Shown here piece by piece: positions 1-64,000 of a DNA stretch of 64,000 bases. The notes beneath the pieces were generated by a model. That model was given only the letters and a program-made list of their open reading frames with translations, ran no database searches and had not been told where the DNA came from. Origin of the DNA: an uncultured Acidobacteriota bacterium (lineage in GTDB: Bacteria > Acidobacteriota > JAQAZP01); contig CAWIIB010000009.1 in the NCBI GenBank assembly GCA_963836075.1, forward strand, positions 3,072,001 through 3,136,000, in the 5' to 3' direction. The position numbers and the translations under genes are program-made. Every line of letters begins with the position of its first letter. The first letter of the stretch is position 1.

Positions 1-799
1 CTGGTACGGTTCTGATGTCGGTGAGATCACGGACAAAAGTCTGGTGACCTCAACGGTGAACGTCACCGGATCCGCGCTGTTCAGCTTCTGGCAGACCTAC
101 AATTTCGAAGGCGGCTGGGACGGCGGCGTGATCGAAATCTCCACCGATGGCGGGACAAACTGGGCCGACATCGGCGGCCTGGTCACTTCGGGCAACGGCT
201 ACAACTCCACGCTGAACACCGGCTACAACAACCCGCTGGAAGGCCGTGACGCCTGGTCCGGCGGCACCATCGGCACCATGGAAGAAGTCGTTGTGGATCT
301 CACCACCTATCTGGGCGAGACGGCGAACATCCGCTTCCGCATCGGTTGTGACAGCATCCAGGGCGATGTGGGCTGGTATATCGACGACGTGACCCTCGAT
401 GACTGCCAGGTCTACCAGGGCTCCACCATGGACTGCGACTACACCATCACGCCGCTGAGCGGCACCGTGCCGTTCCTGACGGTGCACCGCATCACCCTGT
501 TCAACAACCTGGCCGGCAGCGCGGTCTACACGCGGCGGATCTCCGGGCGGATCGCGGTGACCATCGCCAACGGCACCACCTACAACCCCTGGCGTGCCGG
601 TTACACCAATATCGCGCCGTCCAGCACTTACTACAACCAGTTCCCGGTGAACTTCCCCGGGCTGCCAACGGTGCTGGGGGACAACACCTTCGTCCTCAAT
701 GCCATGGACGTCACACCGGTGCCCTACAACCAGCCGCCCTATCCGCCGTCCGGCGATACGTGCACCACCACCAACGTGGTCAATGCGCACGCGCCTTAG
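1..799 (+). CDS. 5'-truncated secreted protein: immune-inhibitor-A/MAM-like jelly-roll domain plus recurrent C-terminal 'DVTPxPYNQPPY' domain
   Basis: Frame is open from position 2. Contains FEGGWDGGVIEISTDGG...W and GWYIDDV motifs. C-terminus resembles the ORFs ending at 56103 and 60915. Confidence 0.7.
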   Translation, partial: WYGSDVGEITDKSLVTSTVNVTGSALFSFWQTYNFEGGWDGGVIEISTDGGTNWADIGGLVTSGNGYNSTLNTGYNNPLEGRDAWSGGTIGTMEEVVVDLTTYLGETANIRFRIGCDSIQGDVGWYIDDVTLDDCQVYQGSTMDCDYTITPLSGTVPFLTVHRITLFNNLAGSAVYTRRISGRIAVTIANGTTYNPWRAGYTNIAPSSTYYNQFPVNFPGLPTVLGDNTFVLNAMDVTPVPYNQPPYPPSGDTCTTTNVVNAHAP

Positions 800-826
800 A
801 AGCCGGCGGTAACTTCGGTACACACC

Positions 827-858
827 AGGCCCCCGGGAGCGATCCCGGGGGCCTTTTT
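827..858 (+). terminator. Rho-independent terminator
   Basis: Perfect 12-bp stem aggcccccggga / tcccgggggcct with gcga loop, followed by a T run, just after the stop at 799. Confidence 0.85.
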
Positions 859-993
859 ACATGCGTTCAATCCCAGTGGCAGAGCATGGAATGAGTATTT
901 TCGGTCAGGTCTGGACATCTATCCTGCATTCCGGTGACGTTGGAGCCCTTCGCGACCGGAGCCGGATGCAGGATAGATATCCAGACGCTGCAG

Positions 994-1455
994 CTACTCC
1001 TCCGGGTTCACCTGGACCAGCTGGATGTCGGTGTCGGCCAGCAGGCGCTGCATGATCTCGATCTTGTAGGGCTTGATGTAGTGGATGCGGTTGATTCCAA
1101 CATTGATCAACACCTTGCCGCAGTGGTAGCAGGGGGAGTGGGTGATGTAGATGTCGGCCCCGCGGATGGCGGTGCCGTTGGAAGCCGCCTGGGCTATGGC
1201 GTTGATCTCGGAGTGGATGGTGCGGAAGCAGTTCTCCTCCTCGGCGCCGTCCGGGTCCGTGGAGTGGTAGATCAGGCAGCCCACGTCGTCACAGTGGGGC
1301 TGGCCGGAGGGTGAGCCGTTGTATCCGGTGGCCAGTATCGAGCGGTTCCTGACCAGTACCGATCCCACCGCGGCCCGGGGACAGGTGGACCGTTCGGCCA
1401 CCTGAAGGGCGATTCTCATGAAGTAGCGATCCCAGTCCAGTCTCCCTCGGCTCAC
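994..1455 (-). CDS. dCMP deaminase / ComEB-family deoxycytidylate deaminase
   Basis: WDRYFM...RSTCPRAAVGSVLV...TGYNG, plus zinc motifs HSEINAI and SPCYHC. Confidence 0.9.
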   Translation of the reverse strand: MSRGRLDWDRYFMRIALQVAERSTCPRAAVGSVLVRNRSILATGYNGSPSGQPHCDDVGCLIYHSTDPDGAEEENCFRTIHSEINAIAQAASNGTAIRGADIYITHSPCYHCGKVLINVGINRIHYIKPYKIEIMQRLLADTDIQLVQVNPEE

Positions 1456-1492
1456 GTCGTCATCCCTCCATGTCTGGATAGCCGGTTCGATT

Positions 1493-3124
1493 TCAGTGCA
1501 GGGTCCCGGCGGTGTCGCTCCACTGGTTGCCGATGCGGTCCACCACCTCCTGCAGTGCGTCCGGCAGATTTTCAGCTCGCGCCTTCATTGTATCAGCGCT
1601 GTTTTCTTCTATCCAATCCGCGGCCGCGGTCATCAGCTGGAACTGGGAACGGGTGGAGGCCCGGCGCACCAGGTCCTCGTCGCCCGGTTTACGCCCCCGC
1701 ACCAGTGTGGCCAGCGCGCCGGCCATCCGGCCGGTGAGCGGGACCAGGACCTCCATCCGCGGGTCCTCGAAGCGGAAATCCCAGCCGAACCCGGCGGTGG
1801 ACCGGCGCACCAGGCCGTCGGCCATGGCCTTGCGGAAGATGGGGGTGAACTCATTGTAGAGGGTCAGCCGGGAGCCCACCGAGATGGCGGTGCGCAGGAA
1901 CGGGGCCTCCTGCTCGATAATCTCCAGGTTCTCCCGCAGCTCTTCCAGGCGGCACCAGGGGTGCAGCAGGATCAGCCCGTGGCCGCGGTAGCCTTCCACC
2001 GCCTGCGGGCCGAATCTCTGATGCAGGCCGCGCAGGATGCGGCAGGCCTCGATGTTCTCCTCCACCGTGGCCCCCTTGTTGAAGATGTCCAGGTGGCGCT
2101 GGACAAAGCTCTCGAACCCCAGCTGCATGATCTGCATCCTGCCCCCGGTGGCCGAGAGGCGGGTGATGCACCGCTCCAGAAGTTCCCGGTGACGAACCAG
2201 CAGCGCCGGTGTGGAGCGGATATAGAGCCGGGCCGGAGCGACCCCCTGGTCAATTGCCTTGTTCACCAGCGGCTCGAGAAAGCGGAAGGGGTTTTCGCTC
2301 TGGATGTAGACGTCACTGGTCTTCCACTGTTCTCTCAGGTGAAGCGCCTGTTCCAGCACCAGGTCCACCGTTTCGTCCACCGGCAGGAGGCGGGTCTCCT
2401 GGTTGCGGAAGACGCAGAAACTGCAGCCCCGGGACCCCGTCTCGATCTGTCGGGTCAACGCCTGCCGGGCCCGGGGAAGCAAGCTGGGATCGTTCAGCAC
2501 CGGGTGCGGGGGCAGGTTCCGGAACAGTTCGTTCTGTGCCGCGGGGCGGGCATAGTGGCACCCGAACTCGGGTACCACCGCGGGGAGCTTCAGCGAGACA
2601 CCACGGCTCCTGCCGGGGCCGACATAGGTCCAACGGAACTCCGGGCGATAGGGCAGGATCTCGGCACGCACATCCCACACACCGTCAATTCCGCTGTGGT
2701 CCACCTTGCCCCCGGGCACTCTGTGGAACAGACCGGGGACCTGGTCCAGCGTCCCCTTGCCGCACAGGGCACTGACCAGGGCCAGGATCGCCCGTCTCCC
2801 CGGCCCCACCACGGCGTATTCCGCCGGGCTGTGCAGAAAGAGGGTCAGGGCATTCACACCGCCCAGCAGCATCGGCGTCTTCCCCAGCTCACCCTTGATC
2901 CGCCGCACCGCCTGCAGCGGGAAGATCGACTCCAGGGCCACCAGGTCGAGTTGTTTTTCCCGGGCAATGGACGGGATACGCTCCGCCTCGGCGATATTGA
3001 CGAGGTAGGGGTGGCACTCCACCCCGGCATCGCGCAAGTCGTTGACAAATAGGCACATGCCGAGGTGAGGCGGTGTGTCCGGGTAGAGAAGTTCGCAGGC
3101 GAAAAGCCCGATTTTGAGCGGCAT
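1493..3124 (-). CDS. Radical SAM protein with B12-binding-like N-terminal domain and split Cys motif (C-x44-C-x2-C)
   Basis: N-terminus has LLGG...YAVVGPG...VPGL as in cobalamin-dependent radical SAMs. EFGCHY...RGCSFC motif and LGFESF...LDIFNKG barrel segment. Start taken at ATG 3124. Confidence 0.7.
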   Translation of the reverse strand: MPLKIGLFACELLYPDTPPHLGMCLFVNDLRDAGVECHPYLVNIAEAERIPSIAREKQLDLVALESIFPLQAVRRIKGELGKTPMLLGGVNALTLFLHSPAEYAVVGPGRRAILALVSALCGKGTLDQVPGLFHRVPGGKVDHSGIDGVWDVRAEILPYRPEFRWTYVGPGRSRGVSLKLPAVVPEFGCHYARPAAQNELFRNLPPHPVLNDPSLLPRARQALTRQIETGSRGCSFCVFRNQETRLLPVDETVDLVLEQALHLREQWKTSDVYIQSENPFRFLEPLVNKAIDQGVAPARLYIRSTPALLVRHRELLERCITRLSATGGRMQIMQLGFESFVQRHLDIFNKGATVEENIEACRILRGLHQRFGPQAVEGYRGHGLILLHPWCRLEELRENLEIIEQEAPFLRTAISVGSRLTLYNEFTPIFRKAMADGLVRRSTAGFGWDFRFEDPRMEVLVPLTGRMAGALATLVRGRKPGDEDLVRRASTRSQFQLMTAAADWIEENSADTMKARAENLPDALQEVVDRIGNQWSDTAGTLH

Positions 3125-3340
3125 CTGGATCTCCGCTGAGCAGCACTGAAATCGGACCGGGGGACCGGCCGCGGGCGGTGCAGAGTATAGCACATCGTAA
3201 CCGGGGGAGAGCGGAGGTCATGCTGGGGAGCAATGATCGCCAAATTCCGGATCAATTTGTTGGGCATCGAAAAGATAAGTTTTTGTCTTAAAACATGTTC
3301 GACAGCCTCTCGCGCAATCGCAGAAATAAAGTAATTGTTG

Positions 3341-3388
3341 ATTCTCCAGGAGAATTGCCTTGCTCGACAGGATACCGGGGGCTATAAT
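3341..3388 (+). promoter_or_regulatory. Putative sigma70 promoter of the qhp-like operon with an upstream palindromic site
   Basis: TTGCTC (3360-3365), 17-bp spacer, TATAAT (3383-3388). Perfect palindrome ATTCTCC-A-GGAGAAT at 3341-3355, in an AT-rich intergenic region. Confidence 0.5.
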
Positions 3389-3612
3389 ACCGAGGCATAT
3401 GTGTGTTCAGTTTCATGATGATCTGTGGTTTGAGCTGCAGGTATTTCTTTTCGAGTTGCAGCCATGAGAGCGCTTGTCCCCGGAGAGTTCCAGCAATACC
3501 GGGTGGTGACGCTGATGTGTCGGTTTATCCGGCGCAACCGCGGCACTTTGGTGTCTGGTTCCCGGTCCTGGGCAAGCACATTGCCGCATGGCGTCAGGAG
3601 GAGGTGCCAGGG

Positions 3613-4527
3613 ATGAAGGAACGGATCTGTTTGCTGAGCCGGATGGCCCCGATACTGGGAGTCATTCTGGCGGCGGCCGTACTTGCTTTCGGGCCATTGG
3701 CCGTGGAGTGTCCCGCGGAGGGCTTCGGGGCCTCGACCGCGCCCACCGTGGCGTTGAGCACCCAGGCGCCGGTGGCGCCGCTGCCCAACGCGCCCGACTG
3801 GGTATATTACGTCGACGGCTTCGCCCCGGGACAGGATGTCTGGGTTGCCGTGCCGTCGGTGGCCAACGGGCACGATCTCTCCGGGTCGACGGCCCGGGTC
3901 TACATCATGCCCCACCGCGCACCGGAGTCATGGACCAACGGGTCCCGGCTGCTCGACATCAGCGGCGGGTATGAGATGATCACCATCCAGCCGGGGAAGC
4001 CGTTCGACAACTACCTGATGATCTGGTCCGGCCCTTCGCGCGTGGGGACCTACGACATCATCCTCGACCTCGAGCCCTACGGCACCTTTCAGCGTGACAC
4101 CGACCTGGTGGACCACGGCGGCAAGACCGGCATCCCCGGTTTCGCCATTCTCGGCGCGGGCAGTGTCGACTACCTGATGATCACTCCTGACACGGGGTTC
4201 ATGGGCAAAGTCTGCACGCGGATCTTCGGCGTGGGCCCCTATCCCGGCGCCCTGCCCGAAGGCGTCGAGTTTTTCGTGGCCACCGGCTGGAACAACGGTG
4301 CCAACGGCACACCCGAGAGCGGCGGCGGCGACGACGTGAACCTGGGGCCGGTGAGTGCCGAATGGTCGACCACCTTGGCCCAGGAGGTGGGCCGGATCAA
4401 CGAACTCAACGGCGTCTACTCCACCGGCGAGATTACCGGCGACGGCGACGTGATGGCCACCTATCCCGGTGCCACCGGAGACAGCGTGCCCATTAACACC
4501 ACCGCTCCCACGTGGGTCAGGGACTGA
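3613..4527 (+). CDS. Secreted QhpA-like protein (resembles QHNDH alpha-subunit C-terminal domain) with no heme-binding motif
   Basis: Signal-peptide-like N-terminus. C-terminal VDYLMITP...FVATGWNNGANG...DDVNLGPVSAEW...GVYSTG...PTW resembles QhpA domain IV. First gene before qhpD-qhpC. No CxxCH. Confidence 0.6.
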   Translation: MKERICLLSRMAPILGVILAAAVLAFGPLAVECPAEGFGASTAPTVALSTQAPVAPLPNAPDWVYYVDGFAPGQDVWVAVPSVANGHDLSGSTARVYIMPHRAPESWTNGSRLLDISGGYEMITIQPGKPFDNYLMIWSGPSRVGTYDIILDLEPYGTFQRDTDLVDHGGKTGIPGFAILGAGSVDYLMITPDTGFMGKVCTRIFGVGPYPGALPEGVEFFVATGWNNGANGTPESGGGDDVNLGPVSAEWSTTLAQEVGRINELNGVYSTGEITGDGDVMATYPGATGDSVPINTTAPTWVRD

Positions 4528-4567
4528 GCGGAGCGATCCGCCGCGGCGCAGGAGAGAAGGGACCGCA

Positions 4568-6025
4568 ATGACCGAACCGGGTGGCAGCGAAAAGGAACTG
4601 GCTTTGCGGGAGGTTCACGTCTTCCGCGAGCGGGAGCGCGATTTTCTGCTCTCGGTGCCCAACTGCGCCTTCTGGAACGTGGGTGACACGGCCGCGGCCA
4701 TGGTCCGCCAGATTTCCCGGGAAAAGAAGAAGTCGAACAGCTGGACGCGCACGGCGCTTCAGGACCGGTTCGGCGACGAGTACGGCCGGGAAGAGGTTGG
4801 CGAGATCGTGGACGAGCTGGCCGGTGTCGGTCTGCTCTACGAGAAGGCCGACGGCTCCACAGCTCCCGAGGCGGCTCCGGACCGCTTTCCCCGCTCGCCG
4901 CTGCAGATCGGTTCGCTGGTCTGCCACGTGGCCCACGACTGCAACCTCAACTGCTCCTACTGCTACGGTGGCGGCGGTTCCTACGGCGGCAAAACCGAGT
5001 TGATGACCGAGGAGATGGGGCTGCGCTACGTCGAGATGCTCTTTGCCAACTCCGGCCAGCTGGACAGCGTCCACATGACCTTTTTCGGCGGCGAGCCGCT
5101 GATGAACATGCCCGTGGTTCGAGCGGCAGTGGCCCGCGGCGAGGAGCTGGCCAAGGAGACCGGCAAGAAGATCACCTTCAGCCTGACCACCAACGGCACC
5201 CTGGTTACCCCGGAAATTGCCGGCTACCTGGACGAGCACCGTATCGGCGTCTCGCTCAGTCTCGACGGTCCGCCGGAGATCAACGACGCGGTGCGCGTGT
5301 TCAAGGACAGCGACGAGAGCACCTACGAAGCGGTTCGCAAGGTGATGTCCATGTTCCAGAAGGGCCGGCCGCTGGGCACCCGGGTCACCCTGACCCGCAA
5401 GTCGCTCGATGTGACCGGCATCGTGGACCACCTGCTGAAGATGGGCTTTTTCGAGGTCGGTGTCACCCCGGTGAACTGCGGTGACCCGGAGCTGGACTTC
5501 GACAAGGACGATCTCGAACGGTTCCACGAGGAGTGCTGTGCCATCGGTGATCTCTATCTCGAGCGGGCGAAGGCCGGAGGCTACTACGGTTTCTCCAACC
5601 TCTCCAACGTGCTGCGGCAGCTGCACACCGGCGAGGACAAGGCCTATCCCTGCGGAGCCGGTATCCAGCTTTACGCCGGCGACCCCTCGGGAGAACTCTT
5701 CATGTGCCACCGGCTGGTGGGTAACGAGAAGTACCGCGTGGGCGACGTGGATCAGGGTATCGATCACGACCGGCAGGCCGAGTTCCTGCGCCAGGTCAAC
5801 CTGGAAAACAAGGAGGGCTGCAGCGGTTGCTGGGCCCGTTACATCTGCAGCGGCGGCTGCTACTACATCTCGGAACTGCACTACGGGGACCCGTCCCGCA
5901 CTCACCACCTCTACTGCAGGTTTCTGCGCAAGTGGTACCAGGACGGCATCGGTCTCTACGCCGAGATCATGGAGAGCTGCCCGGAGTTTATCGCCAAGGT
6001 TCTCGAACCCCGCATCGTCTGCTGA
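4568..6025 (+). CDS. qhpD: Radical SAM/SPASM thioether-crosslinking maturase (QhpD/PeaB family)
   Basis: CNLNCSYC, FFGGEPL, SPASM cysteines YPCGAG...CHR...CSGCWARYICSGGCY...YC, N-terminal RRE-like region. Directly upstream of qhpC. Confidence 0.88.
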   Translation: MTEPGGSEKELALREVHVFRERERDFLLSVPNCAFWNVGDTAAAMVRQISREKKKSNSWTRTALQDRFGDEYGREEVGEIVDELAGVGLLYEKADGSTAPEAAPDRFPRSPLQIGSLVCHVAHDCNLNCSYCYGGGGSYGGKTELMTEEMGLRYVEMLFANSGQLDSVHMTFFGGEPLMNMPVVRAAVARGEELAKETGKKITFSLTTNGTLVTPEIAGYLDEHRIGVSLSLDGPPEINDAVRVFKDSDESTYEAVRKVMSMFQKGRPLGTRVTLTRKSLDVTGIVDHLLKMGFFEVGVTPVNCGDPELDFDKDDLERFHEECCAIGDLYLERAKAGGYYGFSNLSNVLRQLHTGEDKAYPCGAGIQLYAGDPSGELFMCHRLVGNEKYRVGDVDQGIDHDRQAEFLRQVNLENKEGCSGCWARYICSGGCYYISELHYGDPSRTHHLYCRFLRKWYQDGIGLYAEIMESCPEFIAKVLEPRIVC

Positions 6026-6115
6026 AAAAAATGCGCGGCGCCGGGTCTCGACAGATCAGATGTTCAGCTGCTCACGGTGGGAGAGCCGGGAGCGGCACTG
6101 GACGGGAGGACCAAG

Positions 6116-6409
6116 ATGAAGCACCTCAGACCAATGAATCGCAGAGCCAGGCAGGCTTCAGGCCTGGACGGACCGGATGTCTACGGGTATGCCTGCACCG
6201 ACTGCTGCACCGCCTGGGCACCGGGGTGGGAGACCGGCCAGTCGGGCAGCGTGGACCCCTGTCCCTGGGCCAGTGACCTCTACCTCTGCTGGGTGACCTG
6301 TTACTGGACAGGCCAGGTGGCGGACGACTACTGGGAGCCCAACTGGCTCGACGCCTGCGGACAGCTTGCCGAAGACTGGTACCGCATCTGCGTCGTGCCC
6401 GACAACTAG
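6116..6409 (+). CDS. qhpC: Quinohemoprotein amine dehydrogenase gamma-subunit-like precursor (CTQ-bearing peptide)
   Basis: Leader MKHLRPMNRRA. Core C-x8-E (CCTAWAPGWE), DLYLC-x3-CYW-x2-QVAD...PNW...DW matches the QhpC pattern PGWE...DLYGC...CWW..QVAD...PNW...DW. RBS GGGAGG. Confidence 0.88.
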   Translation: MKHLRPMNRRARQASGLDGPDVYGYACTDCCTAWAPGWETGQSGSVDPCPWASDLYLCWVTCYWTGQVADDYWEPNWLDACGQLAEDWYRICVVPDN

Positions 6410-6482
6410 GGATCAGCTGCTGTTTGGGTGGTTGCGCCGGCACGGCCGGTGCGGAGTGCGACCCCACTTTCGGGAGGACATC

Positions 6483-7535
6483 ATGCTTACGAAAATATGG
6501 AATAGATCCCTGGCCGGTGCGGGTATCCTGGCTTTGCTTTTCGCCTGTGTTCTGCTGGCCGGGCCCGCGGCCCACGCCGGCAGCAATTATGTGCTCACTG
6601 CTTCCAACGACCTGCTGGTGGTGGACGCCGACCAGCAGCGGCTGGCGGGTGAAGTGCCCCTGGGCCGTTTTGTCAAGGACATCGCGGTGGCCCCCGGCGG
6701 CCGTTTTGCCTACGTGGCCCACAGCGGCGGCGTGGACGTTGTGGACCTGGGCAGCCTGCAGGTTGTGGCCCACCCGGTGACCATGCCCGCCCGTTTTCTC
6801 CGCCTCTCCGCTGACGGCACGCGGCTCTATGCGCTGACCTATGGCAGCAAGAAGATGCGCGCTTCCGGCGAGGTCCCCGAGGGCTACTTCCTCCAGGTGG
6901 TGGACCTGACCGGCAAGCAGCCGCAGGTGATCCAGCGCATGGACCTGGGCGCTGGCGCCTTCGATTTCATTGTTTCACCGGGCAGCGGCACCATCCACGT
7001 GCTCAACCTTTCAGCCCGGACCCTGGCCCAGCGGGCGCTGACCGACGGGACGCTGATGAAATCGGTCACCATGCCGGGAAGCACTCCGGACACCGCCCGC
7101 GCCGGTGAACAGGGCGTGCTCTTCCGGCTCACCACCTCGGCGGACGGCAGCAAGATCTACATTCCCGAGATGCGCGAAGAATGCGGTCTGTGGGAGGTCG
7201 ACGCGGCCAGCGGCGCCACCCGCTGGGTGTCCCTGGGCTTTGAGGCCTATCCCCGGGCGATGGTTGTATCGCCTGACGGCGCGTATCTTCACGTCTCTTC
7301 GGTGAAGGGGATCTTCTCCGTGGATATGAAGACCCTCACCGTGAGCCGCTATGCCGAGTGCAAGGAGGTCCACCAGGGCATCGGCGTCAGCAGCGACGGG
7401 ACCCAGCTCTACTGCACCGTCCCGGATCTGGAGGGCAGTGGCGCACTGGACATCTTCGACTCGACCACCCTGGAGCGGGTGGCCCGCGTTATGATTCCCG
7501 GGCACTCGCCCTTCGTGGTGGCGTCGGCCAGGTAA
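6483..7535 (+). CDS. Secreted beta-propeller, QhpB-like beta subunit 1
   Basis: Signal peptide ending AHA. YVTN-like blades (APGGRFAYV, SADGTRLY, SPDGAYL, SSDGTQLY). Follows qhpC. Confidence 0.72.
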   Translation: MLTKIWNRSLAGAGILALLFACVLLAGPAAHAGSNYVLTASNDLLVVDADQQRLAGEVPLGRFVKDIAVAPGGRFAYVAHSGGVDVVDLGSLQVVAHPVTMPARFLRLSADGTRLYALTYGSKKMRASGEVPEGYFLQVVDLTGKQPQVIQRMDLGAGAFDFIVSPGSGTIHVLNLSARTLAQRALTDGTLMKSVTMPGSTPDTARAGEQGVLFRLTTSADGSKIYIPEMREECGLWEVDAASGATRWVSLGFEAYPRAMVVSPDGAYLHVSSVKGIFSVDMKTLTVSRYAECKEVHQGIGVSSDGTQLYCTVPDLEGSGALDIFDSTTLERVARVMIPGHSPFVVASAR

Positions 7536-7613
7536 GAGCCGGCTGCATTCTCCCGGCCCGCCCGTTCCCCGGCCCGGCCGCGGAGCGGGCGGTGATGCTG
7601 CGTGGAGATGACG

Positions 7614-8738
7614 ATGAACGTCATAACCGGCATGCCCGGCCGCTGTACAGCAGTCCTCTGCCTGCTGTTCATGCTCCTTGCCCCGACGGGTACCATCCGG
7701 GCCGGTGATCAGACTTCCACGGCCGCCCCCGCGGCCCGGACCGGGGAAGGTCCGCCCACGCGGGTCATCGTCGGCGGCTGGTACGATCTGTTCGTTGTTG
7801 ACGTCGATGCGGGCCGCGTGGATGCGGTGGTCAACATCGACGAGACGGCCAACGACGTCGCCGTCACCGCCGACGGCCGGCTGGCGCTGGCGGCCACCGA
7901 TGCCGGACTGGTCCGGGCCGACCTGGCCACCGGCAAACGGTCGGGGCTGGACGACTGGGGCATGCTCTGCTCGGTGGAGTTGTCGGACGATGACAGCATC
8001 CTGGCGGCGCTGACCTGTCCCGGCCACACGCCATTCCGCAAGTCGAAGCACACCATCCGCCTCGAGGACCTGCCCGGGAAACGGACTCTCGGCACCCTGG
8101 AGTTCAGCACCAACGCCCACGACATCTTCCTCTCTCCCGACGGCAGCCTGCTGTTCGCCTCGAACAAGATCGGGCGCAACATCGGCTGGGCGTCTACGGA
8201 AGATCCAGCCCGGGCCGCACTCCAGGTGCTGCGGCTGGGCGACGAGGGCGACGACCTCCGCCGGATGACCCGGGTGGCCACCCTGGTGCCGCTGGAGGGC
8301 CCCGGCGGCCGCCGGCAGCTGGTTGGTGTGGAGACCCCGGGGGACGACACGCCGATGATCCTCTGGCTGGCAACCTTCCCCCGGCACGGGGCTGCGGGAG
8401 AACCGCGGGTGGAACGGCTGAGCACTTCCCGCAGCGGCAGCGCCCAGGGGGCGGCGGTGAGCCCCGGCGGGTCGACACTGTTCGTCAACTGCCGCCGCCA
8501 CCTGATGGTCTACGATCTTGCCGGCCGCAAGGAAACGGCATGGGTGGAATTGCCCGAGGAGCACCGTTGGCTCACCCTGGATCATGAAGGCCGGCGGGTT
8601 TTCCTTACCTGCACTCCGGAAGAGGGAGAAGGGTACCTGACCGAGGTGTCGTTGCACGGGTCAGAGTGGAAGGTCTCCCGGCGGATCGCCATGCCCGACT
8701 CGGTGAACGTGATCACCACCATGCCGGCGGTTCGGTGA
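7614..8738 (+). CDS. Second secreted beta-propeller (QhpB-like paralog)
   Basis: Signal peptide. Blades TADGRLAL, SPDGSLLFA, SPGGSTLFV. N-terminal DLFVVD parallels DLLVVD of the previous gene. Confidence 0.62.
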   Translation: MNVITGMPGRCTAVLCLLFMLLAPTGTIRAGDQTSTAAPAARTGEGPPTRVIVGGWYDLFVVDVDAGRVDAVVNIDETANDVAVTADGRLALAATDAGLVRADLATGKRSGLDDWGMLCSVELSDDDSILAALTCPGHTPFRKSKHTIRLEDLPGKRTLGTLEFSTNAHDIFLSPDGSLLFASNKIGRNIGWASTEDPARAALQVLRLGDEGDDLRRMTRVATLVPLEGPGGRRQLVGVETPGDDTPMILWLATFPRHGAAGEPRVERLSTSRSGSAQGAAVSPGGSTLFVNCRRHLMVYDLAGRKETAWVELPEEHRWLTLDHEGRRVFLTCTPEEGEGYLTEVSLHGSEWKVSRRIAMPDSVNVITTMPAVR

Positions 8739-8742
8739 CCCG

Positions 8743-9684
8743 ATGGAGTGGGTGCTGTTCATCGCTCCATCCGCCCTGGAGGGCGCCCTCGGCGGGCTGG
8801 AGGCCGGTGGTTTCCCCGGTGAAACGGTCTGGCGGGTGACGCCGGCGGCCGGGACACCGGAGCAGTGGTTCGGCGATGCGGCAGCGGGCCACGGCGGTGA
8901 CCGGATAGAGAGGATCTACTGGGGCAGCGAGTTTTGTGAAACGCTGATCCCCGGCGTTCGATCCACCGCCCGGCTGGCCGAAGGGGTTCGCGGGCAGGGG
9001 ATGGACTGGACGCTGGTCACGCCCTATGTCACTGACCGCGGCCTGGATCGCATCGGCCGGCTGTTGGAAGAGTTGCCCCCGGAGCTCCACCCTGACGAGG
9101 TGGTGGTCAACGACTGGGGAGTGCTGCGCCGGCTGCGCCGGGAGCATGAGCAGATCCGGCCGGTGCTGGGCCGGCTGATGAACAAGATGATTCGCGACCC
9201 GCGGGTGGCGACGCAGTTCGACGATCCGCGGGCCCCGAAGGAGGCGGTGGACGCCCTGCGGGGGTTCAGCATCTCCGCCGGCAGCTACCGGTCGTTTCTG
9301 GCTGACAACAACGTGGGGCGGGTGGAAGTGGACAACCCGCTCCAGGGGCTGGCCGTGGATTTTTCCGCCCAGGGCATGCCGGCGAGCATCTACCTGCCCT
9401 TCGGCTATGTGACCACCGGGCGGATCTGCCTCCCCGGTTCCCTCGGCCTGCCGCCGGGGGAGAAGTTTTCGCACCTCGGCCGCTGCGGCCGGGAGTGCGG
9501 CGGGACTGTTCTGGAATTGAAGAACACCAGGTCCCCTTTCGAATCGGACCGGGACCTGACGCTCTACCAGCGCGGGAACACCATCTTCTATTTCCAGCCG
9601 CCCCGGAAGGTGGCGGCGGGGCTGGAAGCGGCCGCAGATTGCGGGGTGGACCGGATTGTCTGGCAGCCTGAACTGCCGTTTTAG
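8743..9684 (+). CDS. U32-family Fe-S protein, UbiV-like
   Basis: RIYWGSEFC, VVVNDWG, LGRLMNK, TTGRIC...CGREC...GNT; cysteine layout like UbiV. Confidence 0.72.
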   Translation: MEWVLFIAPSALEGALGGLEAGGFPGETVWRVTPAAGTPEQWFGDAAAGHGGDRIERIYWGSEFCETLIPGVRSTARLAEGVRGQGMDWTLVTPYVTDRGLDRIGRLLEELPPELHPDEVVVNDWGVLRRLRREHEQIRPVLGRLMNKMIRDPRVATQFDDPRAPKEAVDALRGFSISAGSYRSFLADNNVGRVEVDNPLQGLAVDFSAQGMPASIYLPFGYVTTGRICLPGSLGLPPGEKFSHLGRCGRECGGTVLELKNTRSPFESDRDLTLYQRGNTIFYFQPPRKVAAGLEAAADCGVDRIVWQPELPF

Positions 9685-9687
9685 GAA

Positions 9688-10776
9688 GTGAAGGATCGTG
9701 GAGTGAAGATCACCGCCCCATTGTCCAGGTTGGACGAAGTGGAGATGCTGGTCGGTTCCGGCGCCGACGAGCTCTACTGCGGGTTGGTGCCCGAGCGCTG
9801 GATGAAGCGCTTCACCCGCGCGTTGTGGCTCAACCGGCGTGACCCGCGGTCGGCCAACTTCACCAGCGAGGATGAGCTGGCCCGGGCGGTGGAACTGGCC
9901 CACGGTATGGGGGCCAGGGTCTTCCTGACCCTCAACGCGCCGTTCTTCACCGCGGACCAGCAGGAGCTGGTGTTGGAGCTGGCCCAGTGGGCGGCGCGGG
10001 AAGCGGGGCTGGACGCCCTGATCGTCGCCGACCTCGGACTGCTGGCGGCCCTGGCCGGGCAACTGCCGGAAGGCACCGGGCTGCACACCAGCACCGTGGG
10101 CAATGCCAGCAACCGCGAGGCCGTGGAGCACTGGGCCGATCTCGGCGTGGAGCGGGTGATCCTCCCCCGCCACCTGAGCATCGAGGAGATCGGCGAGCTG
10201 GTGCGGACGGTGGGTCACCGGGTGGAACTTGAGGCGTTCGTGCTCAACGACACCTGCGTCTACGAGGAGGGTTTCTGCCACACCATGCACGGTGTCGACC
10301 GCCTGGGGGCCTTCTGTGTCACACCCTGGGAATACGAGATTCACCCGGCGGGTGGGGTGGAGCTCTCCGCCGATGACCGGCAGGCCTGGACACGGCACCT
10401 CGAGGACCACGCCACCTGGCTCTGGTACTGCAACAGTTGCGGCTGCACCATGACGGAGAAGGGGCTGCCCCTGGGACCGTGCGGCCTCTGCGCCATCAAG
10501 GCTCTGGACGAAGCCGGTGTGACCTCGGTGAAGATTGTCGGCCGCGAGGCGTCGGGGATGCGCAAGCTGCGCAGCGTCCAGCTGGTCAAACGGGTCCTGG
10601 AGCGGGTGGAGGCCGGCGCATCCGAGGCGGATGCGGCGGAGTGGGCCCGGGAGATCCGGGACGCCGCGGAACACTGCCGGGCGCGCTACATGTGCTACTA
10701 CCGGGAGTGCGCACCCACCGGGGGGACAGTGGCGGTGGGGCCGCCGGCCGGCAGCGGCCCGGGGGAGGGGCGATGA
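9688..10776 (+). CDS. U32-family Fe-S protein, UbiU/TrhP/RlhA-like
   Basis: GADELYCG, ANF, DALIVADLG, HTST, RVILPRHLS, C-x6-C-x12-C, CGLC, VKIVGR. Confidence 0.85.
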   Translation: MKDRGVKITAPLSRLDEVEMLVGSGADELYCGLVPERWMKRFTRALWLNRRDPRSANFTSEDELARAVELAHGMGARVFLTLNAPFFTADQQELVLELAQWAAREAGLDALIVADLGLLAALAGQLPEGTGLHTSTVGNASNREAVEHWADLGVERVILPRHLSIEEIGELVRTVGHRVELEAFVLNDTCVYEEGFCHTMHGVDRLGAFCVTPWEYEIHPAGGVELSADDRQAWTRHLEDHATWLWYCNSCGCTMTEKGLPLGPCGLCAIKALDEAGVTSVKIVGREASGMRKLRSVQLVKRVLERVEAGASEADAAEWAREIRDAAEHCRARYMCYYRECAPTGGTVAVGPPAGSGPGEGR

Positions 10777-12596
10777 GTCAGGAAAAGGCAGCAGCGAGAG
10801 ACGCGGCGGAACCCGGTCAGACACGGGTCAGCCGGATCTTCTCCTTTATCCGCCCCTACCGGGGCCGGATCGGCCTGCTGATTGTGATCATGGTCCTCTC
10901 CGCCGGCCTGGCCAACATCTACCCCTTCTTCGTCAAGTACCTGGTGGACGAGGTCTTTATCCAGCAGAACCTCCACTGGCTGCAATACATCGTCGGCGGG
11001 CTGGCCGTGATGGCGCTGTTCCAGTTCGGTGTCACCTTTCTCAACGGCTATCTCTACACCTGGCTCACCGCGCGGATCCTCCTCGACATGAGGCTCCACC
11101 TCTACGACCACATCCACCGTCTCTCGATGAAGTTTTTCAAGGAGACCAAGGTGGGGGACATCATCTCGCGGCTGAACAGCGACATGGCCCAGGTGCAGTC
11201 CATCGCCATGGAATCGCTGATGACCTTTCTCGGCACGGTGATGACCATCACCGTGGTCTCGGTGATCATGATCTTCTTCAACTGGAGGCTGTTCCTGATC
11301 AGCTGCATCGCGGTTCCCGGGATCATCCTGCTGCTCCGCTGGTTCCAGCCCCGGCTGCACCGCCTGGCCCGGAAGATCCGCGACCAGAACGCCGAGATCA
11401 CCAGCTTCGTCCTCGAGGCCTTCCGCGGTTCGAAAACGGTGAAGGTCACCGGTTCACGGCACAACGAGACACGCCGCTTTCTCCGCGAGAACAAGGGCTT
11501 GATCAACAAGGTGATCCGATTCCAGATCATGTCCGGGTTCTCCTCCGGGCTCAGCGCGCTGATGATCACCGCCAGTTCGGCGGCGGTGCTCTGGTTTGGC
11601 GGGCGGATGATGATTGCCGGGCAGATGAGCGCCGGCGATTTGATGGCCTTCGAACTGTTCCAGATCCGGCTCTTTGGCCCGGTGCGCTCGCTGGTCTCCC
11701 TGTTCCTCAAGCTGCAGAAGGCGCGGGCTTCCGTCGACCGGGTCTTCGAATTTCTCGACATTGCCCCCGATGACGGTGACCGTCCGGGGGCGCTACGGCT
11801 GCCCGAGGTGCGGGGCGAGGTGGCTTTCGAGGGAGTGAGTTTTGCTTACGAGCCGGGAAAGCCGGTGCTCAGCGAGGTCAGCTTCCGCGTGTCCCCCGGG
11901 TCCAGCCTGGCCATCGTCGGGCCCAGCGGCGTGGGCAAGACCACCGTCGCCGACCTGCTGTTCCGGCTCTACCGCCCGGACAGCGGGCGGGTCACCGTGG
12001 ACGGGCACGACCTGGCGGGAGTGAAACTGCGCACCCTGCTGCGCAGCATGGCCCTGGTGCCCCAGGACTCCTTCCTGTTCAACGGCACGGTGACCGAAAA
12101 CATCCGCTACGGCGCACCGGTCTGCGGAGAGGATGAGGTGCGCCGGGCCGCCGAACTTGCCAACATCAACGAGTTGATCGAGAAGCTGCCCCGAGGATAC
12201 GACACGGTGGTGGGTGAACGGGGGCTGCGGTTTTCCGGCGGCCAGGCCCAGCGCATAGCCCTGGCCCGGGCGTTCCTGCGCCGTCCGCGAATCCTGGTGC
12301 TCGACGAGGCCACCGCCGCGCTGGACTGGTTTTCGGACCAGCAGGTTCACCTGGCCCTGAAGGAGTTGATGCGCGGCCGGACCACCATCCTCATCACGCA
12401 CAAGATGTTCATGGTCCAGGAGATGGACAATATCCTGGTGCTCGACGGGAACCGGGTGGTCCAGGAGGGGCGCCACGACCGGTTGATGGGTGAGCAGGGG
12501 CTCTACCGCGAGCTCTACCGCCAGGTGCAGGGTGATGAAACGGAGCACCAGGTGGTGCTCTCCCCGGCCGGACCGCCTGACCGGGTGAAGCGGTGA
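10773..12596 (+). CDS. ABC exporter, fused TMD-NBD (QhpF-like)
   Basis: Multi-TM N-terminal domain, Walker A GPSGVGKT, signature FSGGQAQR, Walker B ILVLDEAT. ATGA overlap with the upstream U32 gene. Confidence 0.9.
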   Translation: MSQEKAAARDAAEPGQTRVSRIFSFIRPYRGRIGLLIVIMVLSAGLANIYPFFVKYLVDEVFIQQNLHWLQYIVGGLAVMALFQFGVTFLNGYLYTWLTARILLDMRLHLYDHIHRLSMKFFKETKVGDIISRLNSDMAQVQSIAMESLMTFLGTVMTITVVSVIMIFFNWRLFLISCIAVPGIILLLRWFQPRLHRLARKIRDQNAEITSFVLEAFRGSKTVKVTGSRHNETRRFLRENKGLINKVIRFQIMSGFSSGLSALMITASSAAVLWFGGRMMIAGQMSAGDLMAFELFQIRLFGPVRSLVSLFLKLQKARASVDRVFEFLDIAPDDGDRPGALRLPEVRGEVAFEGVSFAYEPGKPVLSEVSFRVSPGSSLAIVGPSGVGKTTVADLLFRLYRPDSGRVTVDGHDLAGVKLRTLLRSMALVPQDSFLFNGTVTENIRYGAPVCGEDEVRRAAELANINELIEKLPRGYDTVVGERGLRFSGGQAQRIALARAFLRRPRILVLDEATAALDWFSDQQVHLALKELMRGRTTILITHKMFMVQEMDNILVLDGNRVVQEGRHDRLMGEQGLYRELYRQVQGDETEHQVVLSPAGPPDRVKR

Positions 12597-13411
12597 TCGC
12601 CGGGGCGGCTCCCGCCCGGGCCCGGTTCACCGGCCGCGGGGTGGCGGTGGGCCTGGTGGATTCGGGGGTCAACGGGAGCCACCCCCACGTGGGAGGTCGT
12701 CTGGAGCGGTCGGTGACCGTGCTGGAGGGCCAGGGCGGGCGTCCGCTGGTGGCCGACGACCTGAAAGGGGACGCGGCGGGGCACGGCACGGCCTGCGCCG
12801 GTGTCATCATCCAGGGGGCGCCGGATGTCCGGCTCTACTCGCTGCGGGTCCTCGACCGGCAGCTGCAGACCACGCACCGCCGGGTGGCCGAGGCGATCCG
12901 CTGGTGCACCAGAGAGGGAATGGACGTGATCAACCTCAGCCTGGGCACCACCCGGGCCGAGGCGCTGGAGATACTGGAGACGGCGTGCCGCGAGGCGGTG
13001 GAGGCCGGCTGCATCCTGGTGGCCGCCGCCGGGCCGGAGCGCGAACGCAGCTACCCCGCCGGTTTCAGCGGGCTGGTGCTGGGGGTGGACGAGGATCCGC
13101 AATGCGGGGAGTGGCAGTGCCGCGTGCGGCCCGGGGCGAAAATCCCCGTGGTGGCCTGCGGACGGCCCCGGGACGTGGAGCGGGCCGACCTGCTGCGGAA
13201 TTTCCGCGGGTCGAGTTTTGCCGCCGCCCGGGTCAGCGCCATGGCGGCGCGGCTGCGCGAGGAGCGTCCGGGCCTCGACACCGGCGGGCTGCTGGAGGCG
13301 CTGGCCCGGGAGGAGATATCCACGACGACCACCAGGGTCGTCTCCTCGCAAGGACAGGCGAGGGGAGGGAAAGGTCAGGGAGATGATTCGCCGCCGGCCA
13401 TGAACCGGTGA
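12593..13411 (+). CDS. Subtilisin-like S8 protease without signal peptide (QhpE-like leader peptidase)
   Basis: Catalytic triad motifs VGLVDSG, GHGTACAG, GSSFAA, plus INLSLG. GTGA overlap with the ABC gene. Confidence 0.85.
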   Translation: MIAGAAPARARFTGRGVAVGLVDSGVNGSHPHVGGRLERSVTVLEGQGGRPLVADDLKGDAAGHGTACAGVIIQGAPDVRLYSLRVLDRQLQTTHRRVAEAIRWCTREGMDVINLSLGTTRAEALEILETACREAVEAGCILVAAAGPERERSYPAGFSGLVLGVDEDPQCGEWQCRVRPGAKIPVVACGRPRDVERADLLRNFRGSSFAAARVSAMAARLREERPGLDTGGLLEALAREEISTTTTRVVSSQGQARGGKGQGDDSPPAMNR

Positions 13412-13509
13412 CGGTTGATTCCATACCGACTGATGGATTGTTTTTATGGTTCAAGACGGATCTGGTATTTGATGCTTGGATGTGTAACAGAGGGGAAAGG
13501 AGGCCTGAC

Positions 13510-15649
13510 ATGAGGCGAATGGAAACCGTGGGCGGTCTGGCGATCTTGCTGGCCGCGATGATCACCTGTTTGCCCCTGGCGGCGGACGAGATCGAGTTCG
13601 GGGAGCGCACACTGGATGCCAGCCTGGACGGACCCCGTCATGCACAGGTGGTGGACCTGGATGGCGACGGGGACAACGACGTGGTGGCCTGCGGCTACGA
13701 GGACGGGGACATCTTCTGGTATGAGAACAACGGTCTGGGTTCGTTCAGCCGCCAGGTGGTGGTGCAGGACAACCTCTATGGTGTGAACCACTTGACGGTG
13801 GCCGACCTGGACGGCGACGGTGACATGGACGTGGTCGCCGTCTCCTTCAGCCTGGACGTGCTGGCCTGGTGGGAGAACGACGGCAACGAGAACTTCTCGC
13901 GGGCCAACATCGCCACCGGGTTCGTCGATGCCAGTTGTTGCTTCGTCATCGATCTCGACGACGACGGCGACATGGACATTCTCGCCTCCGCTTTCTACCA
14001 GGACAAGATCTCCTGGTTCGAGAACAACGGCAGCGAGAGTTTCACCATGAACAACACGTTTACCTCCGGGCTGGACGGGGCCCAGTGGGTCTGGGCCGGT
14101 GACGTGGACGACGACGGCGACCAGGACGTGGCCGGCCTCTCCTTCCACGACGGCAACGTGATCTGGTGGGAGAACAACGGCAGCGAGAGCTTCTCCTCGC
14201 ACCAGATTTCCGGCAACCACGAGGGCGCGACGTCCATCGTGGGATTGGACCTGGACGACGATGGCGACATGGACTTCGTCACCACCGCCATGGACGACAA
14301 CCGGCTCACCTGGTGGGAGAACAACGGTTCGGAGAGCTTCACCCAGAACAATATCGACAACAGCCTGACCGGTGCGCTGCACGCCACGGTGGCTGACCTG
14401 GACAACGACGGCGACAAGGACATCACCGCCACCGCCTTCAACGGCTCGCAGATGTACCTGGTACGACAACAACGGCTCCGAGACCTTCACCCGCCGGGTG
14501 GTCACCGATACCGCCAGCCGCCCCTTCGGCACGGCTGCCGGCGACCTCGACGGTGACATGGATATGGACCTGGTGCTCTGTGACTTCGAAGGCGACACCG
14601 TGCTCTGGTTCGAGAGCGGCGGCGGCAGCGGCGGCACTTTCTACCTCGTTGCCGGCCCGGGACCCGGACCGGCCAACGACCCGCGGGTCAAGGGTTTCTT
14701 TGCCAACGGCAACGAGAACGGCATCACCGACTTCCTGGCTTACGGCGCCACGGGCTACGGCGTGAACGTGACCTGCGGTGACTTGGACGGGGACGGCAAC
14801 CACGAGATTGTCACCGGCGCCGGACCCGGCGCGGTATACGGGCCGCACGTCAGGGCCTTCGAGTGGGACGGCACGCCGGTAAGCGGCCTCAACTTCATCT
14901 CCTACGGCACGCTGAAATACGGCGTGAACGTGGCTTGTGGCGACATCGACGGTGACGGCAACGACGAAATCATCACCGGCGCCGGTCCGGGAGCGGTCTT
15001 CGGCCCGCACGTCAGGGGCTGGAACGTCGATGGCGGCACCGCCACCGCGATCTCCGCCATCAGTTATTTTGCCTACGGCACATTGAAGTGGGGCGTCAAC
15101 GTGGCCTGCGGCGACATCGACGGTGACGGCATGGCCGAGATCATCACCGGCGCCGGTCCGGGCGAGATCTTCGGTCCCCAGGTGCGCGGCTGGAATTACG
15201 ACGGCTCCACGATTTCGGCGATGAGCCAGGTCAATTTCTTCGCTTACAACACTCAGCGCTGGGGGGTCAACGTGGGCGCCGGCGACATCGACGGCGACGG
15301 CTACGACGAAATCGTCACCGGCGCCGGGCCCGGCGACCAGGCCGGCCCGCATGTCAGGGCGTTCAATTGCGATGGCGGGAGCACCACGGCGATCTCGGCG
15401 GTCAACTTCATGGCTTACGGTGATCATGGCTGGAAGTATGGCGCCAGGGTGTCCTGTGTCGACTTTGACGGGGATGGCTACGGTGAGATTCTCACCGGTC
15501 CGGGCCCCGGTCCCATGACCCAGGCCCTGGTCCGCGGCTGGAACTATGACGGCATGGTGCTGGAGCAGATCACCGGCACGGACTTCTTCGCCTTTGACGA
15601 AGCGTCGTATTTCTACGGGGTGAATGTATTCGGCGGGGTTCCCCAATAA
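13510..15649 (+). CDS. Secreted FG-GAP/VCBS repeat protein with C-terminal GAGPG-repeat module; frameshift near 14460
   Basis: DLDGDGD/WWENNG repeats continue across ORFs 13408..14556 and 14372..15649. Confidence 0.8.
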
Positions 15650-15718
15650 CCGGGGAACCGGACGGCTAAAACCTTCCGGCGGCGCCCCACCGGGTGCCGC
15701 CGGATTCGAATGTCAGCC

Positions 15719-18700
15719 TCACGGGAGCGGGCCGGCCTGGTTTTCACCGGCCGGTTCGCTTCCCCCCTCTGTATTTTCGAACAGGTTCTGCATCTCCTCG
15801 ATGGCCGTCAGGCTCCGGCCGCGGGCGAAGTATCCCAGGCGGCTGCGGACCAGCAGGTCCCGTTCCCCCCCGGCGTCCACTTCCACGCCCCGCCACAACC
15901 CGTCCTTTTCCTGGCGGGTGGAGATATAGCCCAGGTAGTACTGGTTCCGCTGCTCCTCCTCCATACTGACCAGCGCATCCTTGATGTGGTCGGCGCGGAA
16001 ACTCACGTCAAAGGGGAAATACCGCCCGCCGGAAGCCAGGGTCAGGGTGTCCAGCAGCGACTCGCTGAACCGCCGTTCCATGAACTGGTTCCGTGCTTCG
16101 GCCCGCTTGAGGTCCTTGCTGCGGTAGAAGCCGCCCAGGCCGATGAGGCGCATGGCCTTCTCGAAAGTGGAGGGGTCGCGGGTCAGGTTGTAGAACTGGT
16201 TGTCGGAAAGCGGGGGAGTGGTGTTGATACCGATGGCGTAGAGCGTGATGCCGCCGCGCTGGAGTTGATCGGCCAGACCGCGGTTGCTGATCGCCGCGGA
16301 AACGTCCTTGCCGTCGGAGAGGAGAACCAGGACCTTGCGGTCGCCCTCCAGCTGTTCCAGCTCGGCGGCACAGGCCGAAATCGCCTCCATCATCCGGTCG
16401 GCCCTGCTGGCGGAGGCGGCGTCGGGGGCGGGCAGCGACTTGACCGCGCTGACCAGCAACCCCCGCTGCCCGGTCAGCTCCTGCTGGACCAGGGTTTTCA
16501 CCTGGTACCCGGCGATGAACGCCCGGTCGCCCCGCGGCAGGTGGTCCGTGAGGTAGGCCACGGTCCCATCCTTGAGCTTCTGCAGGGCCTGGGGCGGATC
16601 GATGCCCAGGTCGAACAGGAACGCCGTCACCAGGTCCTGCCGCTCCTTCTGCTCGAAGTGGCTGATCTCCTGTTCCACGCCGTCCTCCAGCAACCGGAAC
16701 TGGTCCCGGGTCATGCCGCTGACGTAGTCGCCGGTCTGCGGATCGGCCACGGTGACATACATCTGCTGCAGCTCCACCTCCAGCGAGAGGAAGTTTTTCG
16801 GCCGGGCCAGCATCAACCGGTCCTCACCCCACTTCTCGCCGGGGTAGTGGGCGCGCACCGCCACCTGGTAGTCGGTGGCCGCCGGGTAGGCACGCCAGAG
16901 GCAGCGATAGGGCGGGGCGAGGTCGCGGATCAGGTGTTCGCCGTCGACGTAGAAATCGATCCAGTCCGCCTCCTCGCCATTGGGGCCGAGAGTCGGCACC
17001 GCCTCCAGGTGTTTCACGGCAAAGATGTTGTCCTGCTCGGTGGGCGAGGTGATCACCACTTCCCGCAGCGTGTCCGATGCACCGGCGCCGGCCTGCAGGT
17101 CCGGTCCCTCCAGGCGGGTGAGCAGCCGCAGCGGTACGGTTTCGCCGCTGGCGCGGTCCACCAGTGGAGCATCCAGTTCGGTGATGGCCATTTTGACGCC
17201 GAGGAGACAGGTCTGGTGGGCGCCGGGGAGAATCACCTCCACCTCCACCTGGTATTCGCCCGGGCTGAGGAGATCCGGCGGAACGGTGGCCGAGACTTTC
17301 CACTCCCGTTCCGCCGAGTCCACCGGCCGGGCCAGCTCGTCCAGCTGGTTGCCCGGCAGGGTCAGGACCGTTTTCCCGGAGCGCTTGAAGCGGTAGGTGG
17401 TGAGAAACGGCCGTTCGGTCAGTTCACGGAACGAGGCTTCCACCCGGCGCGGGTCGGCCAGGCGCTCCGACCCCCCCCCGGCCCGTTCCGCTTCCGCTGG
17501 CAGGTAGACGTGGAAGAGCATGGTTGGACCGGTCTCGGGCAGCAGGGGCACGGTGCCGTCCGGCGGCAGGGGTGTCAACTGCCGGCCGCGGTGACAGAAG
17601 GGGGAAGGCATGGGACGCCGGGTGAGGGGGTAGGGCTCGAGACCGTTCCCCAGCAGCAGGCTGCTGGCGGACAGCTGGTCCAGGCCCAGGTCGGGCACCC
17701 TGAAACTCAACTGGTGCCAGCCCTGCTTCGATGTGGCCCGGTCCGAGGCGATGAGATAGAGCTGGTAGTCGCCGGGGGCCAGGTTGAAGACCCGCCGCAG
17801 GGTCCACGGCTGGTCCTCCGGGTTCACCGTCTCGCTGAGCACCATCGTCTCGTTGGAAGCGGAGCGCAGGGCCCGGATGTGGAAGCGGTCCGCCACGTCC
17901 CCGTCCGGTCCCACCACCAGGCCGCGGAGTCTGAGGTTGTCGGCACCCTGGTTCTGCTTCACGCGAAAGACGGCATGCCCCTGGCCCCGTGTCACATAGA
18001 GGTTGCAGTTGAGCCAGATGCTGTTCTTCCCCTGTTCGCCGCGGAAGCAGGACACCTGCGGCCTGATCTGGACGTCCATGTCTCCAGGACCCAGACCGTA
18101 GCGGAGGTATTCCCTCACCGATGCCACCAGTTCGATCTCGTCCACCAGGTCCATCGGGCGGCCGTCCAGGGGCCGGCCGCCCGGCTGGTAGAAGATATCC
18201 GGCCAGAGGATGGTCTTGCGCCGCAGTTCCGGGACGATTTCACCAAAGAACCGGGCATCGTCCACCAGGTCGGGAACCCCGTCGTCATTCTTGTCCGCGA
18301 ACTGGAGGGTCAGCGATTCGGCCAGGGGCAAGAGCATGCTGCTCCTGCTGTAAATCCACTCGAACGTCGGAGCGAAGCGCGCCGAGGCCAGGGCCTCCGC
18401 GTTCAGCCCCGGCTTGAAGGTATCCCGTAGACCGCCGTCGGGTTGCCCGAGCAGCGTGTAGACCCGTCCCATGTCGGTGAGGTCGCCGGGAACCGCCACC
18501 CCTTCGTCGCTCCCCTCGTCCTGGTCACCCGTATCTCCGGCCAGCCGGCAGCTGAACAGCTCGCGCGCCCGCTGTTTTCGTCCCAGATAGGCATACTTGA
18601 ACTCGTTGTGCACCGTGTCCGGGGTGGGGTCCCGGCGGGCCCAGAACACACCTTGAAAGTAGCCGCGGTCATCGGGGTAGGTACAGGGACTGGTAGAGTT

Positions 18701-18902
18701 GCCACTCTTCGGGAAGTGGCAGGTCCGCGGCCACCTCATGGAGCCAGTTGCCGGTGATCAGGGCGAAATCGGTACCGTCACCCTCGAATTCCAGCTCGGA
18801 TGCCGCCGGAGAGACACCGCCAGTGGGAGAGGAAAGAAGGACAGCCAGGACGAGCAGGAGCAGTAACGTGCCGTTTGTGGACCGCGGAATGTGGGATATC
18901 AT
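15719..18902 (-). CDS. GWxTD-domain protein fused to a C-terminal VWA domain; frameshift near 18685
   Basis: Signal peptide in ORF 18669..18902. FWARRDPTPDT..NEF...GDLTDMGRVYTLLGQPD. C-terminal VTV.D...FRLLEDGVEQEI...RKVLVLLSDG...QYYLGY. Confidence 0.75.
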
Positions 18903-19080
18903 TCAAGTTGCCTGGATACACCCGGGGCCGGGGCCCGACAAGGTGAGGTTTACAAAGTTAGACGCCCTCGAGGCTGTAGCAGCGGGATCACGTCAGATTA
19001 TACCACAGGGCCCCGTCCGTTCCGGGATGCCGTGCGGGTGGGTTGACAGACGGAAGCTGAACTGTTTTTCTCAGCGGATA

Positions 19081-19109
19081 TTGACAAATGGGCGGAATTC
19101 GCTTAAATT
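19081..19109 (+). promoter_or_regulatory. Putative sigma70 promoter
   Basis: TTGACA, 17-bp spacer, TAAATT in the AT-rich gap upstream of 19284. Confidence 0.5.
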
Positions 19110-19283
19110 CTACCAACAAGTTTTATACGGTTTGGCGGAGTGCTTCCTTCCACCACCGTAAACTCGCGGATGACAGTTTCGTTTCCATAGGTGAAAAGTA
19201 CACTGGATTGGGTGCGTTTACGGAGATAGGTTTCCGTTGGGCATTTCTTGGGTATCGATTCACATCAATCAAGGGGAGATCTG

Positions 19284-19694
19284 ATGAAAAAACTGGCTGT
19301 TCTTCTGGTCCTCGGTTTCCTTCTGGCGGGCGCGAATGCCATGGCCCAGGAATATGATCTGGAACTGATTGTCTTCAATATGCCCATGGACACCGTCACC
19401 ATCGGGGAGCGGGCGTTTGTCAACACCGTGATATTCAACCCGGCGCCCTATGGCTCGGGCATTTTCCTCTCCGGTATCGGGTACATGACCATCGACACGC
19501 CGTGGGGCTCCACCATTAGCCGCGGCCCGATCACGATCAACAACGTGACCCCGTCCACCACCCGCCGCAAGAATTGGGGCATCCCGGTTGGCCCGGCCAC
19601 TCCGCTGGGCGTGTATGACGTCACCGGCTGGATCGAAATGGACGGCGAGATTGTGGACATCAAGTACGAGAGCATCGAAGTGGTAGCGCCCTAG
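19284..19694 (+). CDS. Small secreted beta-rich (Ig-like) hypothetical protein
   Basis: RBS GGGGAG, signal peptide MKKLAVLLVLGFLLAGANAMA, typical codon usage. Confidence 0.75.
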   Translation: MKKLAVLLVLGFLLAGANAMAQEYDLELIVFNMPMDTVTIGERAFVNTVIFNPAPYGSGIFLSGIGYMTIDTPWGSTISRGPITINNVTPSTTRRKNWGIPVGPATPLGVYDVTGWIEMDGEIVDIKYESIEVVAP

Positions 19695-19818
19695 CTGCCG
19701 TTTCTGATGAGAGCCAGGGAGAGGCCCCGCTGGTCCACGTGGCCGCGGGGCTTCTACCATGTACGGCGCACCAACGGGTGGAGTCCGGCAGGTGGTGGGG
19801 CAGGCGGCCGGAGAGGTA

Positions 19819-20568
19819 TCAGTTTCGGCTGTCGCTGCGGCGGACGTAGGTCAGGATCATCACCAGGCCCGTGGCCACCACGAACAGCGGCCAGAGCCGG
19901 CCCAGGGTTTCGAAACGGATCAGATTGAAGTTCACCAGCAGAAACGCGAACCCGATGAGGATCAGGCTGATGCCCCAGACCGGCGATTCGACGGCCGGTG
20001 CGGCGCCGGGACCGGCCGCGGGTTCAGCCTGCTGCGGCGGTACTTCGTCACCGGTGGTGCCGGTGAGCATGGGCACCAGGGCCGTGGAGGTTTCGGAGTC
20101 CTGCCAGCCTCGCGCCGTCTTGTACGCATCGTAAATCTGGTAAAAGTAGATGAAGGCCGCGATCACGCCGAACAGCCCCTCCATGGGGTGCGACTTCTGG
20201 GCCAGAATGATGCAGCTGATAAAGAGCAGCAGAAAGGTCAGGGCCTTGGCGAACTGGTTGTTGTAGATCTGGCCGGTGAAGGGGATGAAAATCGAGAGCA
20301 GGGCCGCCGTTGCGGGCCGCTTGCCCTTGCCGGACGATTGGGCAGCGGATTCCGGCTGCGGTGGCCGGTAATACTCGCTCCGGGGCAGCTCGATCTTCGG
20401 GATCGCACCGGCGGCGGTTTTTCCCTCACCCGCACCTTCCTTCTCCTCCAGACAGCTTTCGCAGTAGAAAACCCGGTCCCGTTCCCGGGTGCAGGTCTCG
20501 CACAGCGGGTGGCCGCACATGGCGCACGCGCCGATCGCTTCTTCTTCAGCATGGTAATGGCAACGCAT
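19819..20568 (-). CDS. B-box zinc-finger membrane protein with LiaF/DUF5668-like C-terminal TM segment
   Basis: CHYH...CAMC..PLCETC...YCESC, TM helices, GISLILIG...LWPLFVV..G. Confidence 0.7.
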   Translation of the reverse strand: MRCHYHAEEEAIGACAMCGHPLCETCTRERDRVFYCESCLEEKEGAGEGKTAAGAIPKIELPRSEYYRPPQPESAAQSSGKGKRPATAALLSIFIPFTGQIYNNQFAKALTFLLLFISCIILAQKSHPMEGLFGVIAAFIYFYQIYDAYKTARGWQDSETSTALVPMLTGTTGDEVPPQQAEPAAGPGAAPAVESPVWGISLILIGFAFLLVNFNLIRFETLGRLWPLFVVATGLVMILTYVRRSDSRN

Positions 20569-20599
20569 GTTTCCCTTGCCCCCGGGTGCCCGGGCCTGT

Positions 20600-21196
20600 T
20601 CAGGCTCCGATCAGGCCCAAGGCCCTGATGATTTCGGTGACCAGATAGACGGAGCGATTTCCCTCCGTATCTTCGCTGTCTTTGCCCGTCCGGTCGCCGG
20701 CCTCCCGGACCACGTCGATCCGGGATTCCATCTCCCGTTTCAGATCGTTGAGCTCCTCGCCCCAGTCAGAGGCCAGTTCCAATGCCCTTGCGCTCTGGTG
20801 GCTGATCAGCGTTCGGCAGCCACTGATCGAATCCTGGAAGTCGGGATTGAACCAGGTGAGGTTGGCGGTAATGAACACCGCCAGGATCACGGCTGCCGCC
20901 GCATTGGAGAAGATCCAGTGCCCGCCGGCTCGGTTGCCGGCACCGCTGGCACGTTCCGCGGACCTGGATGCCGACCGCTCACGTTGCGGGATGGCGGCAA
21001 GGCGCATCTGGAGACCGGGCGGCATGGACGGCTGCGGAGCGCTTTCCAGCTGCATCCTGTTCAGCTCCATGATCTCCAGCAGTTCGGCGCAGTCGGGACA
21101 GCGGTCCAGGTGGGCCCGCAACCGCTCCGACCGTTGCGCATCGAGGCTGCCCTCGATCTGATCGCTGAACAATTTTTCTGCGCTCTTGCAGTTCAT
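20600..21196 (-). CDS. Zinc-finger (zf-HC2) anti-sigma factor
   Basis: MNC...HLDRCPDC followed by a single TM helix; downstream of an ECF sigma. Confidence 0.85.
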   Translation of the reverse strand: MNCKSAEKLFSDQIEGSLDAQRSERLRAHLDRCPDCAELLEIMELNRMQLESAPQPSMPPGLQMRLAAIPQRERSASRSAERASGAGNRAGGHWIFSNAAAAVILAVFITANLTWFNPDFQDSISGCRTLISHQSARALELASDWGEELNDLKREMESRIDVVREAGDRTGKDSEDTEGNRSVYLVTEIIRALGLIGA

Positions 21197-21207
21197 GGTC
21201 TCACGTC

Positions 21208-21894
21208 TCAGATACCGTCACCGGCCGGGGCCGCGGCGGTACGTTTGCGGACGGCTTTGCGGAACCAGCCGCCACTGACCGAGGCGACCTTCTCCAGCGA
21301 GCGGTCTTCACCGCGGATGAACCGGGCCAGCTCCAGGCGGCCGCGGTTGAGCCGGGACTTCACCGTTCCCTCGGGAAGGTCCATGGCCTCGGATATCTCC
21401 TGGTAGGTCAATCCCTGCAAGTCACGCAGGATGACCACCGCTTTGAGGTCCGACGGGATCTGTTCCAGTGCGCGGAGCAGGATCGCCCGCCGTTCCCTGT
21501 TGAACGTCTTCTGGTAGGGGTTGGAGCGCGTACAGGCCACGTTGGTTATCTTCTCCCAGTTTCCATGCACCAGCAGCCGTTCCCGGCGGCGCTTGCGGTA
21601 GTGGTCGACGCACATGTTTTTCGAGACCCGAATCAGCCAGGGGAGGAATGCGGCTTCCAGGTCGAAGGTGCCGAGGGAACGGTAGATCTTGAGAAAGATA
21701 TCCTGGGTCAGATCCTCGGCCTCCTCGTGGCGTCCGGTGAACTGGTAGGCCACGTTGTAGACTCGTCTGCTGTATCTGGTTACCAGTTCTTCCCAGGCAG
21801 AGGACTCGCCGTCGAGGCACTTGCTGACCAGCTGGCCGTCACTGTTCTCCGGAGTGGCTCCGGGCTGTTTTTTCGTTTCCGCCGGCTGGGACAT
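21208..21894 (-). CDS. ECF RNA polymerase sigma factor
   Basis: AEDLTQDIF, WLIRVSKN.CVD, YQEISE...GTVKSRLNRGR. Confidence 0.92.
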   Translation of the reverse strand: MSQPAETKKQPGATPENSDGQLVSKCLDGESSAWEELVTRYSRRVYNVAYQFTGRHEEAEDLTQDIFLKIYRSLGTFDLEAAFLPWLIRVSKNMCVDHYRKRRRERLLVHGNWEKITNVACTRSNPYQKTFNRERRAILLRALEQIPSDLKAVVILRDLQGLTYQEISEAMDLPEGTVKSRLNRGRLELARFIRGEDRSLEKVASVSGGWFRKAVRKRTAAAPAGDGI

Positions 21895-22049
21895 CACACC
21901 GCGCTCCTTGTGTGGTTGTGGTTCTCGGCCTGAAATCAATCCGCTCGGGTTTTTCCCGTGCCAGCACGGCCAGCCCGGGCCGGGGAGGCCCTGGCCTCCT
22001 TCTCTCACCTCTGCAATACGGTTGCGGGCCGAAAAAGTTCGGTATTCCC

Positions 22050-22586
22050 TCAGTTCTCGGCAGCCGTTTGCCTCCAGAATTCCCGGACCGAGTCCAGCTT
22101 GTCCGAGAATCGATCCTGGGTCTGGTGGGGGACCAGTACCGCGGCCCGGTTCACCGTGCCCAGCAGGACCGGACTGAGCCGGGACTGGGCCAGCAGCGGG
22201 CTGTTCACCGGCAGGAGAGCGGTGAGCAGGATCAGGACATAAAAAAGAAGGACCACCGCGGCCCCGAAACCCACACCGCCGCCCACGGCCTTGTCCAGCC
22301 ACCTCAGGCCTGTCTTGCGCAGCAGCCGGGAGACGAGGAAGCCCAGCAGCAGGAATACGATCCAGGTGATCAGGAAGACCAGGACAAACCCGATGGAATT
22401 TCTGAGCGACTGCCCGCTGACCAGCCGTTCCAGGAGGCGCGCCGCCGGCTGGTGCAGGCTGGCGGCAAGGATGATCCCGCAGATCAGGCCGAGGGCGGCC
22501 AGCAGAATCCGGGAGATGCCCTTGATCACGCCGAGGGTTGCTCCGGCAAGGGTGACGGCAAGGATCAGCAGGTCGATGACATTCAT
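22050..22586 (-). CDS. cvpA: CvpA family membrane protein
   Basis: MNVIDLLIL...G..KG, WLDKAVGG..G, QSRLSP. Confidence 0.8.
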   Translation of the reverse strand: MNVIDLLILAVTLAGATLGVIKGISRILLAALGLICGIILAASLHQPAARLLERLVSGQSLRNSIGFVLVFLITWIVFLLLGFLVSRLLRKTGLRWLDKAVGGGVGFGAAVVLLFYVLILLTALLPVNSPLLAQSRLSPVLLGTVNRAAVLVPHQTQDRFSDKLDSVREFWRQTAAEN

Positions 22587-22836
22587 CCAGATTTCTCCTC
22601 GAGGGATGAGATACACCTGCAGTGTAATCAACAGGGCCGGCTGCTGTCAAAATCAGTGGAGACCGGCCCCGGGGTGCCCTTGAAGTGTTTTGCCTGTCTT
22701 GACTTGTGCATGAAAACGAGTTTAATATGATTTCAAGCTATCCCGATACTACGTATAGGCGTTATTCTTCTCCTCGCCAATGTGCGGGGAAACGGAGTCT
22801 TGTATAGGGGCATCCAATTCCATGGGAGGATTTGGA

Positions 22837-23358
22837 ATGAGATTGTGGATGACGAAGTGGCGGCGAATCGTATCGATGGTGCTTCTGATGGTGGTGCCGA
22901 CCTGTCTCGGTGTTCCAGGTGCCTGGGCCCAGTCGGCGGATTTGGGAACGCTGCTTGGTGTTATCACAAATGAGGACGGAAGCGTTGTGATATCCAGAGC
23001 GGTGGTCCAGTTGCGCAATACGGTCACCGGCAAGGTCGTCAAAAGCGGATTCTCCGATGATCTGGGTATGTACGTTACTCGTGGAGTCCCCTTCGGCACT
23101 TACGATGTGGCCGTTGAAACCGAGAAGGGTTTCTATCTCACTCCTGACCAACTCGTGATCCATGAAACAGTACCCCAGGTTCTCTCCCTGGCGATCGGAG
23201 AAGATGATGTTGCCGCAGCCGCTTTGAAGTCGGCGGCCTGGTGGAAGACCCCCGTGGGAATCGTCGTTATTTCAGTGGCTGTTGTAGCCACCGGCCTGGT
23301 GGTTGCCAACCAGTTCGACGATGATGAAGCGACGCCGGAGAGTCCGATCAACCCGTAA
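22837..23358 (+). CDS. Carboxypeptidase-regulatory-like (transthyretin fold) protein with C-terminal TM helix
   Basis: Signal peptide, GTLLGVITN..G....A.V.L...SDDLGMY....P.GTYDV, WWKTP followed by a TM segment. Confidence 0.7.
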   Translation: MRLWMTKWRRIVSMVLLMVVPTCLGVPGAWAQSADLGTLLGVITNEDGSVVISRAVVQLRNTVTGKVVKSGFSDDLGMYVTRGVPFGTYDVAVETEKGFYLTPDQLVIHETVPQVLSLAIGEDDVAAAALKSAAWWKTPVGIVVISVAVVATGLVVANQFDDDEATPESPINP

Positions 23359-23405
23359 CAGCACCCGATACCGGTTTCCGTGTTGGAACCAGGCAACCAA
23401 CCCTG

Positions 23406-24807
23406 ATGCTGAACTTGCAGACCGCCAGACCAGGCCCGGAAACCCGGCCGCCTGGTCACGCGGTCGCATCTGTACACCTGAACGGAGGCGTCTTGCCTGT
23501 TCGCAGGTCCGATCTCTTCTTTCGACGTCTCAGAGCGCGAGCCCGGGTTGGTCTGGCCACCGTTGTCCTGTTCCTGCTCCTGCCCCTGATCGTTCCCCAG
23601 CCATTCTGTCTCCTGGCCGAGGAGGATCTCTCTCCCATCGACAAAGCCATTGAAGATTTGGGGAACTGGGGCCCGCTGGTACTGGAAGCCCCGCATCGCT
23701 TTGAGAAATCTGGGGTACGACAACAACCTGTTCCACGAGTCCGAAGAGCCCCAGGGGTCGTTTACCGCCACCCTGAACCCGGGGGTGGACCTCCTGCTTC
23801 CCATCGGCAAGCGGAACCTGCTGCGGTTGATCGAGGATCTCGACCTTGTCTACTATGCGAAGGACCCGCCCGGGTTCTATATGAACAATGATGCTTCCCT
23901 GCTCTACGATCTCTACCTCAACCGGGTGCACCTTGCGCTGGGTGACCAGTACGTCACCCGCTACCAGCGGCAAAACGACGAACTCGACGCCCGGGTCCGG
24001 CGGAACAACAACCTGCTCTTCGGGGATCTGCTGGTGGATGTCTCACCTCGCGTGCAACTGGGTCTGACCCACGAGAGCGACAAGATCGAATACGATGACA
24101 ATTCGATCCAGGATCCGGACATTCCGGACACTCCGGACAGCGTGGCCAATATCCTCGACCGCACCGAACGGGTGAACGGCGTCCTCCTGCGCTATGACGC
24201 TCTGCCCCGGACGGCTTTTTCGCTCAGGGTCAGGCACACCGACTACGATTTCGTGGATCCCGACAGCACCAGACAGTCGTCCGAGATGCGGTATCTAATG
24301 GGGGCCGAGTTCGACCCCAGCGGAATCCTCAACGGGGAACTGGAACTGGGATATTCGAAATTTACCGCCCCCCGGGCAGAGGCGCAGGATTTCGACGGTC
24401 TGGTGGGGAATGTCAATGTTACCTGGAAAACAAAGCCGTGGCTTCATTTCCGGGTCACCGGCGTGCGGGATCGCCTGTTTTCCACCTATGCCTCGAACCT
24501 CTACTTCCTCCGCCGGTCGCTGGAGGGCCGCTTCTCCCTGCGCATCGGGGGGCTGGGATGGCTCGACCTGGGATACGGGTGGGGCAGCAATGAGTACCCG
24601 GTGGAGGATGTGAATATCGGCACCGCCGAGGATTCGGATCTTGTCAGACGCGACGATCAGTTCAGAAACCCCATCGTCGGGTTCAGGTACCACCCTCGAG
24701 AGGGGATGGTGGTGGGCCTGGAGGCCAAATACCGCAGCCGGGATTCGAACTATGCCAGTGAGTATGATCGGCTCTTTGTCGCCGTTTCGGTATCGCTCTC
24801 GCGGTAA
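23406..24807 (+). CDS. Outer-membrane beta-barrel protein associated with polysaccharide export; frameshift near 23678
   Basis: LGYDNN motif, amphipathic strands, terminal beta strand. Upstream of wza/wzc. N-terminus with hydrophobic signal lies in ORF 23406..23891. Confidence 0.65.
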
Positions 24808-24961
24808 CCGGTTCCGCTGGTGAATGCAGCGGGTTGAAATTCACCGTGGAAAGAGTACTATTGTCCGGATATTTTCCTGAACTATTGCCAGTTGAAGCCT
24901 TTGACCGTGGTGGGGCTGATCCACGGGGGATCAATCCCCGCTCGACCGGTCGCGAACGGAT

Positions 24962-26269
24962 ATGGGGATGGAGGCGATTTTGAGAAGACAGAATTATCGA
25001 CTTCTTTCAGTGGCCCTGATCGCATTGTCGCTGGCGCTCTGCTGGCCGGCAGCCGGTGCCGTGCCGGCCGATCTTGATTCGCCTCGGGAAGCAGGCCGGG
25101 TGTCGGCGGGGGAAGGGGAGGTCTACCGCGTACAGGTGGCCGCCTACTTCTCCTCCCGGCGGGCCAGGAAGGCGAAAAAAAGCATCGAGGGCGACGAGCA
25201 GTTCAAGGGCCAGAAGATCGCCATTCAGTTCAGCGCGAAAACCGGCGTCTACCGGGTGGAGGTGGGCGAGTTCAACACCCGGGACGCCGCCGAGGAACTG
25301 AAGAGGCAATTTGTGAAATCAGGGTTTGAGGACGCTGAAGTCATGGTGGACCGCCTCTATCCAGTCTCGTCGAACAGCGCCCCCGACCCGTCGCCCGGAC
25401 CGGCCGCCGTGGCGGTCCCGGAGAAGGCAGCGGCTCCGACGAAATGGAGCGCCGGTGACCTGGACGGAAAATCGGTCATCGGCCATGCGTCCAGCTCCGC
25501 CCAGCGCAGCGACTACATTATCGGCCCCGAGGATCTGCTGGAGATCTCGGTTTTTGAACTGGAAGGTTTGAACAAGACCGTGCGGGTCTCGGAAGAGGGG
25601 ATGATCAACCTGCCGCTGCTCGGCGAGGTCCGGGCCGAGGGGCAGACCCGCCGCGGGCTGGAGGAGGTCGTCCGCAATCTCCTCGAAGTGAAATATATCA
25701 ACAACCCCCAGGTCTCCGTATTCATCAGGGAATTCAGAAGCCGCAGTGTGTCGGTGATCGGCTCGGTGCGCCGGCCGGGAACCTACAAGCTTCTCGGCAC
25801 CAGGACCTTGATCCACATGATCTCCGAGTCGGGCGGCTTGACCGACAACGCCGGTCCGGTGCTCTACGTCATCCGGGTGAGCCCCGAAGGGGAGTCGCAG
25901 CGGATCACGGTGGACCTTGATCAACTGATGGTTCAGGGGCAGCCGGAACTGAATCTGCTGGTGCAGTCGGGTGACGTGATCAACATTCCCGCGGATCCGC
26001 AGATGTCGGTCTATATCTATGGGGCTGTCCGCACGCCGGGGGAGTTGTCCTTCGCCAAATCGGAAGCGATCTCGCTGCTGCAGGCGATCACCAAGGCGGG
26101 CGGGCTCACCGACCGGGCCGCGGCGGACAAGGTCCGCATCAAGCGCGTGAACGATCGCGGTGTCGAGGAGCAGATCGACGTCAACCTCAAAAAGATCCTC
26201 AAGGGCAAGCAGGAAGACTCGCTGCTCCAGGACAAGGACGTTGTGGTGGTGCCGGAGACTATTTTCTAG
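24962..26269 (+). CDS. wza: Polysaccharide export protein (Wza/OPX, Poly_export + SLBB) with N-terminal SPOR domain
   Basis: YRVQVAA...YRVEVGEF..R..AE (SPOR); DYIIGPEDLLEISVF...G.INLPLLG; SLBB repeats. Confidence 0.85.
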   Translation: MGMEAILRRQNYRLLSVALIALSLALCWPAAGAVPADLDSPREAGRVSAGEGEVYRVQVAAYFSSRRARKAKKSIEGDEQFKGQKIAIQFSAKTGVYRVEVGEFNTRDAAEELKRQFVKSGFEDAEVMVDRLYPVSSNSAPDPSPGPAAVAVPEKAAAPTKWSAGDLDGKSVIGHASSSAQRSDYIIGPEDLLEISVFELEGLNKTVRVSEEGMINLPLLGEVRAEGQTRRGLEEVVRNLLEVKYINNPQVSVFIREFRSRSVSVIGSVRRPGTYKLLGTRTLIHMISESGGLTDNAGPVLYVIRVSPEGESQRITVDLDQLMVQGQPELNLLVQSGDVINIPADPQMSVYIYGAVRTPGELSFAKSEAISLLQAITKAGGLTDRAAADKVRIKRVNDRGVEEQIDVNLKKILKGKQEDSLLQDKDVVVVPETIF

Positions 26270-26291
26270 GGCCGCCGCACGGGGGAGAGGA

Positions 26292-28554
26292 ATGACCGAA
26301 GAGGAAAACACCGGACAGGAGTTCAACCTCCGCGACTACTACTATGTCCTGATGAAGCGCAAACGACTGGTCATCCTGCTGACCGTGCTCGGGGTTCTGC
26401 TGACCATCATCCACACCTTTATCCAGACGCCGCAGGTACAAGGCCACCACCTCGGTGCTCATCGAGCGGGAGTCGTCGGTGAGCAACATGGCCATCGGCA
26501 CCGAGGTGTTTTTCCAGCGCTATGACTACTACACTTTCTTCAATACGCAGTACCAGCTGATCACGAGCAAAACCGTGGCCAATCGGGTGGTGGACCTGCT
26601 GGAGCTCACCAACTCCCCGCTGTTCCGCCCCGAGGACGAGGAGGGTGAAGAGCCCCCTGATCCGGAAATCCTGCGTGAGCAGATTGCGGCGAAGCTGATG
26701 AAAATCGTCGAAATCAATCCGGTGAAGGACAGCAACATCGTGGAAGTCTCCATGCTTTCCACCGACCGGGAGATGGCCGCGCGGCTGGCCAATGCCGTGG
26801 CCCAGGCCTACATTTCCTTCAGCCTCGAGGCCCGGTATTCGGCCTCCGAGCAGGCCCGGAATTTTCTCTCCTCCCAGGTGGAGGGCCTGCAGCGTGAACT
26901 GGAGGAGAACCAGAAACAGCTGCAGGAATACGGCAAGGCCACCGACATCATCGGGACGGCGGAAGGGCAGGACATCACCAGCCAGAGGCTGGTGGAGCTG
27001 AACCAGTCGTTCACCCGGGCGCAGACCGACCGCATCCGTCTGCAGACCAAGTACGAAAGGATGAAGGACGCCTCCCCGGAATCGATTCCTGAAGTTCAGA
27101 CCAACCAGCTGGTAACCCAGCTCAAGCGGGAGATGACCGAACTGGAAGGCGAGTACGCCAAGAACTCTAAGAAATACAAGGATGCCATGCCCGAGCAGGT
27201 CCGCCTGCGGTCGGAGATCGAGAAGGCCGGCCAGCGGATAACCACCAAGGCCAACGAGATCTACCGCGAGGCCCTGAGGGCGGCACGGACCGAATACGAA
27301 CGCGCCAGCCAGAACGAGAGATCTCTCAAGGAGATGTTCGAGGACCAGAAGCGGACGGCTCTGGACCGCAATCTCAGCGGCATCCAGTACGATTCCCTGG
27401 CCATGGAAGTCAAGAGCAAGTCCCAGTTGCTGCAGTCGCTGCTCCAGCGTCAGTCCGAAGCCAGCGTGACCGCGCAGCTGCAGGGCATCGGCAGCAGCAA
27501 TATCCGGATCGTCGATCCGGCCGAGGTGCCGAAAATTGTCTTCAAACCGAAGAAGCGGCGCAACCTGGCCCTGGGATTCGTGCTGAGCCTGATGCTCGGA
27601 GTGGGGGTGGCTTTTCTCCTCGAGTTCCTCGACCGGACCATCAAGTCCAGCGAGGAGGTGACCAGGCTGTTCGACCTCCCGACCCTCGGCGCCATCCCCA
27701 CCCTGGCCGCCAGCCTCGAAAAAGAAAACGGGCAGAGGCCGCGCAAAAAGAGCAAGGCCAAGACGCCTTCCATGGCAAAGGACGCGGTGGATCCGATCTA
27801 TTCCATCTGCTACCGGGACAGCAAGTCGCTGGTGGCCGAGGCCTACCGTTCGGTCCGGACATCACTGCTGCTCAGCGGTGCCGGCGAGCCGCCGCGGACG
27901 GTGGTGGTGAGCAGCGCTTCGCCCGGCGAAGGGAAGACGGCCACGTCGGTGAACATCGCCATCACCCTGGCCCAGCTGGGGCGCCGGGTGCTGCTGGTGG
28001 ACACCGATCTGCGCCGCCCGAAAATCCACAAGGTGTTCCTGGCCGAAGGCCAGAAGGGCGGAATGAGCCACTACCTGGCCGGGATCATCAACTTCGAGGA
28101 TCTGCTGGTGCAGCCCCAGGGCAAAGTGCCCGGGCTTTCCTTCATCACCTCAGGTCCGGTGCCGCCCGACCCGAGCGAACTGATCAGTTCGGTCCGCTTC
28201 GACGAGTTCGTGGAGCGGATGTATCGTGAGCACGCGGTGGACCACATCATCTTCGACTCCCCCCCGATCCTCTCGGTGACCGACCCGGTGATTCTCGGGG
28301 TCAAGGCGGACGGCCTGGTGCTGGTGATCCACGGCGGGGTGACCGAACGTGACACCCTGCTGGCGGCCAAGGAACGCCTGGACAGCGCGGGCGTCCGCAT
28401 TCTCGGCGTGGTGACCAACAATCTGGACATGACCCGCCACGGCTACTACTATTACTATCCGTATTACCGCTACCAGGGCCGTTACAAGGAGCGGACAGAA
28501 TTCAAATTCGGTCGAAAGGGCGATCAGGACGGCGACCCCGCTTCCCTGGCCTGA
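26292..28554 (+). CDS. wzc: Polysaccharide co-polymerase / BY tyrosine kinase; frameshift near 26435
   Basis: AEAYRSVRT, PGEGKT, VDTDLRRP, FDSPP, C-terminal Tyr cluster GYYYYYPYYRY. Confidence 0.9.
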
Positions 28555-28640
28555 CCTGCCGCTTGCCGACACCGCTGCGGGACCTGGCCCGGACCCCGGG
28601 AGTGTGCCCGCGGCACAGCGGATAACGAGGTATCACAACC

Positions 28641-29480
28641 GTGTCAAGAAAACGTAAGAAGACCTGGCCGTCGCCCGAGGGCGGCAGTGACCGGCCGCGC
28701 GAGCCACACCACGCGGTAAAGGCCTACGAGAATCTCGACTTCCTCCACAGCCCCGACGGCCGGGTGATCCGGATGATCGCCGAATACCAGGAGCCGTTGC
28801 GGCGCTTCCGCCGCAACCGGATCAAGGACACCATCGTCATCTTCGGATCGGCCCGGGCCAAGCCCGTGGACCAGGAGGAGCGGGACGCCCGGGGCGGGAG
28901 CCGCCAGCTGGACCGCTACTACGAGGATGCCCGCCGGCTGACCTATCTGCTGACCAAGTGGTCCAAGGGCCTGGAAGGCGGATCGCGCCGGTTCACTGTC
29001 TGTTCCGGCGGCGGGCCGGGGATCATGGAGGCCGCCAACCGGGGGGCCAGCGAAGCCAGCGGCGAAACCATCGGCCTGGGCATCAGTATTCCCTTCGAGC
29101 AGTCTTCGAACCCCTACATCTCACATGAACTCAATTTCGAGTTCCACTACTTCTTCATCCGCAAGTTCTGGTTCGTCTACCTGGCCAAGGCCTTCGTGGT
29201 CTTCCCCGGCGGGTTCGGCACCATGGACGAGCTGTTCGAGATCCTGACCCTGGTCCAGACCAGGAAGGTGACCAAGGACCTGCCCATCGTGCTCTATGGC
29301 TCCGAATACTGGAACGAAGTGATCAATATCGACGCCATGGCCCGCTACGGCACCATCAGTCCTGAGGACCGGGACCTGATCACGGTGCTGGACGATCCGC
29401 AGGAAACTTTCGACTTTCTCAGCAAGGAGCTGGATCGGATCTATCTCAAAGGCAAGGGCAAGTCCGGCGGCCACTGGTAG
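28641..29480 (+). CDS. LOG family (TIGR00730-like) nucleotide phosphoribohydrolase
   Basis: IFGSAR, GGGPGIMEAANRGA, FPGGFGTMDELFE. Confidence 0.9.
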   Translation: MSRKRKKTWPSPEGGSDRPREPHHAVKAYENLDFLHSPDGRVIRMIAEYQEPLRRFRRNRIKDTIVIFGSARAKPVDQEERDARGGSRQLDRYYEDARRLTYLLTKWSKGLEGGSRRFTVCSGGGPGIMEAANRGASEASGETIGLGISIPFEQSSNPYISHELNFEFHYFFIRKFWFVYLAKAFVVFPGGFGTMDELFEILTLVQTRKVTKDLPIVLYGSEYWNEVINIDAMARYGTISPEDRDLITVLDDPQETFDFLSKELDRIYLKGKGKSGGHW

Positions 29481-29525
29481 CAGCAGTGGCGGCGAACCGT
29501 CCGCGCTATTTCAAGTGGAGGAGTC

Positions 29526-31943
29526 ATGTGTCGAGTGATTCTGGTCGCTGGCCTCTGTATCGCGGTTTTCGGTGCTCTGCTCACTGCCGGTGACGACCTC
29601 TGCACCGGGTTTCCGGTGGACCTTTCCGCACCGGGGGCCGGTTTCCCCTACACACCAACGCTGGCCGACCTGGACGGGAACGGGGCCCGCGAAATCCTGC
29701 TCACCGGGGGGCACACCTTCGCCCTTGCCGGGGACGGGTCGTTCCTTCCCGGCTGGCCCACCAGCGAGATGGTGAACATGGGTTACGGCACCAACGGCAA
29801 CATGCCCGGGCCGTCGGCCGCCGACCTGGAGAACAACGGCACCGTCGAGATCCTCTGGACCGAGCGTGACTGGTATGCCGGCAGTTCCCGCATGTGGTGC
29901 TTCAACGGCAAGCGGCTGAACGGCGAGGACCTGCCCGGTTTCCCACAGGAGGCTATCGATGATTCCTCCAACGCCCTGGACACCTCCTTCGTCCTGGGGG
30001 ACACCGACGGCGACGGCGACCTCGAAGCCTGGGGCGCCCACACGCTGGGCAACGACTTCATCCACTACCGCATCTCGGCCTTCGACCACCTGGGAAACCG
30101 TCTGTTCACCACCGATCTCGACACCGAGGAGAACATTCTTTCCCTCTTCTTCGGAGATCTCGATGGCGATGGGGCGGAGGAGATGTTCGCCGTCTCCTGG
30201 CTTGATACTGCATACCGCCTCCACGTTTTTCAGTCAGATGGCAGCGCGGCCGCCGGGTACCCGGTGGACCTGCTGGATACCACCTTTACGCAGATGCTCG
30301 GTCCGCCGGTACCCGTCGACCTCGACACTGACGGGGACCTGGAGATCATGCTCGGTATCTGGAGCGGCGGGTCGGGCTCATTGGTCCCGGCGTATCATCA
30401 CGACGGGAGCGACGTTGCGGGATTTCCGATCCCCATCGCCACCAGCAGCCAGTTGTTCAACATCGGGCTGGGCGACATCACCGGTGACGGTGTGCCCGAA
30501 CTGCTGGCCACCGACAACCACCTGGCCGGCAACTACCGTCTGCATGCCGTGGACATCGCTACCGAAGAATACCTGCCGGGGTGGCCTTACGAGATGCCGG
30601 CATGGCCCAAGGGGATACCCGCAGTGGCCGACGTGGACGGCGACGGGGTACAGGACGTCTGCATCACCACCGACGGCGGGAAACTGCACGCGGTGAAGAG
30701 CGACGGCACCGCGGTGGCGGGATATCCCAAGAGCATGACCACAGCCTCCATTTCCGGGGTTGCCGCCGGCGACATCGACGGCGACGGCCTCTTCGAGCTG
30801 GTGGCCGCCACCTGGGACGGTCTGGTCTATGCCTGGAACACCACCGGTCCGGCGCTGCCCGGCCGGGCTGACTGGCCGATGCGCGGGGTCAATCCCCGCA
30901 ACACCGGGGTTTACGGTTCGGCCGGCGGGGCAGCCTCCGGGGTGCTGATGATCACCGGGCCCGGTCCGGGGGAGAGCAACCCGCCGGAGGTCCGCACCTT
31001 TGCTCCCGGGTCCGGTTCCTCGCCGCTCAGTTCGTGGCGCGCCTACGGGGTGGACGCCTACGGGGTGAACGTGGGTGCCGGCGACCTGGATGGCAACGGG
31101 ATCGGCGAACTGCTCACCGGCGCCGGGCCGGGAGCGGTTTTCGGCCCCCACGTGCGGGGATTCAACGCGTCCGGCGCACCGGTGCCGGGGGTCAACTTTC
31201 TGGCGTATGGCACCAACAAGTACGGGGTCAACGTCGCCTGCGGCGACCTCGACAACGACGGTATGGACGAGATCATCACCGGCGCCGGCCCGGGTGCCGT
31301 GTTCGGGCCGCACGTCCGCGGGTGGAACGTGGACGGCGGGACGGCCTCCAGTATGGCCGGTGTCAACTACTTTGCTTACGGCACCCCGAAGTGGGGAGTG
31401 AACGTTGCCTGTGGCGACCTCGATGGTGACGGGTACGACGAGATCGTCACCGGGGCCGGACCGGGGGCGGTGTACGGACCCCACGTCCGGGGCTGGAACG
31501 TGGACGGGGGAACGGCCGCGCCGCTGGCCGGGGTCAGTTTCTTTGCTTACGGCACCCTGAAATTCGGGGTCAACGTCTGCTGCGGCGACCTGGACGGTGA
31601 CGGCATCGACGAGATCGTCACCGGCGCCGGGCCGGGGCAGATCTTCGGCGCCCACGTGCGGGCCTTCTCCTGGGACGGGGCCGCGGTCTCCCCGGTGCCG
31701 GGGGTCAGCTTCTTTGCTTACAGCGATGCCCGTTTCGGGGCGGAGATTGGGGCCGTGGACCTCGACGAGGACGGAATGGCCGAGATCCTGACCATGCCCG
31801 GGCCCGATCCGTCCATGGAGGCCTGGCTCAGGGGCTGGAATGTGGACGGCGGTCCGGTGGAGGCGATTCCCGGGATAGATTTCGACGCCTACGTCGACAT
31901 GGGGACTCAGCACGGCGGAACCGTTACCGGCGGCCTGTTCTGA
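29526..31943 (+). CDS. Secreted FG-GAP repeat protein with C-terminal GAGPG-repeat module
   Basis: Signal peptide, PGWP/DLDGDG repeats, WPM...NPRNTG, then GAGPGAVFGPHVR repeats. Confidence 0.85.
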   Translation: MCRVILVAGLCIAVFGALLTAGDDLCTGFPVDLSAPGAGFPYTPTLADLDGNGAREILLTGGHTFALAGDGSFLPGWPTSEMVNMGYGTNGNMPGPSAADLENNGTVEILWTERDWYAGSSRMWCFNGKRLNGEDLPGFPQEAIDDSSNALDTSFVLGDTDGDGDLEAWGAHTLGNDFIHYRISAFDHLGNRLFTTDLDTEENILSLFFGDLDGDGAEEMFAVSWLDTAYRLHVFQSDGSAAAGYPVDLLDTTFTQMLGPPVPVDLDTDGDLEIMLGIWSGGSGSLVPAYHHDGSDVAGFPIPIATSSQLFNIGLGDITGDGVPELLATDNHLAGNYRLHAVDIATEEYLPGWPYEMPAWPKGIPAVADVDGDGVQDVCITTDGGKLHAVKSDGTAVAGYPKSMTTASISGVAAGDIDGDGLFELVAATWDGLVYAWNTTGPALPGRADWPMRGVNPRNTGVYGSAGGAASGVLMITGPGPGESNPPEVRTFAPGSGSSPLSSWRAYGVDAYGVNVGAGDLDGNGIGELLTGAGPGAVFGPHVRGFNASGAPVPGVNFLAYGTNKYGVNVACGDLDNDGMDEIITGAGPGAVFGPHVRGWNVDGGTASSMAGVNYFAYGTPKWGVNVACGDLDGDGYDEIVTGAGPGAVYGPHVRGWNVDGGTAAPLAGVSFFAYGTLKFGVNVCCGDLDGDGIDEIVTGAGPGQIFGAHVRAFSWDGAAVSPVPGVSFFAYSDARFGAEIGAVDLDEDGMAEILTMPGPDPSMEAWLRGWNVDGGPVEAIPGIDFDAYVDMGTQHGGTVTGGLF

Positions 31944-31952
31944 GTTGATGGT

Positions 31953-33926
31953 TCAGGGGCGCAGCATGGGGTCGAGGCGGTAGGCTTTTTCCAGGAACTG
32001 CCGTCCCCGCTGTTCCTCGCCGTTCCGGATGTAGGCCGTGCCGAGGTTGAGGTAGGCCGGCGCAAACCCGGGGGCCAGATCCACGGCTCGGCGGAAGGCC
32101 CGGATCGCCTCCTCCGTCCGCCCCAGCTTGCCCAGCGCCGCCCCCATGGCCACCCAGCTGTCCGGGTTCCCCTCCACCGCGGCAACCGACTGCCGCAGCC
32201 GTTTCAGCGCCTCGTCGTAGCGCCCACGGGAGAACTCCACCTTGCCCCAGTCGGCCAGGGCCTGGGCCTTGCGCTGCAGCGCGTCGGCGGATTCCGGGAC
32301 GATGGCCAGGGTCCGGTTGTAGTTTTCCACCGCCGCGGCGTACTCCCCCCGCAGGTACGCGGCATCCCCCAGACCGGTCCAGGCCTGGGTGTATTCGGGG
32401 TAGATGCGCACCGCCTCCTCCAGGTGCCCGGCGGCCTGTTCTATCATCTCCACCCGAAGAGCGGCATTTTCCGGTCTGGACGATTCGATCAACATCTCGC
32501 AGCCCAGGGCGTTCTGCAGTTTGGCGCTGCGCGCCGACACGTTGATGTCGGTGGAGAAGAGGGTGAAGTTGTCCTTCCAGGCCTGCTCCCGGTGCAGGGC
32601 CTTCAGGCTGAAAGGGATGATGACCAGCAGGGCCAGCAGCAGGGCGGCGCTGACCGGCGCCATCCGGCGGCCCCCGACCCGGACCAGGGCCAGGGCGGTG
32701 GCAATGCAGAAGGCCAGCGAGGGCATGTAGAGGAAACGCTCGGCCATATTTGTCCCCACGGTGAAGGGGATGTTGGAGACGATGAAGAGGGTCAGCAGGT
32801 AAAAGAGCGCCAGGAAGGAGATGCGGCAGCGCGACCTGAACGTCCAGACGGCCCAGCCCAGGGCCCCGAGATGGAGAGCCAGGCTGGCGATCACCGACCA
32901 GTGGGCCCACGACATCAGCGGGATGGTTTTCGGGTAGTAGTCGTGGGTCAGCGGGTGGGGGAAGACCAGCAGCAGCAGGTAGCGGCCCAGGGTGTGGGTG
33001 ATGGTGGCGTATTTTTGCGCCACGGTCATCCCCAGGAACGGGTTGTTGAGGATACTCTCCGCCGCACCGGGGGAGCCGGAGCCGAACCCCAGGACGGCAA
33101 AGCGGACGGCCAGGTAGAGGCCGGCGGTGGCGCCCAGCCAGGGGACCAGCTTCCGCAGCATCGCCGCCGGCGGCCACTGGGGTCGGAAAAAGTAGATGGC
33201 CAGGGGGATCACCACGAGGAAGGCGAAGGCGTTCTCCTTGGCCAGGATGGCCAGGAAGAGCAGCGCCGAGCCCACTGCGGCGGGCCATACCTTGCTCCGT
33301 CGGCCGGCCTCGAGGAACAGCAGCAGGGCGGCCAGGGCCAGAAAGAGCGCCAGCAGTTCGTCGCGTCCCTTGATGTTGGCCACCGCCTCGCTATGCACCG
33401 GGTGGGCGAGGAAGATCAGTGCCGCCAGCAGTGAAACCAGCCGGGCCCAGTGGGGGGCCGAATTCTCCGGAGCGGTGAACAGGCTGAGCAGCAGGAGATA
33501 GATCAGCGCTCCGGTGAGGGCGTAGAGCAGGATGTTCACCAGGTGGTTCACCGCCGGGTTTTCCCCGAACAGCGCGTGCTCCACGGCGAAGGTGACCAGC
33601 GACAGGGGGCGGTAACGGCCGCCGGGCAGCAGTTCCACGCCCTCGCCGAAATAGCCGTGCCAGGTGTCGGTGGTCAGGATGGGAACGATGCCGGCAAAGC
33701 CCTGGTTGGTGAAGCGGTTGCCGGCAATGGCCATGTCATCGTCCAGGGCAAAGCCGTGGAACAGGGTGGGAGCGTAGAGCGCCAGCCCGAAAATGAAAAT
33801 GATCAGCAGGTGCGATCTCTCGGTTTTGTGAACTGCGCTGATCACCTGGTCCATCCTGGAGCGGCGGGAAACAACGGCAGGCCGCGGACCGGGCCGGCCG
33901 CACTTCCGGGTGCGAGAGGAATCCAT
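31953..33926 (-). CDS. TMTC-like protein O-mannosyltransferase (GT-C membrane domain + TPR)
   Basis: FALDDD, YRPL, HPVHSEAVANIKGR, KEN, AERFLYMPS, C-terminal TPRs. Confidence 0.85.
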   Translation of the reverse strand: MDSSRTRKCGRPGPRPAVVSRRSRMDQVISAVHKTERSHLLIIFIFGLALYAPTLFHGFALDDDMAIAGNRFTNQGFAGIVPILTTDTWHGYFGEGVELLPGGRYRPLSLVTFAVEHALFGENPAVNHLVNILLYALTGALIYLLLLSLFTAPENSAPHWARLVSLLAALIFLAHPVHSEAVANIKGRDELLALFLALAALLLFLEAGRRSKVWPAAVGSALLFLAILAKENAFAFLVVIPLAIYFFRPQWPPAAMLRKLVPWLGATAGLYLAVRFAVLGFGSGSPGAAESILNNPFLGMTVAQKYATITHTLGRYLLLLVFPHPLTHDYYPKTIPLMSWAHWSVIASLALHLGALGWAVWTFRSRCRISFLALFYLLTLFIVSNIPFTVGTNMAERFLYMPSLAFCIATALALVRVGGRRMAPVSAALLLALLVIIPFSLKALHREQAWKDNFTLFSTDINVSARSAKLQNALGCEMLIESSRPENAALRVEMIEQAAGHLEEAVRIYPEYTQAWTGLGDAAYLRGEYAAAVENYNRTLAIVPESADALQRKAQALADWGKVEFSRGRYDEALKRLRQSVAAVEGNPDSWVAMGAALGKLGRTEEAIRAFRRAVDLAPGFAPAYLNLGTAYIRNGEEQRGRQFLEKAYRLDPMLRP

Positions 33927-34006
33927 GGTAGGGGATTGGCCGCTGGAGAGTCAACCGGGACAGGTGTCAGGGCCTGGTTCAGAGGTGAAATCCAGCCGGT
34001 CTGTTT

Positions 34007-36363
<2,357 letters not shown>

Positions 36364-36364
<1 letters not shown>

Positions 36365-36939
36365 TATCGCTCTCCTCCCTGCTCCAGCTCGCGGAAGAGC
36401 CAGGCGCGGGCGAAGTTCCAGCGCCGGCGCACCGTCCGTTCGGACATCCCGGTCAACTCGGCGATTTCCCCCTCGGTGAGGCCGGCAAAAAACTTCAGCT
36501 CGACGATCCGGCGGTCCTCGGGGGACCTGGCGTCGAGCTTGTTCAGGGCTTCGTCCAGACCGAGGAGGTCAACATCCGGCCCGGGGCTGGCCATGCCCTC
36601 GTCGAGGGTCACCCGCAGCAGCTGGCCATCCCTTTTCTGCCGGTTCCGACCCCGGGCGTGGTCCACCAGCACCCGCCTGATCTGCCGGGCGGCCACCCGG
36701 AAGAAGTGGGTGCGGCCCTGCCAGTCCACCGACTGCTGTTCGATCAGACGCACGTAGGCTTCATGGACCAGGGCGGTGGGCTGCAGGGTGTGGCCCCGCC
36801 GTTCCTTCCTCAACTGGTAGGCGGCCAGGGCGCGCAGTTCCTTGTAGACCAGCTCCATCAGCTGTTCCAGCGCCTGCTCGTCACCGAGACCGGTGGCTTC
36901 CAGGAGCCGGGCCATATTCTGTTCACTGTAGTCGCCCAA
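36364..36939 (-). CDS. ECF sigma factor of the kinase-associated type (TIGR02999-like)
   Basis: LVYKELR, HTLQPTALVHEAY, FFAGL...RRWNFARAWL. Overlaps the kinase start by 1 nt. Start is TTG 36939 or ATG 36915. Confidence 0.9.
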
Positions 36940-37107
36940 TACTGCCTCTTGGGATGGCGGAGGGTCCACTCTTTCCTCAACCTTAGCAAGAGTTTCCCGG
37001 CAATTCAAGAGGTGCCGCATCCCTGAATAATCATTTTTCATGGACAATAGAACATGATGTAATATCAGGCTGCTGTCTGTCCTTCTGAAATGCTCGGAGG
37101 TGACGCA

Positions 37108-40083
37108 ATGCGTGTGCCCGAACGGCAAACCGGATTCCTCGGCCTTTTCGTTGTTCTCTCGATCCTTTACTGCCCCTTGCTCGGCGCCGCTATGATCCAT
37201 GTACCCGGTGACCAGCCCACCATCCAGGAGGGGATCGATGCCGCCCAGAACGGCGACACGGTGCTGGTGGCTGCCGGGACCTGGGTGGAAAACATCAACT
37301 TCCAGGGCAAGTCGATCTCCGTGACCAGTGAATCCGGTCCGGCGGTTACCACCATCGAATCAGGTGCATTCAGAAGCGTGGTCACCTTTGCCGGCGGCGA
37401 AACCCTGGACGCCCTGCTCGAGGGGTTCACCATCACCGGAGGAAGCGGGACGGAAATCAACGGGGACGTGTTCGGCGGCGGGATCCTCTGCCGTCTGGCC
37501 AGCTCGCCGACGATATCGGGGAACATCATTTTCTCCAACAGCACCTTGGACGGCGGCGGTGGCATCGCCTGCATCGAGCAGTCCGCCCCCCTGATCGCCG
37601 GGAACACGATCCGTTTGAATGATGCTATTTACAACGGCGGCGGGATCGTCTGTCGGGACTCCTCCCCGGTGATCAGCGACAATACCATCAGCCGTAACAG
37701 CTGCTTCTTCGGCGGCGGTGTACCTATCTACGGCCTGTCATCCCAGCCACAGGTGACCGGCAATACGATCAGTTACAACGAGGCGGAGTATGTCGGGGCC
37801 GGCGTCATCTGCAGCCAATATTCATCGCCCACCCTGGCCAACAACATCATCCAGGGAAATATATCCCAGGGGGAAGGCGGAGGCATCAATTGCAACAGCT
37901 GGAGTACACCCCTGATCACCGGCAACCTGATCACCGGGAACCGGGCCGGTTTCGGCCCGAATTTCGGCGGGGCGGGGATCGTGGTCTGGCTAGAGGCGTT
38001 TGCCACCATTACCAACAACACGGTCACCAACAACGTTTCGGGACATGAAGGCGGCGGGATCTGGATTACCGACTCCGGCTACGCATCGATCTCGGGAAAC
38101 ATCATCACCGGTAACAGCGCCGTATACAGCAGGGGCGGCGGGATATGCTTCTCCGTTCCCGAGACATTCGATTCCGCACTGGCCCCGGTTCAGGACGGCG
38201 CCGTCCCAACGGACGAGGTGCCGTTGATGGCTGTTGAATACGGTCCCTCTGTTGGGTCCGGCCATCGTTGGGAAACCGGTGAGGATTCACGCGGCGGGAT
38301 CCGGGAGGTGGTCAACAATCTCGTGCTGGGCAATGTCGGCAGCTATGGCGGCGGTATTCACCGCAGCAATGCCGGCACGGTGCCGCTGATCAACAACACG
38401 ATCATTGGCAACACATCGGGAGGCGGTATTGACGGGGAAACGGGACCGACGATCCGCAACAACATCGTTCGCGGCAATTTTCCGACACAGATCGACACGG
38501 GGATCGTGGCCACCTACTGCAATGTCGAGGGCGGCTGGCCGGGAACGGGGAACATCGATGCCGACCCGCTCTTTGTCACCGGGTCGCAAGGGGAGTTTTA
38601 TTTGAGCCAGATCGCCGCCGGCCAGGACGAGGACAGCCCCTGCGTGGATGCGGGACGCCCGGACAGCGGGATGATCATCGGCACCACGCGTACGGATGGT
38701 GTCCAGGACGGCGGGGTGGTGGACATGGGATTTCACTATCCGCTGACCGATGGCGTCTACATCTGCTACGAGCCGTCATCGCTCAACCTGCACGCGGAGT
38801 TGCCATCCGGAACCTCGGCAATCCGGGATCTCTCCATCTGGTCCTGCGGCAATGAGCTGCTGGAGTGGTCGGTGAGCAGCGAGGCGGAGTGGCTGACCCT
38901 CGACCCGCGCTCGGGATACTCGGAAGGCGAGGTGGATCTGGTGACGGTGGGTGTGGACGTGGATGCCGTCGCCCCCGGCAGCTATGAGACCGCTATCCGT
39001 ATCCTGGGCATCGGGGCCGAGAACTCGCCGCAATGGGTGCCGGTTTCACTGAATGTCTCCTACCTGGGCAATATCCGGATGATCGTGGGGCCCGGTCCCG
39101 CCCCGGACAACCAGCCCCTGGTCCGGGTTTTCCGGCCCTATGGTGAAACCCACCTGTACGAATTCAACGCATACGGTCCGCCTCACTTCGGTGTCAACGT
39201 CAGCACCGGTGACGTGGATGGCGATTTCGGCTCCGACATTCTCACCGGCGCCGGGCCGGGCGCGGTCTTCGGCCCCCACGTGCGGGGCTTCCATGAGGAC
39301 GGTACCCCCATGCCCGGGTTGAGCTTTCTCGCCTATGGCACCAACAAGTACGGGGTCAACGTGGCCGCCGGCGACCTGGACGGCGACGCGGTGGAGGAGA
39401 TCATCACCGGTGCCGGTCCGGGTGCTGTCTTCGGCCCCCACGTGCGGGCGTTCTCCTATGACGGTTCAGCGGTGGCGCCTGTCCCCGGGGTCAGCTTCTT
39501 TGCCTACGGCACGCAGAAGTGGGGCGTGAACGTGGCAGCAGGGGACATCGACGGCGACGGGATGGACGAAATTGTCACCGGTGCCGGTCCGGGTGCCGTG
39601 TTCGGCTCCCACGTGCGCGGCTGGAACGTGGACGGTGGTGTCGCGGCCGCCATCCCCGGGGTCAGCTTCTTCGCCTACGGCACTCCGCGCTACGGGGTCG
39701 AGGTGGCCTGCGGGGACGTGGACGGCGACGGGACTGCCGAGATCATCACCGCCCCGGGCCCTTCGCCCGCCTTTGGCGCTCATGTCCGCGGCTGGAAATA
39801 CAACGGTGTCTCGACCAGTGAGATGACCTACCTCAATTTCTTTGCCTGGCCTCCTGAAGAGGCTCGATACGGGGCAAAAGTCTGGGCGGCCACCGAACTT
39901 ACTTCCGGTGCCCGCGACAATATCGTCGTGGGCCCGGGCCCGGACCCGTCAATGCCGGCCACGGTGCGGGTCTACAGCTACCTGGTCACCTATGTTTCGC
40001 TCGATGTCTCCCTGGACGCCTTCGATCCGGACGTGACCCACGGAGCCAATGTCGCCGCAGGTGTCTTCTCCCCCGAAAACTAG
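37108..40083 (+). CDS. Secreted right-handed beta-helix protein with BACON-like domain and C-terminal GAGPG-repeat module
   Basis: IHVPGDQPTIQEGIDAA, GGGI.C/P.I.GN.I repeats, NIDADPLF, LEWSVS...WL...P.SG. Confidence 0.85.
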   Translation: MRVPERQTGFLGLFVVLSILYCPLLGAAMIHVPGDQPTIQEGIDAAQNGDTVLVAAGTWVENINFQGKSISVTSESGPAVTTIESGAFRSVVTFAGGETLDALLEGFTITGGSGTEINGDVFGGGILCRLASSPTISGNIIFSNSTLDGGGGIACIEQSAPLIAGNTIRLNDAIYNGGGIVCRDSSPVISDNTISRNSCFFGGGVPIYGLSSQPQVTGNTISYNEAEYVGAGVICSQYSSPTLANNIIQGNISQGEGGGINCNSWSTPLITGNLITGNRAGFGPNFGGAGIVVWLEAFATITNNTVTNNVSGHEGGGIWITDSGYASISGNIITGNSAVYSRGGGICFSVPETFDSALAPVQDGAVPTDEVPLMAVEYGPSVGSGHRWETGEDSRGGIREVVNNLVLGNVGSYGGGIHRSNAGTVPLINNTIIGNTSGGGIDGETGPTIRNNIVRGNFPTQIDTGIVATYCNVEGGWPGTGNIDADPLFVTGSQGEFYLSQIAAGQDEDSPCVDAGRPDSGMIIGTTRTDGVQDGGVVDMGFHYPLTDGVYICYEPSSLNLHAELPSGTSAIRDLSIWSCGNELLEWSVSSEAEWLTLDPRSGYSEGEVDLVTVGVDVDAVAPGSYETAIRILGIGAENSPQWVPVSLNVSYLGNIRMIVGPGPAPDNQPLVRVFRPYGETHLYEFNAYGPPHFGVNVSTGDVDGDFGSDILTGAGPGAVFGPHVRGFHEDGTPMPGLSFLAYGTNKYGVNVAAGDLDGDAVEEIITGAGPGAVFGPHVRAFSYDGSAVAPVPGVSFFAYGTQKWGVNVAAGDIDGDGMDEIVTGAGPGAVFGSHVRGWNVDGGVAAAIPGVSFFAYGTPRYGVEVACGDVDGDGTAEIITAPGPSPAFGAHVRGWKYNGVSTSEMTYLNFFAWPPEEARYGAKVWAATELTSGARDNIVVGPGPDPSMPATVRVYSYLVTYVSLDVSLDAFDPDVTHGANVAAGVFSPEN

Positions 40084-40141
40084 CGACAGCCGAAATTGGG
40101 GAGAATCGCAATGACAGAAACTGGCACGCCTGACTAGAGCA

Positions 40142-40861
40142 CTATCTCGGGCGGGTCTGGCGCCAGACCTTGAACAGGCCCAGGCCGTTGCGCATGGCGA
40201 TGCGGGGCACCTTGGACATTTTGAAGACCACGGTGGACCCGGCGGTGCGCAGGCGGTGCTGGATGGGGAACTCCATGATGACCAGACCGGCGTTGGTGGC
40301 CCGGCCCACAAACTCCCACCAGAACCCCTCGGTTAGCAGGCCCAGGTCGGGGAGCAGCCGCTCCAGGGCGGGCCTCTTGATCAGCAGGTAGGGGCAGCTG
40401 GGGTCGTGGATCGAGTGGGAGAAGAGGGTCTTGTGCAGCAGCTTGAACGACCCGGACATGATTTTCCGGGTGATGGAGTCCTGGCGGTTGGTGCGCCAGC
40501 CGATGCCGATGTCGAACTCGTCCTTCCGTTCCCAGAACTGCCAGAAATCGGACGGGGCGCACTGCCCGTCGGAGTCGACCGGGAGGACGTAGGGTGCGGT
40601 GGAGTGGCGGAAGGCGTCCACCACCGCGCCGGCATAGCCCCGCCGGCGGTCCACCATGTCGAGGAGTATGGGCAGTTCTTTCTCGAGGCGGGTCAACACC
40701 TCCTTGGTATTGTCCCGGCTGCCGTCCTCGCAGACGATGAACTGGATGTTCAGCCGTGGTGACAGTTCGTCGTACCATTCCCGGAGGGTCGACTCGATGC
40801 TCTCACCTTCATTGTGCACCGGCATGATGATCTGAAGATCGAAGTTCCCCTGCTCGGACAT
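40142..40861 (-). CDS. Glycosyltransferase family 2 (DPM1-like)
   Basis: IIMPVHNE, EDGSRDNT, DSDGQ. Confidence 0.88.
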   Translation of the reverse strand: MSEQGNFDLQIIMPVHNEGESIESTLREWYDELSPRLNIQFIVCEDGSRDNTKEVLTRLEKELPILLDMVDRRRGYAGAVVDAFRHSTAPYVLPVDSDGQCAPSDFWQFWERKDEFDIGIGWRTNRQDSITRKIMSGSFKLLHKTLFSHSIHDPSCPYLLIKRPALERLLPDLGLLTEGFWWEFVGRATNAGLVIMEFPIQHRLRTAGSTVVFKMSKVPRIAMRNGLGLFKVWRQTRPR

Positions 40862-41258
40862 CGGCGCCACTCCCCGTACAGATACAACCGCTCCTCTCCG
40901 GCCAGCGGGGGAGCGGCAGTGGTCATTGTCTGAAAACGGTTGTAAGGATAGTGGTTTTACACTTGGGAGTCAAAGCGTCCGGCCGGCGCCCGGAACTCCG
41001 GCAGACCCAGGGGTAGCCATACCGTACGACACAGCATTCACCTGCCGCCATGCCCCTCGCATCCAGAGGTATGATTTGGGGCCTATGCCGTATGTCCCCT
41101 TGCTTGCCCGCATTGGCGGGTTTCTATATCATGACAGGAAATAACTTGATCTGCAGAACCCGTTTGCTTGACCATACGGACAGTTGAATTCCGCCCCTGC
41201 ACCAGGTACGAACAGGTCCGGTAGCCCGGTAACCAGGACTCTGAGGAGGACTGGAATA

Positions 41259-43151
41259 GTGAACGACGAAGATAAAGCCGCTTCCGGCAAAGGGAAATGG
41301 TGGACCTGGGTCTGCCGCATCATCATTGTCCTCCTGGGCATCGAAGTGGGATGGCTGATCGTCGCCCACCTGTTCCTCAACACGCCGCTGGGGCCGTGGG
41401 CCATCAACCGCAAGCCGGAGAAGTGGTCGGTGACCTGGGAACGCGTCCTGACGCCCTATCCGGCCAAGGTCTATGTCAAGGGGTTCACCCTGAACCAGAA
41501 GACTCCCAAGATGGGGGTGACCATCACCGCGGACAAGGTCAATGCCCGGATCGGGATCCTGCCGTTTTTCATGAAAACCCTGCGGGCCACCGGCGTGGAC
41601 GTTCATGGGATATCAGTGGTGCTGGACCGCAGTGCCGGGTCCGGCCTGCCACCGTCCACCAAGACGAAACCGGGGTTCAAGATCAAGCTGCTGGGCATCA
41701 CGGTCAACGATCTCAAGGAGTTCCGTTTCGACCAGATGTCGATGGTGGAAGGCGAGGCCGTGGTCTCCGGAGACTTCGAGATACAGGTCCGCTCCCACAT
41801 GGTGGTCCGCGACGCCGACCTGCGCTGGAACGATGCCAGAATATACCTGGAAGAAGAAACCCTTGCCGAAGCGCTGGACCTCGGGTTCCGCGGCGGGTTC
41901 TCGCCGTTCAATCCCAAGGTCGAGAAGGGGCTGGCCATGCTGGCCCATCTCAGTGGCGACATCGACGTCAACGGCCACGTGGGCAGCCTGGTGCCGTTGA
42001 AGGTCTTCTTCGCGGGCACGAAGTGGATCGAGAAGCTGGATGGAGAGGGTGATGCGGCGGTGGCGTTGAAGGTCGCGGACGGTCTGCTGCAGCCGGGAAC
42101 GGTCATCGATGTCGATGCCCACGAACTGCTCCTCGATTTCATGGGCTTCCGGGCCACCGGAGTTGGGCGTGTGGACGGCCAGGTCGACACGGGAGAAGAA
42201 ACTCGCGAGGCATTCATCACCGTCAAATTCGATGATTTCCAGTTCGGGCGCCGGACCGAGGAGCAGCCGATGGCCCGGGGCACCGGTCTGGTTCTGGCGA
42301 CCCGCAGCGAAGGCATAGACGCCGCGGCGATGCTCAGCGGCATGAACATCACCCTCGACCTTCCGGAAGCCAATGTTCCCGACATTTCCTTTCTGGGCCG
42401 GGCGCTTCCCCAGGGCATGGGAATTTCCGTCACCGGCGGTCTGGCCAAACTGGCAGTGCACATGGAGGCTTTTGCCGGCAAGGAGGAGGCAGAGGGGACC
42501 ATCAAGATCAAGGGAGAAGATCTTTCGGGGAGCTTCCAGGACTTCGATTTCCAGACCGACCTCGATTTCACCACCCGTATTTCGGGGAGTGACTGGGATA
42601 ATTTTGAAGTGCGGCTGGAGGGTAGCGAACTGAAGCTGCTGGACGGAGTGTTCAACCACCCGGAGATCGAGGTGGCCCGGGGGTGGTGGATGACCCTTGA
42701 TGTGCCCGAGGGCCGGGCCAACTTCGCCGTGCCGCTGGAGGCCGAGGCCGAAGTGGATCTCTCCATGCGTGACACCCGGGTCATCGTGGCGATGTTCGCC
42801 GAGATGAAGAGCTGGGTCAAACACATCGATGGCCTGCTGACGGTGGAGGACGTGGTGGGGCACACCAGCGCCACCCTTTCCGACAAGCATGTGTCGCTCC
42901 GCGAGCTTTCCCTGAAGGGCGACAAGCTTGAAGCCCTGGGCGAACTGGAACTGGGCCAGCAGGGAGAGCGGAGCGGTATCATCTGGGTCCGCTACAAGAT
43001 CCTCAAACTCGCCCTGGAGCGGATCGGCGACCAGCGGGAGTGGAAGATGATCAACGCCCGGGAGTGGTACGACGAGAAACGGTCGGTCAACTGGGTCTCC
43101 GCCGAAGGCGAGGCGCTGGTTCCCGAGGCCGAGCCTGCCCCGGAGGAATAG
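41259..43151 (+). CDS. Membrane-anchored beta-rich hypothetical protein (possibly AsmA-like)
   Basis: N-terminal TM helix followed by ~580 aa of amphipathic beta strands; RBS GAGGAG. Confidence 0.55.
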   Translation: MNDEDKAASGKGKWWTWVCRIIIVLLGIEVGWLIVAHLFLNTPLGPWAINRKPEKWSVTWERVLTPYPAKVYVKGFTLNQKTPKMGVTITADKVNARIGILPFFMKTLRATGVDVHGISVVLDRSAGSGLPPSTKTKPGFKIKLLGITVNDLKEFRFDQMSMVEGEAVVSGDFEIQVRSHMVVRDADLRWNDARIYLEEETLAEALDLGFRGGFSPFNPKVEKGLAMLAHLSGDIDVNGHVGSLVPLKVFFAGTKWIEKLDGEGDAAVALKVADGLLQPGTVIDVDAHELLLDFMGFRATGVGRVDGQVDTGEETREAFITVKFDDFQFGRRTEEQPMARGTGLVLATRSEGIDAAAMLSGMNITLDLPEANVPDISFLGRALPQGMGISVTGGLAKLAVHMEAFAGKEEAEGTIKIKGEDLSGSFQDFDFQTDLDFTTRISGSDWDNFEVRLEGSELKLLDGVFNHPEIEVARGWWMTLDVPEGRANFAVPLEAEAEVDLSMRDTRVIVAMFAEMKSWVKHIDGLLTVEDVVGHTSATLSDKHVSLRELSLKGDKLEALGELELGQQGERSGIIWVRYKILKLALERIGDQREWKMINAREWYDEKRSVNWVSAEGEALVPEAEPAPEE

Positions 43152-43200
43152 GGTACAACCCGGGAGGTGTTCCCAGACCCCGGGCAGCCTGTTCCAACTC

Positions 43201-46122
43201 TCAGGTGCCGGTGCGGACGTCCAGGCGGCAGCGCATCCGCTCGCCGCTTGCGGCGGCGGCCGGTACCGGCTCCGTGACCTCGATGCGCCCGGAATCTACG
43301 CCGGCCGTGTCAACCAGGTAAGAGCGTACCGCCTGGCCCCGGGCCTCACCCAGGGCCCGCAAGGCATCCTGATCCACCACCTGTGAAGCCACCAGTGCGG
43401 CTCGGAGGTCTCGCCGGTAAGCCTCTTCGTCGAGCCGGGGTTCGACGGCTGCCTCGCCCTGGGTCAGGTGGGGCGCCCGCAGCGCCGCCAGTTCCTCGTC
43501 GGTGTGGCCCTCCCTGAAAAGCGATTCCAGCAGTTCCAGGGTTTCCGGCCGCTCTGCCAGCAGCGCGTTGAACTTCGCCTCCCGCAGCGGGACCGGGTCC
43601 GATTCACCATCCCAGACACCTTCCACCAGCAGGATCAGCGAGGGGCGCTGTTCCAGCCCCGAGGCCAGGATCTTCAGCCGGTCAATGGCCGCGACATCGA
43701 GCCGGCTGCCGCCGGCCTCGAACTCGACGAAACCGAGGTCCTCCTCTCCTGACCCGCCTCCGAGTTTGCCCAGCAGGCTGAACGGGGCACTGACGATATT
43801 GCCGATGATCGTTTTTGTGGCCTGGCCCACAGCCGAGCCGATGCCGAAGCCCGGATCGTCCAGACTGCCGCTGACCGGGACCTCGAGGGTGATCAGACCT
43901 TCGCTGTCGGTGAGCAGGGAGACTCCCAGAGCGATGGGCAGGTCCAATTTGCCCTGGCCTTCGACTTTCTCCCCCAGCGTGAGGTTTTTGGTCACCACCT
44001 GGTTGTCGCCTTCGAGGTTCGCGTCAGTGATCCGGTAGTCCAGGTCGAGGTCGGCGCGCCCCATGTCGAGGGGGTAGCCGATGAAGAGAACCGACATCGG
44101 CGACATGGGCGGCAGGTTGGTCCGCCGGACGTCGATGGAGATGTCGGTGGCCCGGGTCGGGTCGAAGAGGTCCATCTCTCCCTTGAGCTCCACCGCTCCA
44201 CCCGATTCCACCGAGCCCTCGATCTCCAGGCTGGCCCTGCTCCCGGCGGTGGAGGATACCCCCGTTACCCGTCCGTTCACCGCCTGGAGCGCGAGAGTGA
44301 ACGGCGGGGTCAGGGTGCGGTCGGTATACGCTGCGGTGCAGTCGTGCAGGTTGATCTCCGCGATCTCGATCGGGGGCATCTCATCGGAGCCTGGGGCCTG
44401 ATCTGTCGTCTGTGCCCCGGCCTCCTGTCCCCCGGTCTGTTCTGCCAGGGCGGCCACCAACTCCAGCAGGTTGACCCTGCCGTCCTCCAATATCAGGCCA
44501 TCGATCCTGGCGCCATGGATATCGACGGTGTCCACCGCCAGGGAGATCGGCCCGTAAGCAGCTTCCATGCCTCCGGCCTTCACCAGGTCCCACCGTGTGA
44601 GCCGGGAGCCGGCCGCGGTCTCCTCGAGCCCGAACTGCTCTACCGCCAGTTGGCCGGTCACCTGGGCCAGCGGTCCCTCCCCGCCGGGGGAGAGGATGCC
44701 CTTGACGGAGGAAGACATGGTTCCCGAAAGAAGCCGGACCGGAGCGAACCGGGCGACGTAGGGCTGGGCGCGGGAGATGTCGAGATCGTTGACGTTCACC
44801 TGGGCCTCAAGGTGCAGCGGCTCCATCTGGAAGAAGCCCTCGGCGTCGGTGGGCGATTCACCGAACAGCTGGACCGAGCCTGACAAACCCCATTCCCTTT
44901 CAGGTTCGGTGATCACGTCGGTGAGCACCAGGTTGGCCTCCTCCACCCACAACTCCACCGGCGGATCGAATGTGCGATCCTCATAGCGGGCGCTGGAAGA
45001 GATGATCTCGAAACGGTCGACGGAAGCGACCCAGGCTGCGGCTTCGGATACATCCTTGTAGACCTTTTTCACGTGTACACGGGTATCCTCGGGAATCAGC
45101 GACTGCCACGCGGGGGTACCGTCGGCCCCGAGCCAGCCCAGGGCCTTGGCCCCATCGACGGTTACCACCGCAGCCCCCACCCGGCCATCGGGCCAGAGGA
45201 AGTGGCCACCGGCAACGACGAGGGACGGCATCTCGAGGACATCGACCTCGGAATCACGGAGCTTTATCGCCAGTTCTTGCACCCGGCTGTCAAAATCAGT
45301 CACCGTGACGTGCAGGCCGTCAGCCTCTAGATGGGCTGAGTAGCTCAACTCCCCGGAGGCGGTTCCCGACACCACATCGAATTCGAACTTTTCCCGAATC
45401 GCTTCCCAGGGGTGGGCGAGAGAGATCCCTTCCAGGGCCGCCGTGCCGTTGATGCCGAACGGTTCCACCACCAGTTCGCCGGTCACGCGCAGCGTCCCCC
45501 CGCGCTCCAGGCTGATATTGAGTTCGTTGGTCCCCTTCCGGTTCGGGAGCGTGCTGATGTGGTGGAGTTCGAGTTTACCGGGGCCAATTTTTTCCAAAAC
45601 CGGTTCTTCCTGAGCCAGATCCTGGTATTCGGCCCTGATATCCTGGACCAGGATCTTGTACAGCAGCGCCCGGGGCAGGCCTCCCTCTTCTTCGTCCTTT
45701 TCAGGGGCCCGTTCCTCGATGTCCTCCAGCAGTTGGAGGATATTGAACGTGCCGTCCTCAAACCGGCGCAGCGCCACAAAGGGACTGGTGACCCGCAGTT
45801 CCTTCAGTGTCGCAGCCCAGCGGAAGATGCTGGAGAGCTGGGCGTTGGCGTAGAATTCCTCGAAGGAGACCATGGTCGAGTTCGGCCGGTCCGGCATGGA
45901 AAAGCCGCGAACGGTGAAGGTTAGGGCAAATGGGTTGCAGCGCACCTTTCCCACTGTCACCTCACGGCCCGTCAAATCGAAGACGGTGTCGACGATAAGT
46001 TTTTTTGCCACAGCCGGTACCACCAGGAACCCGGCAATGGTATAGATCAGGAACGCTGCCACGGCAGCACTCCGCAGGCTCACCAGCTTCCAGGCCTTGA
46101 ACCACTTGACCAGTCTGTCCAT
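43201..46122 (-). CDS. DUF748 domain (AsmA-like superfamily) protein with OmpA-like C-terminus
   Basis: YTIAGFLVVP, NPFAL, LPIALGVSLLTDSEG.I.LEVPVSGSLDDP.F, RP.L.L.VEG. Confidence 0.82.
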   Translation of the reverse strand: MDRLVKWFKAWKLVSLRSAAVAAFLIYTIAGFLVVPAVAKKLIVDTVFDLTGREVTVGKVRCNPFALTFTVRGFSMPDRPNSTMVSFEEFYANAQLSSIFRWAATLKELRVTSPFVALRRFEDGTFNILQLLEDIEERAPEKDEEEGGLPRALLYKILVQDIRAEYQDLAQEEPVLEKIGPGKLELHHISTLPNRKGTNELNISLERGGTLRVTGELVVEPFGINGTAALEGISLAHPWEAIREKFEFDVVSGTASGELSYSAHLEADGLHVTVTDFDSRVQELAIKLRDSEVDVLEMPSLVVAGGHFLWPDGRVGAAVVTVDGAKALGWLGADGTPAWQSLIPEDTRVHVKKVYKDVSEAAAWVASVDRFEIISSSARYEDRTFDPPVELWVEEANLVLTDVITEPEREWGLSGSVQLFGESPTDAEGFFQMEPLHLEAQVNVNDLDISRAQPYVARFAPVRLLSGTMSSSVKGILSPGGEGPLAQVTGQLAVEQFGLEETAAGSRLTRWDLVKAGGMEAAYGPISLAVDTVDIHGARIDGLILEDGRVNLLELVAALAEQTGGQEAGAQTTDQAPGSDEMPPIEIAEINLHDCTAAYTDRTLTPPFTLALQAVNGRVTGVSSTAGSRASLEIEGSVESGGAVELKGEMDLFDPTRATDISIDVRRTNLPPMSPMSVLFIGYPLDMGRADLDLDYRITDANLEGDNQVVTKNLTLGEKVEGQGKLDLPIALGVSLLTDSEGLITLEVPVSGSLDDPGFGIGSAVGQATKTIIGNIVSAPFSLLGKLGGGSGEEDLGFVEFEAGGSRLDVAAIDRLKILASGLEQRPSLILLVEGVWDGESDPVPLREAKFNALLAERPETLELLESLFREGHTDEELAALRAPHLTQGEAAVEPRLDEEAYRRDLRAALVASQVVDQDALRALGEARGQAVRSYLVDTAGVDSGRIEVTEPVPAAAASGERMRCRLDVRTGT

Positions 46123-46191
46123 AATTGTCCCCTCGGTTGAATCCGATATTCACATACTATCAAACCGGTCGAACCAGGGACAATAAATGGC

Positions 46192-46947
46192 ATGAACATT
46201 CTCATCGAGGCCTGTGTCAATTCGGTGGAGTCGGCCGTGGAGGCCCGGCACGGCGGCGTCCACCGGGTGGAACTCTGTGACAACCTCTATGACGGGGGCA
46301 CCACGCCCAGCCTCGGCGCCGTTCGCGCCGCACGCGGGAAATTGCCCGTCATCGGCCTCAATGTCATGATCCGGCCGCGGGGAGGGGACTTCTGTTACTC
46401 CCTCCTCGAACTGGAGATCATGAAAGCCGACCTGCTGGCCGCGGGGGAGGCGGGCGCCGACGGGGTGGTGTTCGGCATCCTCGACCGGCAGGGCGCCGTC
46501 CAGGAGCAGCAGTGCCGGGAACTGGTGGAGCTGGCCCGGCCGATGAGCGTCACCTTCCACCGCGCCTTTGACATGACCTTCGATCCCTTTGCCGCGCTGG
46601 AAACCCTCATCGGGCTTGGTGTCGACCGTATCCTGACCTCCGGCCAGCGGGCTTCAGCCCATGACGGAGCGAAACTGCTGGCCGAACTGGTGCAGCTGGC
46701 CGGCGACCGGATCGTCATCATGCCCGGTGTGGGAATCGACGAGACCAACATCTCCCCGCTCATCGAGGCCACCGGCGCTACGGAATACCACGTGCTGGCC
46801 GAGAAAAGGCTGCCCAGCCCGATGGTCTTCCGCAACGAAGAGGCTTTCATGGGATCGGATCCCCAGGTCTCCGAGTACGAGCGTCTCATCACCGACCGGG
46901 AGCGTATCCGGGCCATCTGTGACGCCGCGGCCGGAGGACGCCCCTGA
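46192..46947 (+). CDS. cutC: CutC family TIM-barrel protein
   Basis: IEACV, RVELCDNL..GGTTPS, MIRPRGGDFCY, TFHRAFD, RILTSG. Confidence 0.93.
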   Translation: MNILIEACVNSVESAVEARHGGVHRVELCDNLYDGGTTPSLGAVRAARGKLPVIGLNVMIRPRGGDFCYSLLELEIMKADLLAAGEAGADGVVFGILDRQGAVQEQQCRELVELARPMSVTFHRAFDMTFDPFAALETLIGLGVDRILTSGQRASAHDGAKLLAELVQLAGDRIVIMPGVGIDETNISPLIEATGATEYHVLAEKRLPSPMVFRNEEAFMGSDPQVSEYERLITDRERIRAICDAAAGGRP

Positions 46948-48374
46948 TGCGGATCGGGATCGGCGGGCTCAGTTGCGAGTGTTCCACCTTTTCCCCGCTG
47001 GCCACTGATGAGCATGACTTCACGGTCCTCGCCGGTGACGAGCTGCTCAAGCAGTACGGGTTCCTCGCTGATTTCCCCGATCTGCAGTTTATTCCCCTGT
47101 TGCGGGCCAGGGCCCTCCCCGGCGGCCGCATCGATCGATGTTTTTACGACGATTTCCTCCACGACCTGCTGGGCGAGGTTCACCGGCAGGAACCGCTGGA
47201 CGGCCTCCTGCTGCCGATGCACGGCGCGGCCAGCGTCTTCGGACTGGAGGACGCCGAGGCGCACTTCTTCACCTCGATCCGGCAGGCGGTGGGACCCGGC
47301 TGTCTCATCTCGGCCAGCTACGACCTGCACGGGAATCTCTCCCCCGGGGCGCTGGCCAACCTCGACCTGCTCACCGCCTACCGCACCGCGCCCCATGACG
47401 ACTGGTACGAGACCGTCCAGCGGGCCTGCCGGTTGCTGGTGCAGTGCCTGGATCGCAGGGAGACGCCGGTGAAAGCCCACATCCCTGTCCCGATCCTCCT
47501 GCCCGGGGAGATGACCGGCACCGGCTGGGAGCCGGCGGCCGGCCTCTACCGTATGATCCCCCAGGTCATCGAACAGTTCGGCCTCCTCGACGCCTCGATC
47601 CTGGTGGGCTACCCCTGGGCCGACGAGCCCCGGGCTTCCGCATCGGTAGTGACCCTCGGGGCAGATCCTGGACAGGTGCGCCGGGCGGCACAGGCCCTGG
47701 CCCAGCGGTTCTGGGACCTGCGCCGCGAGTTCAGGTTCGGGGTCTTCGCCGGGCCGGTGGACCGGTGCATCGCAAAAGCCCTGGCCGAACCCGGGGCCCC
47801 GGTATTTATCAGTGACTCGGGGGACAACCCCACCGCCGGCGGGGCAGGGGATATCCCCTATGCCCTGGGGCGAATGCTGGAGCTGGGTATCGACGACGTG
47901 CTCTATGCCGGCATCGCCGACCCGGCGGCGGTGGCCGCCAGTGAACAGGCCGGTCAGGGGGAACTGGTGGCGCTGGAACTGGGCGGCAAGCTGGACCCGG
48001 TGAACGGTTCACCACTGCAGGTCACCGGCCGGGTGGTCAGCCTCCACGACACCGTTCTTCAGCCATCCGGCCGGGAGAACAGGATGGCGCTGGTGCAGTG
48101 CGGGGGTGTGCGGGTGATCATCACCGAACAGAGGACCCCGTTCCACCACCGCGAGCAGTTCCTGGAACTGAACCTCGACCCCGAAGCATTCAAGATCGTG
48201 ATGGTGAAAATCGGCTACCTGGTGCCCGAGCTGCAGGCGATGGCTGCACTGTCCCTCCTTGCCCTGACCCCCGGCGCGGTGGACCAGAACTTCACCGGCC
48301 TGCCTTTCCGCAGGCTCAAGCGCCCGCTCTACCCCTTTGACCCGGACATGGAATGGATGGGGACAGCTACCTGA
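46947..48374 (+). CDS. M81 family metallopeptidase (MlrC-like)
   Basis: ECSTFSP, MHGA, DLHGN, YRTAPH.D, DSGDNPTAGG. Confidence 0.9.
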   Translation: MRIGIGGLSCECSTFSPLATDEHDFTVLAGDELLKQYGFLADFPDLQFIPLLRARALPGGRIDRCFYDDFLHDLLGEVHRQEPLDGLLLPMHGAASVFGLEDAEAHFFTSIRQAVGPGCLISASYDLHGNLSPGALANLDLLTAYRTAPHDDWYETVQRACRLLVQCLDRRETPVKAHIPVPILLPGEMTGTGWEPAAGLYRMIPQVIEQFGLLDASILVGYPWADEPRASASVVTLGADPGQVRRAAQALAQRFWDLRREFRFGVFAGPVDRCIAKALAEPGAPVFISDSGDNPTAGGAGDIPYALGRMLELGIDDVLYAGIADPAAVAASEQAGQGELVALELGGKLDPVNGSPLQVTGRVVSLHDTVLQPSGRENRMALVQCGGVRVIITEQRTPFHHREQFLELNLDPEAFKIVMVKIGYLVPELQAMAALSLLALTPGAVDQNFTGLPFRRLKRPLYPFDPDMEWMGTAT

Positions 48375-48441
48375 TGAAATAAGCGGCTGGATATCAAGCG
48401 GTTAGCAATTCAAGGGACAGCTACCACCAAGGATCTGAAAC

Positions 48442-50169
48442 GTGTCGACACTGGACTGGACCATCGTCATCGGCTACCTCTTCCTGGCCCTCGGCCTGGG
48501 GCTCTACCACATGCGCGCGGCCACCAGGGGGATGGAGAACTACTTCCTTTCCGGCCGCAAGGCCTCCTGGTGGCTGCTGGGTACCAGCATGGCCGCCACC
48601 TCCTTTGCCGCCGACACACCGCTGGCGGTGAGCGGCTTCATCATCAAGAGCGGCATCTCCTGGAACTGGTACTGGTGGTCTTCGGCCATGGCCGGCATGG
48701 TGGCGCTCTACTTCTTCTCCCGCCTCTGGCGGCGCAGCCGACTGCTCACCGACGCCGAGTTCATCGAACTGCGCTACAGCGGCCGGCCGGCCCGCATCCT
48801 CCGGGCCTACCTCTCGATCCACTCCGGGGTGCTCTGCAACTGCATCGTCATCGGCTGGGTCAACCTGGCGATGGTCAAGGTACTGGCCAACACCATCGAG
48901 ATCGATGAAACGGTGGCGCTTTACTTCTGTTTCGGCTTCAGCCTGGTCTACACCATGATGGCGGGGCTGCGGGGCGTGATGGCCACCGACTTCATCCAGT
49001 TTTTCATCGCCATGTTCGGCAGCATCTATCTTGCCGTGGTGGCGGTGCAGGGCGTGGGCGGCCTGAGTCAGTTGCACACCAGGCTGATCGAAGTCCACGG
49101 CGCCGCACGGGCCGCGGAGATCACCGCCTTCTTCCCCGGCTCCGGCTCCCAGCTCTTCGTGCCGGTGATGGCTTTCATTTTCTTCCAGTGGTGGGCGGCG
49201 GCCAACCCGGCCGGCGGGGGAGGGAGCACCGGCCACCTGGTGCAGCGGATGCTCAGCGCCAAAAACGAGAAGCACGCCTTCTTCGGCGTGCTGTGGTACA
49301 ACATCGCCCAGTACTGTCTCCGCTCCTGGCCCTGGATCATGGCCGGTCTCTGCGCGGCCATCCTCTACCCGGCCATCGAAGACCCCGAGATCGGCTACAT
49401 TCTGCTGATGAACCGCTTCCTGCCCTCGGGCATGCTGGGCCTGGTGGTGGCCTCCTTTTTCGCCGCCTACATGTCCACCATCGACACCCACCTCAACTGG
49501 GGCGCCTCCTACCTGGTCAACGACATCTACAAGCGCTTCATCAGACCCGACGCCACGCCCCGGCAGTGCATCGTTGCCGCCATGGTGATGACCGTGGCCC
49601 TGGCCATTCTCGGCATGCTGGTGACCACGGTGATGTCCTCCATCCGCGACGGCTGGTACATCATCACCTCCATCGGCGGGGGCGTGTCGATCATCTACGT
49701 CCTGCGCTGGTACTGGTGGCGGATCAACGCCTGGACCGAGATCGCGGCGATGATCTCGGCCCTGGCCTGCACCATCTACTTCAGGATGGGGCTGGGCTAC
49801 GACTACCCCCAGGTGCTCTTCTGGGTGGTGCCGATCAGTGTCGCTTTTGCCCTGGTCGCCACTTTCCTCACCCGGCCAGTGGACCGGGAACACCTCATCG
49901 CCTTCTACCGCAAGATCAGGCCCGGCGGCCGGCTCTGGCGGCCCATCGCCCGTATGGTCCCCGGCGCCGACAAAGACCCCGGCCCGAAAAAAGCGCTCCC
50001 CGCCTTTGTCCTCTCCATCATCGCCATCTACTGCGCCCTCTTCGGCGTGGGCAAGCTGCTGCTGGGACCTCAGTGGCTGGGAGGGTTGCTGCTCGCAGTA
50101 TGTGTCATCTGCGCCGCGCTGGTCTGGCGCCATGTGGCCGGGCTGAAGTGGGGGGAGGGGACAGCGTAA
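48442..50169 (+). CDS. Sodium:solute symporter family protein
   Basis: YFLSGR..WW..GTSMAATSFAADTPL, QRMLSAK.E, AAYMSTIDTHLNWGASY. Confidence 0.92.
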   Translation: MSTLDWTIVIGYLFLALGLGLYHMRAATRGMENYFLSGRKASWWLLGTSMAATSFAADTPLAVSGFIIKSGISWNWYWWSSAMAGMVALYFFSRLWRRSRLLTDAEFIELRYSGRPARILRAYLSIHSGVLCNCIVIGWVNLAMVKVLANTIEIDETVALYFCFGFSLVYTMMAGLRGVMATDFIQFFIAMFGSIYLAVVAVQGVGGLSQLHTRLIEVHGAARAAEITAFFPGSGSQLFVPVMAFIFFQWWAAANPAGGGGSTGHLVQRMLSAKNEKHAFFGVLWYNIAQYCLRSWPWIMAGLCAAILYPAIEDPEIGYILLMNRFLPSGMLGLVVASFFAAYMSTIDTHLNWGASYLVNDIYKRFIRPDATPRQCIVAAMVMTVALAILGMLVTTVMSSIRDGWYIITSIGGGVSIIYVLRWYWWRINAWTEIAAMISALACTIYFRMGLGYDYPQVLFWVVPISVAFALVATFLTRPVDREHLIAFYRKIRPGGRLWRPIARMVPGADKDPGPKKALPAFVLSIIAIYCALFGVGKLLLGPQWLGGLLLAVCVICAALVWRHVAGLKWGEGTA

Positions 50170-50232
50170 GGGGGATTTCGGTCATTTCAATTGTATTGTG
50201 GGGAAGTTACGAGTTCGATTATACTTAACACC

Positions 50233-50532
50233 ATGAACCGCAACGATATTATCGATCGTTTAAAGGCCCGAGTGCCGGATCTCCGCAAGCGATTCGGAGT
50301 GAATCGGATAGGTCTCTTCGGATCAGCCCTGACAGACACGTTTTCAGATCAAAGCGATATCGACCTCATCGTCGAGTTCGAGCGCCCCATCGGTTTCGCA
50401 TTCTTCGATCTCGTAGAATATCTTGAAGATATTCTCGGAAGAAGGGTAGATATCCTTACCCCCGATGGGGTCGGTTCGATCCGTATCCCGGAGATCGCTG
50501 AATCTATCAGGAAGAGTACCGTTTATGTCTGA
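50233..50532 (+). CDS. Minimal nucleotidyltransferase (MNT) antitoxin
   Basis: LFGS...SDIDLIVEF...LGRRVD. Confidence 0.9.
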
Positions 50533-50866
50533 ACGAGCGCCAGAAACTCTGCTGCAGGACATACTCGAGGCTATCCGGCGGGTTGGTGAATACTCCAAGG
50601 GATTGGAGTATGACCAGTTCGTTGCCGACACAAGGACCCAGGATGCCGTCATCCGCAATCTCGAAATCATCGGCGAAGCTACAAAAAAGATCCCGGATGA
50701 AGTGAAGGCCCGTCTTGTGGAAATACCCTGGCACCGGATAGCGGGCACCCGGGACCGACTGATTCACGACTACTTCGGCGTAAACCTGGAAATCGTCTGG
50801 AACATCATCCAGGAAGAACTGCCTGCCCTGTCCCCCCGACTCAAGAGTTTTCTCGAGTCCGAATAA
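50525..50866 (+). CDS. HEPN/DUF86 (HepT-like) ribonuclease toxin
   Basis: [30 protein letters not shown] (R-x4-H); overlaps the MNT gene. Confidence 0.9.
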
Positions 50867-50915
50867 CTCACTGATCAGGGGCTGGGGATGCGAATTGTGC
50901 ATCGACTGAACAACG

Positions 50916-50945
50916 GCCCCTCTTCCCGAGGGGCTTTTGCTTTTT
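50916..50945 (+). terminator. Rho-independent terminator after the toxin-antitoxin pair
   Basis: Stem gcccctc / gaggggc followed by a T-rich tract. Confidence 0.65.
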
Positions 50946-51015
50946 CTATTACCAGTTGTTGGTCTGGCGATATGCGGCCGGGCTCAAGTGGGGTGAGGCT
51001 CGAAACCGGCTCACT

Positions 51016-52959
51016 TCACGGCAGCTCGGTGGAATAGATACTGCCGCCGGCCATGCCGGCATGGATGCTCCCCGGGCTGCTTCCCTCGATGGCCAGGCAC
51101 CGGACATCGGTGATCGGCAGATCGTGGTTCATCGCCGCCCAGGTCGTCCCCCCGTCGCTGCTGCGGAACACGCCGTGGAAGGCGCCGGCAAAGACCTGGC
51201 CGTCGCGGGACGAGACCACCACGGCATTAACCTCATCGTCCTCCAGGCCGCTGGTCACCCGGCTCCAGCTGCCGCCGCCGTCCGTGCTGCGATAGAGGCC
51301 CTTTTCCGTGGCGGCGAACATGCGCGCCGGGGTCGTGGGGTCGATGGCCAACTGCTTGATCTCGTCATCGGGCAGCCCGGATCCGATCTTGCTCCAGCTC
51401 TCCCCGCCATTGGTGGTGCGGTAGAGGCCGTTCTTCTCCACCAGCGCAATAACGGTGCCCGATTGGTCAGACCAGAGCATGCTCACCGCCGCGATGGGCA
51501 GGCCGGTGCCGGACGGGAGCCACTTCTTGCCGTCATTGGTGGTCTTGAACACCGCCGTTCCCGGGTCCCGGTTGGACCGGGAGCCGGCATAGAAGGTCTT
51601 CGGGTCGGCCGGGTCCTGAACCACGCTGTTGAACTGGACCGTGGACATTTTGCCCTGCATCATCGCTTTCATGCCGGGCTGCTTGACCTCGAACTCGGTC
51701 CAACTTGATCCCCCATCCCTGGAGCGCCAGAAACCGGAGCCGTCGAAACCATACACCGTGCCGGCTGCGGTGCGGTCGAAGAAGATACTGTTTGCTCCCG
51801 GCGACCAGCGGTCAGCGAATGGAGGTTTGATCTTTGTCCACCCACCCGACCCATCCCGGCGAAACAGGCCCACCCCCATCTGGGCAAAGGTTAGTCCAGG
51901 CTGACGCGGTGAAGCATAGATCTGTTTGGACCAGCCGCCGGTAAAACCCTCATTGGAGGCTATCCAGTGTGCGCCGCCGTCCGTGCTGCGGAAGAAACCG
52001 TTTCCGGGACAACCGGCATAGAGCGTGCCGGGACGCTGCGGATCAAAGACCAGGTCGTGGCAGAAGTAGCCTTCAATGGTGCGGACCACCCTGGTCCATT
52101 TCACACCACCGTCCGTGCTCTTCATCAGCCCTTCTTCGGTAGCGGCAAACAGCACCTTGCTGTCCCTCGGGTCCATCACCAGCCGGAACAGTTCACTGGT
52201 CCCCTGCAGCTCCAGTCCCAGCCTGCTCCAGGTGTCACCCGAGTTTGTGCTCTTGTACAGCTCACCGAAACTGACGACAGCGTAGATGGTGGATGGTGAC
52301 GAGTGATCCACCAGCAGTGACTTGATGCTCTTGGCCGGCAGTCCATCCCCGGTCTGGGTCCAGGTTTTTCCGCCGTCCTCGCTGCGGCTGAAGTGCTTCT
52401 CCGATCCCCTCCCTCCGGCAAAGACGATCTGCGGATTCTCCGGGTGGATGGCGAAGGTGTAGACATCCTGACCATCTACACGGAATTCGGTCCAGCTCTT
52501 CCCCCCGTCGCTGCTGCGGTAGTGCAGGTTGGTGGTGGGAAGGAAGATGACCTCCGGCTGGGACGGAGCAATAACCAACTGGCGGTCCAGCGACCTGATC
52601 GGCACCACCTTCCAGCTCTTTCCCCGGTCCGTGGATTGCCAGAGCCCCGGCCCGCCCGATTTTTTCACCCCCGCCCAGACGATGGAGGGGTTTGCCCGGT
52701 CCACCTCAACCCAGAACACTTTTCGACTGGTCAACTCATCGCCCGGCAGGGTCCAGGTGAGGCCCCGGTCATCACTGCGCCACACGCCGGCATAGGAAGT
52801 GGCGATGTAGATGGTATCAGGCCGGGCCGGGTCGATGGCCACGCAGTTTATCTGGCCGCAGAACGGCCCCTCGCTCCGCCAACCGGCCTGGGTGATGCCA
52901 CCGACCGTGAGCAGGATAAGAACAGACACAAACACGGTCTTCACTCGAAATGAATTCAT
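51016..52959 (-). CDS. Secreted BNR/Asp-box (VPS10/sortilin-like) beta-propeller protein
   Basis: Signal peptide and many S-x-D-G-G-x-x-W repeats. Confidence 0.85.
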   Translation of the reverse strand: MNSFRVKTVFVSVLILLTVGGITQAGWRSEGPFCGQINCVAIDPARPDTIYIATSYAGVWRSDDRGLTWTLPGDELTSRKVFWVEVDRANPSIVWAGVKKSGGPGLWQSTDRGKSWKVVPIRSLDRQLVIAPSQPEVIFLPTTNLHYRSSDGGKSWTEFRVDGQDVYTFAIHPENPQIVFAGGRGSEKHFSRSEDGGKTWTQTGDGLPAKSIKSLLVDHSSPSTIYAVVSFGELYKSTNSGDTWSRLGLELQGTSELFRLVMDPRDSKVLFAATEEGLMKSTDGGVKWTRVVRTIEGYFCHDLVFDPQRPGTLYAGCPGNGFFRSTDGGAHWIASNEGFTGGWSKQIYASPRQPGLTFAQMGVGLFRRDGSGGWTKIKPPFADRWSPGANSIFFDRTAAGTVYGFDGSGFWRSRDGGSSWTEFEVKQPGMKAMMQGKMSTVQFNSVVQDPADPKTFYAGSRSNRDPGTAVFKTTNDGKKWLPSGTGLPIAAVSMLWSDQSGTVIALVEKNGLYRTTNGGESWSKIGSGLPDDEIKQLAIDPTTPARMFAATEKGLYRSTDGGGSWSRVTSGLEDDEVNAVVVSSRDGQVFAGAFHGVFRSSDGGTTWAAMNHDLPITDVRCLAIEGSSPGSIHAGMAGGSIYSTELP

Positions 52960-53330
52960 GGGAGATCCTCCCGTTGAGTGTGTGACGTAGTTTGGCAATA
53001 GTCGGTTGCCAAAGCGACTGAATAAGTATTGTAGTTCAATATAGACGATGCCAGGCAAGGGAGAAGTCTGACTCGACTCGGTGGGGGCAGTGCGCCCTTT
53101 CCAACGTGAGACCCCATCGGTAGCCGTCAGTCTGGCAGCAGGTGCCCAACTCCATCACGCGAGGCACATCCGGCTGAATACTTGTCTTTCATTCCTCAAG
53201 CCGATCGCTATGCTCGTTACGAAAAATATATTCTAAATAGCCTTGACTTTATCTGTGCAGGCCATATCTATTCATGCACCGGCATTCCACAAATGCTTTT
53301 TGCTGCCTCTGGGGGATAAGGAGGTGAGCC

Positions 53331-55799
53331 ATGAAATGGGCCGTGCTTTCGCTTCTGCTGCTGTGCTGCCCCGCAGTGGTCTGGGCCGATGACATCCACG
53401 TCCCCATCGACCAGCCCACCATCCAGGCCGGAATCGACGCGGCCGTGGACGGGGATAGTGTCATCGTTCTCGACGGTACGTACACCGGTGAGGGCAACAA
53501 GAACCTCGACTTTTACGGCAAGGCGATCACGGTCCGCTCCCTGACCAATCCGTGGGATTGCTGGATCGACTGCGAAGGAGAGGGCCGCGCCTTTGTATTT
53601 CAGCACAATGAAGGACCCGACTCGGTGGTTTCCGGTTTCACCATCGCCAACGGGAGGGCCCCCGACACCCCCGGCGACTATGGCGGCGGCGGGATTCGGA
53701 GTGAATACGCCTCTCCCACCATTCGCGGCAACACTTTCCAGGACTGTCAGGGGGGATTGGGTGGCGGCGACGCCATCCTTTGTTATGACGGCAATCCAGT
53801 AATTTCCCGCAATGTGATCCGTTCAAACGGCCAGGACGAAAACGATGAAGCGGTGTTGTTGCGATGGAGCGTCGCACTGGTGGAAGGGAACCGTATCGAG
53901 CAAAACTTCGGAAGCGGTATTGAACTGGACTTCGACTATTTCACTGGCAGCGATGCACCTACACTGACTGGAAACACGATTTGTGAAAACGGCGGGGACG
54001 GGATCAGGGTCGTAGGCGATTACAACGGTGTTCAGTCCAAACTGGTCTATAACGAGATCTGCCTCAACGGGGGCAGCGGAATACTGCTACGGGGCGATTC
54101 GAGACCGACCATCTCGTGGAACCGGATCCATGACAATGGAAACGGCGGCATCCTCGTGGACGGCGGTGAATCCGGAGGAACCATCAGCCACAACTACATC
54201 GCCGCAAACGAAGCCGACGAGGGCGGTGGAATTTACATCGACGGCTACTGCGAGTTCACCATCAGCAGTAACCTGATCGTTGACAACCGGGCCCAACTCC
54301 TCGGCGGCGGGATATACGCTCTGGCCTTTAACACGCTGATCAGGGGCAATACCATTGTCGGGAACAGCGCCCTCCAGGACGCAGCCGGTATCTGGTGCAT
54401 TGGCCGGGACAACACCACGATCATCGACAGCATCATCTGGGACAACACCTGCCCCACCGGCATCCAGGTTTACGGTGCCGAGGAGTGGTATGAACCGACG
54501 CTCAATATCAGCTACTGCAACATCGACGGGGGAGCGGCGGCCATAGAGGTGGAGCCGGGCTGCACGTATAACCTGGGGGCGGGCCTGATCGACGCCGATC
54601 CGCTCTTTGTCACCGGCCCGGCAGGCGATCTCCAGACCGGCAGCTATTACCTTTCGCAAGTGATCGCCGGACAGTCCGTCGACAGTCCGTGCGTGGATTC
54701 AGGCGACCCGACGGTCGATCCGGCCTGGGGCACCACCCGTACGGACCTGGTGTTCGACCAGCAACGGGCGGACATGGGTTTTCACCGCTCCGGCCCCTGC
54801 CGGCTGGTTACGGGACCGGGGCCATCAGTGAGCAATCCGCCCCTGGTCCGCATCTTTTACCCCCTGGACAGTGTCCACCTGGCCGAGTTCAGCGCCTATG
54901 GAGCGTCGGCTTACGGCGTCAACGTCAGTTGCGGTGACGTCGATGGCGACGGCGTGGACGAGATCATCACCGGCGCCGGCCCCGGGGCGATCTATGGCCC
55001 GCACGTACGCTGCTTCGGGAAGAGTGAATCCGGCAACTTCCTGCCCTTGGTGGATTTTCTTGCGTACGGAACGCTCAAATTCGGAGTGAACGTGGCCGCC
55101 GGCGACATCGACGGTGACGGCGCCGACGAATTTATCACCGGCGCCGGTCCCGGTGCGGTTTTTGGCCCCCACGTGCGAGCTTTCAATTTTGTCGATCCGG
55201 ATGATGTGATGCCGGTTCCCCGGGTGAGCTATTTCGCCTACGGCACGCCCAAGTGGGGGGTGAACGTCTCGGCGGGTGACATCGACGGCGACGGCTATGA
55301 CGAGATCGTCACTGGAGCAGGCCCCGGGGCTGTCTATGGGCCACACGTCAGGGGATGGAACGTGGACGGGGGACCGGCAACGTCCATGCCCGGCTGCAGC
55401 TTTTTTGCTTACGGCACCCTGAAATATGGTGTGAACGTCACCTGCGGCGATGTGGATGGGGACGGCATTGACGAGATCGTCACCGGCCCAGGACCCTCCT
55501 CCTTTTTCGGGGCCCACGTGCGGGCCTTTGACATGAATGGCACACCACTGCCCGGATTGAGCTTTTTTGCCTGGGATTCAGCTATTGCCCGATATGGCGC
55601 CAAGGTTTTTGCCGGTGCCGACCTGGACGGAGACGGCCGGGACGAGATCATGGTGGGCTGCGGGCCGGATCCAGACCCGGATGTGGGCACACCGGTCAAG
55701 GTCTATCGCTACACGGGATCAGGGGAGGCCGAGTGGTTCTCGCTGGAAGCTTTCCCAGGCATGACCCACGGAACCACTGTGGCAGCGGGGAGGTTCTGA
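53331..55799 (+). CDS. Secreted beta-helix protein with C-terminal GAGPG-repeat module (paralog of 37108..40083)
   Basis: IHVPIDQPTIQAGIDAA, DADPLFVTG...YLSQ..AGQ..DSPCVD...GTTRTD...DMGFH shared with the paralog; RBS AAGGAGG. Confidence 0.87.
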   Translation: MKWAVLSLLLLCCPAVVWADDIHVPIDQPTIQAGIDAAVDGDSVIVLDGTYTGEGNKNLDFYGKAITVRSLTNPWDCWIDCEGEGRAFVFQHNEGPDSVVSGFTIANGRAPDTPGDYGGGGIRSEYASPTIRGNTFQDCQGGLGGGDAILCYDGNPVISRNVIRSNGQDENDEAVLLRWSVALVEGNRIEQNFGSGIELDFDYFTGSDAPTLTGNTICENGGDGIRVVGDYNGVQSKLVYNEICLNGGSGILLRGDSRPTISWNRIHDNGNGGILVDGGESGGTISHNYIAANEADEGGGIYIDGYCEFTISSNLIVDNRAQLLGGGIYALAFNTLIRGNTIVGNSALQDAAGIWCIGRDNTTIIDSIIWDNTCPTGIQVYGAEEWYEPTLNISYCNIDGGAAAIEVEPGCTYNLGAGLIDADPLFVTGPAGDLQTGSYYLSQVIAGQSVDSPCVDSGDPTVDPAWGTTRTDLVFDQQRADMGFHRSGPCRLVTGPGPSVSNPPLVRIFYPLDSVHLAEFSAYGASAYGVNVSCGDVDGDGVDEIITGAGPGAIYGPHVRCFGKSESGNFLPLVDFLAYGTLKFGVNVAAGDIDGDGADEFITGAGPGAVFGPHVRAFNFVDPDDVMPVPRVSYFAYGTPKWGVNVSAGDIDGDGYDEIVTGAGPGAVYGPHVRGWNVDGGPATSMPGCSFFAYGTLKYGVNVTCGDVDGDGIDEIVTGPGPSSFFGAHVRAFDMNGTPLPGLSFFAWDSAIARYGAKVFAGADLDGDGRDEIMVGCGPDPDPDVGTPVKVYRYTGSGEAEWFSLEAFPGMTHGTTVAAGRF

Positions 55800-55851
55800 A
55801 CGGAGATATCCCGCTGATGAACCGCTTCCTGCCCCGGGCGTCCTCGGCCTG

Positions 55852-56103
55852 GTGGAAAACTGTATTGCCGCGAACAACAGCAAGCCCAGCTATGGGGGTG
55901 GGATCTCGATCCTGCCGGACAACACATCGGGCGGTACCACCGATTGTGACATCATTATTCCCGGCCTTGGGTCGGTGCTGGGGGACAACACCTTCAGCCT
56001 GGTGGCCGAGGACGTGACCCCGGCGCCATACAATCAGCCGCCCTATGCGCCGGCCGGGGATACGGATTCGGCGCAGTGCGTGGTGACGGCTGCGGCACCT
56101 TGA
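55852..56103 (+). pseudogene. Gene remnant: beta-helix fragment joined to the tail of the 'DVTPxPYNQPPY' domain
   Basis: IAANN...YGGGISI followed by PGLGSVLGDNTFSLVAEDVTPAPYNQPPY...AP; no signal peptide. Confidence 0.65.
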
Positions 56104-56244
56104 CGCCAGGCCCCCAGGTTCCTATATTTAAAACAAATTGTCTGCTGAGAGCGACGTCCGATCAAATCTTAATCTTTCCGACTGCTGGGCCCGGATATTT
56201 CCGCAGGATGTCAATCGTCAAGGTATTTCCTGAACAGGAGGTAA

Positions 56245-56506
56245 ATGAAGACATATAAGAAACCATCAATTACCTCTGAAAGTTCTTCGAAACCAACGCG
56301 CTGGCCTGCGGAAAAACACCGACCCCCCGCTGGGATCACATCATTTTGCCGATGGCTATGACACATTCACCGGTCATCTCGGAGTGGGTTTCAGCACGCA
56401 GGAGTCGGTTACCGGCCAGGCCGGTATCGGATTCGGGCCCGGGAGCACCAGTATGGCCTACGGCTATTTCGGCATGTGCACCAACTGGGTCACCCTCGCG
56501 TCCTGA
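56245..56506 (+). CDS. Putative RiPP precursor 1 (87 aa after correcting two 1-nt deletions in homopolymer runs)
   Basis: RBS AGGAGG. Reconstructs to MKTYKKPSITSEKFFETNALACGKTPTP..GSHHFADGYDTFTGHLGVGFSTQESVTGQAGIGFGPGSTSMAYGYFGMCTNWVTLAS; 262 nt versus 264 nt for the intact paralog. Confidence 0.7.
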
Positions 56507-56565
56507 TCACTGCATTCACTGATGGTGGACGGCAGACACAACGGGATCTTCAGGAAGGGGATACA

Positions 56566-56829
56566 ATGAAGAAATACCGGAAACCGGCCATTACGTCGGA
56601 CAAGTTCTTCGAAACCAGTGCGCTGGCCTGCGGGAAAACGGCGACCCCTCCATCAGGTTCACATCATTTTGCCGGTGGATATGACACCTTCACCGGTCAT
56701 CTCGGGGTTGGTTTCGGTACCCAGGAATCCATTACAGGACAGGGTGGCGTTGGGCTCGGGGCTGGAGGGACCAGCTCGAGTTACTGGATAGGAGGTCTGT
56801 GCACCAACTGGGTTTCCCTCGCCTCCTGA
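56566..56829 (+). CDS. Putative RiPP precursor 2 (87 aa, intact)
   Basis: MKKYRKPAITSDKFFETSALACGK...YDTFTGHLG...CTNWVSLAS, 24 nt upstream of a radical SAM gene. Confidence 0.8.
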   Translation: MKKYRKPAITSDKFFETSALACGKTATPPSGSHHFAGGYDTFTGHLGVGFGTQESITGQGGVGLGAGGTSSSYWIGGLCTNWVSLAS

Positions 56830-56853
56830 TCGAATACCGACAGCGTCACCGCA

Positions 56854-59116
56854 ATGAGCCGTTCAGTCCAGCGAACGATACTCGCCCAGCTGGCCCACCC
56901 GCTGGGCGACCGGAATCCCTCTTTCTGTAACCGGGAGAATATCCCACTGGCCGGCGGGTATCTGCGTGCGGCGACCAGGGCACGTGGAGGACTCTCTGCC
57001 GAAGATATCTCGATTCTCGATCCGATATTAGCCGAGCACGCCGGCGATGCGTATTTGATCAATGTCCTGGTTGAACGCCGGCCCGATGTTCTCGCCCTTT
57101 CCCTCTACCCCTGGAACCTGGTGCGCAGTGTCCGTCTGGCTCGGGAACTCCATGCCCGGCTTCCCGGATTGACGGTGGTGGCCGGCGGGCCGGAGGTCAA
57201 CGAGGTTAGCCTGCCGCTGCTGTTCGACCGTGGTGCGGTGGACTTCGCTGTTCCGGGTGAGGGCGAAGTCACCTTTCCGGATCTCCTTGCGGCGCTGGCT
57301 GACGGGCGGGACCCGGCCACTGTTGCCGGTCTGGCCCTGAGACGGAACGGGGCGATCGTCCACACACCGCCCCGCCCGACGCTGAGCGATCTGGACCAGA
57401 TCCCCTCGCCCTATCTGGAGGGTGACATCGACCCAAATGCCTGGCGTCAGGCACATGTGATTCTGGAGCGGGGGTGCGCCCACGCCTGCAAGTACTGCCA
57501 CTGGTGGCCCGATTCCCGGTCAAAGGGCGCTTTCTCCATCAAGCGTCTGGAAGAGGAGCTTGAACTGCTTCACTCATCGGCGGTGGAGGAGGTGATCTTT
57601 CTCGATGCCGCGTTGAACGCCAGCCCCCGGTTCGATGAGATATGCACCGTGCTGCAGCGGGTCAATGCCGACGGGAAGCTCAATATCAACGCGCAGATTC
57701 TCTTTGATCGCCTGGACCGCACCCAGGCGGAAAAGCTCGCTGCCGCGGGCATCCGCCGCATCGAACTGGGCCTGCAGACAGCGGACGCCGAAGTGCTGAT
57801 GAACAACAACCGGCCCCTGGAGGTGGACCGGTTCATGGAAGCCGTGCGGGCTCTGGACGGCCTGCCGATCAGTCCCCAGATCGATCTGTTCACCGGCCTC
57901 CCTGGAGATACTCCGGGATCGATCATTGCCACGGCCGGCTGGATCCGGAAGAACCTGATCCCCCATCTCTTCGCGCAGAAAAAAGCGGCCAACCTGATGA
58001 TGTTCATCCTCTCCGTGGGCTCACCCACCCAGCTTCGTCACGAGGCCGAGGCTCTGGGGCTCCGTTTCCAGCCTGAACCGCCGTACCGGGTGCTGAGCAC
58101 GGCCAACCTCGATTTCAAGGCCATCCGCTCGATGCGCATGGAGTTTTCGTGGTTGCTGGGGCTGGCCAAACACCCGCTGGATGAATTTGACCGCCCGCAC
58201 TATTCGGTCAATCTGTTCCATCCCGAGCTGGCATCCTGGTCGGCTCCCACACCAGGGAGGAATGTCGCGAAGGGTGACTCAGCGTCAGGGAGTTCGGATT
58301 GTCTGATCGATGCCGTCCGGATCGACTGCCGGGGGACGGCTTCCGGACCCGGCCACCCGTTCTCTGCCAAGGCGCTGGCCTCCCGACTGGCACAGGTGGT
58401 GCAGGTCTGGTTCCGGGTTGACGATCCTTCTTCCTGCCGGCAGCACATGTCCCAGACACTGGAAACCCTCTCCTCTCCGAACCGCCACGGCATCTGGGAC
58501 CTGGTCCTGGAAACGGACCGGGAGTTCGACCCGGATCTTGTCGACCAACTCCTCGCTGCGGTTCGAACCGAGGTGAGCGTTGTGGACTGGGACTGCTACT
58601 TCATCAATCCGGAGGAGGGGCCGGGCCACGCCAGGGTTTCGGTGCGCCCTTTCATCATTGTGCCCCTCGGCGCCGTTTCACCCCGCTGGCTCGAAATCGT
58701 GGCGCCACGCTTCCCGGTGGTGCATGCCGTCACCGTGGGCCCGGACAATCTCGAAGAGGTGCTGGACCGGGTGAGCCGCCTGCCGGGGGAGGGGATGCTG
58801 GCCGAAGTCGCCCGGGATGCCGGGTACTGCAGCGGTTCGGCCCCTGCTGGGCGGGATGCTCTCACTGGACAAGCGTGTGCTGGCTTTCCGCAACGCGGCC
58901 CTCCAGACACTGTTCGACAGGGAACGGCTGCACAAGCCGTTCATGAACAGCATGCTCAATCCGCGGATCCCGTACCGCGACCGGACCGTATTCCGGGCGG
59001 GACCGGACGGGAGTATCGGGGAGCGGAAGATCACAGTGGAACAGGTGCTCCGGGACGCAGACAGCCTGGTCAGGGCCATCGGTATTCAGCAGGGCACAAA
59101 TCGTCCCCGGATATGA
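56854..59116 (+). CDS. Cobalamin-dependent radical SAM protein with long C-terminal extension; probable frameshift near 58820
   Basis: PLAGGYL, SLYPWN, VVAGGPEV, GEGE, IPSPYL, RGCAHACKYC, ELGLQT, GLPGDT. C-terminus probably continues in ORF 58817..59116. Confidence 0.85.
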
Positions 59117-59145
59117 GGATCGGGGGTATATGAGGGAGTAAAAGC

Positions 59146-59168
59146 CTGGTGCCGAAGGGGGGATTCGA
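59146..59168 (-). repeat. att-like duplicate of the tRNA-Leu 3' end
   Basis: CTGGTGCCGAAGGGGGGATTCGA, identical to 61472-61494 (23/23). Confidence 0.9.
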
Positions 59169-59431
59169 GACCGAGGCGCTATCCACGAAGAAGAGCGCAA
59201 ACATTCTCTCCAGCCGTTTCGGTGGACGCCGACACCATTCGTGCTCCCAACGGCCAACCCACCATCCCGGCCGGATCGATTCGGCCGTGGCGCTGTGCAC
59301 AGTACGGAAAATATCTTGCCGTTAAGGGAGGCGGGTAGTAGACTAATATCAGTATTCATAGGCACTCATCTGCTGATCGGTCCGAGCCGATCAATCAGCC
59401 GCGCCATTATCTAAATATGAAGGAAAGTGAA

Positions 59432-60915
59432 ATGAGCACTTCCTGTTTCATCTGCTCTGTCATTCTGGTGCTCTGCTGTCTTTCCGCGGCGACCACTGAA
59501 GCACAGTTGTTCAATCCCAGCTTGGAATACGCTGCCGGCAACTATCCCTGTTCGATCGCCATCGGTGATCTGGACGGCGACAGCTTCCCGGACCTGGCCA
59601 CGGCAATCAGTGATGACGACAATGTAGCGGTGCTGTTCGGCAATGGCGACGGCACCTTTCAGCCTGCCGTATCATCTCGAGATCGGAAGCTCTCCATATG
59701 CTGTTGCCCTCGATGACCTGGATGGCGACGCCGACCTCGACCTGGTTGTGGCGAATCATGGGGATGACAATGTCACGGTGCTGCTGGGCATTGGGGACGG
59801 CACTTTCCTGGAACCCAAAAGTTACGGAATCGGGACCTCTCCCCATTCGGTCGCCATCGGTGATCTGAATGGTGACAGCTTTCCGGACCTGATCACGGTT
59901 AATTGTGATAGCGACAATGTTTCGGTGCTGCTGGGAACTGGGATCGGCACTTTTCACGCCCGCCACGGATTACGAGACTGGTGACGGGCCCACGTCGGTT
60001 GCCATTGGTGACCTGGATGGCGATGCGGTGCCCGATCTTGCCCTGGCGAACAACTACGGAGACGACCTCTCGCTGCTTGTGGGCAATGGGGACGGATCTT
60101 TCCAGGCCAAAGTCGATTTTGAGGATATTTACCAGCCGTATTCGGTAGCCATCGACGACTTGAACGGGGATGGCAACCTCGACCTGGCCGTGGCGAATCA
60201 TCATGGAGGTCACAACCTGTGGGTGTTGCTCGGAAACGGTGACGGTACATTTGAGACCTTCATGATTTACACGGCCTGCTACGCCTCTTATTCAATCGCC
60301 ATCGGTGATCTCACTGGTGACGGGCATCCGGATCTGGCTGTAGCCAGCATTGGGTTCAGCACGATTGAGGTGCTGATGGGCAACGGGGACGGCACCTTTC
60401 AACCTGCCATGCATCATGGGACCGGTGACTATCCTTATTCGGTCGCCATCGGCGACCTGGATGGGGACAGTAAACCGGATCTGGCCGTGGCGAATTACAT
60501 CGGGGACAATGTCTCCGTGTTGATCAATACTGGGGTGCCGGCATGGGAGACAGTATCGGCGGGTCTTGCCTGTCTACCGTCTACGGGCGCGCTTCCGTTC
60601 ACCACCCGGATGTACGTGTTCCTGTCCAACATCCACCCTCAAAACAGACGACGAGTGGCGGCGACGATGAACATCACCCTCGGCGGAGGTGGGCATATCG
60701 CCAACTGGCGGTCTGGATATACCAACATAGATGAAGAGGACACGTACAGCATATCCTGGATCCAGACGATCCCGGATATCGGCAAACTGGTCGGAGACAA
60801 CATCTTCACTCTGGTGGCCGCGGACGTGACACCGGCGCCATACAACCAGCCGCCCTATCCGCCCGCGGGTTTCACCGACTCCCGCTTCTGCACGGTGACG
60901 GGTATCGCGCCCTAA
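59432..60915 (+). CDS. Secreted FG-GAP/VCBS repeat protein with C-terminal 'DVTPxPYNQPPY' domain; frameshifts near 59670 and 59950
   Basis: SVAIGDLDGD..PDLA.AN...VSVLLGNGDGTF repeats run across ORFs 59417, 59643 and 59905. Confidence 0.78.
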
Positions 60916-60923
60916 TCGCTACC

Positions 60924-60960
60924 ACAGCACCGGCTCAGGGAACTACTCGAGCCGGTGTTG
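60924..60960. terminator. Hairpin between convergent genes (possible terminator)
   Basis: Inverted repeat cagcaccggctc / gagccggtgttg. Confidence 0.5.
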
Positions 60961-61012
60961 CTTTGTACAGTGCATTGACCACGCCCGCCGTGGTGGAAGA
61001 GGTGGTGGACGT

Positions 61013-61280
61013 TCAAGAGCTAAACGTAACCCAATTACCGCACAGGCCAAAGTAGAAATAAGAAATCGATGTTCCACCACCCGGCCCCACACCAACCGAT
61101 CCACTGACAGATTCTGACCCACCAAAACCACTGCCCAAATGACCGGTGAATGTGTCGTAGGCTTGGGTGAAATGATATGAGCCTGGAGGCGGATCAGTTG
61201 TTTTACCGCAAGCCAAAGCTGAGGTTTCGAATGATTTCGTAGAGTGGATGCTAGGGCTTCATGTACTTGGATTTGGTCAT
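61013..61280 (-). CDS. Putative RiPP precursor 3 (88 aa after removing one extra base near 61254)
   Basis: RBS GGGAGG. Reconstructs to MTKSKYMKPSIHSTKSFETSALACGKTTDPPPGSYHFTQAYDTFTGHLGSGFGGSESVSGSVGVGPGGGTSISYFYFGLCGNWVTFSS. Confidence 0.72.
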
Positions 61281-61429
61281 GGTTCCTCCCCACGAACTTA
61301 GGTTGGAGACGTTGCCACCAGTTAAGTGCATTGTCCATGAAATCAAATAGTAACCTGAATATAGGGTCTATTGAGGCGAGCCGCAATCATCGGTGGGGGA
61401 GAGATGGTGGTCGTCCATGGGGTGGTCAT

Positions 61430-61458
61430 AAAAAAGCCCCTCTTTCGAGGGGATTTTT
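61430..61458 (-). terminator. Rho-independent terminator of tRNA-Leu
   Basis: Minus strand reads cccctc-gaaa-gagggg followed by ctttttt. Confidence 0.8.
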
Positions 61459-61472
61459 CATGTACTGATTGC

Positions 61473-61559
61473 TGGTGCCGAAGGGGGGATTCGAACCCCC
61501 ACACCCTTGCGGGCACTGGACCCTGAACCCAGCGCGTCTGCCAATTCCGCCACTTCGGC
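61473..61559 (-). tRNA. tRNA-Leu(CAG)
   Basis: GCCGAAGTGGCGGAATTGGCAGACGCG-CTGGG-TTCAGGG-TCCAG, long variable arm, GGTTCGAATCC, ending CTTCGGCACCA; 87 nt. Confidence 0.96.
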
Positions 61560-61574
61560 ACAAAAGGGAGCCAA

Positions 61575-61604
61575 GATATAACACTTTGGTTCGATTGTTG
61601 TCAA
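61575..61604 (-). promoter_or_regulatory. Putative sigma70 promoter of tRNA-Leu
   Basis: Minus strand TTGACA, 18-bp spacer, TG-n-TATATC. Confidence 0.55.
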
Positions 61605-61650
61605 CATTGGGCGGGCCGGGGTATCTGCCCGGTCCGCCCATCGTTGTATA

Positions 61651-62634
61651 ATGGGGGTGACCCGGCGCTTACTGCGCCGGATATCCCGATGGAGACCACG
61701 GTTCATGCGCTTCAGGTCACTGACCCGGATGCCCGGCTTTTTCATCCTCCTGGCGGCCTTTCTCGCGCTTGCCGGCCCCTGGCGCGCCATGGGCCAGGAG
61801 CAGCCCCGGGCGGTGGGGGAGACCTTCGAGATGGCCATCGAGGCCCGTCTGGTCCAGGTCTACGCCACGGTCACCGGGGCGCGGGACAAGGCGATCGATG
61901 ACCTGACCCGGGATGATTTCCTGGTGCTGGAGAACGGGGAACCCCAGGAGATCGTTCACTTCGCCCACGAGCAGACCCCCCTCTCCATCATCCTGCTGGT
62001 GGACAGCAGCGAGAGCATGATGGGCCGCATCGACGAGGCCCGCCGTGGGCTGGCCGATTTCATCGGCTCGGTGCGTCCCATCGACCAGGTGATGCTGGTG
62101 GAGTTCGACCACGAGGCCCGCACGCTCAGCGCCTTCACCAGCGACAAGGGCAAGCTGAAAAAGGCGCTGGAGACGCTGCGGCCGGACGGCTCCACCGCGC
62201 TCTATGACGCGCTGGCCCTCTCCATCGACCAGCTGGCCGCCCGGGCCCATGGCCGGGTGGTGGTGCTCCTTTCCGACGGGATGGACGCCAGCTTCACCGG
62301 CGGCAGCGAGAAGACCTTCGAGCAGGTGCTCCGTCAGGCCCACGAGGCGGACACCCGACTGTTCACCATCGGGCTGGGGGTCAGCGTCGACCGTGCCGAA
62401 CTGGAGCGGCTGGCCGCCGAAACCGGGGGCGAGGCTTACTTCTCCATGCAGCCCGGCGAACTGTCCGGTGTCTACCGGGAGATCGGACGCGAGCTGCACA
62501 ACCAGTATCTCCTTTCCTACCAGCCCAAAGACTTTGTGGCCGACGGCAAATGGCGGAACATCGAGGTCCGGGTCCGCCGGTCAGGATTGGCAGTGATCGC
62601 CCGAAAAGGGTATTATGCGCTGGCGGTTCCCTGA
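61651..62634 (+). CDS. VWA domain protein (Acidobacterial VWFA-related type)
   Basis: MIDAS motif DSSESM, TALYDA, LLSDGMD, LAAETGG, QYLLSY.P...DG.WR.I.V. True start is probably further downstream (about 61705-61729). Confidence 0.88.
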   Translation: MGVTRRLLRRISRWRPRFMRFRSLTRMPGFFILLAAFLALAGPWRAMGQEQPRAVGETFEMAIEARLVQVYATVTGARDKAIDDLTRDDFLVLENGEPQEIVHFAHEQTPLSIILLVDSSESMMGRIDEARRGLADFIGSVRPIDQVMLVEFDHEARTLSAFTSDKGKLKKALETLRPDGSTALYDALALSIDQLAARAHGRVVVLLSDGMDASFTGGSEKTFEQVLRQAHEADTRLFTIGLGVSVDRAELERLAAETGGEAYFSMQPGELSGVYREIGRELHNQYLLSYQPKDFVADGKWRNIEVRVRRSGLAVIARKGYYALAVP

Positions 62635-62825
62635 TTCCCGAGTTCCCGGGAGAATTTCGGGTAAACAACGGGGATTGGCCCGTTTTGGGGGCCCGGGGAA
62701 AACAGAGCTTCTTTTCAACAATAGTTGTGTCGATACAGTGATTGGCGGTGTTTTTGGAATGCCGCCTGCCCGAACGAGAATTGTTCTCCAGCGGCAGTGG
62801 GGATTTCTGCGTATTGGGGAGAGTT

Positions 62826-64000
62826 ATGCCACAGCTGTCTGGTTCGGAGAAGAGTGTGGATAAGGAAACCGGATCGAACACCCTTCTTTTCGTGGATGAC
62901 GAGGTTTTGATCCTCGACTTCCTGGTGGATGCCTTTTCCGGGGATTACCATGTGCTCTGTGCCAGAAGCGGCGTGGAAGCATTGCGGATCCTCGGGGAGC
63001 AGCCGGTGGCGGTGATCATCACCGACCAGCGGATGGCCGGGATGTCCGGTGTTGAACTGCTCTCCATCGTCCAGGAGAAGTTCCCCGAGACGGTTCGCCT
63101 GTTGATGACCGCCCACCGGGATGTGGAGGACGTGATCGAGGCGGTGAACCGCGGGCACATCTACCAGTTCCTGCACAAGCCGCTGAAGGACGTGGAGTTG
63201 CGCCAGGTTCTGGACCAGGCCATCCGCTACCGCCGCCTTTCCCAGGAGAACAGCCTGCTGGCCGACGAGCTGATGCGGGTCAACCGGCAGCTGGAGGGGA
63301 AACTCGAGCACGGTTCGATGCAGCTGGCCAGCAAGAACCGCCAGCTGGAGACGCATCTCCGGCAGACCGAGCGGCTGGCCCAGTTCAGCCACCGGATCAA
63401 CCTGCTGAGCTACAACCGGCTCTTCGGCGTGCTTCACGAGGAACTGCCCATCCTGCTGGACATCGATCTCTTCTCGCTCTTTGAGGTCAAGAGACGGCCG
63501 CTGGAGGGGACGGAGGAGGAGCAGGGCGTTGCCGTCTGCCGGATCCACAACCACCCGATGGGGATCGATGACCTGGAGCACCCGTTGCGGGAGGTGAAAC
63601 CCGGGCTGATGCGGGACGTGATCGACGGCAAGCAGCCGATCATGGTGGAAAGCTTCAGCCGGTCCAACTACCACCGGGGATGGGTGCGGCCCAAGTATCG
63701 TGGCGACTCGTGCTGTACGGTGCCGCTGATGATCGACGGCAACCTGATCGGCGTGCTCAACCTCTCAGGCCGCGAGGACCAGCTGTTCAACGACGAATCG
63801 CTGGCCCTGTTCAATCACGTCGGCGAGAACCTGGCCAGCGCCCTGAGCAACTGCGCCCTGCACCTCAAGACCCAGCAGCTGGCGATCACCGACGGCCTGA
63901 CCAGGCTCTACAACATCGGTCATTTCCTCGAGCGGATGGAGGAAGAGATTTCCCGCGCCCGGCGGTTCTCGGCGCCGCTCTCCTGCATCATGATCGACCT
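62826..64000 (+). CDS. Response regulator receiver + GAF + GGDEF diguanylate cyclase (3'-truncated by window end)
   Basis: Translated by hand: LLFVDDE...IITDQRM.GMSG...KP; PLMIDG.LIGVLNL; LAITDGLTRLYN...R.RR...PLSCIMID. Confidence 0.88.
   Translation, partial: MPQLSGSEKSVDKETGSNTLLFVDDEVLILDFLVDAFSGDYHVLCARSGVEALRILGEQPVAVIITDQRMAGMSGVELLSIVQEKFPETVRLLMTAHRDVEDVIEAVNRGHIYQFLHKPLKDVELRQVLDQAIRYRRLSQENSLLADELMRVNRQLEGKLEHGSMQLASKNRQLETHLRQTERLAQFSHRINLLSYNRLFGVLHEELPILLDIDLFSLFEVKRRPLEGTEEEQGVAVCRIHNHPMGIDDLEHPLREVKPGLMRDVIDGKQPIMVESFSRSNYHRGWVRPKYRGDSCCTVPLMIDGNLIGVLNLSGREDQLFNDESLALFNHVGENLASALSNCALHLKTQQLAITDGLTRLYNIGHFLERMEEEISRARRFSAPLSCIMID

What the first reader, a model, noticed from the sequence alone, without database searches (positions are those of the whole stretch)
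3613..13411. Variant qhp operon in which a UbiV/UbiU-like U32 pair takes the place of the monooxygenase QhpG: candidate O2-independent tryptophylquinone (CTQ) biogenesis
Seen: a co-oriented, partly overlapping run of qhpA-like, qhpD, qhpC, two beta-propellers, U32a, U32b, ABC exporter and subtilisin genes, with no flavoprotein gene in the window. The U32 genes are tightly coupled to their neighbours (3-4 nt gaps, ATGA overlap). Established: in QHNDH biogenesis QhpD makes Cys-Asp/Glu thioethers, the FAD monooxygenase QhpG hydroxylates the CTQ Trp, QhpE removes the leader and QhpF exports the peptide. U32 proteins (UbiU/UbiV, TrhP, RlhA) are Fe-S enzymes for O2-independent hydroxylation linked to prephenate. 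Inference: the U32 heterodimer oxygenates Trp64 of QhpC without O2, giving an anaerobic route to a protein-derived quinone cofactor. I do not know of a characterised example.
Basis: partly seen in the sequence, partly recalled or inferred. Interest (0 to 1): 0.92.

Follow-up and report, generated by a model that had tools for sequence, protein, structure and literature searches.

The report
U32 iron-sulfur pair replaces QhpG maturase
A gene cluster for a quinone-cofactor amine-dehydrogenase-like enzyme lacks the usual oxygen-dependent flavoenzyme and carries instead a pair of U32-type iron-sulfur proteins, a swap seen in several bacterial phyla that points to a route to a protein-derived quinone cofactor without molecular oxygen.

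Summary
The gene run at 3613-13411 is real. It holds a haem-less alpha-like gene, QhpD-like radical SAM, QhpC-like gamma subunit with all cofactor and thioether residues, two propellers, two coupled genes, an ABC exporter and a QhpE-like protease. The second coupled gene is a clear UbiU-like U32 protein. The first has no Pfam or NCBIfam hit, but it carries a UbiV-style four-cysteine motif, a weak profile match to U32 and a TIM-barrel model, and it is predicted to bind the second.

No QhpG was found in the genome. The same insertion between qhpB and qhpF occurs in 17 of 80 fetched loci. These include complete di-haem QHNDH operons in Bacilli and Acidobacteriota, and none has QhpG nearby. In a 301-genome phylum sample, 17 of 21 QhpD genomes had QhpG on the same contig, 1 had the pair, and no locus had both.

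The best reading is that the pair hydroxylates the cofactor tryptophan in place of QhpG. The chemistry is inferred, not shown. Hosts are not strict anaerobes, the pair also occurs in unrelated contexts, and some loci have neither enzyme. I found no paper linking U32 to tryptophylquinone.

The parts
3613..4527 (+). Alpha-like subunit with a signal-peptide-like N-terminus. It keeps only the Ig-like domain IV of QhpA and has no haem c motif.
   Evidence: PF09100 27.2 bits, TIGR03908 17.9 bits against cut-off 274. No CXXCH.
4565..6025 (+). QhpD-like radical SAM/SPASM thioether maturase. The ORF is open from 4469.
   Evidence: TIGR03906 390.6 bits, cut-off 453. Next best family is PapB at 278.7 bits. 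34% identical to Paracoccus QhpD.
6116..6409 (+). QhpC-like gamma subunit precursor, 97 aa. It carries the cofactor pair Cys58/Trp64 and the thioether Cys and acidic residues.
   Evidence: NF037958 41.4 bits, cut-off 50. C30, E39, D54, C58, C62, W64 and D70 are invariant in 18 sequences.
6483..7535 (+). Beta-propeller 1, a QhpB-like candidate beta subunit.
   Evidence: TIGR03907 28.9 bits, cut-off 223, and hydrazine synthase beta 37 bits.
7602..8738 (+). Beta-propeller 2, a paralog of propeller 1 with no family hit.
   Evidence: 24% identical to propeller 1, E 2e-8. No Pfam or NCBIfam hit.
8743..9684 (+). 'U32a': a member of an unannotated family with four invariant Cys (65, 229, 248, 252). 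It is the UbiV-like partner of U32b.
   Evidence: No Pfam or NCBIfam hit. The family has 2150 representatives at E<=1e-3. Invariant Cys. hhalign to U32b: 78%, E 1.7e-5. Model pLDDT 90, best fold match 5d88 at Z 12.1, tied with other barrels. Predicted complex 0.93 against 0.00.
9688..10776 (+). U32b: a UbiU-like U32 iron-sulfur protein. Its likely true start is 9703.
   Evidence: PF01136 119 bits. UbiU model 103 bits, cut-off 440. hhalign to E. coli UbiU: 99.5%, E 4.5e-23. Invariant C190, C197, C210, C265, C268, C330, C336.
10773..12596 (+). QhpF-like ABC exporter with fused permease and ATPase.
   Evidence: PF00664 174 bits and PF00005 109 bits. 25% identical to Paracoccus QhpF, E 3e-41.
12593..13411 (+). 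QhpE-like subtilisin, the leader protease.
   Evidence: NF049966 154.6 bits, cut-off 165. PF00082 87 bits.
13408..14556 (+). FG-GAP repeat protein, translationally coupled to the protease gene. A related gene follows each upstream structural module.
   Evidence: PF13517 141 bits. Related genes in L084.
14372..15649 (+). Second FG-GAP repeat protein. The start is uncertain.
   Evidence: PF13517 78 bits, PF01839 69 bits.

Best explanation
The cluster encodes a QHNDH-like periplasmic dehydrogenase together with its maturation machinery.

Proposed steps:
1. QhpD installs Cys-to-Asp/Glu thioethers in the QhpC-like gamma peptide.
2. A heterodimer of U32a and U32b, each holding a four-cysteine Fe-S site, hydroxylates Trp64 of QhpC. 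The flavoprotein QhpG does this step in canonical systems.
3. The QhpE-like protease removes the leader, and the QhpF-like ABC exporter moves the peptide out to join the propeller and alpha-like subunits.

By analogy with UbiU-UbiV, TrhP and RlhA, the hydroxylation would not need O2 and may take its oxygen from prephenate.

Shown here: gene content, conservation of the substrate residues, absence of QhpG, recurrence of the swap, U32b homology to UbiU, and a predicted heterodimer.
Inferred: the substrate (Trp64), the reaction, O2 independence and the oxygen donor.
For: (1) All other qhp roles are present, and the QhpC residues for the cofactor and the thioethers are invariant.

(2) QhpG was not found in the genome, which is 94.7% complete. 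tblastn gave only a 29-aa Rossmann match. A 3-sequence profile gave 13 matches, all under 25 bits. The best candidate scores 67 bits on NF049967 (cut-off 240) and 137 bits as a geranylgeranyl reductase.

(3) 17 of the 80 fetched loci that encode U32a relatives carry qhp genes. Ten of them have full-length di-haem-type QhpA and eight have QhpB, and none of the 80 has a QhpG match. Five such genomes gave no QhpG match beyond about 21 bits.

(4) Gene orders differ only by the swap: G-A-D-C-B-F-E against A-D-C-B-U32a-U32b-F-E. The Bacilli operon also has a two-component regulator and an aldehyde dehydrogenase.

(5) In the phylum sample of 301 genomes, 21 have QhpD above cut-off. Of these, 17 have a full-length QhpG on the same contig, 1 has the pair adjacent, and 3 have neither. 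The 3 same-genus variant genomes have the pair. No locus has both.

(6) In the Bacillota sample of 401 genomes, the two genuine qhp loci (G001, G579) both have U32a adjacent and no QhpG.

(7) On the QhpD tree of 40 rows, the QhpG label needs at least 3 changes and the U32 label at least 4. This suggests repeated displacement.

(8) U32b matches UbiU at 99.5%. The Cys spacings parallel UbiU (CX6CX16CX38C) and UbiV (CXnCX12CX3C), taken from passages of PMC6747719.

(9) The complex model scores ipSAE 0.93 with best control 0.00. That mark was reached by 58 of 80 solved complexes and 2 of 110 mismatched pairs. Runs agree in at least 93% of contacts and partner pLDDT is at least 89. My own alignments were used, so those calibration counts hold only roughly.

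(10) 57 of 80 loci have U32b within 350 nt of U32a on the same strand. One 705-aa protein fuses both domains.
Against: There is no biochemical evidence for any U32 enzyme acting on a protein. Even for UbiU-UbiV, direct hydroxylase activity has not been shown in vitro (passages of PMC10990095).

U32a is not recognised by Pfam or NCBIfam. Its profile does not match E. coli UbiV as a single sequence (probability 0.35%). Its best fold match, U32 at Z 12.1, is tied with other TIM barrels at 12.0 and 11.7.

The pair is not specific to qhp. 63 of the 80 loci have other contexts (FAD_binding_4/CCG/ETF, RND efflux, lone pairs), and this genome has a second pair 270 kb away.

G161 has both a QhpG-type qhp locus and an unlinked pair.

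Three QhpD genomes show neither enzyme near qhp. One is a complete 8.8-Mb genome with no U32a at E<=1e-5 and no QhpG-family match above 91 bits. A third solution, or an unlinked enzyme, must therefore exist.

Hosts are not strict anaerobes: COX1 scores 487 bits in this genome, and the other hosts are Bacilli.

An unlinked flavoprotein such as the geranylgeranyl-reductase-like gene on contig C1 cannot be excluded as the hydroxylase.
Confidence: 0.65

Rival explanations
1. The U32 pair belongs to gamma-subunit maturation but does a step other than Trp hydroxylation. Candidates are oxidation of dihydroxy-Trp to the quinone, formation of the Cys-Trp bond, or electron transfer for QhpD. An unlinked oxygenase would then hydroxylate the Trp.
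For: Steps after QhpG's dihydroxylation (quinone formation and the Cys37-Trp43 link) have no assigned enzyme in the passages read of PMC7876137. A generic class-A flavoprotein exists elsewhere in this genome. Three qhp loci have neither enzyme nearby, so unlinked solutions exist.
Against: If the pair did an extra step, canonical loci should need it too. Yet 16 of the 17 QhpG-type genomes in the sample have no U32a anywhere, and the one exception, G161, has it on another contig. The locus types differ by exactly G against the pair. All characterised U32 functions concern ring hydroxylation.
Confidence: 0.17
2. The window's own cluster does not make a tryptophylquinone at all. It would make a thioether-crosslinked protein of another function, and the pair would modify something else in it. 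The inference from di-haem QHNDH operons would then not transfer to this haem-less variant.
For: Every qhp model scores below its curated cut-off here. The alpha-like subunit has no haem. QhpC has four extra Cys. There is an extra propeller, there are FG-GAP genes, and two further structural modules lie upstream.
Against: C58, C62, W64 and D70 and the flanking QV-D motif are invariant with canonical QhpC. The gene order around the pair is the same as in true QHNDH operons.
Confidence: 0.1
3. The pair is a housekeeping hydroxylase for RNA or an isoprenoid quinone, or a U32 'collagenase'-type peptidase, and lies in the operon by chance or for leader removal.
For: Most U32a loci are not qhp-linked (63 of 80). 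U32 was first described as a peptidase family. This genome has a second pair.
Against: The insertion sits at the same place between qhpB and qhpF, with translational coupling, in Acidobacteriota, Gemmatimonadota and Bacilli. The qhp-linked U32a rows cluster on the tree: 3 changes, with 0 of 500 shuffles as low. A dedicated leader protease, QhpE, is already present.
Confidence: 0.05

Closest known systems
Canonical qhp operon of Paracoccus and Pseudomonas (qhpABCDEFGR), with the FAD monooxygenase QhpG (PDB 7CTQ)
   Same: The homologous parts are the radical SAM QhpD, the gamma precursor with the same Cys, Trp and acidic residues, the subtilisin QhpE and the ABC exporter QhpF. Gene order A-D-C-B...F-E is also shared.
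   Different: There is no QhpG, and a U32a/U32b pair lies between B and F. In this window the alpha subunit also lacks the di-haem domain. There is a second propeller and FG-GAP genes, and two more structural modules lie upstream.
UbiU-UbiV of E. coli, the heterodimeric Fe-S U32 proteins needed for O2-independent ubiquinone hydroxylation
   Same: Both are two adjacent genes. One partner is clearly U32 (99.5% to UbiU). The other is shorter, with one distant Cys plus a C-X(n)-C-X3-C group. A heterodimer is predicted.
   Different: U32b scores 103 bits against the UbiU cut-off of 440. U32a is not detectably UbiV. There is no UbiT. The context is a protein-cofactor operon, so the presumed substrate is a peptidyl tryptophan rather than a prenylated phenol. 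U32b has three further invariant Cys.
LodB and GoxB, flavoprotein maturases of tryptophylquinone in LodA-like oxidases, and MauG for TTQ
   Same: All are dedicated enzymes that oxygenate a protein tryptophan to build a quinone cofactor. QhpG itself shows weak LodB and GoxB family matches, and these enzymes are named as maturases in a passage of PMC11951088.
   Different: Those enzymes use FAD with O2, or haem with H2O2 or O2. The pair here is of a family with no flavin or haem.

Membership tests
QHNDH / qhp system | QhpD equivalog (TIGR03906) above the curated cut-off | tested here: not met
   390.6 bits against a cut-off of 453. It is still by far the best-matching family. U32-type loci elsewhere do pass, for example G225 at 598 bits and G001 at 464 bits.
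QHNDH / qhp system | Gamma subunit with the cofactor Cys and Trp and three Cys-Asp/Glu thioether pairs | tested here: met
   C30, E39, D54, C58, C62, W64 and D70 are invariant across 18 sequences including 3 canonical ones. The model score of 41.4 is below the cut-off of 50. Residue roles for Cys37, Trp43 and Cys41-Asp49 come from passages of PMC7876137. The other pairings are recalled.
QHNDH / qhp system | Di-haem cytochrome c alpha subunit (QhpA) | tested here: not met
   No CXXCH motif. Only domain IV matches. QhpA in L026, L083 and L109 has two CXXCH motifs.
QHNDH / qhp system | QhpB beta-propeller subunit | tested here: inconclusive
   TIGR03907 28.9 bits against a cut-off of 223. The position in the operon matches.
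QHNDH / qhp system | QhpE protease and QhpF exporter | tested here: inconclusive
   NF049966 154.6 bits against a cut-off of 165. ABC half-transporter adjacent.
QHNDH / qhp system | QhpG flavoprotein (NF049967) | tested here: not met
   Not found in the window or the genome. The search at E<=1e-20 gave no match for G000.
Peptidase_U32 (PF01136) Fe-S hydroxylase-associated family | U32 domain above the gathering score | tested here: met
   U32b scores 119 bits against 22.4. U32a has no hit. Its hhalign match to U32b is 78%, E 1.7e-5 over 115 columns, so U32a alone is inconclusive.
Peptidase_U32 (PF01136) Fe-S hydroxylase-associated family | Conserved four-cysteine motif for a 4Fe-4S cluster | tested here: met
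   U32b: C190-X6-C197-X12-C210...C265. U32a: C65...C229-X18-C248-X3-C252. All are invariant in 20 and 34 sequences respectively. Cluster binding itself was not tested.
UbiU/UbiV | Equivalog score and heterodimer | tested here: not met
   NF047963 103 bits against a cut-off of 440. A1 against UbiV gives probability 0.35%. The heterodimer is only predicted: 0.93 against 0.00.
UbiU/UbiV | O2-independent, prephenate-dependent hydroxylation | not testable with these tools
   Requires labelling and anaerobic reconstitution.

The most novel reading that the evidence does not exclude
The U32a/U32b heterodimer is the first U32 hydroxylase that acts on a protein. It would dihydroxylate a peptidyl tryptophan without O2, with prephenate as the oxygen donor, giving a flavin-free and O2-free route to cysteine tryptophylquinone. 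The same unannotated U32a family, with about 2150 representative clusters in bacteria and archaea, would supply O2-independent aromatic hydroxylation in other pathways of anoxic microbes. These might include the unexplained hydroxy-tryptophans of methyl-coenzyme M reductases.
Probability: 0.4. Interest if true: 0.9.

Novelty: new variant of a known kind. Interest (0 to 1): 0.8.

Why it matters
All known tryptophylquinone maturases use O2 or peroxide: QhpG, LodB, GoxB and MauG. The canonical qhp pathway even pairs an O2-labile radical SAM enzyme with an O2-requiring flavoenzyme.

A U32 pair taking QhpG's place would do three things:
- Extend U32 chemistry from lipids and RNA to proteins.
- Give U32 enzymology a defined peptide substrate that is soluble and traceable by mass spectrometry. 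Assays of UbiU-UbiV lack such a substrate.
- Explain how amine-oxidising quinoproteins could be made in sediments or under denitrifying conditions.

It also defines a large partner family (U32a) that has no Pfam or NCBIfam model. The hypothesis can be tested in culturable Bacilli that carry the complete operon.

Tried and rejected
- BLASTP of U32a against U32b found nothing.
- A U32a profile against PDB sequences gave only a spurious short-chain dehydrogenase match.
- Foldseek ranked the U32 structure 5d88 only 48th, among generic TIM barrels.
- hhalign of the U32a profile against the single E. coli UbiV sequence was negative. I did not build a UbiV family profile.
- The ESM Atlas gave only unnamed clusters. 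One was auto-named Peptidase U32, and the nearest cluster with a Pfam family (PF01136) scored 0.79, which is a lead only.
- No RNA holder was listed for the stretch, so nothing can be said on expression.
- Laid contigs show near-identical DNA in one freshwater-sediment run (12 of 13 contigs at 99% or more). That run may be the source sample. Relatives at 90-99% identity occur in one salt-marsh and two marine-sediment runs, covering 29-30 of 30 bins. This hints at a sediment habitat and nothing more.
- A Streptomyces plasmid hit to QhpD (H15) is a different radical SAM system.
- G592's QhpD-like gene is a lone radical SAM gene, not a qhp locus.
- The idea that U32-type loci mark strict anaerobes was rejected (and the host names).
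- L031 is labelled Heliobacteriaceae but is nearly identical to Blastocatellia loci. It is probably mis-binned, so I did not count it as an anaerobe.


Full report
**Observation.** The window is G000:C9:3072001-3136000 of a 6.2-Mb genome that is 94.7% complete. Its nearest loci are Acidobacteriota MAGs.
- The alpha-like gene keeps only QhpA domain IV and has no CXXCH motif.
- The radical SAM gene is closest to QhpD but below the equivalog cut-off, at 390.6 against 453 bits.
- The 97-aa QhpC-like gene scores 41.4 against 50.
- Two propellers follow. One shows a weak QhpB match. The other shows none but is a paralog of the first.
- Then come two tightly coupled genes, an ABC exporter and a QhpE-like subtilisin at 154.6 against 165 bits.
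- The junctions are as stated.

**The two coupled genes.** U32b (9688-10776) is a clear U32 protein.
- PF01136 scores 119 bits.
- Its family profile aligns to E. coli UbiU at 99.5%, E 4.5e-23, over 263 columns.
- C190, C197 and C210 fall on UbiU C169, C176 and C193.

U32a (8743-9684) has no Pfam or NCBIfam match even at E 10. It belongs to a large unannotated family.
- 368 proteins matched at E<=1e-3 among the 8000 candidates scored, and none of the 120 listed has a Pfam domain.
- 2150 of 1.84 billion representatives match at E<=1e-3, 1655 at 1e-10 and 713 at 1e-30.
- Four Cys (65, 229, 248, 252) are invariant in 34 sequences.
- The spacing CXnCX18CX3C mirrors UbiV's CXnCX12CX3C, taken from passages of PMC6747719.
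- Its profile matches the N-terminal barrel of the U32b profile at 78%, E 1.7e-5, over 115 columns.
- Its model (pLDDT 90.4) is a TIM-type barrel. The top VIA-align hit is the U32 protein Mk0906: Z 12.1, rmsd 3.8, 198 residues aligned. This is tied with other barrels at Z 12.0 and 11.7.
- It does not match the single UbiV sequence.

I therefore accept 'UbiV-like partner' as a resemblance in how it works. I do not accept it as demonstrated family membership.

**The two proteins go together.**
- U32b lies within 350 nt on the same strand in 57 of the 80 loci fetched with the U32a profile. It is present in 59 of 80.
- One 705-aa protein fuses a U32a part (residues 36-293) to a PF01136 domain (417-646).
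- The complex model scores 0.93 against a best control of 0.00. That mark was reached by 58 of 80 solved complexes and 2 of 110 mismatched pairs. Runs agree in at least 93% of contacts and partner pLDDT is at least 89. My own alignments were used, so the calibration holds only roughly.
- The predicted interface includes the Cys-rich segments of both chains.

**The substrate is conserved.** I aligned 18 QhpC sequences: three paralogs of this genome, 12 from other loci and three canonical ones. C30, E39, D54, C58, C62, W64 and D70 are invariant. C58 and W64 correspond to Cys37 and Trp43 of the cofactor. C62 and D70 correspond to the Cys41-Asp49 ring in which QhpG dihydroxylates Trp43 (passages of PMC7876137).

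**QhpG is missing.**
- I took QhpG from a Paracoccus pantotrophus plasmid locus and confirmed it against 7CTQ (E 2e-43) and NF049967 (403 bits).
- tblastn against the genome gave only a 29-residue Rossmann match.
- A three-sequence profile gave 13 matches, all under 25 bits and none in the window.
- The best candidate, on contig C1, scores 67 bits on the QhpG model (cut-off 240) and 137 bits as a geranylgeranyl reductase.

**The swap recurs.**
- Seventeen of the 80 loci carry qhp genes next to the pair.
- Ten of them have a full-length QhpA and eight have QhpB. None of the 80 has a QhpG match at E<=1e-3.
- Five such genomes (Calidifontibacillus, a Planococcaceae strain, Sporosarcina, Bryobacterales F-183 and a Bryobacter MAG) gave nothing beyond Rossmann matches.
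- The Bacilli operon reads: kinase, regulator, qhpC, A, D, B, U32a, U32b, F, E, aldehyde dehydrogenase.

**Phylum survey.** In an even sample of 301 genomes of the window's phylum, 21 have QhpD above cut-off, and 3 same-genus genomes have the 390-bit variant.
- Of the 21, 17 have a full-length QhpG-family gene (187-257 bits) on the same contig, usually within 5 kb.
- One, G225, has the pair adjacent and no such QhpG.
- Three have neither.
- The three variant genomes all have the pair.
- No locus has both.
- Gene orders are G-A-D-C-B-F-E against A-D-C-B-U32a-U32b-F-E.

**Bacillota survey.** In 401 Bacillota genomes, three had a QhpD-like gene at E<=1e-90. Two are qhp loci with U32a adjacent and no QhpG. 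The third is a lone radical SAM gene.

**QhpD tree.** On a tree of 40 rows the two locus types interleave. QhpG needs at least 3 changes and U32 at least 4. This was a quick search, and two long rows are flagged.

**Results against the reading.**
- The pair is not qhp-specific. 63 of 80 loci have other contexts:
  - FAD_binding_4, CCG and ETF genes in Bathyarchaeia, Chloroflexota and others.
  - U32a without an adjacent U32b beside RND efflux genes in Thermodesulfobacteriota.
  - Lone pairs in Desulfosporosinus-type Bacillota.
- This genome has a second pair at C9:2802921-2804941.
- G161 has a QhpG-type qhp locus and an unlinked pair.
- G283 is a complete 8.8-Mb genome with an A-D-C-B-F-E locus. 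It has no U32a, only a generic 84-bit U32 match, and no QhpG-family match above 91 bits. Its QhpD nests among U32-type rows.
- F-183 keeps U32a at the locus, but its U32b lies about 4 Mb away.
- The hosts are not strict anaerobes. COX1 scores 487 bits here.

**The window's own variant.** Besides the missing haem, two further modules lie 3-18 kb upstream of the window. Each holds an alpha-like gene, a QhpC-like gene (71-73% identical to the window's), a propeller and an FG-GAP gene. Neither has maturation genes. One maturation set therefore probably serves three structural sets.

**Literature.**
- No paper in the library holds 'quinohemoprotein amine dehydrogenase' with 'U32', or 'tryptophylquinone' with 'U32'. 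A wider term search found none either.
- I read passages, not whole texts, of PMC7876137, PMC10990095, PMC6747719 and PMC11951088.
- PMC11951088 names only QhpG, LodB and GoxB as tryptophylquinone maturases. It also mentions 6- and 7-hydroxy-tryptophan in methyl-CoM reductases of anaerobes.

**Verdict.** Its chemistry is untested, and the anaerobe claim is not supported.

Noticed in passing
L084 (G000:C9:3054001-3072000), about 8975-13690 and 14081-17998: Two tandem extra modules lie just upstream of the window. Each has a haem-less alpha-like gene (295 aa), a QhpC-like gene (97-98 aa, 71-73% identical to the window's), a propeller (352 aa) and an FG-GAP protein. Neither has maturation genes.
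   Followed up: partly
G000:C9:2802921-2804941 (L112, L002), about 270 kb upstream of the window: A second U32a/U32b pair in the same genome (232 and 245 bits). It is flanked by an AMP-binding/acyltransferase gene and a sulfatase gene, not by qhp genes.
   Followed up: partly
L014, L019, L024, L034, L039, L041, L042, L046, L050, L055, L059, L068, L072, L078: In Bathyarchaeia, Hadarchaeota, Chloroflexota and some Proteobacteria the pair, in the order U32b-U32a, sits beside FAD_binding_4 and CCG-domain genes, often with ETF alpha and beta. This is a lactate/glycolate-dehydrogenase-like electron module. The substrate is unknown.
   Followed up: partly
L108 (G283:C1:7414001-7434000): A complete Acidobacteriota genome has a qhp locus A-D-C-B-F-E with neither QhpG nor the U32 pair anywhere detectable. 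A 154-aa ORF of no known family follows the protease gene.
   Followed up: partly
P0240 (705 aa): A single protein carries a U32a-family part (residues 36-293) fused to a Peptidase_U32 domain (417-646).
   Followed up: partly
L075 and G004:C1:6113906-6114901: Bryobacterales F-183 keeps U32a next to qhpA-D-C, but its U32b gene lies about 4 Mb away. No ABC exporter or protease gene follows at the locus.
   Followed up: partly
window 1493-3193 (-): A 566-aa ORF, divergent from the cluster, has a weak Radical_SAM match (27.3 bits, below the cut-off of 29.5).
   Followed up: no
window 29526-31943, 37090-40083, 53331-55799: Several large FG-GAP repeat proteins are 52-57% identical to the cluster's second FG-GAP gene. 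Polysaccharide export genes lie at 24962-28554.
   Followed up: no
L031: A contig labelled Heliobacteriaceae carries qhp and U32a genes nearly identical to Blastocatellia loci L053 and L029. It is probably a binning error.
   Followed up: no
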